Source: Macrostomum lignano
Lineage: Eukaryota
DNA: 64,000 bases
Assembly (NCBI GenBank): GCA_002269645.1
Contig: NIVC01001387.1
Coordinates: 66,136-130,135, forward strand
Reading direction: 5' to 3'
Of the stretch, positions 1 to 64,000 are shown in pieces. Position 1 is the first letter of the stretch. Every line of letters begins with the position of its first letter. A program made the position numbers and the translations under genes. The notes under the pieces were generated by a model. It made no database searches. It worked only from the letters and a program-made list of their open reading frames with translations, and was not told the DNA's origin.

Positions 1-1048
1 GCGCTAATTTAAAATTCTAATTTGCTAACCGCAGTAAAACAAAACAGAATTGCACGTTGCGATTACAATTTCTTGCTGATAATAAATTCAGTTAATAATT
101 CTTTTTGCAGGACGTTTATCAATTTACTTGTAAAGCTTCTCTTGTTTGTTTTAATTTTTTCTTCTACAACGGCAGAAAGTTTGTTTAACTAAGAGTATAA
201 GCTTTTCACAAAATGAAAAATTCTAAAAATTAGCAAGTAGCATGCACTGTATTTTACTTGTACTTTTTATTTGAAAAGCAAATGTATTTTATATTATTTC
301 AAGCATTTACTAATAAAAGAGCACCACACAATCTTCTAAATTTCTCAAATCTTTAACAGAATTTTGAATAAGATAATCTCTATGAATTTGTTTTACTAAT
401 TTAGATCTATAGATTGTTCAATACATTCTTACCAGCTGGTTTAAATCTTACAAGTATATAAACATCATTGTTATTAGCTATTTTAGCAGAGTTTTTCTTT
501 CTATTTTTTGTCAACGGCAGTGCCGAATTCTAAGAAATACACAATTTAAATTTATTACGTATGTGTATACAATAAATGCTTGGAAATTAAACTGTCTCGC
601 TATTTTTAAACAATCAGAAACATTTTATTTTTTAAGATGAGAGTTAGTTTTCTTATTATTTTGCTCCACTGCCGATATGCCAATCGAGATTTCGTAGTGG
701 CCTCTTATAATTCGCTGGCTTTAGTGATTAATCTCTCAAGCACACAAGATACGTACGCAGGGAGCAGCTCACACAAGGTGTACAGCAACAAGCCCTGACT
801 TGCTTTGTCACCTGTGGAACCACCGTGCCTTAAGGCTTTGACACGTGTACCGTCATGTTCATGAAAATCAGTTAAGCTAGGTTCAAATCAATCACATATC
901 TAGATACAATGAATAGAGAAAACTCATTTTTACTGCAGTAATAAACTTGGTTTACTGAATGTCTTTTTAAATTAAACCTTAAAGGCATAGCCGCCCAACA
1001 GCGATCCATAGCACAGCGCCGCAGGCAGGGCACCCGAATGGGGGCCCA

Positions 1049-1798
1049 TCACAAGCTCGAAAAGTCACATCGTCGAAAAGCATCCACCATCACAAGCTCG
1101 AAAAGTCACATCGTCGAAAAGCATCCACCATCACAAGCTCGAAAAGTCACAAGCTCGAAAAGTCACATCGTCGAAAAGCATCCACCATCACAAGCTCGAA
1201 AAGTCACAAGCTCGAAAAGTCACATCGTCGAAAAGCATCCACCATCACAAGCTCGAAAAGTCACTTCGTCGAAAACTGACTTAGCAACCACCATCACAAT
1301 CTCGAAAAATCACATCGTCGAAAAGTTTAGCAACCACCATCACAAGCTCGAAGTCACAAGCTCGAAAAATCACATCGTCGAAAAGTTTAGCAACCACCAC
1401 CACAAGCTCGAAAAGTCACATCGTCGAAAAAGTAGGGTTAGGGTTCAGGGTTAGGTTAGGGGTTAGGGTTAGTGCTTGTGCCTTAGGGTAGGGTTCAGGG
1501 TTAGGTTAGGGTTAGGGTTAGTGCTTGCGCCTTAGGGTAGGGTTCAGGGTTAGGTTAGGGGTTAGTGCTTGTTTGTGCCTTAGGTTAGGGTTAGAGTTAG
1601 AGATGGTGGTTGGTAAATCAGTTTTTGACGATGTGACTTTTTGAGCTTGTGATGGACATGGTTGCTAAACTTTTCGACGATGTGACTTTTCGAGCTTGTG
1701 ATGGTGGTTGCTAAATAAGTTTTCGATGTGACTTTTCGAGCTTATGATGGAGCCCTGCTTTCGACGATGTGATTTTCCGAGCTTATGATGGCGACCCC
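1049..1798. mobile_element. Foldback/MITE-like element with sub-repeated inverted arms around a telomere-like (TTAGGG-variant) core
   Basis: Left arm (about 1050-1430) is repeats of CATCACAAGCTCGAAAAGTCACATCGTCGAAAAG. Right arm (about 1605-1798) is the reverse complement (CTTTTCGACGATGTGACTTTTCGAGCTTGTGATG). The core (1431-1604) has GGTTAGGGTTAG runs. No clear TSD. Confidence 0.75.
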
Positions 1799-2147
1799 AC
1801 AAGAGTAGAGACAATGCCTATAAAGTGCAGTAATTAAACAAGTCAGCAAGTAGGTAAGTAACAACAACAAACAACAAAATAATTCTCCCGCCAGCCACTC
1901 AGTGGAATGGAAAAGTCAGAGAGCGCGTCTCTGGGCCATATGGCCCTCCAAAAGTCACACCCCGGCCCTGCTTGGCATCAAGTAAATAAGCAAGAAAGTA
2001 AGTCAGTAACCAAGTAAGGTCTCTTGTATAGCCAATAGTGCATGCTATAATCGCAATTATGGTAGGCTGCCTGGGTTGAAACGCGATTGAAACGCTCTAC
2101 ATTTGTCCGCCGTCACTGTCTATGGTTGAAGCATATTTCAATTATAT

Positions 2148-2792
2148 TCAATTCATATCACTTATAGCCACTGTATATTTCACTGCCAACAAACACAAGA
2201 CCAAACACAACAGGAATGAAACACGAAGTAAACGAAATAATTCAGTAAATAACGCTTGGAAGCTCAAAATGATGTGGCTGGAGAGTTCATCAATAGTTAC
2301 CTCAATTCGCACGTTCCTTGTCTCCAGCACGTACCGATGAATAGACGCCCTGAAGCACACCAGACTTTGGACAGCGTATGGCTTGCCTTCCTGAGTCCTC
2401 AGTGACACAAACCACAGCCGCATATAGGCACAAAGATAGCGGATCGGCATTGTTTCGATGTTGTCCGGCAGTTTCTGGTCCACCAGATATTTTTTGAAGC
2501 GCTTCACATTGAGAGCGGTTTGATCCGTGGTCGATTTGCGTTTGGCAGCCTCTTCGACGTCTTGCACAGCAGCTTCCTCTTCTTCCGTCAGTTCCCGCAG
2601 AAGCTCGGCATTATTCAGAATGCTTGGATTGGACAATTCTGCGTCAATCAACTCCTGCTGTCTTACGGTCACACCGGTCCACTGACTAACTTCTTCACCA
2701 GGATCACGATGTCCAAGTTGCTGCAGAAACTCAATCTCATTCATTTCTAAACCGCTAATATCTTCCTCTAGTATTGATTCCCAGTGAAACAT
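2148..2792 (-). mobile_element. Crypton-like tyrosine-recombinase transposon fragment (N-terminal core-binding region only)
   Basis: KRKSTTDQTALNVKRFKKYL...IETMPIRYLCAYMRLWFVSLRTQEGKPYAVQSLVCFRASIHRYV resembles the Crypton/ZMYM-KCTD1-QRICH1 N-terminal module (F...R..DG..Y...SL.....SI.RYL). No catalytic R-H-x-x-R-Y region is visible. Similarity fades after a possible GTAACT donor near 2320. Confidence 0.7.
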
Positions 2793-3508
2793 GGCTAATT
2801 CCGAACCTTAAAGCTGTTTAAATCTTATTTTCTCTCCCACCCACCAAGAGAAGAATGCTTCAAACTCTATTTGGGTTTCAACCATAGACAGTCTCCGCGG
2901 ACTGCGAAACCGCCACGAAGCATATAGCTAAACCTTTTTCAACCATAGACAGTTTCTGTGGACGTGAAACCGCGTTGTGCATCCGCGCTTCAGCCTACCC
3001 ATAACACTAATATGGACTACTAATACGCGCCTCGGCGTTTCAGTTCACTTCAGTCCTCAACAGCCAGTCTATATTAATATATTCTATATAAAGCAGCTTG
3101 ATAACTTGAAAGGGCTAGACATTTTCAGCCAAGTGTATAAGGATGATAAAATTTGCCATTATCCAATCCGGTGAATTCAGACTTCAGAGTAGATAATAGT
3201 TCATTTGTCATGGCTGACTGTAGTAAATATTAACGTATAAATAGGTTTCTAAAAGCAGGGTTACGACTTATTCTAATTACTAATCCGTGCTGCTGGACTG
3301 TAGGGTTGGTCACAAATCATAAAAAAAAGCTGGATTCTTTCGGAGCTACAGTATAACACTGCCCGTGAAATACGTGGAATAAAAGTACAAATCTTTTTTA
3401 CACAATTTTCTCGGCGTTTTATCAGTAAGGAACGGAGGCTGGGTAACAGTGAGTCATATCCTGCCACAGTCGCCGCAGCACGATCAGCGCAGAAGTCGTG
3501 AAGACACT

Positions 3509-3868
3509 ACGTGAAGTGGGGTATTAGACACAGAGTGAAGTGGGTATTAGACACTGAGTGAAGTGGGGTATTAGACACTGAGTGAAGTGAGGTATTAGAC
3601 ACTGAGTGAAGTGGGGTATTAGACACTGAGTGAAGTGAGGTATTAGACACTGAGTGAAGTGGGTGTATTAGACACTGAGTGAAGTGAGGTATTAGACACT
3701 GAGTGAAGTGGGTGTATTAGACACTGAGTGAAGTGGGGTATTAGACACTACGTGAAGTGGTGTATTAGACACTGAGTGAAGTGGGGTATTAGACACTGAG
3801 TGAAGTGGGGTATTAGACACTGAGTGAAGTGGGGTATTAGACACTGAGTGAAGTGAGGTACTAGACAG
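3509..3868. repeat. Minisatellite, 24-25 bp unit (ACTGAGTGAAGTGGGGTATTAGAC)
   Basis: About 14 directly visible tandem copies; explains ORF 3692..3955. Confidence 0.95.
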
Positions 3869-4761
3869 GTGGAGTGGGAAATCAGACACGGAGTGAAGAG
3901 TAAAATTACAGTGAATGAGGAATAAAAAAACTAACACGCCTGTTAAGTAAAGCAATGCAGAGGAAGGGAAGGGAAGTCAAGCGTACAAAACAGGTACAAT
4001 AATTTTTGCCTGGCACACCAAACGAGGCTGGATTTAAGTTCTAGCAACCTGGCATAGTGAACCTGACATTTCGGAAAACCCGGATGCTTAGAAAAACAGC
4101 ACTTAGAATTAAAGAATCAGAAGACTGCAAGCTAAGAAATAAAAGTATTTGTTATTTTTTGTAGAGACTTAAAGTACACCCAGTACTTTAAAAACAAGTT
4201 AAAAAATGAGTGAAAAGAGCACAACAGTCTCCTTTGAAAGAGGTACTAAAGTACATCTTGTAAAGGCCGCACAATTTAGTAGAAGAAATTATAGCGATTA
4301 CTTAATATATACCGCATGTTGTGTATATTTAGGCATTTACTCTATAACGAACATGTTTTTTGAAGAATAAAAGTTTTTTAAGATTTAGCAAATACTTTAA
4401 AGCTGTACTTTATATGACAAAGGTTTTTTTAAGAACTGTTTCCCAAGATACATTTCTAAGCAAACTTTTTATTTTAATAACTCACTGAAAGACTCCAAAT
4501 AAAAGCAAATTTTGGTGTTGATTTTCCAATTATAAGATTATGTATATACAGAAAAATGTGAAAAAAAAGCAAATGTATATCAAGTAATAAGGCATTAACT
4601 TCATACTTACATAATATAAATATCATAGTTACTTTTGTCATAAATACTCGTACATAAGCTTTAAACAAAATCGAATAAACATGTCAAATGTATAAACCTT
4701 CATACGATTTTTATTAGCTAACGGGCCTACAAGGCATGGAGATGTTAACTCTCTCCCGGAT

Positions 4762-5135
4762 GTCTATTGGCTGACGGGTCATTGAAACACTATCCCTCTT
4801 CTCGATTCCTATTGGCTGACGGACCATTAAAACTGTATTTCTCCCCTTGATTCCTATTGGTTAACGGGTTATTGAAACACTACCCCTCTCCTCGATTTCT
4901 ATTGTCTGACGGTTCATTGAAACAGTATCCCTCATCTCGATTCCTATTGGCTGATGGACCATTTAAACACAATCCCTCTCTTCGATTCCTATTGGCTGAT
5001 GGATCATTAAAACACAATCCGTCTCCTCGATTCCGATTGGCTGACGGGTCATTAAAACAGTATCCCACTCCTCGATTCCTATTGGCTGACGGGTCATTAA
5101 AACACTATCCCTTTCCTCGATGCCTATTGGTCGAG
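4762..5135. repeat. Minisatellite, 45 bp unit carrying an ATTGG (CCAAT) motif
   Basis: About 8 copies of CTATTGGCTGACGGGTCATTAAAACACTATCCCTCTCCTCGATTC just 3' of UBE2F; explains ORFs 4857..5165 and 4880..5068. Confidence 0.9.
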
Positions 5136-5244
5136 CTGACATACCCTCTTTTTTCTCGGTTCTGATTTGGTTAAATCATAATTATTAGAGCAGACACAAA
5201 TGAAAAACTTAATATCTTACTGGTTTCTTATCAGTCTGCATCTG

Positions 5245-5811
5245 TTACTTCCTACAAGCATAGCGACGAATATATTCGCTAACTTTAAGCTTGAACGCCT
5301 GCGGATTGCACCTATACTGATCGGCTGCTTCGGCGTTCAATGCGTCGTGAAAATCACACAGATCGGTGAACAAAGATTCCAAGCCAAGTACGACATCTTT
5401 TAGCGTTCTAGTCGGATACCAGCCGAAACCATCAATGGAGTTCAGGCGCAATAGAGACAGGCAGACTTCGCCTTGTTCGCTCACATTGGGATGCCAAACC
5501 CGGGTCTGACAGGTGACCTCAGGCGGGGCCAGATTATAAGCCTCGGGCACTCGGACTATGAATTTGAAATGCCCACCAGCCCACAGGCCCTCGGCAGGCG
5601 ATATTGTGAGTACAAACTCCGATAGTACACTAGGGTTAGGCAAATGAAGAGTTGTACGCTGTTGAGTGAGCACTTCTTGCAGTTCGGACATCTCTTTTAG
5701 TAGTAGTCGATCGCGAGATGTAGAAATCGTTCTGGTGCGACCGCCGCCGCCGCCGCCGCCACCAGCTGATTCAGCGGCTGCAGCGGCTTGCTGTTGCTTT
5801 AGTTTGAACAT
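5245..5811 (-). CDS. UBE2F: NEDD8-conjugating enzyme UBE2F (intronless)
   Basis: 188 aa with an N-terminal MFKLK extension, RDRLLLKE, and the UBC core PPEVTCQTRVWHPNVSEQGEVCLSLLRLNSIDGFGWYPTRTLKDVVLGLESLF containing the catalytic Cys and the UBE2F-type 'SIDG.GW.PTRTLKDV' motif. Confidence 0.95.
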   Translation of the reverse strand: MFKLKQQQAAAAAESAGGGGGGGGRTRTISTSRDRLLLKEMSELQEVLTQQRTTLHLPNPSVLSEFVLTISPAEGLWAGGHFKFIVRVPEAYNLAPPEVTCQTRVWHPNVSEQGEVCLSLLRLNSIDGFGWYPTRTLKDVVLGLESLFTDLCDFHDALNAEAADQYRCNPQAFKLKVSEYIRRYACRK

Positions 5812-6024
5812 GTGGACGCATGCAAAATGGGGATGGAAACGATTGCAAGTTGGGAGCTATTATAAAAGGCAAAATTTATAAGGAATCTGAAATGTCCGCA
5901 TAAAAATACAATGGGTAGTATCCCAGGGGGTAGGATAACCTGTTGGTGGGAAATATGGAAAGTGAAGCAGTAGGATAGGAAGACGGGATAAGGGTAGAAA
6001 AACCAGAGGGAAAAATGGTGTGAG

Positions 6025-7140
6025 AAAACTGGGGTAGGAATACAGTGGGGCTAGGAATAGTGGGGTAGGAAAACAGTGGGGCTAGGAATAGTGGGGTAGG
6101 AAAACAGTGGGGTAGGAATACAGTGGGGGTAGGAATACAGTGGGGGTAGGAAAACAGTGGGGTAGGAATACAGTGGGGGTAGGAATACAGTGGGGGTAGG
6201 AAAACAGTGGGGTAGGAATACAGTGGGGTAGGAATACAGTGGGGGTAGGAAAACAGTGGGGGTAGGAAAACAGTGGGGGGTAGGAAAACAGATGGGGGTA
6301 GGAAAACAGTGGGGTAGGAATACAGTGGGGCTAGGAATAGTGGGGTAGGAAAACAGATGGGGGTAAGAAAACAGTGGGGGTAGGAAAACAGATGGGGGTA
6401 GGAATACAGTGGGGCTAGGAATAGTGGGGTAGGAAAACAGTGGGGGGTAGAAAAAGTGGGGTAGGAAAACAGATGGGGGTAGGAAAACAGTGGGGTAGGA
6501 AAACAGTGGGGGTAGGAAAACAGATGGGGGTAGGAAAACAGTGGGGGTAGGAAAACAGATGGGGGTAGGAAAACAGATGGGGGTAGAAAAACAGTGGGGG
6601 TAGGAAAACAGATGGGGGTAGGAAAACAGTGGGGTAGAAATACAGTGAGGTAGGAATACAGTGGGGTAGGAATACAGATGGGGTAGGAAAACAGATGGGG
6701 GTAGGAAGACAGTGGGGGTAGGAAAACAGATGGGGGTAGGAAAACAGTGGGGTAGAAATACAGTGAGGTAGGAATACAGTGGGGTAGGAATACAGTGGGG
6801 GTAGGAATAGTGGGGTAGGAATACAGTGGGGGTAGGAAAACAGTGGGGTAGGAATACAATGGGGGTAGGAATAGTGGGGTAGGAATACAGTGGGGGTAGG
6901 AAAACAGTGGGGTAGGAATACAGTGGGGGTAGGAAAACAGTGGGGTAGGAATACAGTGGGGGTAGGAAAACAGTGGGGGTAGGAAAACAGTAGGGGTAGA
7001 AGAAAACAGTAGGATAGGAAAACAGTGGGGGTAGGAATAGTGGGGTAGGAAAACAGTAGGGGTAGAAGAAAACAGTAGGATAGGAAAACAGTGGGGGTAG
7101 GAATAGTGGGGTAGGAAAACAGTGGGGGTAGGATAGGAAT
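6025..7140. repeat. G-rich minisatellite, 17-19 bp unit (AGGAA(A/T)ACAGTGGGGGT)
   Basis: More than 55 tandem copies immediately upstream of UBE2F; explains ORF 5876..7264. Confidence 0.95.
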
Positions 7141-7944
7141 AGTGTTTATATGTTAACAAGTTGGTAGAGAAACAAACGGATGTAACGGGTCTAGGTGACA
7201 GTTTTAAGTAAGCTACATAAAACAATAAGGCCCTAGAAGATAAATTGAAATAAGTTGAACTCATTAGCTAGTTAAGATAGTATACAAATTCTATTAATCA
7301 CATCGCTTTATTTATTTTTAATCAACACCAAACGGACAAATATTGCATCAATCAAAAATGTTATAAAACTCGTAGCAATCACATTATACCTAAAATAACG
7401 AAAAAATCTGATTTTAACTGACAAAATTTTGTTTTTAAATATCATAGGAAATAACCAATTTTCCAACCACAGACTCTCAGAAAAAAGAAACAAATCAAAA
7501 CGATAAAATCTAGACAACACTTGATTATAATATCACTCTTTGTTTGGTCCGAGTAAATTTTTTTTGCATGAACAAAGACGAGTCTCATACGCAAGCTAGT
7601 AAAACGAACTTTACTACAGTGACTAGTGGAATAAATATCAAATATATTGCATATGTAAAAGTGCGTACCAGTTTCAACTGTACCGAAAAGGCTGACATGA
7701 GAAAATAAATATTTCAAGTGCTTTGTGACACAAAAAAATCGAAGCTGCAATTGGATTTACTAATGAAAAATCATTTATAGTCATTACAGACACAAATTTA
7801 TAAAATATTAATTGCATCGAAGAAAGTATAATATAACTTTTACATGTACTATTAAAACCGAAATTTGTAAGTTCGCTTTGAGTGACTGAACATATTTAAA
7901 AAGGGTATTTATTATAGAGAGGGTGGGTCGAGGCCCGAGATAGT

Positions 7945-8445
7945 GAGGGGTTGGTCTAGAGTGATTTTACATTGGGGGAGAGACTATCAGTAAGGGGGTT
8001 GGTCTAGAGTGAATGTACATTAGGGGAGAGACTATCAGTAAAGGGGTTGGTCTAGAGTGAATGTACATTAGGGGAGAGACTATCAGTAAAGGGGTTGGTC
8101 TAGAGTGAATGTACATTAGGGGAGAGACTATCAGTAAAGGGGTTGGTCTAGAGTGAATGTACATTAGGGGAGAGACTACCAGTAAGGGGCTTGGTCTAGA
8201 GTGAATGTACATTAGGGGAGAGACTATCAGTAAGGGGGTTGGTCTAGAGTGAATGTACATTAGGGGAGAGACTATCAGTAAGGGGGTTGGTCTAGAGTGA
8301 ATGTACATTAGGGGAGAGACTACCAGTAAGGGGCTTGGCCTAGAGTGAATCTACATTGGGGTAGAGACTGTCAGTGAGGGGTTGGCCTAGAGTGAATGTA
8401 CATTGAGGAGGGATCGGACCGTCAGTGAGGGGGTTGGTCGGGAGT
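7945..8445. repeat. Minisatellite, 48 bp unit
   Basis: GGGGTTGGTCTAGAGTGAATGTACATTAGGGGAGAGACTATCAGTAA(G/A), about 9-10 copies. Confidence 0.95.
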
Positions 8446-9245
8446 GAATTTTTTACTTTGATTGGAAGAGCGACTGTCAGTGATGAACTGATGAGCTGGG
8501 GGTAAAAGTAGACGAGATTAAAAAATTCTAGATAAAGACAAAAACTGTAATGAAAGTACATGTGAACCTAAAACTTAATTATTTATTGTTGCAGAGAAGT
8601 AACACAAATAGCTAGAAACAGTTTCAATCAAGGATATACGCTCGTATAAATAGACTAAACCCTGAAAAGTGCTCAACGGAAAATTTTCGAATTGCACAGA
8701 GAGATAAGAATGTACAGAGATATTTTATTAAGTACTAAAACTATTAAACTACTGAATATAACACAGATCAAAGGCATAATAAAAAAGCAGTTGCGAGATT
8801 CAAAGTAAAAAATAAGACAATTTTTTAATCGTACATTGATTGCAGAATAGGATCTCATAGTCTAGCTTTCTAAGCTAATTAAATAAATAAACGTAGTTTT
8901 ATACGAACTGATTGTTCGTATACGGTGAAGCACACATGCATCTTAATCAGACAGAATTGATTGACAAAATTCTCAGGCTCTATTGCAGATAGCGATTTCA
9001 GAGGCAAGGAGCATAAGCTCATAATTTTTTATTAAAAACAACAAATAACAATTTATTGTTCAGAGAAAATAGCTCAATGATGAATTGACGACTCTTTGCT
9101 AACCAAATAGAATCTGTATATATATAGTAAATGTTGCTGCCACATATTTTTTTATTATTTGCTTGAATATTGGCCGCCTTGGTACACAATCAATCAATGC
9201 TAATTAGTTAATTATAATAAATTTGCAATGCAGAGCGACAGCTAG

Positions 9246-12200
9246 TTAGAGCCAGTAGAACAGCAGGTAGACAGTCAAACTGATCAGTAGAACCAGAGCA
9301 GATATTGACGGCAGCTCTTGCCACTGAAATTTTACAAAGAAAATTTCGATAATTAATTATAGCAACATAGTTTCTATATAGTTAAGCCATGGATTTTCCC
9401 ACACGGGGGTCATCTGACCCTATTGACCTCCCTGGGCTTGCAATTGTTCTATGAGCGTTCCGCTGACGCAAAAAAATTCGCGAAAAATGATTACATAATA
9501 AAACAATTTTAATTGCGTAATATTTTTCCTCACTGGGTAAAAATACTTATAAAATTCTATAGTTCGCTACTTGTTAGTAGCTTCAGTAGGAATAATAATA
9601 ACAAGATAAAAATAACTGATTACACCTGCAACCGGAAGCTCAGCCGCAGCTATTAGACGGCGCATCTGAAGGCTGCGTACGGCTATTCAGTCCAAGGACT
9701 GGGGGGGGGGGTCGCCACACACCCTCAGGTACCCCAGTTAATGCTGGCACCCATTTTACAGCTGGGTGAACTGAAGCAATGCAGAGTTAAAGTGTCTTGC
9801 TCAAGGACACTAATTGTTCCGAGTGAGTCGAGAATCGAACCCCCGACCTTCAAGACGTGAGCCCGACGCTCTAACCACTAGGCTACAACCACCGTATCAA
9901 ATTAATTCTCTCATTATAAAATTAGAACAATGCAACTCTGCACCTACCAACATCACGGCAATCTGCTGGCGCCAATCAAATCCGATGGTAGAAGAGCTTC
10001 GATCGATACCACAACTTTGCGACGCCGTCGCTTTAGTCGACATGAGCAACGATTCGTCAAGCCATCGCGCCTGCTGTCGCATCTCCTCTAATAGTTGCTG
10101 GGCGCTTTCCCCAAGCTCGGCGCCGCTAGCCAAGTACCGACGCTGTTCGGCATCCAGCCGGCTGATCAGCTCCGACACTCGGCGCTCGGTTGCTAGCAAA
10201 GATTCTGACAAACGGCGATCTTCATCTGCTTCCAAGTCTTCGACGTCATCGTCGTCGTATTCACGGCCGCGGCGGTCGAACTCAACAGCGTCGCCGTCAT
10301 CTGATATCGTCGCTTGTCGATGCTGCTGTCGATAATGATGCCGCCGAATGACCCGACGCAATGTCTGGCCATCGTCGACGATGTCGAAAGCGGCGGCGTC
10401 GGCGGTATCGGCAGTTTCGTTGGCGGTCGCGAGTTCTTCAACTGGCCGACAGGCGCCAGATGCAGATCCGTTGCTAACGGCGTCCAAACAGATGCCGGTT
10501 TTATCCAGCACATAGTCTAGCAGCTCCTCTACCAGGCTGATTTGCACTCCTACGGCTAAGGTGTCGATTGTGGCCGGTGTCCGGCCGACTATGTTAGCAA
10601 CAAGATCGTTGTTGTCCGTGTCTTCGCTGTGCTCAAGCTGAGACTGCTGCTGAGCATCGGCCGCTGCAGTTGAGGATCCTGACAGCATGCCAGCGATTTG
10701 GTCGCATCTGGGAAAATTATTTTGTTTAATTTTGAGATACTCGTATTAGCGTATTCTAGGAAATATAATTGGACTGTACTTTTAAGTCAGGAAAGGGAGT
10801 TTGAGCCTCATTTTCAGAGAGCAGGATTAAAGGTCGACTAACGGCTAATGGCGATCAAATGATTCTAAGAAACAGGGAATATAGAGGGCGATTCTAAGAA
10901 ATTTGGGGTGGGGCTTAAAAACAACTCTAGGATTCTGAGAAATATACGATACTTCTAAGAATTAGGGGTTGAAAGACGTCTTAAAAATGGGATTAAACAA
11001 CGATTTAAAAAAGTTTGATTAAACAACGCTTTTAAAAATGGGCATTACAGGGTGATTGAAAGAAGTTTAAAGATTCTAAGAATATGGGGGTTACAGAACG
11101 ATTCTAAGAAAATGGGGGTTACAGAACGATTCTAAGAAAATGGGGGTTACAGAACGATTCTAAGAAAATTGGGGAGTATAGAATGATTCTAAGAAAATTG
11201 GGGATTACAAAGCGATTCTAAGAAAATGGGAGTTACAGAACGATTCTAAGAAATTGGGGATTGCAAAGCGATTCTAAGAAAATGGGGGTTACAAAACGAT
11301 TCCAAGAAAATAAAACTACAGAACAATTCTAAGAAAACGGGGATTACAGAACGATTCTATGAAAATGGGGAGTACAGAATGATTCTAAGAAAATTGGGGA
11401 TTACAAAGCGATTCTAAGAAAATGGGGGTTACAGAACGATTCTAAGAAAACGGGGATTACAAAACGATTCTAAGAAAATAAAAACTACCGAACAATTCTA
11501 AGAAAATGGGGATTACAGAAGATTCTAAGAAAATAGGAATTACAAAACGATTCTAAGAAAATAAAAACTACCGAACAATTCTAAGAAAATGGGGATTACA
11601 GAAGATTCTAAGAAAATAGGAATTACAAAATGATTCTAAGAAAATAGGGATTACAGAACGATTCTAAGAAAATAGAGATTGCAGAACGATTCTAAGAAAG
11701 GGAAATTAAATGACGGAATTTAGGCCCAGAGAACTTACCTGGCTAACAGATGCTGGCACTCCCGCCCGCCCAGCTCCAATTGAGCCTCTAAATCGGTCAG
11801 CCGGCCAATGATAGCCTCCCGTTCGGCCAGGCCCCTGTCTAGCTCGGCCAGCCAGGCCTCCGCCGCGGCGTTGGAAATCTCAGCTAAATCAACGCCACCT
11901 AGACAGCCGTCTCCAACGTCGCCGACAATGCCAGCTTCTCGAGCGTCGGTGGCAAGCGATTTCAGCCTGGCAACCGCTTGACCGTCGGCCGACAATCGAC
12001 GCCAGGACAATCTTAGCGCCGGCTCATTGCAGACAGATGGGCACAGCTCCTGACCCTGCTGTTGCTGCCTACGCCTTAGACAGGCCAATTTCAAATCTAA
12101 CAGCCGTTCCCTCTGCATTGCCCGCTCTAGACAGCGGGCCAACAATTCAGTCCTGCCTACTCCGCTATCATCGACTGCGTCATCTGTGTCGTCAGCATCG

Positions 12201-12811
12201 GCAGAGCTGCTTGGCCATTGTCGAACTCTGGTTCGACTCCTACTAGGCGCAGTTTCACCATCGGGATGTCGAAGCTCTAGTCGACCTCTGATACAGTCGA
12301 ATACGGGTTTGTCGCGGCATTTCACAGGTACGCCGAATTGAACTGCATCGCCTGTGAGTATCTGAGTAGGACGGTTCCGATCTAACCTGATGCCATTCAC
12401 AAATGTGCCATTGCTGCTTCTAGTGTCCGTCAGCAGGAAAGTTCCATCTGTAGTGTAAGCCAGCACTGCATGGCAACGGCTCAGCACTTTGCAATCGAAC
12501 AGGGCATTATCCTTGGCTGGCCTGAGCTGGCCGCTAGCCCGGCCAATTCGAACTACGGCAGCTGAAGTTGATGATGAAGCCGTCGAGGAGGCTGGCAGCC
12601 TAGGCACCGGGACAAAACGGTCCGAAAATGGATGAGATTCAGCGATTGGTGTCAGACAGACAATAGCAGCTGACTGTTCAATCATTGATTGACAATCCGA
12701 TTCATCATTGTGCATGCTGACTGGCCGGAATGACAGCCCACTGGCCAAGGCGACAGCAGCAGTTTGTGATTGAAGCAGCCTGCTGCCTGCATGCGCATAA
12801 TTGGGATACAA
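9246..12811 (-). CDS. SLMAP: Sarcolemmal membrane-associated protein (FHA + coiled coil + C-terminal tail anchor), 3 coding exons
   Basis: FHA domain SHPFSDR...RIGRA...DNALFDCKVLSRCHA...DTRSSNGTFVN matches SLMAP. Exons: (about 12811, or ATG 12715/12685)-11739 [AG|GTAAG, phase 2], 10707-9948 [TTG|GTAGGT, phase 0], 9323-9246 [TTTCAG|, WQELPSISALVLLISLTVYLLFYWL*]. Phases are compatible. The start codon is uncertain and an upstream exon is possible. Confidence 0.9.
9591..9893 (-). mobile_element. tRNA-derived SINE, family A, copy 1 (in SLMAP last intron)
   Basis: Minus-strand head GTAGCCTAGTGG (A box)...GGTTCGATTCT (B box), then GTGTCCTTGAGCAAGACACTTTAAC and a (TTA)n tail. Second copy at 41625-41898. 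Confidence 0.85.
11075..11700. repeat. Minisatellite, about 28 bp unit in SLMAP intron
   Basis: GATTCTAAGAAAATGGGGGTTACAGAAC tandem copies. Confidence 0.95.
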
Positions 12812-13544
12812 TTCCTAGTAATTAGTAAAGAGCTGCCAAAACCTCTACTTGACATGACTGTGAATTACAAAAAAACAACAAAATCTTAACAGTGGTACGA
12901 TTTGTTTAACTAGATATAGATAGATTTTTATACAACTGTCTTATCTGCTATAATCATTTAAATAAACAATCTTAATTTAGTATGGAAAAAGTTTTAAAGT
13001 CCTATCTGACATATACTTGTACATGATTTTCCATAATTTAGACTATAGCTATGCAATTTGATGACTAAATATATCTTATATATCACACAATTTAAAAAAT
13101 AAACTTTTAAATTATGTTTTAAAACTATGAATTCCCTTAGCAAGATTCTAAAAACAAATATATGTAAAAAGTAGATTTATATGAATGCATATAAATGTGT
13201 ATATTATATAAATTGTCTACCTATAATATTTTAATGATCACTAAATAATTGTTGCAAAACAGAATAAAACTTTTATGCACATATAGTAGAGGTTAGATAA
13301 GACCAATTTTTCATGATTTACATCTCGTAAGATTCCAAATTTTTGCTAGGATCCTAAAATATTTTAGATTATAGGAGTGGTATTACAATTACAAAGATCA
13401 AAGATACAAATGCTTGCTAGGATCCACAGATTTCAGAATTGAGATCTGATTCTATGGTGTTTATGCTACATGATATGCACTTTGACTATTTTCTATGTGC
13501 ACACTCCCCTTGTCTAACTCACTGCATGTCTGTCTAGTTGCTCA

Positions 13545-13612
<68 letters not shown>
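13545..13612. repeat. (CT)n microsatellite
   Basis: Directly visible. Confidence 0.98.
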
Positions 13613-13618
<6 letters not shown>

Positions 13619-13760
13619 CTTGCTTCTCTCTAAATACAAAGCTTAGGGGCATACTTACCAACTAATTTACTAAATATATATGCCTCCCACTATGTGGCAA
13701 CCTCTTTTTAGGGTATCTCATTGCAAGCCAATCTTTGCCTTCCAAATTACTACATATATA

Positions 13761-14230
13761 ATGGCAACAATTTCTACATTAGGAGACATAATTATCTTTG
13801 TGAACATTGATATTGACATATATCTAGAGAGACTTCAACATTACTTCATCTGCAAAGAGATAAAGGATGAAGCTAAGATGACTAAGATGACAACAATTGG
13901 CAAGGAAGCTTATACAGTACTACACAAACTGTTTAATCCCAACAAGATTGGGAGTTACTATATACCAGAGATCATATGAATGATATCTTTAATTTTTAAC
14001 AAAAATTGACAAAGTTAGCCTTGTTTATTGCAATAATTTAATAAAAGTTTTAAAGTTTTAACTTTTTAAAATTTAATAAAAGTTCTCAATCAAGCATACA
14101 AGAATACCTTTGAGTTGGCATCCCAGATTGTCAGGATTAGGACCAAGATGTTATAAGTGCTATCATAGTTTCAAGATGTGCCAAATGTATCTAATTTTGG
14201 CAACTTAGTCTATGCAGTAAGCCATACCTA
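13761..14230 (+). pseudogene. Decayed Ty3/Gypsy gag relic
   Basis: MATISTLGD...DIYLERLQHYFICKEIKDE...TTIGKEAYTVLHKLFNP resembles the N-terminus of invertebrate Gypsy Gag (Y.ER...YF....I....L...IG...Y..L..L..P). A degenerate knuckle-like RCYKC.H...C lies near 14146-14185. Interrupted by stops. Confidence 0.5.
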
Positions 14231-16059
14231 GGAAGCAGACTAACCATGCAATCTAGAAAACCTTGACTAAGAACTTGAGCATCACTATCTGCCAGAAAGC
14301 TTCTTCTAGTATATCAATAATAGCAGGCATGCTGCCTATATATCAATAGTACCTTCAACTTTTATGAATTTAAGCATTATTTATTAGCTGTTAGCAATTT
14401 AGACATTCATTGGCAGCCCCAAAGAAAACATTAAAACACTAAACAGGTGCCACTGCTTTTCACTTTCATATTGTAGCATAAAACCAAGGATTATAAATAC
14501 ATCCTATAAATAATAAAAAAACTAGAATTAGTTGTCAACCTATCTAGCTGCATGGCAAAATTTGAGAAAGCCATTTAGATGGCTATCTAGTTAGAGTTTT
14601 TAGATAAGGCCTACTTGTTGTGTAGAAAAAACTACAATTTCTACTTCAAAAAATGCAATGTAGTAGTGATATAATAGTGATAATAGCACTAATTTCTTCT
14701 AATGTAAGCTGATAATGATACCATTTCTTCTAGCAGATATGATGGCCAATATCTTCTATAGCTTATAGAGCAATATGCTAACTACAGAGAATTGCCTAAT
14801 GGAATTGTGCAATATTCAACTATATTTAGTCTTTCTGGTTCACAAGCTTGGTATAGACTATTGAAAATGTTTGTCTATAAGCTAGCTATCAAGATAAACA
14901 ATTATTCTAAAGGTTGACACAATCAATTCAATGCATATTCTAGCAAATGTTTGACCAATATATAAAAGTTGGTTGCCTAGCTAAACAACAAGGGACTATA
15001 TATCCATGTTGAAATGTACTTGTTAAACCAAGGTACATTTGCTATTAACACTAGCAATGCACAGAAACTAGTCCATAGCACAAATTATTCTACTATCAGG
15101 CTAGGTGCTAGGCTAGGAATAAAACTTATCTGCTATAATCATTTAAATAAACAATCTTATTTCTTTTTTCTATGGACTATGGCCCAAGATGGAATTCTTG
15201 TATTTCTTAAGTCAAACGGAATTATGTGATTTTTTTATGGCATGCAAAATATTTTTTATTGGTTGCATTTTTTATTTTGGTACTTAGCACGTCGCAAAAT
15301 GGTAAAAACAAGTTTTTTAATGGCTTAGCTACTGCCTGAACCTATAAAAGCTTCATTAATAGTCAATGAATAATAAATAAAGTAATCAATAAGACAATAA
15401 CGAAAAATGCATTTTAAGAAAATGTAGTTATTTGAATTTTTCTGTCCAAATAGTATGTTAGAGAATGTTACGAGTTTCTACTTTTTATAGAATTTTTTCG
15501 AATTTTTACTTTTGTGCCTTTTTTTTAAGTTTTTACTTTTTATTCTTTTTTTCTTCATGATCTTAGCTAGTAGGATTATCTTTTGCAAAATCCAATATCT
15601 CAAGCGCACTTTTGCATATATTAAGAATTAGCAATTTTGTCTGAAATTCTATGACACATTTTTTCCGGATTTTTTTATGCAAAATCACATTTTTTCGCAC
15701 AATTGTATAACGCGTTGTGATTTTTCTGCAAGAATTCCATCCAGGACAGCACAGGACTATGGCTCATATACTAAATCATGGTAGGCATATACCAAAATGA
15801 AATTTAGTTTTTTAAATCTATACTAACATAATTTTTAAAAAATTATGCCAAGCATAAAGTTGCTTATATAGCCTACCAAATTTTTTTAGAGAATCATTAA
15901 CTGATAAGTGATAACTAGGGCCTATGGCTAATATAGTAGCCATGTTTGTTTTGGCACTTTTTCATGTGTAAAAATGATTAGTTACATGATTTTCATATTT
16001 AATATTTAAACTATTCAATTCAATATTTCAATATCCAATTCTACATTGCTCTAAAACAA

Positions 16060-16420
16060 TGGTTTAACAGGTAGCATGAGATGGCATCTAGAGAATGAAT
16101 ACCCTATGCAATTCAAAGAGCTGCTCCAACTTGAAAGAAAGCACCAAGCTACGCTTATAAATGCTAGAAAAACTGATTCCAAAATATTAAAAGGCAAAAA
16201 TGCCTGCCTATTAAAGCAAACCAAGTTGCCAAGTTTTCTTAAGGCTAGGCCTTCAAGACTCAGAAGCCAGACTTTCACCCATAGGCCATAGGTCCAAAGA
16301 CGAAAGAGCTTGACAAATTAATTATTGAATGGATTGCTCTTGACAGCTAGTCATGGGCTGCTGTTGAAGAAGCTGGGTTCTTGAGACGAATGTTTGCTGT
16401 CTGCCCTGAATGCTGCATTA
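16060..16420 (+). pseudogene. Decayed BED-finger hAT transposase relic
   Basis: TGSMRWHLENEYP resembles the end of a BED finger. After a frameshift, KELDKLIIEWIALDS*SWAAVEEAGFLRRMFAVCP resembles the hAT 'I...I..D.QP...VE..GF..L.....P' block. Confidence 0.55.
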
Positions 16421-17321
16421 AAATAGAAAAGTTTTACTTACCTAATGCACACTTAAATCTTGATGCATACCGAATGCATGCAGCATACTGAACTAAGTTA
16501 CCTCCAGCTCCATCTCCATGCACATTTGCCCATCTATATATTTATATATTATACATAATTATTACTACTTATGTATTTGTCTACTTGACCGAATGTCCAC
16601 AAACTGAAAAGATCAGAAAAAAATACTTCTGTCAGTACCTCTTAAATGACAAGCAAGTACACAAGTTAGGATATGCTACAAATGAAAAAAGAGTCAGAAA
16701 AGAGCTCACTGGTGTAGCTAAAATATATGAAGTCATGAATAGCTAAAACAGTTATGCAAACTGAAACAGACATATCAGCAGTGTAATAAATCCGCTTTTC
16801 TTTTCTTTTGTTTATTCATTTACTGTCTTTTTAATTTCCTTTCCTATTTAATTAGCATTTAATTAATATTTAATTAGTTTCCTATCTAATACCTATTTAA
16901 GTCGTCGCTATTCGTTTAACGTAAATTTCTTTCGAAGTTCGTTTTTGTTCATTTTTTGTTCGTTTTTCACGCTTTGAAATATTGCGCGCTTGCAAAATAC
17001 TATATCTTTTTACAAAAAACGCTCTTTCAAATACCTTAATAATTTTACAAATATCGTGTAACTCACATCGTAACTCGTGTAAAAATTTAACCTTTTGAAC
17101 AAATTTAACCTTTTGAACTTAATCGTAATTAAACAACTAATGCTAAAATAACTTAAATACACAGAAATATACTGGCCAAACAGGCTTCTTGCCTGAGCCA
17201 ACTTACTACTACTACTACTACAGCAAGCTGATTTTGTGAGTGACCATATACTATTTTTTCGATACAATCTTTGTTTCTTTAGGTTTTTTCGTAACGTGAA
17301 ACCTTAATAAGCTTATATACA

Positions 17322-17915
17322 AGGCAGTGCTTATCCCCACGGTACCGTAGGAATAATTTCTGTCTTATTCCAACGGTACCGTGGGGATAATTTTCTGCTT
17401 ATCCGCACGGCACATTGACGAGATAGCTGCCCCATCTTCTACATATGCCATGGGAATAATTTTCTGCTTATCCGCACGGGTGAATTGTTGAAGCAATGCA
17501 ATAATCTATACAAACAAATTGAGAATTTACATGTCTAGTAAGAAGTCTACAGAAGCAGCGGCAATGGACTTTTCGGGGATGTCGGGATTAGACTAGTTGC
17601 TAAAAGTTCCTAAATTGTAAACAATTACTAGAGCAATTCATCTTAAATCATACGTCATAAATACAAAAAAGTGTTTTTTTGCGTAAAAAGGCCATTAAAT
17701 CTTTACTTCTATCAAAATAATAGCCAAGCAAAGTTATGTTGTTATATTGCACTCAAACCGTAAGTACTAAACTAAATTATGAACCCACGGCATATGTAGA
17801 AGATAGGCAGCTATCTCGTCAGTGTGCCGTGCGGATAAGCAGAAAATTATCCCCACGGTACCGTTGGAATAAGACAGAAATTATTCCTACGGTACCGTGG
17901 GGATAAGCACTGCCT
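17322..17915. mobile_element. MITE with about 135 bp terminal inverted repeats and a 7-bp TSD (ATATACA)
   Basis: AGGCAGTGCTTATCCCCACGGTACCGTAGG... at 17322 is mirrored by ...CCTACGGTACCGTGGGGATAAGCACTGCCT ending at 17915. ATATACA is present at 17315-17321 and 17916-17922. Confidence 0.9.
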
Positions 17916-18280
17916 ATATACAATAGGCAGCAGATAACTTCGCGGTCCAAAGAATTATTTCATATAAACGTCCAAACTGAATTAGCGCTTTTTTGACAAA
18001 ATACTTACTATCACAGATGAAATAATCACCTGTTTTCTTAAAGATCAATGCTGATAAATAATAAATCACAAGGATATGTGCAGAATTTGTATTTTATTTT
18101 TTGTTTTAAATGGTAAGCTCTTGTACACAACAATAAACAAAATTCTGTAAAATTCAACTTTTACTCATTGAGAAATTTTGCTTATCCTTGCAATTTAGCG
18201 TCAAATCGAGACGTCGTCTAGTCGAGGAGATTTTTTAATAAAAAGTTGCACTCAAAAAATTGTAGTGGTAATTATTACTC

Positions 18281-18288
18281 TCTTTCAG
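18281..18288 (+). promoter_or_regulatory. Splice acceptor 27 nt upstream of the UTP15 ATG (5'UTR intron or SL trans-splice site)
   Basis: CTCTCTTTCAG|CATATG... with a pyrimidine tract; cis versus trans splicing cannot be decided from sequence. Confidence 0.45.
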
Positions 18289-18315
18289 CATATGCGTTTA
18301 ACCATACTATAAATT

Positions 18316-21300
18316 ATGGCTGAGTTCAAAGGACTTTCTGTTTCGTTTGCCGTTAAACAGAAACAAGATGTTCAGAAGCAGCTTTTTTGGCCCAATTTAA
18401 AGGTAGGTAAGACTATGCTTCCACAGACAGTATAGCTGCTTTAACTAATGAACAATATCCAGTCCTTGCCTGCTTTTGCGTCGAAATTTCCATTAAAAAG
18501 CCATCCTGACTAAGGTGAATTATTTAATAATTCAGTAACATTGTCATAGTAAGTTATAGACATAAAAATTGATAGCTATCCGCACTGCAGTATCGTTTGT
18601 TAAACTCACTGTATGCACATTTTTTAGCTAGGCCTATTGACATTAACTTTCCAAAAATGAATATTTTTATTGGGCCTATGCCAACATTTTAGAAGTGTAT
18701 TGGCATTACAATTTTAACCATTAATGACAGAACAACACAATTAAAAATTTACAACAGAATAACAGAGTAGCAGCTGGAGGCTAAATTTGTTTGTTTATTG
18801 TCAGTTCTGTGTCTCTAATCCAATAATGGTTAAGTAACATGCTTGGGCGCAACCTTGGGATTCACCCGGCCATTTCTATTGGCAACACACGCATGTAAGT
18901 TGCTATTGGCTGAGAACAGTGACTACTGTTCTGTCCAATAGCGACTTACATGCGTGTGTTGCCAATAGAAACGGCCAAGTGAATCCCAAAGTTGCGCATG
19001 TATGTTAGGCCTAAGTAAAGTCAGAGTTGTTAATAGTCTAATAAATAGTCTAGGTAAAAGCTACAGAGTTCATAACTAATTTTGGGCATAGATACATTTT
19101 TTGCCAGTGCATAAATTCAAAATTGCATAATTGTTGATAGGCCTAGTCATTAAAATTAAGTTTCATGTCAAAACGTATATGTCCAATACCCATCTAACCT
19201 GTCCAAATTGAAATAATGGCCAACAGTTAGTTGCAAAATTGAAAATGCAAAAAATGAAAAATTGGAAAAAGAAAGAAAAGAGAAGGAAAAAGAGAGAAGG
19301 AAAAAGGAGAGAAAAGAGAAAAAGGCAAGAAAAGTCATATACAATGTAAAAATTAAGTTGCAATTGGGGGAACTAAGTTGTATTCGAGAGGAACTTAGTC
19401 ACAAATCTGGACAAAACTAAGTTGCACCAGTCAGGTTAAATTTTGAGATTAGGCAAATGTGTCAAAAGCTAAAAATATGCCACTGACACTGTAAGTATGC
19501 CAGCTATGCATATAATGAGTTTAACAAACAATTCTGTAAGATAGCCAAAGTGACATTTGGTTTCATCTTAGCTAGCTCAGTTGATTTTGATAATTCAATT
19601 TTGTAAAAAAATACAAAACACTCAGTGCATTAAAAAAGTCATTTAAAAAGGCAGTTGTTATTGTTACAGTAGGACTAACTAGGGCCTATACAAATATTAA
19701 TAACAAAACTTTTATTTTTATAGTCACTGTATAGGCCTATATAAAAAGCTAAATAGCTATTTTTATAATCATAGAGAATAATTTTTTTCAATAGCAATGA
19801 CTATTCATCTGGTATTGGATGAATAATATAACTATTATTTGTCTGGTACCAGATAAATAACGGTGATAAGTAGCAGCTGAGCTACATGAATTTATATACG
19901 CCACTCTGTGCATGCCTATATACTAAAAATGAGTTGTTTGTTTGTACGCAATCGATTAGAGAAAAAATGGCTGGACCGATTTTCTTCGAACTTGCACTGT
20001 TCGATCAGAAATTTTCCTGGGACGGTACATGCATCTTGGCTAAGAAATTGCTCCATGTTAAAGCAATTAAATATTCGAAAAACATGCTTTTTTGCAAAGG
20101 TCAAGCAAACTTTTTGACTTGAAATGCATTGTAAGAATGCTAGAGAAAAAACTGACTGGTTGAATTCTGATTCTGAAATAGATTACATCATAACTGAATT
20201 GTAACTCCGACTTGAATTGCGTCACAGTATTGAAAATGCAGTGTGGAAGCGTAGCACTGCAGACTTGATTTAGATTGCGCAACAATATTGTTAACTGATA
20301 CTGACTGACTGAGAAATTGATTATGTAATAACTGCCTCGTGTGATTTACTCTATGCTTGGAGTTTTGAAACTTATAATTATAAGTGCTGAATTCATGTTA
20401 TCAAAATGATGAGAGCTAGCCTAGAGGTAAACAGACTGAACTGCTAAATGCAGAAACGATGGTTCGAATTTTTAGAGAGTAGAGTTTTTTTAATTAAAGC
20501 TTTTTAACGCCAAGAAAACTAAAAAAATCATAAAAGCGTCATGTAAAAAATCATAGAAGCGTCATGTAAAAAATCGTGGAAGTGTCATGTAAAAAATCGT
20601 GGAAGCATCATGTAAAAAGCATAGAAGCGTCATGTAAACAATCATAGAAGCGTCATGTAAACAATCATAAAAGCGTCATGTAAACAATCATAGAAGCGTC
20701 ATGTAAACAATCATAGAAGCGTCATGTAAACAATCATAGAAGCGTCATGTAAAAATCATAGAGGTGTCATGTAAAAATCATTGAAGCGTCCTGCAGAAAT
20801 CGTAGAAGCGTCATGAAATAATCATAGAAGCGTCATGTAAAAAATCATAGAAGCGTCATGTAAAAAATCATAGAAGCGTCATGTAAAAAATCATAGAAGC
20901 ATCGTGTAAACAATCATAGAAGCGTCATGTAAAAAATCATAGAAGCGTCATGTAAAAAATCATAGAAGCGTCATATAAACAATCATAGAAGCGTCATGTA
21001 AACAATCATAGAAGTGTCATGTAAAAATCATAGAAGCGTCATGTAAACAATCATGGAAGCGTCATGTAAACAATCATAGAAGAGTCATGTAAAAAATCAT
21101 AGAAGCGTCATGTAAAAAGCATAGAAGCGTCATCTAAAACATCATAAAAGCGTCATGTAAAAAATCGTAGAAGCTTCATTTAAAAAATCATAGAAGCGTC
21201 ATATAAACAATCATAGAAGCGTCATGTAAACAATCATAGAAGCGCCATGTAAACAATCATAGAAGCGTCATGTAAACAATCATAGAAGCGTCATATAAAA

Positions 21301-24300
21301 ATCATAAAAGCGTCATTTAAAAAATCATAGAAGCGTCATGTAAACAATCATAGAAGCATCATGTAAACAATCATAGAAGCGTCATGTAAAAAATCATAGA
21401 AGCGTCATGTAAACAATCATGGAAGCGTCATGTAAAAAATTATAGAAGCGTCATGCAAACAATCATAGAAGCGTCATGTAAACAATCATAGAAGCTTCAT
21501 GTAAAAAATCATAGAAGCGTCATATAAAAAATCATAGAAGCGTCATCTAAAACATCATAAAAGCGTCATGTAAAAAATCGTAGAAGCGTCATTTAAAAAA
21601 TCATAGAAACGTCATATAAACAATCATAAAAGCGTCATGTAAACAATCATAGAAGCGCCATATAAACAATCATAGAAGCGTCATGTAAACAATCATAGAA
21701 GCGTCATATAAAAATCATAGAAGCGTCATTTAAAAAATCATAGAAGCGTCATGTAAACAATTATAGAAGCGTCATGTAAACAATCATAGAAGCGTCATGT
21801 AAAAAATCATAGAAGCGTCATGTAAACAATCATGGAAGCGTCATGTAAAAATCATAGAAGAGTCATGTAAAAAATCATAGAAGCATCGTGTAAACAATCA
21901 TAGAAGCGTCATGTAAAAAATCGTAAGAGCGTAATATAAAAATCATAGAAGCGTCATTTAAAAAATCATAGAGGCGTCATATAAAAATCAAAAAACGTCA
22001 TTTAAAAAATCATAGAAGCGTCATGTAAACAATCATAGAAGCGTCATGTAAACAATCATAGAAGCGTCATGTAAAAAATCATAGAAGCGTCATGTAAACA
22101 ATCATAGAAGCGTCATGTAAAAAATCATAGAAGCGTCATGTAAATATCATAGAAGCGTCATGTAAAAATCATAGAAGCGTCATGTAAAAAATCATAGAAG
22201 CGTCATGTAAAAATCATAGAAGCATCGTGTAAACAATCATAGAAGCGTCATGTAAAAAATCATAGAAGCGTCATGTAAAAAATCATAGAAGCGTCATCTA
22301 AAACATCATAAAAGCGTCATGTAAAAAATCGTAGAAGCGTCATTTAAAAAATCATAGAAGCGTCATAGAAACAATCATAGAAGCGCCATGTAAACAATCA
22401 TAGAAGCGCCATGTAAAAATCATAGAAGCATCGTGTAAACAATCATAGAAGCGTCATGTAAAAAATCGTAAGAGCGTAATATAAAAATCATAGAAGCATC
22501 ATTTAAAAAATCATAGAAGCGTCATGTAAACAATCATAGAAGCGTCATGTAAACAATCATAGAAGCGTCATGTTAAAAATCATAGAAGCGTCATGTAAAA
22601 AATCATAGAAGCGTCATGTAAACAATCATCGAAGCGTCATCTAAAAATCATAGAAGCGTCATGTAAAAAATCATAGAATCGTCATGAAAAAATCATAGAA
22701 GCATCATTTAAAAACTAATGAAAGTGTCATTTAAAAAATTAAGAAGCATCATAGTAGAATAAAAGAAGCGTCATATCAGACATGAAAGGTGTCATGGAAA
22801 AATAAAATGCAGCTATAATGCTGTGCTGGGGAGAAAAACTGAGACGTCAAGGCTCTCAGAGAATAACTGAGATTACGGGGGGGGGTTTCTGAGATGTCAA
22901 AGCAAAAGTCAGAAGCTAATTCAAAGTTCATGTACTTTACTCAATTTTTTTTATTGCATTCTTTGTTGGCTCGCCACGGGAGGCGCTGATAGAAGAAGAG
23001 TCATGTAAAAAATAAAAGTAGCACTATGTATACATAAAAGAAAAGTCATGTCGAAGTTAAAAGATTCATTTGGGAATTGCTACGATGTCAAAGCTAGGTG
23101 GAAATCGTTATAGTGCTGTGATTCTTAAAGAAGGAATCACTAAAATGTCAAGGCTTAGGGGAGAAGAATTGCTGAGATTTCAAGGCTTTATGTTGGGTTA
23201 AAGTTAGGTTTAGGTCAGGTGTGGGTTGAGGGTTATATTTTATCGAGTTTCAAGGTTAGCAGGGGATTTTTCAGATTTCAAGGTTTATGGGCGCCATCGC
23301 TGACATGTTAAGGCTTACGGGGGGAATAGCTGAGATGTCAAGGCTCACGAGGGTATAAATGAGATTTCAAGGCTAAAGTCAGAAGCTACATGTAGTTTAT
23401 TGAAAACTTTTTATTATATTATTTGATGCCTCCTCAGGGGAGGGATCGCTGATTAAAAAAGCGTAATGTAAAAAATAAAAGAAGCTTCATGTCGAAGTTA
23501 AGAGATTCATTTGGGAATCCCTACGATGTCGAGGCTTGCAGGGAATCGCTATAATGCTGTAGTAGTGCTATAATGACTCTTAAAGAGAATTACTGAAATT
23601 TCAATGCTTTAGGGTTAGGTTAGGGTTAGGGTTAGAAGGTTGACAGATATTTTTAGATTTCCAAGGCTTATTGGGGGCATTGCTGAGATGTCAAGGGGGG
23701 AAGTTGATATGTTAAAGCTTGTGGGGGGGAATTACTGACATGTCAAGGCTTACAAGGTTTGACAGGAGATTTTTTAAGATTTCAAGGATACATGTAGCTT
23801 ATTAAAAAAACGTGTATTGCATTTCTTTGGCTCCCCAACGGGGGGCGTAGATTGCTAGTCTTTTCTAACAAAGTATATTAGTATGATGTTAGTGTCTTCC
23901 TAATGATCAGTCAGTACTGAGTTCGAATCTGTAGTGATTACTCCATGCTTTTTATTGTAACAACTCCAAGTGTTATTGTAATAACTCCAAGTATTTACTT
24001 TGGCATTTGTGTTATATAGCAGCAAATGTCATTATTAATTTTGATTGTGCTATGACTACTATTTACTATGAAACCAAAACATATCAATATGTATAGAACA
24101 AAATATAATAAAGGAAAAAATTATACAAAACTTTTGGTATTTCGCCTATGCCCAAGTATTTTTTTGCTTTAAGTTCTAGAATTTCTAAGACATAGCACTT
24201 ATCTAATCATACAAATATTTTTGGTTCTAGCCTAAAAGTGAACTATATACTACTTCTTTGAGTATTCCTTGTATTTTACAAGTTTTTATTATATATCCAT

Positions 24301-27300
24301 ATCCGTACTGTGCCAGACAAATAACTTCACTATTATTTATCTGGTACCAAATGAATAATAGTTATGTTATTCATCCAATTCCAGATGAATAGTCACTGCC
24401 TTTTTAAATACATTATTAATTAACATTAACAATTACATAAGTAAGATTAAACTTAAAGCTAGATAAAATTGCTTATAAGAATCATTATACCATAGTCTGG
24501 ATCATGTTGGGTGCAAGAGAAAAAATGCAAAAAACTACTATCAGTGGTGATGCTAATCTTAATTTGGTAATCTCTTTTGCTATTACTTAGAATTTGATTA
24601 CAAATAATGTCAACAAATATTGTATTTAAATTAATTTTTTTTCAAAAACAAAAACATTGATTGAGAAAGTCCTAAATATATGAACTTGGAAATTAATAAA
24701 CATTTTGAATGTCTTCAAATAATAGCACAATAAGTGTACAAAATGCTAATGCCAAACTAAAAACTTATTCTTGTGTTGAAAATTCTTGTATCTTTAACCT
24801 GCCCCTGCATTGTTCTGACTTTGTGCCTCTGACATAAGTCCTAAATTCCAAATATATTACATCACAGTTCTGTTGAATTCCATCATTTTAGATCAACCAT
24901 CAGATAATTTAATTAATTACAAGTTTGATAAATTGGCATCAATTTCAAAAAACAGGGTGTCAAGTTGTTATTGCAGGGCCAAATCCAGGAATACAGAAAT
25001 GAAAGTCAGGATACCATGTCATCTGTAAATCACAAAAAACCTAACTGATAGCAATATATAATTTATTAGAAAATTTTTTTTTATGATTTTGTTTCATTTC
25101 TTGAACCTCTTAGTTATGAAATTTCAAAGTAGCTATACCTTGTGGATAGCTATAACTGCCTTAGTTTATCATATAAAAAGCTGATACTTAGCTTAAACTT
25201 GAGTTTTTTTCCTTTTTGTTTAATATCTTAAAACCTTTAGAAGAGGGGGGGCCGTAGCCCAGCGGTAGCGCAGCTGCTCTGGTGTGCCGCGACCCAGGCT
25301 CGATTCCAAGTGCAGCCACATTAATTTGGGGCTGAATTGGAATTTCGGCTTGGCTCGCTTGTGCAATTAACGGCCTTGAGAGCCAACCCCCCAAGGCGCA
25401 GTGAAGTGTACATGCCTAACGATAAAATAAAGTTAGGGCCGCTGTACACTCCTGTGTGAGTGTGTGCCTGTGTACGTATCCGTGCGCTTGTATGCCTGCT
25501 CAGGGGAGTCGGCGGAATAGGCAGTAATGCCTCTCGCCGGTTGTGTGCCTATGTCGCTTAAAGTGCGCCAGGGTGCACACAACCCCCCTGCCTCTAATAA
25601 TCTAATAAAAAAAACCTTTAGAAAGTTTAGTAAATAGCAATGCCAAAATGCCTAAATAAAAGGCCTAAGTAGGATTTAGAATTAGAATTAATTTATTGCA
25701 CATATCAAGGAGCTTTTTGTTTTACTATAATTATAGCTATGGCAGTTAAAAATACAAATTCTTAATGATTAGGAAGAAGTCATCAGTGTGCCTGACTACT
25801 AAATCTATGATGCAAAAAGTCATTGAAGCATTAATCAGCATTGAAATTTCAACTTCAAATTATAATCTATATTATTATCACTACACTGCATGCACATATA
25901 CTGATATTATGTCATATACATAAGTTGCAATTGCAAAAAGTGAATGGAATTAGACTTTACAAATAAATATAACTCTGCTTATTGACAGATACTTCCAAAT
26001 TTTACAGTTGTTTCCCTAATTATATTTTATTACCTGTAGAATGGCCCATTCAACAAGCTTGAAGATCCAGTCTGCTGTGTCAAGTACTGCCAATCTGTGC
26101 CAAATTTCGCCGTTGCCAGTGGATTTCAGGTGTGTAATGTGTGACAATTGATATGCACTCATAGAAGAGTTGACATCCTAATAGTTATAAAATTATTGAT
26201 ACAGCACCTGGTTTGTTTTTTATATGGGTTTTAAATTAAATGGCATTCAGTTTAGAAAAAAGCTGCATAACAAAATGAAAGTTGATGTGTCATTACACAT
26301 GGTATGCTATGGCAAAAAACCCATAGTAGTAGCAGTAGTGGAAGCAGCTCTAGTAGTAGTATAAGCAGTAGTAGTAGTATAAGCAGTAGTAGTATACGGT
26401 AGTATACGCAGTAGTAGTATAAGCAGTAGTAGTATAAGCAGTAGTAGTATAAGCAGTAGTAGTAGTATAAGCAGTAGTAGTAGTATAAGCAGTAGTAGGA
26501 GTAGTAATAGTAGAAGCTGCAGCAGTAGGGTATGAGTAACTGGTAAAGTAGCCTACTGTTCCTACTTCTAAGTAGTATTGCAAAAAAGCAACCCCCATTT
26601 TATTCAAGGTTGAAATTCGCGACCCATCGGCCAACAATGCCGTGGTAAAGAATTTTCATAGATTCAAATCGCCAGTTCGCTCCATCGCTTATCGCGGCTT
26701 AGGCAGCGGATTAATCGCTGTTGGCGAGACCAATGGTCACCTGTCTGTGCACAGTGTTGCTATGCGGACCGAACTGCGTCATATGACTGCTCATACGGCC
26801 GCCGTAACGGGCCTCGCTTTTCTAGCTGGCGTTGTTGGCGGCGGCTCGACTCTGTCCGCTGCGCCAAAGCTGGCCTCTTGCGCCGAAGATGGTCGCTGCC
26901 TACTGTGGGACGTGTCCGATCCTCAGGTGAGCTAATTAATGCTCAGATTCATATATAACATAGATATATACATAGATAGCCTGGATAGATAACACAGACG
27001 GTTGTGATAAGATAATGTAGACAGGTAGATTTAGGTAGACAAGTCAGTAGATAAGGTAGACAAGTCAGGTAGATATGGTAGACAAGTCAGGTAGATAATT
27101 CAGACAGGTAGATAATGCAGAAAAGTAGAAATGGTATTAGGTAGATGAGGTAGTCAAGTCTGGTAGATAATGCAGACAGGTTGTCACAGGTAGGTAGGTA
27201 GCCAGGTAGATAAGGTAGTCAAGTCTGGTAGATAATGCAGACAGGTTGTCACAGGTAGGTAGGTAGCCAGGTAGATAAGGTAGGCCTATACATATGCAAA

Positions 27301-28996
27301 AAAATCGATGCAACACATGCATATATTAGTCAACGTAAATTAAAAGACAGACGAATTTATATTTCAGGGCCAACCGCTCATGGAATTCGATCTGTCATCG
27401 GCATCGAGCTCCACTTCCGTGTCCGCTCCACCTGCCGACGCCACCGCAGCAGCGATGGACAAAGCAACCGCGTTAGACGCCAGCCAGACAGACTGCAACC
27501 TGCTAGCCTGCGGCATGATCAACGGTCGGGCCTATCTATTAGATTCTAGGCAGCCTAGGCCAGCCCTAGTTCTGTCTCACGAGCACCCCGTCACCTGTGT
27601 TAGACTGGCCCCCGGCGACAATGCGCTGTACGTAGCTGGCGACTGTTGGGTGCGGGCGCTGTCGCTGCATCAAGGCGGCCGGCAGATTGCCGCTTATAGG
27701 CGGCATCACAAACACGTCACTGATCTGGCTGTTGGACGGGGCGCTCTGCTCTCCTGCGGCTTGGATGGGCTTGTCAAGGTAAAGATCCTCAGTTGCTTGG
27801 CCTCCCATATCCTCAGTTGCTTGGCCTCCCATATCCTCAGTTGCTTGACCTTCCAGATCCTCAGTTGCTTGACCTTCCAGATCCACAGTTGCTTGACCTT
27901 CCAGATCCACAGTTGCTTGACCTTCCAGATCCTCAGTTGCTTGACCTTCCAGATCCTCAGTTGCTTGACCTTCCAGGTCCTCAGTTGCTTGACCTTCCAG
28001 ATCCTCAGTTGCTGGGCCAGCCTCCCAGAGTGTCAGTTGCTGGGCCAGCCTCCCAGAGTGTTAGTTGCTGGGCCAGCCTCCCAGATCCCAAATAAAGTAT
28101 CAACATGTAGATATTGTGCATCCAACACGACGTCCACCCTGCCACCGCAGGTAACTGATCTGCTGACCTATGAAGAGGTTCAAAAATACGAATACCCGAA
28201 CTGCGGTCTGCTCAGCATGGCGCTCTCGCCCGGCGAGGCCGACTGTCTGGTCTTGGGCACGAACGATCGCTGGCTGTTAACTCGGCGTTACGAATCGCCG
28301 GCCGCAGCCGCCGAGGCCGCGGAGGCGGCGAAGTCGATGTCGGCCGCGATGAAAGATCCCTATTTGAAAGCGGTGAAGGCTTATCAGGTGGGAGCTAAAC
28401 ATCAGTAACTAATTAGCTGACGAGGCTACTTTGGTTCGTTCAAATTTACTCCCGCCGTCTACCTAACCTCCCAGGTAATGCCAGCCCGACCAGAAGACGT
28501 GGTCGCCCCGGGCCCGGGTAGATCTCGCCGGCCTCGTCAGCAGCTGGATCAGTTGGATCGATTATTGAAAAAATTTCGTCACTCCGACGCTTTAAGTCAC
28601 GTGATATCCAAAGGCCAGCTCAAGCGTAAGCCTCAACAAGCGGCCGCAGCAATGCGAGAACTGGCTAGACGAGGCGCCCTGGCCACCGCTCTGGCTGGTA
28701 GGCCCGATGTCCACGTTGCCGCCCTGTTGAAATTTGTACTTCACAGTCTGGGCAACCAGGACATGGCCGAGGACGCCCTGCCACTGGCTAGCGATCTAAT
28801 TGAAATCTACGCCGCGCCTAGGGAGCTCCGGGCTCGACCAGGAATTCGACCGCTGTTTGAACGCCTTCGAGCACTTTTAGCTAGGGAAATCGAATTGGGG
28901 AAACAGTCGGCTATGTGTCTGGGACGGGTTGGCCTGCTGCTTGATACGTCTGCTGCTGCTGGGGGCCTGGCTGGCTCCGGGGGTGCCGCTCTGTGA
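18316..28996 (+). CDS. UTP15: U3 snoRNA-associated protein 15 (WD40 + UTP15_C), 6 coding exons, about 554 aa
   Basis: Exons 18316-18402 (MAEFKGLSV...LFWPNLK|GTAGGT), 26040-26129, 26609-26926, 27368-27778, 28151-28387, 28475-28996. All junctions are GT-AG and phase 0. WD repeats (KNFHRFK, H.AAV..L.F, CLLWDV, HHKHVTDL, GLDGLVKV) and C-terminal DRLLKKFRHSDAL...ALAGR follow the UTP15 pattern. Confidence 0.9.
18847..18997. repeat. Near-perfect 151-bp hairpin (small MITE-like palindrome) in UTP15 intron 1
   Basis: GCGCAACCTTGGGATTCAC...AGAACAGT-GACT-ACTGTTCT...GTGAATCCCAAAGTTGCGC; arms of about 70 bp with few mismatches. Confidence 0.92.
19915..20060 (+). mobile_element. Non-autonomous Helitron-like 5' end
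   Basis: CTATATACTAAAAATGAGTTGTTTGTTTGT...GGCTGGACCGATTTT resembles the 5' ends of invertebrate non-autonomous Helitrons. No 3' hairpin-CTAG end identified. Confidence 0.4.
20525..22745. repeat. Satellite, 22-23 bp unit (AAA(A/C)AATCATAGAAGCGTCATGT), about 2.2 kb
   Basis: Roughly 95 tandem copies with recurring variant blocks. Confidence 0.98.
22800..23830. repeat. Degenerate repeat block (GAGAT(G/T)TCAAGGCTTA motifs, about 470-bp duplication, short TTAGGG run)
   Basis: GTCATGTCGAAGTTAAAAGATTCATTTGGGAAT near 23045 recurs with variants near 23485; GGTTAGGGTTAGGGTTAG near 23615. Confidence 0.65.
25243..25610 (+). mobile_element. tRNA-derived SINE, family B, full-length with 13-bp TSD
   Basis: A box GTAGCCCAGCGG, B box GGCTCGATTCC, tail CTAATAAAA. 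TSD AAAACCTTTAGAA at 25230-25242 and 25611-25623. Confidence 0.88.
26325..26515. repeat. (AGT)n-derived microsatellite in UTP15 intron 2
   Basis: AGTAGTAGTATAAGC repeats. Confidence 0.95.
27030..27290. repeat. GTAG-rich degenerate repeat in UTP15 intron 3
   Basis: GGTAGACAAGTCAGGTAGATAA motifs plus an approximately 68-bp duplication. Confidence 0.85.
27783..28088. repeat. 24/28-bp minisatellite in UTP15 intron 4
   Basis: AGATCCTCAGTTGCTTGACCTTCC units grading into AGATCCTCAGTTGCTGGGCCAGCCTCCC. Confidence 0.95.
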
Positions 28997-29014
28997 TTGG
29001 CTTGAGCTTAATTC

Positions 29015-29185
29015 CCTCTGATCCTACTGTAGGTTGCCGCTGCCCCCTCTGATCCTATTTTAGGTTGCCGCTGCCCTCTCTGATTCTATTGTAGGTTGCC
29101 GCTGCCCCCTCTGATCCTACTGTAGGTTGCCGCTGCCCTCTCTGATCATACTGTAGGTTGCCGCTGCCCTCTCTGATCCTATTGT
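29015..29185. repeat. About 30-bp tandem repeat in the UTP15 3' region
   Basis: CTGATCCTACTGTAGGTTGCCGCTGCCCC(T), about 5 copies. Confidence 0.9.
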
Positions 29186-29825
29186 TGTAAGTTATATTTT
29201 AAAAACCGACTATTTAAAGATTTAGCGTTTCTTAAAAGCATTTAGCTGATTCTTCTGTCTAATGCTGCGCAGTAGTTATTGAATTCAGGGCAGTTAAGCT
29301 AATCGTGTGCTAACTCAACTAAATGTTAAGCATTTGCTTGGCAAGATCTTTTGTACAAAAATATAAAAGCACCCATTTGTTCCTCGGCGATTTTGTTGAT
29401 GAAGTTGCCACTTTTCTTGTTGTTTTCCGGAGTCAAATACTAAAAAACTACTCTTGTTAGTAGTTTGAGCGAGCATTTTAGCCAAAAATTTACTCATGGA
29501 AAAAAGTCTAGGTGTTTTCTTGAAGTTTAGAAGAAGAACTTTACAAATTTCTTATTTCCATTACTAAGTCACTTTTCTTAATGTCAAGGTACAAATTTTT
29601 CTACATTTATGAATCAAGCACACAAAAGTACAAAGAAACAAACACACTGGAGAAAATGTTTGTCGAATAAAGACTTGGCGTTTGCCTATGCTAAAATAAT
29701 TGTAAATAATAATTGCGCTTCTCTTCCCCTCGGAACTCGGTCTTGCTCCATCAAACAATCTCTCCGTCTCGAAACGGGCAAACACAAGTGTCTTATAAGC
29801 AAAAAAGAATCGAAGCATTGAGATT

Positions 29826-32800
29826 ATGAGCAGCAGTAGCAATCAGCAGCAGCCTGTATTGACAGCCAGTCAGTTATTAAAGCGTCCATCAGTGTTGGTT
29901 CAGCCAACCTCGATGTCTGTTACCTCAACAGCAGCAGCTTCAAAGTCATCTGCTTCGGCTAATTTCGTTACTGCTGGCAAGCGGCTCCGGCTGCATCGTC
30001 TTGGCGATGCTGCGGCTGACTCGCCTCCTCCTGTTGTTGAATCATCGCCTGGCGCGTCAATCATCCAGCATCAGCAGCAGCAGCTTCATCATACTGTTGA
30101 TAATAACGGCGGCAATGTAGGCGATGATCATCAGGGAGTCTTGCCAGCCGAAATCATTGTCGGCAATCATAATTCTACCGACGATAATAGCGTCAAAGAT
30201 GATGATCATGAAGACGACGTTCTTGCCGATGTGCTTGGAGTTGCTAGGCAGCAGCGCAGTGGTGGCGGCCGCAGTCGTCGGTCAGTTGTTGAAAACAACG
30301 GCCAGGACGTTCTGCTAACCAACGCTTCGTCGTCCACAACGGCCAAGAACGGCGCCGTTGTTAAAAGCCTGCCATCGAATCCTAGGCGGACTGTCACCGT
30401 GCGACTCGCTAGACCGTCGGCTACTTCGCCAACAACCACAGTGGTCGTATCGCCGACATCAGCAGCAGCGACTTCGATCAGCATTGGCGGCCAGATGGAC
30501 GACGATGTCATTGTCGACGATGAGGTTCTTGACGAGGACAATGAAGATGTTGATGACGAAGATGCCATCGTTGGCCAACTGTTGTCGGCTGCAGCCGCTT
30601 CCACAGCTTCATCCTTATCGCCGACATCGTCTACTTGGACTCCGACAGCGTCGAATTCTTCGGCGACAAATTCTTCAACTGTTTGCTGCTCGGTGTGCGG
30701 CACCAATCGTCGAGTTAATTTGCACTACGGCGTGCACGCCTGCGAAAGTTGTCGGAATTTTTTCAAACGAGCTCTGGCTAATAATCAGCAATCGTCTGTG
30801 TCGGACGTCGGCGGCTCGTTGTCGCCTCCGACGCGTCTAGTCTGCGTACGCGGCGGCAATCAGTGCGACGTGACGCCGAATAATCGGTCGGATTGTAAAG
30901 CCTGTCGATTGCGCAAGTGCCTGGCTGTTGGCATGAGCCGAGAGTCGTGCAAACTGGGGCGTAGACCGCTGGCTGCTCAGACTGAGACAACAGTAGCCGT
31001 AGGCGATGATTCGCTTAATAGGGCCAGGGCGCTGTCGGATTTGCAGCTGCAGGAGGCCTTGCAACAGGCTAGGGCTGAGGACAGAGTGAGTTTTTAGCTT
31101 CTAAATATGAAAGAGCGTAGCTAATAGCTGTCTAATAAAATGCATTCGACTTTAAAACATTGCGCAATAATTAGGACTACAGGGAATAAAAGGAATAAAA
31201 GACAATCGAGTGGCATATTTGGGGACTGATAGTAAATAAGGTGGCTGAGCTGGAAGACTAAGGGAGAGGCTGATGTTGGAAACTAAGGGACCATGGGAGA
31301 GGCTGATGTTGGAAACTAAGGGACCATGGGAGAGGCTGATGTTGGAAACTAGGGAACCATGGGAGAGGCTGATGTTGGAAACTAAGGGACCATGGGAGAG
31401 GCTGATGTTGGAAACTAAGGGACCATGGGAGAGGCTGATGTTGGAAACTAAGGGACCATGGGAGAGGCTGATGTTGGAAACTAGGGAACCATGGGAGAGG
31501 CTGATGTTGGAAACTAAGGGACCATGGGAGAGGCTGATGTTGGAAACTAAGGGACCATGGGAGAGGCTGATGTTGGAAACTAAGGGACCATGGGAGAGGC
31601 TGATGTTGGAAACTAAGGGACCATGGGAGAGGCTGATGTTGGAAACTAAGGGACCATGGGAGAGGCTGATGTTGGAAACTAAGGGACCATGGGAGAGGCT
31701 GATGTTGGAAACTAAGGGACCATGGGAGAGGCTGATGTTGGAAACCAAGGGACCATGGGAGAGAGTTTTAGTTCAAAAAGTATTCATTCATATGCTGTAA
31801 ATATAATTACCATTCAACCCAACACTCAGGTCCTTCACCGTCGAGTAGTACTCAAGACGTCGCCGCATCAGCCAGCCAGTGCCAGCAGTTTCGCTGTTCC
31901 ATCGTCAAGCAGCGCTTCAACTGTTGGTGTAGCATCTCCGCCAGCCATTGAGATCATCCGCGATCTGACAACGCAGCAGCCTGCAGCCTCTAGCGAAGAG
32001 TTTCAACAGTTGAAATCGTCTCTCATTGATCAGTGCCAGCAATTGGCTGGCGGAAATCGAACACGCGACTCGATTGGTCAGCTGATTCGCCAATTGTCAC
32101 CGGCTGTGTTGCGATCAGTTGAACAGCGAAACCCGGCTGGTCGGGCCCAGTTCTGCGCCCAGCTAATTCGAGTTTCGGGAAATCTATCAGGTAACAAGCA
32201 GCAGCAACAACAGCAGCAACAACAACAGCAACAAGATGCATCCGTTGTTGTCGCCTCCGAGGTTGTTCACGAAGAGGTTGTCCGTAATGAATCCGACACA
32301 GATTCTGATGTTGAACAGGCGTCTTATGGTCAGCGTCAGCAGCAGCAGCAGCAGCAGAAACAACCTCAGTTGCCATCTGCCACAATGATTAAGCTTGCTC
32401 CCCAAGGTACTCAGCAGCCTCAATCTGCATCAACTCCAGCTGTGACAGCCAGTCGGTCTCAAACTCGAACTCAACTAACTCGCCAGTGTCACTCAATAGC
32501 CGACGAGGACTTTAAAATCCTACCAGTTCAACGAGAGTACTGCCGCGATTTGCTCAGCGAAATGATTCAACAATTGGAAGATCCCGTGTTGGACTCGGTG
32601 CTTCGAAGGCGTCAGGCCAGAGATAGACTCTGTCGCGAATTAGTGAAGATCTCCTTGGAGATTATGGCATCCGGGCGGACGGCTAGGAATCTTGTACCGT
32701 TTGGCTATTCGCCAACGTCCATTGTTGAACAGTTGCAATTGTACTTTAAAATCGTATTCGGCCCGGACATGCTGCAGGAGATTGTGCAATCGTCGCAGGA

Positions 32801-33770
32801 CTTGAAAAACACTCCACCTCAGATGGACTCGACCGAGAATTTTCGCGACTATTTGTGGAATCTGTACGTTTTCCGAATGAACTTTATCCTGTCCAAGGTG
32901 TGCGATTTTGCTATTAAATTTGGAGAATTTCAATCATTGTCAACCGCGGATCGCTGCCAGATTGTGTTGAACTGTTTCAAAGCTGCCGCCATTCTGATCC
33001 ACTCCCAATTTTGGGTGGTGTCGCCTGCCTGCTACCTGCTAGTGCAAGATCGCAGTCTCAGTCTGGCCGATATGAAGGCTCATTTCTTGTACGGCGAAGA
33101 GTTTGTCAGGCTGTCGTTCGAGTTCACTAAGGATCTGGTTGAGCTCCGGCTCAAAGAGGAAGAATTCGTCATCTTTCTCACTTTGGTTATCTTCTTCTTT
33201 GGTGAGCGGGGCTTTGTCTGTTGCTTGCTTTTTTTAACTGACCGTCTGAGGACTAAAAACTATCTTAGATTCTATTTTGCCGTCTATACTCTATCCTATA
33301 GATTCTATCCACCCCTGTTTATCTATCACATCAACTTTGCACAATTTTACATTTATTATAGTAGATAGAAGAAAGGTTTACTTATTCGTTACTAATTCGA
33401 GAATATGCTAGCTTAAATGTGTTATTCATTGCACCCCTACCACACAGACACAGGCAGCAGCCTATCACCGCCGGACCTATCCGGCCGGGGCATTCTAACC
33501 AACATGCGCAGGCAGCTGTTCTCAAAACTCGAACGAGTTGTTGGCCAGCAGCGTCGCTACCTTCGCGTACTGCAACTTTGGCGCTCATTGAAAAAGCTAG
33601 TCACCGAGGAGGACAAATGCGTCGGCAATTCGGCTAGTAAAATAGTTGATAAGTGTTTGCAGCACTATAATAGCGGCTCGGATAATGCCAATGCGATTCG
33701 ACTGTATCCGGATCTGTTTTTAACTAAACAGACACATCTAGTGCAGATCTGGCTGTCTGGCAAGAAGTGA
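29826..33770 (+). CDS. Divergent nuclear hormone receptor (NR1-like), 3 exons, about 984 aa
   Basis: Exons 29826-31085 (AGA|GTGAGT), 31830-33201 (G|GTGAG, phase 1), 33448-33770. DBD CSVC-X14-CESC...C-X6-C-X9-CKACRLRKC then GMSRESCKLGRRP. LBD with FAIKFGEFQSLSTADRCQIV, LRLKEEEFVIFLTLVIF and C-terminal LYPDLFL. Confidence 0.92.
31262..31762. repeat. 33-bp minisatellite in nuclear receptor intron 1
   Basis: GGGAGAGGCTGATGTTGGAAACTAAGGGACCAT, about 15 copies. Confidence 0.97.
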
Positions 33771-34044
33771 AAGTTTAAATCGACGAGCCTCGAGACTGTA
33801 ATCTAAGCAACGTTGTTATTAACTGCTCTCATCATAAACATAACCACAGATCCTAAAATAACTGGTTCGGCCTCTGAGGCATATAATGCTTAGTAAACAG
33901 TTGTCTACATTCAGTTCAGTAAAAATGAAGAATAAAATGAAGAAAAAAGGCAGTTAAATGGCTTGATAGACGTGAATAAACAACTTGCTATTTAGCTTCA
34001 GTCATAATATACATTTAGCCACGGCCATTGAGAATGTACATTAT

Positions 34045-34375
34045 AGTTTTAGGCGGGAACACAGAGGAAGGCAATAAAAATTGGGGGGTAGAGATTCTGT
34101 ACGCCACCGGAGGGGTTTAGCTAGGCGGGGCACTGAAATGTACAGTAGATAACGGTTTTGGGCTGAAACAGTGAAGGCAATAAAAATTGGGCGGGGGTAG
34201 AGATTTTGGGTGGAACGATGCGACCGAAGGGGTACAGTTGTGGGTGGGAGTGGGAGCACTAAAAATGTACATAGCAGTAGCTTTGGCCAGGAACCGAGGA
34301 AGGCGATAAAAATTTGGGGGAATAGGGGCGGGGGTAGAGTTTTTGTGTGGAACGACGCGGCGGGGGTAAGGGAAC
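34045..34375. repeat. Degenerate tandem triplication, about 120-130 bp unit
   Basis: GAAGGCAATAAAAATTGGG...GGTAGAGATT recurs three times. Confidence 0.7.
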
Positions 34376-35639
34376 CATAATAAAGTGTCTTTGAATAAAT
34401 GCTTTTCTACTGTACTGAAAGTAGCTTACGCGCACATGTGCCGAGTGGCTAAATCAAGTTGTTTTCATGTCTCTGGGGATTCTCTGCCTACTACAATAGT
34501 CAACTCGCGATCTTAAATAAATATCATTCTTATTATTTGTTACTTGTAGGCTTCTAAACCGTGCTTTATCTTTTTGTAAAGCAAAATCAATTGTTTCGTA
34601 GTCTTGTTTTTGCGTTATAATGTTAATATATCGACTTATTGTTTATTGTTGTTTAACTATTATTAATTAATTTTTGTTTAAGTGTGACAATTCTTTAAAC
34701 TAAATTTATATTTGGTGACTGTAATTTACTGCTAATATTGCACTACTGTTTATATCACTTATGATGATTTTTTCTGTTTATAATGCTTTTCTCCAGCCTT
34801 AGTAGAAAGTCTTAATATTTTGTTTAATAAAGTATAGCATTGCGGATTTGTATTCATTGCAGGGATGTTAATAGCTGAGTTAACTCAAATTGTAGCTAAG
34901 TCTACTGAATTGTAGCTGAGTCAAATAAAACGATAGCTGAGTCTACTCAAGCGATAGCTGAGTCTACTCAAGCGATAGCTGAGTCTACCCAATAACAATT
35001 TGATCTATTGTTTTTCTATTTAAGCAAACATCTGCCCTGCACCGTGTGCACTGTATTGAAAAATCATATAATATTCCCTGTGCAGTGTCTGTGCATAACT
35101 ATATACTCACTTCCATTATTAGTTCGCTTTTTGGTTTCATTATGTATAAACTATCTAACTATAATAAATCTAAAACTGAATAGTTTACGACAGGCCTTAC
35201 AAAAAATACTGTTTAAAGTTTCTGTCTGTCTCGTTCTCTAATATGTTAACTAATTTTCATTGTTGTGTTTGAGTAGCTTGCAAATGGATTTTAATGTCAG
35301 TAAACAATTCATTAACTACTGCTTTATATTTTATTATTAATGCTATTAGTTGTACTAATTGCTTTATAATGGTTGGCATATGAAAATTCATGTTTCATCC
35401 GTTTTTGCAGCTATTAACTATTAAATAATAATAATTTGTTATATATACTGATTGTATTGTTTTCTATTTGTAGTTTACTCGGTATTGCGTGCATATTGTT
35501 GATTAGTGACCCATTGATCTCTCTTAGGCCAACTCGCTGGGGAACTGTAACTTCATTTTATTTTAGTCTGGTTATTTTGTTTTTAATCATGTAGCCACAA
35601 GAATTAGTTACATTTAATGATTTTATAGCCTAATCTGGT

Positions 35640-36085
35640 AGCCTAATTAGATTAAATCTGGAAACCTAATTAGGTTGAGTCTGGTAGCCCAATTAGGTTA
35701 AATCTAATAGTCTAATAAGGTTAAATCTAATAGTCTAATTAGGTTAAATCTAGTAGTCTAATTAGGTTAAATCTAGTAGTCTAATTAAGTTATATCTAGT
35801 AGTCTAATTAGGTTAAATCTAATAGTCTAATTAGGTTAAATCTAATAGTCTAATTAGGGTAAATCTAATAGTCTAATTAGGTTAAATCTAATAGTCTAAT
35901 TAGGTTAAATCTAATAGTCTAATTAGGGTAAATCTAATAGTCTAATTAGGTTAAATCTAATAGTCTAATTAGGTTAAATCTAATAGTCTAATTAAGTTAT
36001 ATCTAATAGTCTAATTAGGGTAAATCTAATAGTCTAATTAAGTTATATCTAATAGTCTAATTAAGTTATATCTAGTAGTCTAATT
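35640..36085. repeat. 23-bp AT-rich minisatellite (TCTAATAGTCTAATTAGGTTAAA)
   Basis: About 19 copies. Confidence 0.95.
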
Positions 36086-36950
36086 GGGTCCATTCGGATA
36101 ACCCAGCAGGGTTGGCTTTCAGTATATATTGTTGCATATGTAAAACTATCATTAATAATTAATAAATTTTTCATTAAAATCATCAATACCAATAAATAAG
36201 AACATACTTTAAAAAACTTTGCCTAGAATATTTAGAGTTTGCAATTGTAAAACCCTTTATTCTTCTGATTTTGTTGTTTTTTTAACGCAAAAATGTAGAA
36301 ATGAACATTAAATTCTTTAAATAGTTGCAAACGTGCTCCGCTTCTTCGTTGCCCCTTTCGCCTGAAATATATTTATATATTATTTTCTATATAGCGTCAT
36401 GCTACTGTATTACTGCACTTAGTAGTATATGATATGAATTGTTTCGAGTGTTGCAAGCCAGTATAATAACTTCTATTAAAAATTAATATTTAAAAATGAT
36501 CCTATTAGGATCACTGTGCATCCCAATCGCCCCATCAATTGTTCCCGTTTTCAGCAGCCAATTTTGCAATTGTAAATAATCTATCATTTTTATTCAACTA
36601 ATATTGTTGCCTCAAATGTAATAATATCTGATTGCTGCTGCTACTACTATTCATATATAAACTGTTATTTCTACTGAAAGTAGCATTATTAGCGTGATTT
36701 CATCTACGATTCATGTGTTTTTATTTTAACAGAATTTTCTTCATTCTTTTGTTCTCAATTGCCGAAAATTTAAAACGATAAAATTTGGTGGTTTTGTTTC
36801 AATAAATATAGACATGCAAAAGTAACCCACGTGTTTGATTTTAAATCGACCGAATCATATGAATATTTCATAGTCAAAACCAATATTCAGTGGCGATGTC
36901 TTCTCGACTCTATTGTGCTTTTCTGTTAAAAAGTCAACTGACCCAATTGT

Positions 36951-37208
36951 CAGTGACAATTTGACTGGCTGTCAGTGACAATTTGACTGGCTGTCAGTGA
37001 CAATTTGACTGGCTGTCAGTGACAATTTGACTGGCTGTCAGTGACAATTTGACTGGCTGTCAGTGACAATTTGACTGGCTGTCAGTGACAATTTGACTGG
37101 CTGTCAGTGACAATTTGACTGGCTGTCAGTGACAATTTGACTGGCTGTCAGTGACAATTTGACTGGCTGTCAGTGACAATTTGACTGGCTGTCAGTGACA
37201 ATTTGACT
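36951..37208. repeat. Near-perfect 22-bp tandem array (GTCAGTGACAATTTGACTGGCT)
   Basis: About 11-12 identical copies without spacers. Confidence 0.97.
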
Positions 37209-37804
37209 AACAATATATGTCAGTGCCAATGAAGTGCTTCACGAGTAATATATACGAGTCGTATTTTCATGGCCAAATTCGTACGGGCAGTGAAAATTTT
37301 AATATTTTCCCAATTACTAAATTTTTAACCCTAATGCCGCGCATACGCCAGTAGTATCAGATGTGAAGATCAGATTTCCGTGTGCTCAAGTTTCCACAAT
37401 GTCGCCATGAGTCGATATCAAAATCAATTGATTTTGCGTTGTTCAATTGTCTGGATACGATCGCTCTCACTGTGATTGGTTCGCGATAATTGTTAAGCAG
37501 CTGGCGAGTGAATGGTAATTGAGTTGCTTGCTTTATCTTGATCTTCCTGAGCTGACGACTAGAACGATATCAAGTTTCATTCCAAGCTAGATTGAGGAGT
37601 GGGTGCTACTTGTAACTGGTATAAATTGTTGCATGCAAGCTCTGAGTTTCGGTAGCCTCTGGTAGCTGATCGTCCGGTGCAAGTCAAGTCGGAATTCCTA
37701 CATCCTACATTTGACCATAATTCATGTGCTTTGAGAATCTACTCGAAATACCCAGCAAAACTGCCTTAAAATCAAGTGAGACTAGACTCCGAACCGCCAG
37801 AAAA

Positions 37805-40005
37805 ATCACCTCTAAATCGCCAGAAGAATCGCCTCTGAATCTCCAGAAGAACCGCCTCTGAATCGCCAGAAGAACCGCCTCTGAATCTCCAGAAGAATCA
37901 CCTCTGAATCGACGGAAAAATCGTCTCTGAATCGCCAGAAGAATCACCTCTGAATCGACGGAAAAATCGTCTCTGAATCGCCTCTGAATCTCCAGAAGAA
38001 TCACCTCTGAATCTCCAAAAGAATCGCCTCTGAATCGCCAGAAGAATCGCCTCTGAATCTCCAGAAGAACCGCCTCTGAATCTCCAAAAGAATCGCCTCT
38101 GAATCTCCAGAAGAATCGCCTCTGAATCTCCAAAAGAATCGCCTCTGAATCGCCAGAAGAATCGCCTCTGAATCTCCAGAAGAATCACCTCTGAATCGCC
38201 TCTGAATTGCAAGAAGAACCGCCTCTAAATCGCCAGAAGAACCGCCTCTGAATCTCCAAAAGAATCGCCTCTGAATCTCCAGAAGAATCACCTCTGAATC
38301 TCCAAAAGAATCGCCTCTGAATCTCCAGAAGAACCGCCTCTAAATCGCCAGAAGAATCGCCTCTGAATCTCCAGAAGAATCGCCTCTGAATCTCCAGAAG
38401 AAGCGCCTCTGAATCTCCAGAAGAAGCGCCTCTGAATCGCAAGAAGAATCGCCTCTGAATCGCCAGAAGAATCGCAAGAAGAATCTTCAGAAGAATCGCC
38501 TCTGAATCGCCAGAAGAATCGCCTCTGAATCGCCAGAAGAATCGCCTCTGAATCTCCAGAAGAAGCGCCTCTGAATCGCAAGAAGAATCGCCTCTGAATC
38601 GCCAGAAGAATCGCAAGAAGAATCTTCAGAAGAATCGCCTCTGAATCGCCAGAAGAATCGCCTCTAAATCGCCAGAAGAATCGCCTCTGAATCTCCAGAA
38701 GAATCGCCTCTGAATCTCCAGAAGAATCACCTCTGAATCGCCAGAAGAATCGCCTCTAAATCGCCAGAAGAATCGCCTCTGAATCTCCAGAAGAATCGCC
38801 TCTGAATCTCCAGAAGAATCATCTCTGAATCATCTCTCTGAATCATCTCTGAATCTCCAAAAGAATCGCCTCTGAATCTCCAGAAGAATCACCTCTGAAT
38901 CTCCAAAAGAATCGCCTCTGAATCTCCAAAAGAATCGCCTCTGAATCGCCAGAAGAATCGCCTCTGAATCTCCAGAAGAACCGCCTCTAAATCGCCAGAA
39001 GAATCGCCTCTGAATCTCCAGAAGAATCGCCTCTGAATCTCCAGAAGATTCGCCTCTGAATCTCCAGAAGAAGCGCCTCTGAATCGCAAGAAGAATCGCC
39101 TCTGAATCGCCAGAAGAATCGCAAGAAGAATCTTCAGAAGAATCGCCTCTGAATCGCCAGAAGAATCGCCTCTGAATCGCCAGAAGAATCGCCTCTGAAT
39201 CGCCAGAAGAATCGCCTCTGAATCTCCAGAAGAATCACCTCTGAATCTCCAAAAGAATCGCCTCTGAATCTCCAAAAGAATCGCCTCTGAATCGCCAGAA
39301 GAATCGCCTCTGAATCTCCAGAAGAACCGCCTCTAAATCGCCAGAAGAATCGCCTCTGAATCTCCAGAAGAATCGCCTCTGAATCTCCAGAAGAATCGCC
39401 TCTGAATCTCCAGAAGAAGCGCCTCTGAATCTCCAGAAGAAGCGCCTCTGAATCTCCAGAAGAAGCGCCTCTGAATCGCAAGAAGAATCGCCTCTGAATC
39501 GCCAGAAGAATCGCAAGAAGAATCTTCAGAAGAATCGCCTCTGAATCGCCAGAAGAATCGCCTCTAAATCGCCAGAAGAATCGCCTCTGAATCTCCAGAA
39601 GAATCGCCTCTGAATCTCCAGAAGAATCACCTCTGAATCGCCAGAAGAATCGCCTCTAAATCGCCAGAAGAATCGCCTCTGAATCTCCAGAAGAATCGCC
39701 TCTGAATCTCCAGAAGAATCATCTCTGAATCGCCAGAAGAATCGCCTCTAAATCGCCAGAAGAATCGCCTCTGAATCTCCAGAAGAATCGCCTCTGAATC
39801 TCCAGAAGAATCGCCTCTGAATCTCCAGAAGAATCACCTCTGAATCTCCAGAAGAATCGCCTCTAAATCGCCAGAAGAATCGCCTCTGAATCTCCAGAAG
39901 AACCGCCTCTGAATCGCCAGAAGAACCGCCTCTGAATCGCCAGAAGAACCGCCTCTGAACCTCCAGAAGAATCGCTTCTGAATCTCCAGAAGAATCGCCA
40001 GAAGA
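37805..40005. repeat. 23-bp satellite (GAAGAATCGCCTCTGAATCTCCA), about 2.2 kb, with higher-order blocks
   Basis: Directly visible; explains all ORFs at 37705-40162. Confidence 0.98.
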
Positions 40006-40042
40006 ATTGCCTGCTGGAGTAAGCCACCCCTCCGTCAGACTG

Positions 40043-43000
40043 ATGGATCCGCCAGATTCCGCAGACGGTCGGCAGCCCCAGGAGCAGGTCTGCAGTTACC
40101 AGCTGGACCCGCTTCAGGCCAGCCTGATGTCCGCCGAGTTTGGCTTTGATTTCGAGTCGCAATCGATGACGTCACTGATGTCCGATTGGGATGCGCCGAG
40201 GGTGGAAAACCTGCACTATGAACACGTGCAGCAGCAGCAGCAGTTTAACTGTGACCGCTTGCTGACCCAGCTGAGCAGCGCAGATGATGAGCTCAACTCT
40301 CAGCAGCATCAGCAAACTCAACTTTTATCCGATCTGCTTGCCGAATTAGACGAACCGGCACCTCCTGCTGCTGGTCATGCGTCATTGTGGGAGATGGCGT
40401 CACCCGATGTAGCAACTTTTGATAGTAGTGTAGCAGGACCTGCAGCTGGACCGGCGGAGCCAGCCTCATCAGCTTATCAGTGTCGCTGGATTGGCTGTTC
40501 CATGGTTTGTTAAATTTAGATTTTATATTGTCTGACACCCCACAATCGGAGCTCCTTACACCGCTAAAATCAAAGCTCCTGACACCCTAAATTCGAAGTT
40601 CCTGACACCCCTAAAATCGGAGCTCCTGACACCGCTAAAGTCAGAGCTCCTGACACCCCTTAAAATCAGAGCTCCTGACACCCCTTAAAATCAGAGCTCC
40701 TGACACCGCTAAAATCAGAGCTCCTGACACCCCACAATCGGAGCTCCTGACACCCCTTAAAATCAAAGCTCCTGACACCGCTAAAATCAGAGCTCCTGAC
40801 ACTCCACAATCGGAGCTCCTGACACCCCACAATCGGAGCTCCTGACACCCTAAAATCGGAGCTCCTGACACCCCACAATCGGAGCTCCTGACACCCCTCA
40901 ATCGGAGCTCCTGACACCCTAAAATCGAAGCTCCTGACACCCCACAATCGGAGCTCCTGACACCCCACAATCGGAGCTCCTGACACCCCACAATCGGAGC
41001 TCCTGACACCCCTCAATCGGAGCTCCTGACACCCTAAAATCGGAGCTCCTGACACCCCTACAATCGGAGCTCCTGACACCCTAAAATCGGAGCTCCTGAC
41101 ACCCCTCAATCGGAGCTACTGACACCCTAAAATCGGAGCTCCTGACACCCCACAATCGGAGCTCCTGACACCCCACCATCAGAGCTCCTGACATCTCTAA
41201 GATAGGACCAGATTTGACCAGATATTAGCGTTGGAACAATGACCGCACATTCCAGCGATTCCCCGAGGTCAGTCAGCTGGTGGCTCACATTGAGCGACTG
41301 CACATCGACCGACGCTCTTTGAACGACGAGTACACCTGCTTCTGGAATGGCTGCGCAAGGAAGCGAAGGCCTTTCAATGCGAGATACAAACTGCTAATCC
41401 ATATGCGAGTGCACAGCGGAGAGCGGCCGAACACCTGCCCTCATCCTGGGTGCGGCAAGGTGGGTGCAAGGGTGTACCGTGGCCAAGAGTGCATGACGCT
41501 CTGATGTGCCAGCGGCCCAGGCTCGATTCCAAGTGCAGTCGCATTAATTTTGGGGCTAAATTGGAATCTCGGCTTGGCTCTGCTCGTGCAATTAACGCTG
41601 TACACTCCTTCTTTGTGTGTATTGTAATAATAATAATAACAATTACACCTGCCCTATAGCTATTGCGGTGCGAATCTGATAGCTGCGTACGGCTGTTCAG
41701 TCCAAGGACTGAGGGGTCGCCCCACACAGCCTCAATTACCCCAGCTAATGCTGGCACCCATTTTACTGCTGGGTGAACTGAAGAAATGCAGATTTAAGTG
41801 TCTTGCTCAAGGACACAAATTGTTCCAGTGGGATCGGGAATCGAACCCCCGACCTTCAAGTCGTGAGTCCGCGACGCTCTGACCACTAGGCTGCAACTAT
41901 AGGCTACAAGTGAGTGCCTGTGCGTTTGACTGCGTAATTGTGTGCCTGCTCAAGGGTAGTCGGTAGAGTGGGCAGTGATGCCTCTTGCCGGTTGTGTGAC
42001 AATGTCGCTTAAAGTGAGCCCGGGTGCACATAGCGCCCCCTGCCTCTAATAAATGAGTAAAGCTTTTTTGTATCAGAGCGACAGGCTCTGCAGTAAACTG
42101 ATCACAGCCTCTCCATTCTCCATCAACGCTAGGCTTTCTCCCGCCTGGAGAATCTGAAGATTCATTTTCGTTCCCACACTGGCGAGCGTCCTTACGCCTG
42201 CGGTTTCCCGGCCTGCGACAGAGCGTTTAGCAACTCGTCTGACAGGGCCAAGCACCAGAGGACTCACTGTGATGAGGTCTGTCAGTTGCAACAGTTAAAA
42301 TGTAACATTCTCACCTTGTACGTGTATTTCAGCGCTTCTTTTCGAATAGAAAGCTAATTCACGTCGAAAACCGACTCTTGAAATCGTGTGCGAGCGTGCA
42401 TGTAACTCACTCTTTTAAGAGTTGTGCATTATTGAAATTGAGACCTAATAAGCCTAATAAGGACCTAATAGGACCTAATAGGACCTATAAAGCCTAACGG
42501 AGACCAAATAAACTTAATAAGGGCCTAGTAAGTCTAATAAAGAAGCCTAACAAGGACCTGATAAACTATATTATTATCTAATCTAATATTATATATACAT
42601 TAAGCCAATCTTAATAAGGACCTAGCGATCGTAATAAGTCTATTGTAAGAACCAAATACGACCTAAAAGTACCAATAAGGACCTATATAATAAGCCTAAT
42701 AAAGACCTAATAAACATAATAAGAATCTAAAAAAGCCTTATAAGGAATCTGTATTTAGGTCAATGTACTTTTCCCTAACACCCAACCCGTCTCCAGAAGC
42801 CGTACATCTGCGAAATTGCCGGCTGCCAGAAGCGCTACACAGATCCCAGTTCGCTCAGGAAGCACAGTCGCTGCCACATTGGCAATGCTTTAGAGTGCTT
42901 CGGCAGTAGCAGCAGCAGCAACAGCAGCAATAGCAATACTGTTGTCATGGCAACTGACCTTCCAATAGATCAGCACGAGATCCTACCGCCCCTGCCTTGC

Positions 43001-43045
43001 GCTTTTGGAGACGGCGAAATCGTTGGGTCAGCTGATTTGTTTTGA
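40043..43045 (+). CDS. GLIS3: GLIS1/3-type (Gli-similar) five-C2H2 zinc-finger transcription factor, at least 4 exons
   Basis: Exons (about 40007/ATG 40043)-40504, 41256-41459, 42133-42276, 42797-43045; all GT-AG, phase 0. [49 protein letters not shown] and [12 protein letters not shown] are GLIS1/3-diagnostic. GLIS1 and GLIS3 cannot be distinguished, and the 5' end is uncertain. Confidence 0.9.
40530..41195. repeat. 22-23 bp minisatellite in GLIS intron 1 (AATCGGAGCTCCTGACACCCC)
   Basis: About 28 copies. Confidence 0.96.
41470..42062 (+). mobile_element. SINE family B copy 2, interrupted by a family A SINE (GLIS intron 2)
   Basis: CCCAGGCTCGATTCCAAGTGCAG... (about 41515) and GCCTGCTCA...GTCGCTTAAAGTG...CCCCCTGCCTCTAATAA (to about 42052) match 25243-25610. 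Confidence 0.85.
41625..41898 (-). mobile_element. SINE family A copy 2, nested in the family B SINE
   Basis: Matches 9591-9893 (TCAGTCCAAGGACT, ATGCTGGCACCCATTTT, GTGTCTTGCTCAAGGACAC, GAATCGAACCCCCGACC); (TAA)n tail at 41625. Confidence 0.88.
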
Positions 43046-43339
43046 CTGAATAGTTCTCCACTTTCGTCTGCAAAAATGTCGTCTGTGTTACTCTAAGTAG
43101 CTAGTTAGCAATAGAGATACTTGCAAGTGAAAATTCTACTGGATCAGTAGTTCGTCAAACTGTATCGGTTGATTGGCGATAGGCGATACCACATGGTATT
43201 TATCACATGGATACACTTAGCATGCTACTAGAATAAGTAGCACGATACACGCACGTCGTTTTTTAAAAATATACTATCAATCTCAAATACAATAAAATGA
43301 ACTAATTCACTTTGATGAAGGCAAAAGGAGTGAGTCTAA

Positions 43340-43815
43340 AGGCTAAGGGAGTGACTCTCTCATCGTATGCTAAGGAGTGACTCTCTTATGGTCAGCTAAG
43401 GAGTGACTCTCTTATGGTCAGCTAAGGAGTGATCTCTTATGGTACTCGTAGGCTAAGGAGTGACTCTCTCATGGTCAGCTAAGGAGTGACTCTCTTATGG
43501 TCAGCTAAGGAGTGATCTCTTATGGTACTCGTAGGCTAAGGAGTGACTCTCTCATGGTAGGCTAAAAGAATGACTCTCATATGGGAGGCTAAGGGAGTGA
43601 CTCTCATGATAGTCTGAGGGAGTGACTCTCTCATTGTAGGCTAAGGGAGTGACTCTCATGATAGTCTGAGGGAGTGACTCTCTCATTGTAGGCTAAGGGA
43701 GTGACTCTCATGGTAAGCCAATTGAAGTGACTCTCAGTGGAGGCTAAGGGAGTGACTCTCAGTGAAGCCTAGGAGTGACTCTCAGTGAAGGCTAGGAGTG
43801 ACCCTCAAGAGGGCT
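43340..43815. repeat. About 26-bp degenerate minisatellite (GCTAAGGAGTGACTCTCTTATGGTCA)
   Basis: Directly visible 3' of GLIS. Confidence 0.9.
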
Positions 43816-44579
43816 GAGTGCGTCACGGGAAAATAATAAAGAAGTCATCAAACAAACCACGGTGCATTTAAATTAACGCAAGACTTTAGAAAAAAACAAA
43901 CATATCGTACAGACGCATTCTGCAGGTTGCCAAGTGAATTTGAATTAACAGTTTCGTTTTATTTAAATTGCTTCACTTACTCTCTCCACCATTCGTCAGT
44001 AAAAATGCATCAGACAGAGAAAACCGCATTGAAGTACAAATCACGCACAGTTCGATACTTACAAAAAACCCAACATATCGCATCGTTTTTATTTGCATAA
44101 CTTACGTACATTTTTAAGGTTTATCATACGCAGCTAAATTGTTATTAAACTGAATATACTACTATTCAAATTTAAAAGTACACAAAAACAAGATTGTAAT
44201 CGCAATTATTAGAAACCGGATTACACACTTTAACGAGCAGAAATATGCCGTCAAAAATGAACATTTCTTTCGCATTCTAAGGATTCTTTTAGTCATAGCG
44301 CGCAAAGAAATTCTAACAACATACGGTATAGACTACTGTTCTAGACTATACGCAAGACGCAAGTAGTGCAAAAAACATTCGACAATATGATTTGTGTCAT
44401 AGAGTAGAATTAAATCTTACGCATTTTTTGTTGGCTTTGTTGATGCACAGATTGCAAGGGGGCGTCTTGTCTAGAATGGGGTGCATTGACAACGGGCAGG
44501 GACTGTTTAAATCAGCCATGAATAATAAATTAACAACAATAAGTGCTGATTTATATTGAAAACTGGTGCATGCTAATCC

Positions 44580-45385
44580 CCAAGAGAATAAACTAAACCT
44601 TAGAAAAAACACCCAGAATAAACTAAACCTTAAAAAAACACCCAGAATAAACTAAACCCTAGAATAAACACCCAGAAAAAACATTCAGAATAAACTATCT
44701 AAACCCTAGAATAAACACACTGAGTATACTAAATAAACCCTAGAATAAACACCCAAAATAAACTAACTAAACCCCAGAATAAACAACCGATTTCCCCGTA
44801 ACACCCAGGAAACCCACAGAAAACGAAACCTTATAATAAACAAACACTTAAAATAAATTAAACCCTAGAATAAACACCCAGAATAAACTAAACCCTAGAA
44901 TAAACACCCAGAATAAACACTCAGAATAAACTAACTAAACCCTAGAATAAACACACTGAGTACACTAAATAAAGCCTAGAATAAACACCCAAAATAAACT
45001 AACTAAACCCCAGAATAAACACCCGATTTTCCCGTAACACCCAGGAAACCCACAAAAAACGAAACCCTATAATAAACACTTAAAATAAATTAAACCCTAG
45101 AATAAACACCCAGAATAAAATAAACCCTATAATAAACACCCAGAATAAACTAAACCCTATAATAAACAGGCAGAATAAACTAAACCCTATAATAAACACC
45201 CAGAATAAACTATACCCTATAATAAACACCCAGAATAAACTAAACCCTATAATAAACACCCAGAATAAACTAAACCCTATAATAAACACCCAGAATAAAC
45301 TAAACCCTATAATAAACACCCAGAATAAACTAAACCCTATAATAAACACCCAGAATAAACTAAACCCTATAATAAATACTCAGAA
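44580..45385. repeat. 30-bp minisatellite (CCCAGAATAAACTAAACCCTATAATAAACA)
   Basis: Homogeneous at 45090-45385, degenerate to the left. Confidence 0.93.
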
Positions 45386-46722
45386 TGCACGAGACTATTT
45401 AATCCGAAGTTAACCTGAAACAAAATGGCAAAACGTTGCACACAATAGTAAAAGTGCGAATAGAAACGTGACCAGATAGAATTTATAACAGACAAGAGCA
45501 GCGCGTAAACAGCTGAGGTAATATAATAAATGAACTCACATTTTCAAAAGTACATTTAGTCTAAAAATCCATTAATAATATCGGCGTACATTTATATCAC
45601 ATAAATAATCAATATAAACAAATGTGACTGAGATTTTTCAACAACAATTGTTCAACGAAATAATTGTAAAATGTCTCTATCAATCTATTAGTAGTTAAAA
45701 AAGGACATGTTAAACTCTTTGGACAGTGCAAAAATTATAATACATTTAGGAACAAACTTAAATGTCAAGCGCAGGCTAATACATTTTAGGATGTACATAT
45801 CGTTGGGTAAAACGTTATTGGGATAAGAGAAGATTGAAGTATTAAGGACTTAAATTGGACGAAATAGCAAACACAGCTATCACAGCTCCGGCCACTTGAC
45901 TAGAGATTCAAAAAGATAAACAAAAAGATTTTAAAGTATAACAAGGTCTGTCCAATGCAAAACTTATTAATATCAGCTGCAAAAACGCATTGCAAATTAG
46001 CTTGTTGACTTGGTAATAACAATTAGTGTTCAAGTTGTTCAGTTATAAGGAAAAGCAACAAAATTGTTGATCTTGTACTCGTCCAGGGTATTCGAAGGCT
46101 CGTCAATGTTGATTACAGCAAAACGCTATTCGGATCAACTCGAGGTGCGACCTGAAATAGTTTTTTTTAAATTCCCAAATATTACGCAATATTTTTTAAG
46201 ATAACTCAAATTTTATTAGCTTTTTCTGATATTTCTACTGAAAATAGCTCGCAGTAGCGCAATGGAGATTTAGTGCCCCAAAGCAAAACACGAATACGCG
46301 ATGTTGGCGAAAGCGAAAGCAGTAACGAGGCCTCTTTATTTATATTTTATTGATTAAAAGAATAAGGATAAAAGAAGAAGAAAAAAAAAGAACTGCGCGA
46401 AAACACTGCCAACGCAGCAGCGCGGCTGGAGTAAAATACCCCCCCCACCGGCGGAGGGGTGGGCGCCCACCTAAACAACACAGAACGTACACACGCGGCG
46501 GGGGGGGTGCACCACAGACGCAGCGCACTTGGGCACTAAAGCCGGTTTGCTCAAGGCAAGCCTAGCGCAAACCGCAGCCTTAGTGCCCCAAAGCAAAACA
46601 CGAATACGCGATGTTGGCGAAAGCGAAAGCAGTAACGAGGCCTCCAAAGCCGAAACAACAACGGGAAAGCGCGTGAAAGAAAAAATTGAAGGAAACGGAA
46701 CATCGTAAAGCTGATGCCAACG

Positions 46723-47808
46723 TCAAACGAGGGATCCCACACCTCTAGCAAACACGACGGAAGCTGCCAAGCCCTGCTGCGACTGCGGGAGATACCGCTG
46801 CACTGAGTCGCTCTTCCAGTCACCGATCCGCATGATGTCGGGCACCGGCACACCCAACACCGAGGCCCAGGTCGCGCCGCCACGGCGGAGGCTGTGGGCT
46901 GAGAAGTGCTCACGCCTGAAGCCCGCAGCCCCTAGCTTGTCCGCTAGGAAGCGATCGAGCTACCTGACCGTCAGCAGCCGCTGGTTGCCTCCGGCGTCGC
47001 GATAAGTGAACAGAGGCGCATCAGCCGATTGCAGATTATTGAATCTTGCGTGCTGCTCGATTGCTAACACCGGGCACAGCGACGTCCGCCTCACTAGCCT
47101 TGGTAGAAGCACCTGGTGCACCCGCTCTTTGAACTGGAGAGTCTTCCCTTGCTCCAGGCGCAAGATCAGACCTCGCGGGTGTCGAAAGATGTCAGCGCAG
47201 CGCACACGTGCCGGACCTTTTCCCGAAGTCGGTAGCACGCTGGATTTTCGGAGCATGCCCCACTAACAGCAGATGGCGACTGCCCAGCATGCCAGCTGAA
47301 GCCCGTCAGAACGACTGACTCGCTGATGAATCTCCGACAACATGAGCGGCGATACTGGTCGTTTTCTCGACACCCGAAGTCCCAGCTCTCGCTTGGCACC
47401 TCGCAGGAGGAGAGTCGTTGCGGCATGCTTCGTCAGGTCTGGTGCAGAGTTGACGCGAAACCAAACGGACAGCGAGCTGGCGACAGAAGCAACGCTGCCG
47501 TACGCACGCAAACGCGTCCCGACTAGGCTGGCCAGGTAGTCGAGCAGGCTGTTCAGCGGACAGGATACAGGACTGCAGCGGGTCTGCTTGCAGTAAGCTA
47601 GCCACTCACGGATGTGCCTTGCCACCGCCTGCCTTGACCGTGGTGCATAAGAGACGCCTAGCAGCGACGCGGCCCGGCGGCTGAGAGAGTCTGGCGCAGC
47701 TGGACGGCCTGAAAATGAAGAAAGTGGGCAGAGGCAGGGCAGAAAGCATGTCGATGCATTGATTGCAAAGCAAACGGGCACAAGTTGCCATAGCAGCGAA
47801 ATAAAAAA
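46723..47808 (-). pseudogene. Ngaro ORF3 tyrosine recombinase, interrupted by two in-frame TAG codons
   Basis: One continuous frame: SYAPRS...W..YC core-binding region; AICC*WGMLRKS (catalytic R); GKT; LTVR*LDRF; AHSLRRGGAT (H-x-x-R); IGDWKSDSVQRYL (W, Y); TGA at 46725-46723. TAG codons at 47265-47263 and 46962-46960. Confidence 0.9.
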
Positions 47809-49361
47809 TTAATCAACTGACTGCGCTCGTGCAACCGAGACGCTGCATCGGCGAGAATTTGAAACTCTCCCGGCACATGAAAGGCTCGCACACTCAGACC
47901 ATGCCGTAAAGACATCAACGCAATCGTTTGCAGTAGCCTCTGCACGACAGGACACCTCGAAGTGCCATTATTGATAATATGACAGGCCGCCATGTTGTCA
48001 CAATAAACGCTAACGTTACAGCCTTTCAGCTCTTCCCTCCAGCGCAGGATTGACAGCAAAGGAGCCACCGCCTCTTTGTAGTTGATTGGCAGATCAGCGA
48101 ACACTCCGGCCCCATCCTGGCTCCAATTGATGTAGCACCAGTCCCAACTGCCATCTGACCTTCGAAGCACCGCTGCCCCGCCTCTGCCACATGCATCGGA
48201 CTCGATGGCCACATGGTTCTTGAAAACAGGCCAGAGCTCCACCCACCGGGCCGACTCCAGCGCTACAATCCACCAGCAGAATTGGTCACAGAGCTGTAAG
48301 CTGACTTTAATTCTCTCGTCAGGCCGCATAGCGTTGCACACTTCGATCAGATCACGCAGAAAAGTTTTTCCTTTGCGAATCACCTGTGCTGCCCAGCCAA
48401 GCTTGCCGATCAAGCGTTGCAAAGCCCGCTTGCTGATCCTGGTTTTGCTCCTTTCAGTTGCTAACAACTCAGCGAGGTTCCTCGCCTTCTCCTCGGGCAA
48501 CCTCTTGATGCCGGCCACTGTATCGAACTCGACACCAAGGAAGGTCATGCGCTGAGTTGGTGTCTGACACTTTGCCCAGTTTACAGTGAAGCCCAGCCGC
48601 GTCAACAGGCCTGTCAGCTCGTCGTAAAACCGCTGGCATTCGTCACGCGAGCCCGCGAAGGCGAAATCGTCCAGGTAGGACTCGGTGCCCACAAAGCCTC
48701 TGCGCACCATCATTAAACGCACAGCATTGCTAAGATGGTGAAAACAGGTAACAGAAGCTGCAGCGCCAAACGGCAAACGGGTGTCATACATGTAGGTGGC
48801 TGCCTTGGACTCGCCGAAGCGGAACTTGATCCCTGTCCGGCTGAAATCATCGGGGTGAACACCACAGGCGCGGTACGCTTCGCTGAGATCCACCTTAGTC
48901 ATAAAGCAGCCTCTAGAAAGCTTCCTCGCAAAGTTGTCGGCACACGTGAAGCGCAGCCTCTCCTGGCTGACCCATCTGGAGTTCACAGAGTTATTCACGG
49001 GCCGACTGCAGTCGTGAATCAGGCGCACACGGCCACCAACCTTGGGCAAGGCTCCGAGAGCACTGACCACTTGCGGACGCCAGCCGGTCGGGCACTCGCG
49101 ATACCTGCCACACCCGAGCTCCTTCTTAATCTGCTTTTCCACAGCCTCGAAATGCACATTGACAGAATGGTAGTTGTTAACATCAATTGACTTGCAGTCA
49201 GAAACAGTTTTGTTAGTTATACGAAAACCATATGCAACACCATCGAGAATAAACTTCTTCCGATCCATAGGCAAATCAATACACAACAGCTCCTTCTCCC
49301 ACTCCACGAACCTCAAATCTGTAGATAAAACGGGGACGTTAAAATCACTACGGGCACTTAG
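47658..49361 (-). CDS. Ngaro ORF2 reverse transcriptase-RNase H
   Basis: KVGGRVRLIHDCS, KVDLSEAYR, RLPFG, YLDDF, FLG, then RNase H ESDA...E...CDNMAA...ADAASRL. The frame is open from 49361, directly after the gag stop and in frame with it. Confidence 0.95.
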   Translation of the reverse strand, partial: LSARSDFNVPVLSTDLRFVEWEKELLCIDLPMDRKKFILDGVAYGFRITNKTVSDCKSIDVNNYHSVNVHFEAVEKQIKKELGCGRYRECPTGWRPQVVSALGALPKVGGRVRLIHDCSRPVNNSVNSRWVSQERLRFTCADNFARKLSRGCFMTKVDLSEAYRACGVHPDDFSRTGIKFRFGESKAATYMYDTRLPFGAAASVTCFHHLSNAVRLMMVRRGFVGTESYLDDFAFAGSRDECQRFYDELTGLLTRLGFTVNWAKCQTPTQRMTFLGVEFDTVAGIKRLPEEKARNLAELLATERSKTRISKRALQRLIGKLGWAAQVIRKGKTFLRDLIEVCNAMRPDERIKVSLQLCDQFCWWIVALESARWVELWPVFKNHVAIESDACGRGGAAVLRRSDGSWDWCYINWSQDGAGVFADLPINYKEAVAPLLSILRWREELKGCNVSVYCDNMAACHIINNGTSRCPVVQRLLQTIALMSLRHGLSVRAFHVPGEFQILADAASRLHERSQLINFLFRCYGNLCPFALQSMHRHAFCPASAHFLHFQAVQLRQTLSAAGPRRC

Positions 49362-50402
49362 TCAGTGCGAGGGCCTGGCCGTCTCGATACCCACGCCATC
49401 CCGGTGGGCAGCCGCTTCTGAGTGGCCTAGACCGCACCTCCGGCATTGATGAGCAAACTTGCAGTTTCTTCTGCTGCAACCGGCTTCCTTATTGAAGTCA
49501 AAGCACACAGGCTGCTGGCTCCGCTTCGACAGTCTCTCTGAGGCAGTCGGACCCCTCTGTGGTGCCATCAGGTAGGCGGCCACCAGACCCATGTCGGAGG
49601 CTCTGGCTTCCCAAGAGGTAGTAGCTGTCTGGCTTATTCTGCACTCATCGTCGAATCTCATGACGCGGGTCTTCTCGAAACCAAGGTCAAAAAGCTCTCC
49701 TATCCGAATATTAAAGCGCAGGTAGTCTCGGAGCTCAGAAACATCAGGACATTCTCCTTCACCGCTCTTAACTAGAGCTCCATCATCCAGCATCTTCAGC
49801 ATTATGCGCGCATTGCCAGCAATCCAGTCGCCAAAGGTCAGAGATTCTAACGCTGCCTCCTTCACTTTGTAGACAACTTTACCTGTCCGATCAACAGACT
49901 GGATGATACCCGCTTCCTGCTGCTTGCGTTTACAGATGAATTCGGGGATGCGGTAGGTACCATGCGGGATCGCTGGTCTAGCTGACTCACTCCCTGATAT
50001 CACGTGACCAAACAACTCACCATGGTTAGTTGAGGGAGCCCGGTGCCGCTGCAATAGGTTAACCTCGGCCTGCAGCTCGGCTTCTTCCTTGCGCAGTTTC
50101 AGCAGCCGTATACGCTGCTCGACTTCCCGCACCTCGTCGTCCAGGCCGCCAGCCGCTCCAGACTCTGACGCCGCCGTCGCAGCTTCGCCGTCCGCCGCAG
50201 CCGCCAGCAAATCTTGAATGTTCTTCGAGCGAGTCGTCTCCGGGGTCAGTGAAGGTCTGCGATCATCGCCGTCCTGCAGTTCTGTAACGCTGTCGATGTG
50301 TGCAGACAGCCTCTCCAATAGCTCCATTTTGTTTCCGTGGGTTGGCAGGCCTAGGCATTGCAACCTCTCGCGCAGTGACTTGACAGTGTCAGTGCTAGCC
50401 AT
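49362..50402 (-). CDS. Ngaro ORF1 Gag-like protein (N-terminal SAP motif, coiled coil, C-terminal Cys/His zinc-binding cluster)
   Basis: TVKSLRERLQCLGLPTHGNKMELLERL (SAP-like); CFDFNKEAGCSRRNCKFAHQCRRCGLGH. ATG at 50402, TGA at 49364-49362. Confidence 0.88.
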   Translation of the reverse strand: MASTDTVKSLRERLQCLGLPTHGNKMELLERLSAHIDSVTELQDGDDRRPSLTPETTRSKNIQDLLAAAADGEAATAASESGAAGGLDDEVREVEQRIRLLKLRKEEAELQAEVNLLQRHRAPSTNHGELFGHVISGSESARPAIPHGTYRIPEFICKRKQQEAGIIQSVDRTGKVVYKVKEAALESLTFGDWIAGNARIMLKMLDDGALVKSGEGECPDVSELRDYLRFNIRIGELFDLGFEKTRVMRFDDECRISQTATTSWEARASDMGLVAAYLMAPQRGPTASERLSKRSQQPVCFDFNKEAGCSRRNCKFAHQCRRCGLGHSEAAAHRDGVGIETARPSH

Positions 50403-50648
50403 GATTCAGCGATTGGCATTAGAGTTCAGTGCAAAAAGAACTGCGCGAAAACACTGCCAACGCAGCAGCGCGGCTGGAGTAAAATACCCCCCCACCGGCG
50501 GAGGGGTGGGCGCCCACCTAAACAACACAGAACGTACACACGCGGCGGGGGGGGCGCACCACAGACGCAGCGCACTTGGGCACTAAAGCCGGTTTGCTCA
50601 AGGCAAGCCTAGCGCAAACCGCAGCCTTTGTACTATTTTCATATAATG

Positions 50649-51986
50649 TTAACATATATTAAAACGAACCGCTCCAGGCGTAGCCAAAACGTCGGTAGTT
50701 GCAGTTGTTGTTGACACAGTTGTCATGGCAACAGATGTTGAAGTTGAGTTTAATGAAGATTGCTTCTGCTGCTGCTGTTGAGACTGGGCCCCGGCGCCGT
50801 AGAATCTGGGCGATAGCAGGGCGTGGTGAATCTGGTCGCAGACGCGTTTAAAACGTCGCACTGGGCCTGTGTGTGGATTAAATTTAAGTTACATTTTCTT
50901 GAGACTTTACTAACAGTAGAAATAGCAGTGAATAAAGTGAAATCACGGCCAAGGACTCACCTGAGATCAGCTGGAAATTGACAGCAAACAGCAGTCTGTC
51001 CGGGTCAGGCCGGTGAATTTCTACCTGGAATTTCACCGGTCGATTGCTGAGCGAAGCGGCCGCGGCCGCGGCAGCCGCTGGTCGGCGCAGTTCGGCTCGA
51101 AAGGACATCGGCGACAGGACCGTGTGAATCAGGTCGGGCGTCTGCAGTAGGGCGTGAACTAGGTCGGCTTTCACTCGATTGAGGGGCCGGTCACGGATCA
51201 GCACCACGTGACTGCCAGAGGAGGCGTCGGCTGCTGCGGCAGCGGCGGCCACGGCGGCTGCGGCACCGGAGGCGGCGGAGTTGACGCTTGACGCAGCCAC
51301 AGCGGTGGTGGCCGGCGGTGCCGCTACTGACTGATGCTGATGCTGATGCTGCTGATGCTGCTGCTGCTGTGGTGGTGGAAATTAGGGCATTTTCTCTAAA
51401 TGAATCGATGTACTTTTTATGGATTTGGACTGGGATAACATTGGATAAAGGATGAATTTAATTATTAAAAATACAGTTGATTTAAGGGTTGATTTAGGGG
51501 CGGATAGGGGCAGAAAGAGGGTAAGTTGGGGGCGAATAAATAGGTAGGATGGGGGCGGATAAGGGGTAGGTTGGGGGCGGATAAGGTGGTAGGTTGGGGG
51601 AGGGATAAAGGGGTAGGTTAGGGCGGATAAAGGAGTAGGTTGCGAGGCGGATAGGGGGTAAATTGGGGGCGGATAAGGGGTACGTTGGGGCGGATGAGAT
51701 GTAGGTCTGGGGCGGATAAGGGGTAGGTTGGGGGCGGATAAGGGGTAGGGGCGGATTGGGTGTGCGCGAATAAGGTTTAGCTCAGGTTGGAAATGAAGAG
51801 AAGCTCACTGAGCTCCTCTGATGCTGCTGCTGGTGACCATGGCCGTCGTAATGATGATGATGGTGGTGACCTCCGCCACCAGGCAGGAAAGCGGTGAACC
51901 AAGATCGGCGAGACAATTCCGGACTGGCTTCCGGCGTTGTACCGGAAGCGAGCGCAATGGACTGTTGGTGTTGATGATGCTGGTGA

Positions 51987-52027
<41 letters not shown>

Positions 52028-54467
52028 CTGCTGCTGTTGCTGCTGCTGTTTGCTACGCCGATGAAATCGTGGCGTACCCAAAGTAGTGGCCAAGGAGGTC
52101 TTCAACGAGTTCAATCTGGACCGCCAGCCCGGCTGCTCCGGCGACGCGGCCGTCAAAGAGCCGCCGGAAGCTCCACCAGCGGCTGCCGCAGCGGCGGCGG
52201 CGCCTCGCCCGGACAGCAGCGGCGTCGTTGGCGGCGTCGGCGGAGGTCGCCTCGAAGCTGCCGGACTTGCAACCGCCGCGGCGATTGCCGCATTTCCGGC
52301 TGAGGACTTCCGGTAGGACTGGACGGTGAGGGCCCGCCTGCCGGCCACCGGGGAGCCCTCGCTCAGGCGGTAGCCCAGCTGTGGCGAGCCGCACAGGCTG
52401 TTGGCGTGGAGTCGCAGCGAGTCCGTCCGCTTCCTGGGCGGATCCGGGGTGCTGTTCCGGCTGCGGATCTCTTCCGGGTCATCCAGGCAGGGATTGCGGA
52501 GCTTCCGGTCCATCAGCAGGAAGTAGATAACCTGCGGTGGGGAAATGACTGCTATGACCGAGGATAAACTGGCATGACCAGCTCCTATGACTGAGAATAA
52601 ACTGGTATGATCACTGACAAGCTATGACTATGACCGAGGATAAACGGATATGACCAGCAGCTATGACCGAGACTAAACGGATATGACCAGCATCTATGAC
52701 CGAGACTAAATGGATATGACCAGCAGCTATGACCGAGACTAAACGGATATGACCAGCATCTATGACCGAGACTAAATGGATATGACCAGCAGCTATGACC
52801 GAGACTAAATGGATATGACCAGCAGCTATGACCGAGACTAAACGAATATGACCAGCAGCTATGACCGAGACTAAACGGATATGACCAGCAGCTATGACTG
52901 AGACTAAACAGATATGACCAGCAGCTATGACCGAGACTAAACTGATATGACCAGCAGCTATGACCGAGACTAAACGAATATGACCAGCAGCAGCTATGAC
53001 CGAGACTAAACGGATATGACCAGCAGCAGCTATGACCGAGACTAAACGGATATGACCAGCAGCAGCTATGACCGAGACTAAACGGATATGACCAGCAGCA
53101 GCTATGACCGAGACTAAACGGATATGACCAGCAGCAGCTATGACTGAGACTAAACGGATATGACCAGCAGCAGCTATGACCGAGACTAAACGGATATGAC
53201 CAGCAGCAGCTATGACCGAGACTAAACGGATACAACACGCCAGAGAAATGAACATCAATGCCTATACCTTCTCCGTATTGTGCTGCGGCGAGAGCAGCTC
53301 CTTAGTCAGTTTATCCCGATCCTGAAAGCACTGCAGCGATGTCATCGTGTTGAAAATGTCGGGGTCAATGTCCTCCTTGGATTGAATAACACTTGTAGCC
53401 ACGGCGCTAATCATGTGCGCCTCGGTGTCCAATTGAACTTCGCTGTCGCTGCGTTTTTGGATGCAAAAATAATTATTACACTGATAATTACCATTATGCA
53501 CTACTTGTAAAAGTAATAATTTCAGGTTAGGGTTTTTTATTTAGTATTTACTTACGCGGCAACCCAAGGATGCTTGAGAACGCCGTCAGCGAAGTTCAAC
53601 TGAAAATTTAACAAATATGAGGTGATCTTATATGAGGCTATTTTTAGGCCATTCTCAACTGAGATTTAGAAGCAATAAAACTTACACTAATCCTTCGTAT
53701 CGGATCAACCTCAATCATAGCCCTGAGCAGCTGCTGAGCTTCGGCGGGCACAAAGTGTGGAATGTGGAACACGCCTTTTTTCACCTTCTCCAGCAGGTTG
53801 CGCAAATTGTCGTCATCGAATGGCAGGGCGCCCTGGTTTTGTTTTTTTTACGCGAGGCTTAAGTTTTTTGACTGCATGGCCTTGTAATTAGACTAGGGAG
53901 GGCCTGGCTGATTTCAAAAACCCCAATTAGGCTGGGGAAGGGGTTGGCTGATTGCACAAACCCCAAATAGACTGCGGGAGGGGTTGGCTGATTGCACAAA
54001 CCCCAAATAGACTGCGGGAGGAGTTGGCTGATTGCACAAACCCCAAATAGACTGCGGGAGGGGTTGGCTGATTGCACAAACCCCAATTAGACTGCGGGAG
54101 GGGTTGGCTGATTGCACAAACCCCAAATAGACTGCGGGAGGAGTTGGCTGATTGCACAAACCCCAAATAGACTGCGGGAGGGGTTGGCTGATTGCACAAA
54201 CCCCAATTAGACTGCGGGAGGGGTTGGCTGATTGCACAAACCCCAAATAGACTGCGGGAAGGGTTGGCTGATTGCACAAACCCCAAGTAGACTGGGGGAG
54301 GGGTTGACCAATTCTAATTGCACCCTTGCATGTATTCTGATAAACTTGAAAATAGATATGCGTATTCCAAAGCCATAAAAGTTCAACCAAATGCTCACCA
54401 CTAGCAAAGCGTAGAGTATGACTCCGGTACTCCAAATGTCAGCCTTTCTGCCATCGTACTTCTCACC
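50649..54467 (-). CDS. BRSK: BR serine/threonine kinase (BRSK/SAD-1), 3' seven exons; 5' kinase exons not found in the window
   Basis: Exons 54467-54399 ([23 protein letters not shown]), 53832-53686 ([25 protein letters not shown]), 53599-53556, 53448-53268 (UBA-like), 52531-51809 ([17 protein letters not shown]), 51366-50961 (KADLVHALL), 50866-50649 (GPVRRFKRV). All junctions are GT-AG with compatible phases. Confidence 0.92.
51490..51765. repeat. 21-bp G-rich repeat in BRSK intron (GGGGCGGATAAGGGGTAGGTT)
   Basis: About 12 degenerate copies. Confidence 0.9.
52555..53232. repeat. 33/36-bp minisatellite in BRSK intron
   Basis: GACCAGCAGCTATGACCGAGACTAAACGGATAT; units gain an extra CAG from about 52980 onward. 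Confidence 0.96.
53890..54310. repeat. 40-bp minisatellite in BRSK intron
   Basis: GGGTTGGCTGATTGCACAAACCCCAAATAGACTGCGGGAG. Confidence 0.96.
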
Positions 54468-55324
54468 CTGTTTAAAGTTTGACGTGTTCAAGCTACTATA
54501 AGTAGGGTAGCAAATTCGACACTAGTAAAAAAATCTATGAAAAATATCGAAGTTACAACGTTAAATGATTAAAATATAATTCGCAATAGAATGAAAAGAG
54601 GATTAAAAATGAACAACGATTGACAAAAGAAGATAAATGCTAAGCTCTCTTAGAAATTTATATATCGCCAGCGGAAGAGATAAACACGCAGTTGCACGGG
54701 TCAGTGGACCAAATTTATATGAATAATTCTCACGCACTCGCGAGCACAAACACACACGCGGGGAGGGGGGGGCACGATTGTTTTGGGATAAATGCAGAAA
54801 AATGATAAGAATAAAGAAATACTCCCATAGTCGAGCTGCCGCCCACACAAGCTGAGCAGATCCTCAGGATATACGCCGAATACTGCAGGGTCTTTCCTTG
54901 TACAAGATTTCCACTCGTCTGCTTTTCAATCTCTCTATTTCTCTTGCCCCAACTGTATCCTAGCTACTCCTATATTTATTGGCACCGGCAAGACTCGGGA
55001 GCAGAAATGAGATTAGAAAGTGCAGAACGCGGCTCTATTGATCTGGAAAGCCTGAGCCTACGCATGTAATATGCATGCTATAATCCTAATCATGTGTGTG
55101 TCCTCTGTGCTGAAATAATTTAATCAGCACAGAATTTAGCGTGAATAAAGACAACCAAATTTGTAAGTCGCGTATTTGGGCGTAAATAATGCAAAACTCT
55201 TATAATTATTACAATAATATCTTCATTTGTTTAATCACGTAGGATTGTAGCCAGGTTTCAATGTTAACACGACCGGGTAGGATGTGAGGTGACTCTCTAA
55301 TAGAGTAAAGAGGGGGTTGGCGAA

Positions 55325-56285
55325 TTGAACACCAGTTAGACTGGGGGAGGGGTTGGCTGATTGCACAAACCCTAATTAGGCTGGGGGAGGGTTTGGCAGA
55401 TTGCACAAACGCCAATTAGACTGGCGAAGGAGTTGGCTGATTGCACAAACACTAATTAGGCTGGGGAAGGGGTTGGCAGACTGCACAAACCCCAATTAGG
55501 CTGAGGGAGGGGTTGGCTGATAGCACAAACGCCAATTAGGCTGATGGAGGTGTTGGCTGATTGCACAAACGCCAATTAGACTGAGGGAGGGGTTGGCTGA
55601 TTGCACAAACGCCAATTAGACTGGGGAAGGAGTTGGCAGATTGCACAAACACTAATTAGGCTGGGGAAGGGGTTGGCAGACTGCACAAACCCCAATTAGG
55701 GTGAGGGAGGGGTTGGCAGATTGCACAAACCCCAATTAGGCTGAGGGAGGGGTTGGCTGATTGCACAAACGCCAATTAGACTGGCGAAGGAGTTGGCAGA
55801 TTGCACAAACACTAATTAGGCTGGGGAAGGGGTTGGCAGACTGCACAAACCCCAATTAGGCTGAGGGAGGGGTTGGCAGATTGCACAAACCCCAATTAGG
55901 CTGAGGGAGGGGTTGGCTGATTGCACAAACGCCAATTAGACTGGGGAAGGAGTTGGCAGATTGCACAAACACTAATTAGGCTGGGGAAGGGGTTGGCAGA
56001 CTGCACAAACCCCAATTAGGCTGAGGGAGGGGTTGGCTGATTGCACAAACCGCAATTAGGCTGAGGGAGGGGTTGGCTGATTGCACAAACACTAATTAGG
56101 CTGGGGAAGGGGTTGGCAGACTGCACAAACCCCAATTAGACTGAGGGAGGGGTTGGCTGATTGCACAAACCCCAATTAGGTTGAGGGAGGGGTTGGCTGA
56201 TTGCACAAACCCCAATTAGGTTGAGGGAGGGGTTGGCTGATTGCACAAACGCCAATTAGACTGGATGTGGAGTTGGCTGACTGCA
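55325..56285. repeat. 40-bp minisatellite, same family as 53890-54310
   Basis: GGGGTTGGC(T/A)GATTGCACAAAC...AATTAG(G/A)CTG, about 23 copies. Confidence 0.96.
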
Positions 56286-56699
56286 AAACTCTCTGAACGG
56301 TTTTGTGCCTTGTTTTTTAAAGTAACGTTATCATCTAACGTCTTAACTGCGCTTCCAAATTCAAGTTTAACACGGAACTCACTGAACCAGCTCGTATATA
56401 AAAATTCAGTACGAAAAAGGCGATTAAAGTGGAATTCTTAAATTCTGACCTAATTGTCTCGGCATTCAATAGTAAGCATAACAATCAAGGCAAGACCCGT
56501 GAACTCTTACTCGTATACCCGATTCTTTCTGCCCCTCCTGCCCAACAATCAAGCAGAACTCGACGCGCCAGTCAAAGTCGTGACGCTGCATACAAACAAG
56601 CTTAAAGAGATGAGGCTTCGTCTCGGCGTTGCAGACTCGAGTCAGATCAATTCACTCAGCTTGATTTGCACTTTAAATTTGTATGCCCCCAGTCGCATG

Positions 56700-57190
56700 G
56701 CTCAGAAACTGATGATCTGGGAGGCTGGCCCAGCAACTGATGATCTGGGAGGCTGGCCTAGCAACTGATGATCTGGGAGGCTGGCCTAGCAACTGATGAT
56801 CTGGGAGGCTGGCCTAGCAACTGATGATCTGGGAGGCTGGCCTAGCAACTGATGATCTGGGAGGCTGGCCTAGCAACTGAGGATCTGGAAGGCTGGCCCA
56901 GCAACTGAGGATCTGGGAGGCTGGCCCAGCAACTGAGGATCTGGAAGGCTGGCTCAGAAACTGATGATCTGGGAGGCTGGCCCAGCAAATGAGGATCTGG
57001 GAGGCTGGCCAAGCAACTGATGATCTGGGAGGCTGGCCTAGCAACTGATGATCTGGGAGGCTGGCCCAGCAACTGAGGATCTGGGAGGCTGGCCCAGCAA
57101 CTGATGATCTGGGAGGCTGGCCTAGCAACTGATGATCTGGAAGGCTGGCCCAGCAACTGAGGATCTGGGAGGTTGGCATAGCAACTGAGG
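56700..57190. repeat. 28-bp minisatellite (AACTGATGATCTGGGAGGCTGGCCTAGC)
   Basis: About 17 copies; reverse complement of the 28-bp unit in UTP15 intron 4. Confidence 0.96.
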
Positions 57191-57639
57191 ACGGCTCTTT
57201 AAAACTGCATAGCTAAAGCTAACTAGGCGCAAGAAACTTTAAAAGTACAAAAAATTATTTTGCACAGCCTGCCAAAGGCCAGCAGAGGCAACGCGCGAAG
57301 CGTGAACCGCCCAGGTGCAAAGGCAGCCAGAGGTGCAGGATGGAGAATAAGTACGTGAACATCGCTTCCATTTATAGCACTGGCCAAAACTGGCTAAAGC
57401 TGAACTGCATGCTTTATAGGTGAAAATAAATCACATAAAGGCTTTCCCAACCGTGTGGAACTGGAGGCAGCAGAGGGCGAACAGGATGAAGCAAGGCGGA
57501 AACTGGCTGACAAAAAGGGCACGGCAACCTAATCCCGCGGGGCAGATTGGTAGAAATATGGGATAATGCCAATGCCTGCGCCACAGCTTAATAAATATAT
57601 ATTCGCCATCAGCATCAGTGCCATTGCCGTTGGTTAATC

Positions 57640-57800
57640 AGCGCGTGAAATACCCAGTGCGGTTGGAGTAGAGCCGAGAGGGTGGATGGCGCTAAGCAAT
57701 TCCTTCTCGTGTCTTTCGGTACAACCTGAGCTGCTGACAGCCACTGCTCAGGTGTTTCTGAGTTATTACTGGAATTCTGTGAAGGTAGGTAGGACAATAT
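57640..57800 (-). pseudogene. Possible hAT C-terminal dimerisation-domain relic
   Basis: [15 protein letters not shown]...[25 protein letters not shown] loosely resembles LS.P.SS..SER.FS.......RN.L.P.TL.ALL; weak. Confidence 0.3.
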
Positions 57801-57804
57801 GGAA

Positions 57805-58600
<796 letters not shown>

Positions 58601-59279
58601 AAAAACCAGACCAGAAGCAAACAAGAAGCTCGCCAAAGCCATGCAAGATCAGTGCAGACTGCGTGAAACAGGGAGAATGAGTCAGGCGTTTTTATAGCGA
58701 GCTAAAGGGAAAAAAGTGGCTAATAAAACAAGCACATAAACAGCCCCCCACACACACAGATTAGTAGGCAGTGAACGGGACAGAAGCGGAGAGGTCACAG
58801 CACTAACTGGGGTCTATAGAAACGACCTTAGTAGATGTGGCAGAGAGTGCCCCCAGAGAGTGTGTGTGGGGGGGGGGGAAGAGGGCGAGGACGACGGGAA
58901 GAAGGGAGGATTGAAAAGTGTCCACCGTATCCCAGCCCACTCCCCATGCCTTCATGCGGACAGCGAGGGGAGGCAGAGAGGCCACAGGCCAGGTAAGAAG
59001 GAACGCAAGCGAACGAGTGTCCTAAACTCCTATATACCTTTGCGCCAGTATTCACAATTTCGTTCAAGGTCTGCAAGCTTAGCGCCATTACCCAGTAGGC
59101 CAAGTGAAACTTTACGGATGGTAGAAACCAATGAGGATTGAAAACAAATCCCTAAGCCTAAGAAGACGGCCGATACAGCCCAGTGGAAAATCCTAACCAA
59201 GAGGTTAACCGAGGTTCAAACTCGTGATAGTTCGGCGAATCGTTTTTTGACATCCCAAATGGGCGCCACCTGATAATTC

Positions 59280-59925
59280 CAGGAGACACAAAAAGAGAAG
59301 AGAAGGGAATTAAGGAGACACAGATAAGATAAGAGAAGGGAATAGGGAGACACAGATAAGGGAAGAGAAGGGAATTAGGGAGACACAGATAAGGGAAGAG
59401 AAGGGAATTAGGGAGACACAGATAAGATAAGAGAAGGGAATAGGGAGACACAGATAAGGGAAGAGAAGGGAATAGGGAGACACAGATAAGGGAAGAGAAG
59501 GGAATAGGGAGACACAGATAAGGGAAGAGAAGGGAATTAGGGAGACACAGATAAGGGAAGAGAAGGGAATAGGGAGACACAGATAAGGGAAGAGAAGGGA
59601 ATAGGGAGACACAGATAAGGGAAGAGAAGGGAATTAGGGAGACACAGATAAGGGAAGAGAAGGGAATTAGGGAGACACAGATAAGGGAAGAGAAGGGAAT
59701 AGGGAGACACAGATAAGGGAAGAGAAGGGAATTAGGGAGACACAGACAAGATAAGAGAAGGGAATTAAGGAGACACAGACAAGGGAAGAGAAGGGAATTA
59801 GGGAGACACAGACAAGATAAGAGAAGGGAATTAGGGAGACACAGGCAAGGGAAGAGAAGGGAATTAGGGAGACACAGGCAAGGGAAGAGAAGGGAATTAG
59901 GGAGACACAGACAAGGGAAGAGAAG
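59280..59925. repeat. 32-33 bp purine-rich minisatellite
   Basis: GGGAGACACAGATAAGGGAAGAGAAGGGAAT(T)A, about 19 copies. Confidence 0.96.
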
Positions 59926-60489
59926 GGAGGGTTGGAGGGTAGCAAAGTTGATTTTCTATTTGCAGAAGAAAAATCTAACACAAAATAACAATTTTATATA
60001 CATTGGATCTGCCCATAAAAACATCATATTTACACTCGCACGTTGCACTTTTGATGAAGCTGTTAATGCCAGGGCAGCTGGCGCGGAAGGGAAGCAGGCC
60101 ATGGCTATACAGTGTTCTCATATGTCTGCTCTGGCAATACTTCTCAAGGCGGAGAACTCGACACTATAGTTATTAGGACAGCCCATGACTAGCCACAACA
60201 GTTGGTCTCAGCTGCAGACTGGGCTAAACAGAATTAGTGTTTACCTTGGAGCCCGCATCGATGTAGGCTAAGGGGCAGATACAGTAGGGTAGCGTTAACC
60301 ACATAACAGCTCTGGTTTCAATTTCTTCATAGATAATTCAGAATCAGCTATTTAATTAGGTACCTAAATATAGATTCTATGAAGACTTCTATTAGATTAG
60401 TTAAGCTCGAACAAGCAGTACCCAAAATTCAATATTATTCTTTTTAAATTTAGCCATAGCAAAATATTCACTTTGAAGAATCTCACGCA

Positions 60490-61095
60490 ATCTTCCATTC
60501 AAGGTCTACGAATCTTACAAAATCTCACCTTCAAAGTCTACAAATTTCACAAAATTTCACCTTTAAAGTAGACGAATCTTACAAAATCTCACCTTCAAAC
60601 TCTACGAATCTCACAAAATCTCACCTTCAAAGTCTACGAATCTCACAAAATCTCACCTCTCACTTTCAAAGTCTACAAATATTACAAAATCTCCCCTTCA
60701 AAGTTTAAAAATCTCACAAAATCTCACCCTCAAAGTCTAAAAATCTTACAAAACCTCACCCTTAAAGTCTACGAATCTCACAAAATCTCACCTCTCACTT
60801 TCAAAGTCTACGAATCAATTACAAAATCTCACCTTCAAAGTCTACAAAAGTTACAAAATCTCCCCTTCAAAGTCTAAAAATCTCACAAAATCTCACCCTC
60901 AAAGTCTACGAATCTTACAAAATCTCACCTTCAAAGTCTACAAATCTTACAAAATCTCACCTTCAAAGTCTACAAATCTTACAAAATCTCCCCTTCAATC
61001 AAAGTCTAAAAATCTCACCCTCAAAGTCTACGAATCTAACAAAATTTCACCTTCAAAGTCTACGAATCTCACAAAATCGCACCTGAAAGTCTAAA
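60490..61095. repeat. About 32-bp minisatellite (AATCTCACAAAATCTCACCTTCAAAGTCTACG)
   Basis: Directly visible. Confidence 0.93.
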
Positions 61096-61564
61096 AATAC
61101 TATCGAAATCTCAGCTTCCTGCATGAAATCGAAATTTCAGAAAAAAGCAAGAAAATCCTGGTTACTAGTAGTTTCCCCAAAGTCATCTCCGAAATTCTCT
61201 AGTAGGGTGCTAAAAGCACACTAATGTTTGAAATAGCTAAGCAATCTTCGCAACCTGCTGGAAGCTGTCCCCAGTCTCAACACTGGCTGCCAGCCTCATT
61301 TTAACTGGGACAGCAAACAGCAAGACGGTTAAGAAAGAAAAATAGATTCATTCCAAGCCCCAGTAACGATTGGAAAGGGGAAGGCAGATGAATGACGAGC
61401 GGGTGGATGGAACTGATCTGAGGATCTGAGCGGGAAAAAACCTTCAGAAGAATGGATGGATTGACAAAAAATGATTTCACACCTTTGCGTTTGCTAAAAG
61501 CCCATTTTCAGCTGATGACATTGCGACACAGGTTAACTTTGACATTAACGATCGATTATATCAA

Positions 61565-62045
61565 CGATATGTAGCGTAATAAACTTTACCCAGTGTGCTA
61601 CAGATTAGACAAAACAAATGGACAATATGTAGCGTAATAAACTTTACCCAGTGTGCTATAGATTAGAAAAATTAAATGGACGATATGTAGCGTAATAAAC
61701 TCTACCCAGTGAGCTACATATTAGGAAAATCAAATGGACGATATGTAGCGTAATAAACTTTACCCAGTGTGCTACAGATTAGACAAATTAGATTGACGAT
61801 ATGTTAGCGTAATAAACTTTACCTAGTGTGCTATAGATATAGATTAAACAAATTAAATGGACGATACGTAGTGTAATAAACTTTACCCAGTGTGCTATAG
61901 ATTAGACAAATTAAATCGACGATATGTAGTGTAGTAAACTTTACCCAGTGTGCTATAGATTAGACAAATTAAATCGACGATATGTAGTGTAGTAAACTTT
62001 ACCTAGTGCATTATAGATGGAAGAAATAAAATTGACGATATGTAT
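61565..62045. repeat. About 60-bp tandem repeat
   Basis: ATATGTAGCGTAATAAACTTTACCCAGTGTGCTATAGATTAGAC..., about 8 copies. Confidence 0.93.
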
Positions 62046-62974
62046 TATAACAAACTTAAATACCTTACATGCGAAATAAAACTACATTTTATTTTACCAC
62101 AATCCCAATTCAATCTCGCAAATTAGTTTAACTAATTCAACGGGAGGTTAAAGAAGCTCAGAAGCCTCTAACTGTCTGCTGCTTCATGTCTGCCAGCCAC
62201 CTCCCTCCCCCTCCATAGTCTGCTTTGGAGCACAGGAAATTAATTTCTTGCCAGCAGTAGCAGAAGAAGGCGCAAATTGCAAAAGCACCGAATTCTGCGG
62301 GGGAAAACCAATTGGAATTGTTTCTTGAGAGAAGGGAGTGGGAAGAGAGTAGCAGTGGAACTTTTGCAGATTCAGAGATTAGACCATGGACTTCTAGACA
62401 TTGGATAGAACCTGGAACGGACACTTTCCAATCCAGATTCTAGATGTAAATTTACCATGGCATAGAATATTTTATTCCAGATTCTATATTAGGATTATCA
62501 TAGACTTATGTCAATAGTACTCCATATCCAGTCCAAGCCTGGAGAGTTCAGAAGGGGGAAATTGGGAGTCTAAAAATGCGAACAGAGCACACACGGCTTT
62601 CCCAACGCGCAGACTGCTGTCTGTCAGTAAGTACAGTGGCTGAAATTACAGCAGCCACTGCTAGCAGGGGTATTAGAGTATGAGCAAGCCGACTCTCTCA
62701 CCCATCAGCTTTGATGAGCTGCCAGCCATCAGATCCGATCCCAAATCTACAGAAATAGCAAATTCACTTTCACAAACATCCCACTGAGTGTGCGTATTAT
62801 GTATTATGCATTAATTCCTGTTTGGCTAAAAGTAACAAAGACGGAGAATTAGAAAGCCTTATATATTCCTTGTTGGTATAACTGCATGTGATTGAATTTT
62901 GCGAGGCAAAGACCGAGATTAAGGGCTTATTGAGTCGCTTATTGAGATTATATTGAGTCGGAGGCCGAAGGATC

Positions 62975-64000
62975 GGAGGTAGGGGCCTGAAGGATCGGAG
63001 GGTAGGGGCCTGAAGGGTCGGAGGGTAGGGCCTTGAAGGATCAGAGGGTAGGGGCCTGAAGGATCGGAGGGTAGGGGCCTGAAGGGTCGGAGGTTAGGGC
63101 CTTGAAGGATCGGAGGGTAGGGGCCTGAAGGATCGGAGGGTAGGGGCCTGAAGGGTCGGAGGGTAGGGCCTTGAAGGATCAGAGGGTAGGGGCCTGAAGG
63201 ATCGGAGGGTAGGGGCCTGAAGGGTCGGAGGGTAGGGCCTTGAAGGATCGGAGGGTAGGGGCCTGAAGGATCGGAGGGTAGGGCCTGAAGGATCGGAGGG
63301 TAGGGGCCTGAAGGATCGGAGGGTAGGGCCTGAAGGATCGGAGGGTAGGGGCCTGAAGGATCGGAGGGTAGGGGCCTGAAGGATCGGAGGGTAGGGGCCT
63401 GAAGGATCGGAGGGTAGGGGCCTGAAGGGTCGGAGGGTAGGGGCCTGAAGGATCGGAGGGTAGGGGCCTGAAGGATCGGCGGGTAGGGGCCTGAAGGATC
63501 GGAGGGTAGGGGCCTTGAAGGATCGGAGGGTAGGGGCCTGAAGGATCGGAGGGTAGGGGCCTGAAGGATCGGAGGGTAGGGGCTTGAAGGATCGCAGGGT
63601 AGGGGCCTGAAGGATCGGAGGGTAGGGAATGAAGGATCGCAGGGTAGGGGCCTGAAGGATTGGAGGGTAGGGCCTGAAGGATCGGAGGGTAGGGCCTGAA
63701 GGATCGGAGGGTAGGGGCCTGAAGGATCGGAGGGTAGGGGCCTGAAGGATCGGAGGGTAGGGGCCTGAAGGATCGGAGGGTAGGGGCCTGAAGGGTCGGA
63801 GGGTAGGGGCCTGAAGGATCGGAGGGTAGGGGCCTGAAGGATCGGCGGGTAGGGGCCTGAAGGATCGGAGGGTAGGGGCCTTGAAGGATCGGAGGGTAGG
63901 GGCCTGAAGGATCGGAGGGTAGGGGCCTGAAGGATCGGAGGGTAGGGGCTTGAAGGATCGCAGGGTAGGGGCCTGAAGGATCGGAGGGTAGGGAATGAAG
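62975..64000. repeat. 23-bp G-rich satellite (GAAGGATCGGAGGGTAGGGGCCT), runs off the window end
   Basis: About 45 copies. Confidence 0.98.

What the first reader, a model, noticed from the sequence alone, without database searches (positions are those of the whole stretch)
49300..49380. Ngaro gag and pol are in frame, separated by a single UGA in the UGA-CUA readthrough context
Seen: on the minus strand gag ends ...TCG CAC TGA (49364-49362), and the same frame continues without a stop as CTA AGT GCC CGT... into the whole RT-RNaseH ORF. The first in-frame ATG (MDRKKF) lies downstream of the W-containing block (VLSTDLRFVEWEKEL) that usually opens this RT family. Established: UGA followed by CUA is a known leaky context (alphaviruses; UGA-CUAG in animal genes), and gammaretroviruses make Gag-Pol by readthrough, whereas DIRS/Ngaro ORFs are usually described as separate or overlapping. 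Inference: this element makes Gag-RT-RH by programmed readthrough. A candidate stem-loop follows the stop (GUAG...AACG-UCCC-CGUU...CUAC). AGUGCCC just after the stop is complementary to GGGCACU at the 3' end of the B repeats, so a long-range stimulator is possible.
Basis: partly seen in the sequence, partly recalled or inferred. Interest (0 to 1): 0.9.

Follow-up and report, generated by a model that had tools for sequence, protein, structure and literature searches.

The report
Leaky stop joins Ngaro gag-pol
A jumping gene (Ngaro-type retrotransposon) in the flatworm Macrostomum lignano has its coat-like gene and its copying-enzyme gene in one reading frame, split by a single weak stop codon. 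Distant relatives keep this layout, so the enzyme is most likely made by ribosomes occasionally reading through the stop, as in some retroviruses.

Summary
On the minus strand, gag (50402-49365) ends CAC-TGA (49364-49362). The same frame continues CTA... for 567 codons through RT and RNase H.

The TGA is not a private mutation. Three related elements (L001, L002, L004; gag 53-55%, pol N-terminal region 61-63% identical) keep His-TGA-C with pol in frame. In 78 more distant Ngaro-like loci:
- About 23 independent lineages have one in-frame stop at the same place, 16-55 residues after the gag CCCH finger.
- The stops are 18 TGA, 5 TAG, 0 TAA.
- TGA-C makes up 13/23, against 20/149 for other long-ORF stops (p = 1.6e-5).
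- Twelve other lineages put pol in the -1 frame, and all 12 have an in-phase A_AAA_AAC just before the gag stop.

Codons straight after the stop are under purifying selection. Invariant pol residues lie upstream of the first ATG.

Best reading: context-driven (UGA-CUA, "type II") readthrough gives a Gag-RT-RNaseH fusion, which would stay uncleaved by any element enzyme because no protease is encoded.

The proposed stem-loop and the 7-nt long-range pairing are not supported. This copy's recombinase gene carries two premature stops. No direct translation evidence exists. No prior report was found in the held literature.

The parts
46270..50631 (-). Whole Ngaro-like tyrosine-recombinase retrotransposon, about 4.36 kb. 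Order on the minus strand: A1, gag, pol, YR, B1, A2, B2. B2 may extend to 46255.
   Evidence: Split direct repeats. gag, RT/RH and YR coding regions. It is the only copy in the window.
50433..50631 (-). A1 repeat (5' end).
   Evidence: 98.5% identical over 200 nt to A2 at 46385-46584.
49362..50402 (-). gag-like ORF, 346 aa plus the TGA. Intact.
   Evidence: ORF listing. Homologous to gag ORFs of L001-L003, 44-55% identity.
50295..50387 (-). SAP domain in gag (aa 6-36).
   Evidence: Pfam PF02037, E 6.8e-07, above the gathering score. Also annotated in the L005 gag.
49449..49505 (-). CCCH-type zinc finger near the gag C-terminus (C-x8-C-x4-C-x3-H). It ends 28 residues before the stop.
   Evidence: Read from the translation. 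The same motif ends 16-55 aa before the junction stop in 24 of 26 in-frame relatives.
49359..49367 (-). Proposed readthrough signal CAC-UGA-CUA. The stop is at 49364-49362.
   Evidence: Sequence. The identical 9-mer is at the L001 junction. The His codon, TGA and +4 C are kept in L001, L002 and L004. UGACUA is a type II motif and the weakest UGACUN terminator.
47658..49361 (-). pol open frame, 567 codons plus TAG, in the gag frame. Intact. No start codon of its own upstream of conserved residues.
   Evidence: 50-63% identical to pol of L001-L005 over the N-terminal 300 residues.
49287..49328 (-). Conserved pol N-terminal block LSTDLRFVEWEKEL. It lies between the stop and the first in-frame ATG (49268-49266).
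   Evidence: S13, D15, L16, W21 and E24 are invariant in six elements. The relatives have no ATG at a conserved position.
48525..48944 (-). Reverse transcriptase domain (pol aa 140-279).
   Evidence: Pfam RVT_1, E 4e-11.
47931..48224 (-). RNase H-like domain (pol aa 380-477).
   Evidence: Pfam RT_RNaseH, E 6e-4, below the gathering score. The family is also annotated for relatives P0006, P0019 and P0024.
46723..47808 (-). Tyrosine recombinase gene, in the -1 frame relative to pol, overlapping pol by 151 nt. Broken: two premature in-frame stops (both TAG), no frameshift.
   Evidence: A single-frame homology span of 358 codons to uninterrupted YR ORFs of L001, L009, L019, L011, L026 and others. 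Two stops lie inside it. Weak Phage_integrase hit.
46580..46644 (-). B1 repeat.
   Evidence: 100% identical over 65 nt to B2.
46385..46584 (-). A2 repeat.
46270..46334 (-). B2 repeat (3' end).
49321..49351 (-). Judged not to be a functional element.
   Evidence: The local fold gives only a 4-bp hairpin. z = +1.3 to +1.9 against shuffles. No consensus structure in four relatives.

Best explanation
The element is a Ngaro-like tyrosine-recombinase retrotransposon in the Macrostomum lignano genome. Its pol (RT-RNase H) has no initiation codon of its own before conserved residues, and it is in frame with gag behind a single UGA.

Proposed mechanism:
- Most ribosomes translating the full-length RNA terminate at this UGA and make Gag, which has a SAP domain and a CCCH finger.
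- A minority decode the UGA with a near-cognate tRNA. The stop sits in an intrinsically weak termination context (UGA followed by C, here UGA-CUA). These ribosomes continue and give a Gag-RT-RNaseH fusion at a fixed low ratio.
- No stimulatory RNA structure is needed or detectable, so the signal is the stop and its immediate neighbours.
- The element encodes no protease. The fusion would therefore not be cleaved by an element-encoded enzyme. Gag would serve as the handle that brings RT to the RNA or particle.

Shown: the in-frame architecture, its conservation, the context bias, and the selection on the codons after the stop.

Inferred: that ribosomes actually read through, the efficiency, the residue inserted, and the fate of the fusion.

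This particular copy has intact gag and pol but a recombinase gene with two premature stops. It is probably a decaying, non-autonomous copy of a family in which the signal is functional.
For: (1) Architecture. 347 + 567 open codons with one stop, and RT/RH domains downstream.

(2) Conservation in the closest clade. The window, L001, L002 and L004 all read His codon, TGA, C, with pol in frame and 9-11 codons to the L-S-[TS]-D-L motif. Gag identity is only 53-55% and identity over the pol N-terminal 300 residues 61-63%.

(3) Wider conservation. 26 of 38 classifiable Ngaro-like loci have a single in-frame stop.
- In 24 of the 26 a CCCH finger ends 16-55 aa upstream of it.
- 13 loci have at least 250 open codons before and at least 480 after the single stop.

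(4) Context bias. After removing near-duplicates there are 18 TGA, 5 TAG and 0 TAA. TGA-C is 13/23 against 20/149 for other long-ORF stops in the same loci (Fisher p = 1.6e-5). Three of the TAG cases are TAG-G, and two of those (TAG-GGG, TAG-GAT) match type III hexamers.

(5) Translation of the post-stop codons.
- Five invariant residues lie upstream of the first ATG.
- L028 and L040 both keep TGA-CAG. Their dN/dS is 0.085 in gag, 0.086 in pol and 0.11 in the first 40 codons after the stop.

(6) Sister lineages solve the same problem by the other classical recoding route. Pol is in the -1 frame, and an in-phase A_AAA_AAC lies 0-36 nt before the gag stop in 12 of 12 loci. The two modes are interleaved on the pol tree. 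This argues that a Gag-Pol fusion is what selection maintains.

(7) Published context. UGACUA is a type II readthrough hexanucleotide in alphaviruses and a dicistrovirus (PMC13517186). It was the weakest UGACUN terminator in mammalian cells (PMC5829715).

(8) No SECIS or other Rfam family is present in the window.
Against: - There is no direct evidence of translation past the stop: no ribosome footprints, peptides or transcripts were available.
- Only one copy of this family could be examined. No second copy is in the window, and the exact gag product is not on record elsewhere. Conservation is therefore shown between families, not between copies.
- No downstream stimulator was found. Efficiency would rest on context alone, and it is unmeasured in flatworms.
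- This copy already carries two nonsense mutations in YR, so nonsense mutations do occur in it.
- The hosts of the metagenomic relatives are unknown.
- About 40% of in-frame junction stops are not followed by C, and some of these may be decay products.
- A trans-spliced or internally initiated pol mRNA cannot be excluded from DNA sequence alone.
Confidence: 0.78

Rival explanations
1. Private nonsense mutation. The family has a fused gag-pol ORF, and this decaying copy acquired a TGA by chance.
For: The copy is decaying. Its YR gene has two premature stops and the A repeats differ at 3 of 200 positions. Only one copy of the family could be inspected.
Against: - L001, L002 and L004 are separate families at 61-63% identity over the pol N-terminal region. 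They carry TGA at the homologous codon, after the same His codon and followed by C.
- The same position holds a stop in about 23 further lineages, with a non-random stop and context spectrum.
- No relative in the close clade has an uninterrupted gag-pol ORF.
Confidence: 0.03
2. Pol is made independently of gag. Possible routes are internal initiation at Met32 or a non-AUG codon, reinitiation after termination at the UGA, or a spliced or SL-trans-spliced subgenomic mRNA. On this view the in-frame arrangement is incidental.
For: An ATG exists 32 codons after the stop. M. lignano trans-splices many mRNAs (my own knowledge, not tested here). YR expression in these elements clearly uses varied, non-recoding arrangements.
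Against: - Five invariant residues and a low dN/dS lie upstream of any ATG.
- Relatives have no ATG at a conserved position.
- An incidental frame relation would give all three frames. Under strict criteria only in-frame (26) and -1 with A_AAA_AAC (12) are seen, and no +1.
- The stop spectrum is biased to leaky signals, which independent initiation does not predict.
Confidence: 0.12
3. The UGA is decoded as a standard sense codon, either as selenocysteine or through a variant nuclear genetic code in the host.
For: UGA is the codon reassigned in both situations.
Against: - No SECIS or any Rfam family is present in the window.
- UGA occurs exactly once in 914 gag-pol codons. A sense UGA would recur.
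- Five relatives use TAG at the junction.
- Sister lineages frameshift instead.
Confidence: 0.01
4. Readthrough occurs but depends on an RNA stimulator: the local stem-loop or the AGUGCCC/GGGCACU long-range pairing proposed by the first reader.
For: The complementary segments exist. Several viral type II sites use extended 3' stem-loops (PMC13517186).
Against: - Post-stop segments of 60-240 nt fold no better than dinucleotide shuffles in all four relatives (z -1.0 to +2.7, mostly positive).
- RNAalifold finds no consensus structure.
- The 7-mer is at chance frequency, is not unique in the RNA and is not conserved.
- Pseudoknots were not modelled.
Confidence: 0.06

Closest known systems
Gammaretrovirus / epsilonretrovirus Gag-Pro-Pol synthesis by stop-codon readthrough (PMC13517186)
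   Same: A single in-frame stop lies just downstream of the nucleic-acid-binding zinc finger of Gag. The downstream enzyme ORF has no start of its own. The logic is a fixed low ratio of fusion to Gag.
   Different: - Those viruses use UAG-G (type III) with an obligatory pseudoknot. Here the signal is UGA-CUA (type II) with no detectable structure.
- Retroviral fusions are cleaved by the encoded protease. This element encodes none (PMC3783388).
- Integration is by a tyrosine recombinase, not a DDE integrase.
Type II readthrough sites UGA-CUA / UGA-CGG of alphaviruses, coltivirus and a dicistrovirus (PMC13517186)
   Same: The hexanucleotide is identical (UGACUA). UGA is strongly preferred over UAG and UAA, matching the 18:5:0 spectrum found here.
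   Different: - Those are RNA-virus replicase or capsid-extension genes, most with an extended 3' stem-loop starting +2 to +16.
- None is found here.
- Efficiency here is unmeasured.
Ngaro / DIRS-order tyrosine-recombinase retrotransposons as described in the held literature (PMC3783388, PMC6681497, PMC8547959)
   Same: - The gene order is gag-like ORF, then RT/RH, then YR.
- The split direct repeats are arranged A1 ... B1-A2-B2.
- There is no protease and no DDE integrase.
- The YR ORF is frameshifted relative to pol and overlaps it.
   Different: The papers I could read describe the ORFs as separate, overlapping or frameshifted. They do not mention gag-pol recoding, and no held paper combines Ngaro or DIRS with readthrough or frameshift signals. 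The original Ngaro description (Goodwin and Poulter 2004) is not held, so it could not be checked.
-1 programmed frameshifting at X_XXY_YYZ heptamers in retroviral and LTR-retrotransposon gag-pol
   Same: Sister lineages of this element (L003, L005 and ten more distant loci) have pol in the -1 frame with an in-phase A_AAA_AAC at or just before the gag stop. L003, L005, L021 and L026 have a stem-loop starting within a few nucleotides downstream of the heptamer.
   Different: The window's element does not use this route. Downstream structures are not uniformly significant across the 12 loci (mean z -0.2).

Membership tests
Ngaro-like YR retrotransposon (DIRS order) | Encodes reverse transcriptase and RNase H. 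| tested here: met
   RVT_1 E 4e-11. RT_RNaseH E 6e-4, below the gathering score. 98 pol homologues.
Ngaro-like YR retrotransposon (DIRS order) | Encodes a tyrosine recombinase instead of a DDE integrase, and has no aspartic protease. | tested here: met
   The YR frame is homologous over 358 codons to YR ORFs of relatives, with a weak Phage_integrase hit. No rve or protease family appears in any ORF. The gene is broken in this copy (two stops).
Ngaro-like YR retrotransposon (DIRS order) | Split direct repeats arranged A1 ... B1-A2-B2. | tested here: met
   A copies at 50433-50631 and 46385-46584 (98.5%). B copies at 46580-46644 and 46270-46334 (100%). The order is as described in PMC6681497.
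Ngaro-like YR retrotransposon (DIRS order) | No methyltransferase domain in pol (this distinguishes Ngaro from DIRS1-like elements). | tested here: met
   Pfam finds only RVT_1 and RT_RNaseH in the 567-aa pol.
Ngaro-like YR retrotransposon (DIRS order) | Phylogenetic placement of RT/RH with reference Ngaro elements. | not tested
   No named reference Ngaro sequence was available from the tools. Relatives are unnamed metagenomic or Logan contigs and two Oculina patagonica models.
Programmed stop-codon readthrough site | An in-frame stop between two ORFs, where the downstream ORF lacks its own start before conserved residues. | tested here: met
Programmed stop-codon readthrough site | The stop is conserved at the homologous position across diverged relatives. 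| tested here: met
Programmed stop-codon readthrough site | Purifying selection on the codons immediately 3' of the stop. | tested here: met
   dN/dS is 0.11 for the first 40 codons in L028 against L040. pN is below pS in window against L001 and L002. Invariant residues.
Programmed stop-codon readthrough site | Extended protein detected, or ribosomes observed past the stop. | not testable with these tools
   No expression, ribosome-profiling or proteomic data are reachable.
Type II readthrough motif (UGA-CUA / UGA-CGG) | Hexanucleotide UGACUA or UGACGG. | tested here: met
   UGACUA at 49364-49359. Definition from PMC13517186.
Type II readthrough motif (UGA-CUA / UGA-CGG) | Extended 3' stem-loop stimulator (present in most characterised viral examples). 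| tested here: not met
   z scores are mostly zero or above over 60-240 nt in four relatives (range -1.0 to +2.7). There is no consensus structure. Pseudoknots were not modelled.
Selenocysteine recoding | SECIS element in the transcript. | tested here: not met
   The Rfam gathering scan of the whole window gave no match.

The most novel reading that the evidence does not exclude
Ngaro-like tyrosine-recombinase retrotransposons, as a lineage, obligatorily make a Gag-RT-RNaseH fusion by translational recoding. The fusion has no element-encoded protease to cleave it. The lineage has switched repeatedly between two interchangeable signals: a context-only leaky stop (UGA-C, occasionally UAG-G) and an A_AAA_AAC -1 frameshift site abutting the gag stop. 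This would be an undescribed expression strategy for the DIRS order. It would also be a natural replicated series for studying how recoding signals replace one another.
Probability: 0.5. Interest if true: 0.65.

Novelty: new member of a known kind. Interest (0 to 1): 0.55.

Why it matters
Gag-Pol recoding is textbook for retroviruses and LTR retrotransposons. In the literature I could search, it is not described for the tyrosine-recombinase (DIRS/Ngaro) order.

If confirmed, three things would follow:
- A fixed Gag to Gag-Pol ratio would be shown to be selected even in retroelements that have no protease to separate the two.
- Annotators would have a rule for Ngaro elements: do not call the in-frame TGA a pseudogene lesion, and do not start pol at the first ATG.
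- There would be dozens of natural UGA-C, UAG-G and A_AAA_AAC junctions, from closely interleaved lineages, for comparative study of recoding signals in invertebrate hosts.

For this locus, it also means the copy's gag-pol unit is intact while its recombinase is not.

Tried and rejected
1. Other copies in the window: none. tblastn and blastn of the element against the window return only itself and its own repeats.
2. Exact look-up of the gag product in public assemblies: not on record. Copy-to-copy comparison within the family was therefore impossible.
3. Local stem-loop after the stop: rejected. MFE z scores are 0 or positive and there is no consensus fold.
4. Long-range AGUGCCC/GGGCACU pairing: rejected. 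It is at chance level, not unique and not conserved.
5. A '+1 frame' class of junctions appeared in the first loose classification (8 loci). It vanished under the stricter rule, a gag ORF of at least 150 codons whose stop lies in the overlap. Those loci are decayed or truncated.
6. A downstream stimulator for the -1 class. L003, L005, L021 and L026 have clear stem-loops, but the class mean is z = -0.2. No general claim is made.
7. Recoding at the pol-YR junction: no consistent signal across loci.
   - Frames are -1, +1 or 0, usually with a nearby ATG.
   - The window has U_UUU_UUA in pol phase exactly where the YR frame opens, and L001 has U_UUU_UUG at the homologous N-F-L codons.
   - L004 has none.
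   - This is left as an observation.
8. Selenocysteine: no SECIS.
9. Literature: seven searches and several full-text look-ups found no statement on Ngaro or DIRS gag-pol readthrough or frameshifting. The 2004 Ngaro description and the 2015 review are not held. A prior remark there cannot be excluded.
Full report
**1. What is at the coordinates**

Read on the minus strand, a 346-codon ORF (50402..49365) ends ...GCC CTC GCA CTG? No. In the correct phase it ends ...TCG CAC TGA, with the TGA at 49364-49362. Translating straight through gives ...ETARPSH*LSARSDFNVPVLSTDLRFVEWEKELLCIDLPMDRKKF.... The frame then stays open for 567 codons, to a TAG at 47660-47658.

- The upstream ORF has a SAP domain (E 6.8e-07) and a C-terminal C-x8-C-x4-C-x3-H finger.
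- The downstream frame has RVT_1 (E 4e-11) and an RNase H-like domain (E 6e-4).

So 914 codons are interrupted once.

**2. The element and its host**

Direct repeats give the Ngaro signature on the minus strand. This matches the A1 / B1-A2-B2 order described for Ngaro, PAT-like and VIPER elements (PMC6681497).

- A1 is at 50631-50433.
- The coding region follows.
- B1 is at 46644-46580.
- A2 is at 46584-46385.
- B2 is at 46334-46270.

A third gene lies in the -1 frame relative to pol and overlaps it by 151 nt. It is homologous over 358 codons, in a single frame, to uninterrupted tyrosine-recombinase ORFs of relatives. In this copy it contains two premature in-frame stops (both TAG) and no frameshift. 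Gag and pol are intact. The A repeats differ at 3 of 200 positions.

The window holds only this one copy. The host is Macrostomum lignano: a UTP15-like ORF at 27380-28405 is 99% identical to a protein of that species. The window also carries a nuclear receptor, a ubiquitin-conjugating enzyme and an FHA-domain ORF.

**3. Is the TGA a private lesion? The close clade**

A search with gag found only three proteins (44-55% identity). A search with pol found three close ones (52-61%) and then a drop to 39% or less. Their contigs are L001-L005. The junctions are:

| Locus | Junction | Codons from stop to L-S-[TS]-D-L motif |
|---|---|---|
| window | CAC-TGA-CTA | 11 |
| L001 | CAC-TGA-CTA | 11 |
| L002 | CAC-TGA-CAT | 9 |
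| L004 | CAT-TGA-CTC | 11 |

In each of these, pol continues in the same frame.

- L002's gag is disrupted further upstream. Its conserved C-terminus (...CRKCGLGHSEAAAH...VRPSH) is nevertheless in the pol frame.
- These elements differ from the window's at about 40% of pol N-terminal residues and about 45% of gag residues, so they are separate families.

**4. The two other members of the clade frameshift instead**

In L003 and L005, pol is in the -1 frame. Gag ends ...GCA AAA AAC TGA and ...CCA AAA AAC TGA. That is an A_AAA_AAC heptamer in the correct X_XXY_YYZ phase, abutting the stop. A 9-18 bp stem-loop starts 5-8 nt downstream.

**5. Wider sampling**

A metagenome scan with an alignment of pol N-termini returned 78 further loci at 27-59% identity. 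I walked upstream from the pol homology in each locus.

In-frame class: 26 loci, including the window and L002.

- Each has a single in-frame stop behind a long upstream ORF.
- In 24 of them a CCCH finger ends 16-55 residues before the stop.
- 13 have at least 250 open codons before and at least 480 after the single stop.

Frameshift class: 12 loci have pol in the -1 frame behind a gag ORF of at least 150 codons.

- All 12 have an in-phase A_AAA_AAC 0-36 nt before the gag stop.
- By my own rough estimate, chance expectation is about 0.003 per locus.

No +1 class survives the strict rule. The remaining loci are truncated or decayed.

After collapsing near-duplicates, the in-frame junction stops are 18 TGA, 5 TAG and 0 TAA.

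- TGA-C accounts for 13 of 23.
- Among other stops ending long ORFs in the same loci it accounts for 20 of 149 (Fisher one-sided p = 1.6e-5).
- Hexamers include TGACTA (3), TGACTC (4), TGACTT, TGACGN (3), TAGCTA, TAGGGG and TAGGAT.

These match, or are close to, the type II (UGACUA, UGACGG) and type III (UAGGGV, UAGGAU) hexanucleotides listed in PMC13517186. In mammalian cells UGACUN is a weak termination context, and UGACUA was the weakest of them (PMC5829715).

**6. Are the codons after the stop translated?**

- Five residues invariant across six elements (S13, D15, L16, W21, E24) lie upstream of the window's first in-frame ATG at codon 32. The relatives have no ATG at a conserved position.
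- L028 and L040 are a moderately diverged pair (dS 0.6-1.2) that both keep TGA-CAG. Their dN/dS is 0.085 in gag, 0.086 in pol and 0.11 in the first 40 codons after the stop.
- In the window's own clade synonymous sites are saturated, but pN (0.28-0.35) is well below pS (0.65-0.75) on both sides of the stop.

**7. Phylogenetic pattern**

On a neighbour-joining tree of the pol N-terminal region, without support values, the readthrough-type and frameshift-type junctions are interleaved. Small clades are uniform. The window groups with L002, L001 and L004 (all in-frame), and that group is sister to L003 + L005 (both -1). What is conserved is a recoded gag-pol junction. The device varies.

**8. What is not supported**

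- The 60-240 nt after the stop fold no better than dinucleotide shuffles in the window, L001, L002 and L004 (z from -1.0 to +2.7, mostly positive). RNAalifold finds nothing.
- GGGCACT occurs 9 times in the window against 5.6 +/- 2.3 expected. Its partner AGUGCCC occurs four times in the element RNA. The post-stop sequence is not conserved in relatives.
- No SECIS or other Rfam family is present.

**9. Mechanism proposed**

Context-driven readthrough of UGA-CUA gives a minor Gag-RT-RNaseH product alongside Gag. YR retrotransposons lack a protease (PMC3783388). The fusion would therefore not be cleaved by an element enzyme. Gag's SAP and CCCH modules would tether RT to nucleic acid or to a Gag assembly.

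- Shown: sections 1-7 above.
- Inferred: actual readthrough, its rate, the inserted residue and the fate of the fusion.

**10. Comparison and novelty**

The logic is that of gamma- and epsilonretroviruses, and the signal is that of type II viral sites. The differences are the absence of a stimulatory structure, the absence of a protease, and the tyrosine recombinase.

Membership in Ngaro is met on gene content, repeat architecture and lack of a methyltransferase. Placement against named reference elements was not possible.

I found no paper in the held library that links Ngaro or DIRS to readthrough or frameshift signals. The original descriptions are not held, so I cannot exclude an earlier remark.

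I therefore rate it a new member of a known kind, of moderate interest. The family-wide alternation of two recoding devices is the more novel part.

**11. Caveats**

- Only one copy of the family was seen.
- The relatives come from metagenomes and run assemblies of unknown hosts.
- The contigs may be collapsed multi-copy assemblies.
- The tree is a quick NJ tree.
- Pseudoknots were not modelled.
- No expression data were available.

Noticed in passing
L003:859-960, L005:1050-1151, and L007, L008, L009, L021, L026, L033, L045, L050, L055, L076: Twelve related Ngaro-like elements have pol in the -1 frame. Every one has an in-phase A_AAA_AAC heptamer 0-36 nt before the gag stop. L003, L005, L021 and L026 also have a clear stem-loop starting within a few nucleotides downstream of the heptamer. 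This looks like a family-wide -1 frameshift signal.
   Followed up: partly
window 47802-47808 (minus strand): A U_UUU_UUA heptamer in pol phase sits exactly where the recombinase frame opens, 141 nt before the pol stop. The first ATG in the recombinase frame is 317 nt past the pol stop. L001 has U_UUU_UUG at the homologous N-F-L codons, but L004 has none. Across distant loci the pol-YR junction shows no consistent signal. How YR is expressed remains open.
   Followed up: partly
window 46723-47808 (minus strand): The tyrosine recombinase gene of this copy has two premature in-frame TAG stops and no frameshift, while gag and pol are intact. The copy is probably non-autonomous.
   Followed up: yes
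window 27380-28996, 29826-33365, 5248-5811, 11738-12811: Host genes with long uninterrupted exons:
- UTP15-like (99% identical to a Macrostomum lignano protein, which identifies the host).
- A nuclear hormone receptor (zf-C4 plus ligand-binding domain).
- A ubiquitin-conjugating E2.
- An FHA-domain ORF.

   Followed up: partly
window 43340-45463, 51479-51765, 52562-53258, 53889-54306, 55328-56289, 56698-57188, 57804-58599, 59282-59928: The element is embedded in a dense field of minisatellites with periods 22, 25-26, 28, 30, 33 and 40 nt. There is also a roughly 800-bp (ACAG)n microsatellite. These generate spurious long ORFs on both strands.
   Followed up: no
window 51782-52513 (minus strand): There is a 243-aa ORF with a run of about 22 Gln plus His-rich and Ala-rich tracts, just upstream of the element's A1 end. 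It could be a host exon or a low-complexity artefact of CAG/CTG repeats.
   Followed up: no
L037, L080, L046, L016: A minority of in-frame junctions use UAG rather than UGA. The hexamers are TAGGGG, TAGGAT, TAGGAC and TAGCTA. The first two match the type III readthrough hexanucleotides listed in PMC13517186.
   Followed up: no
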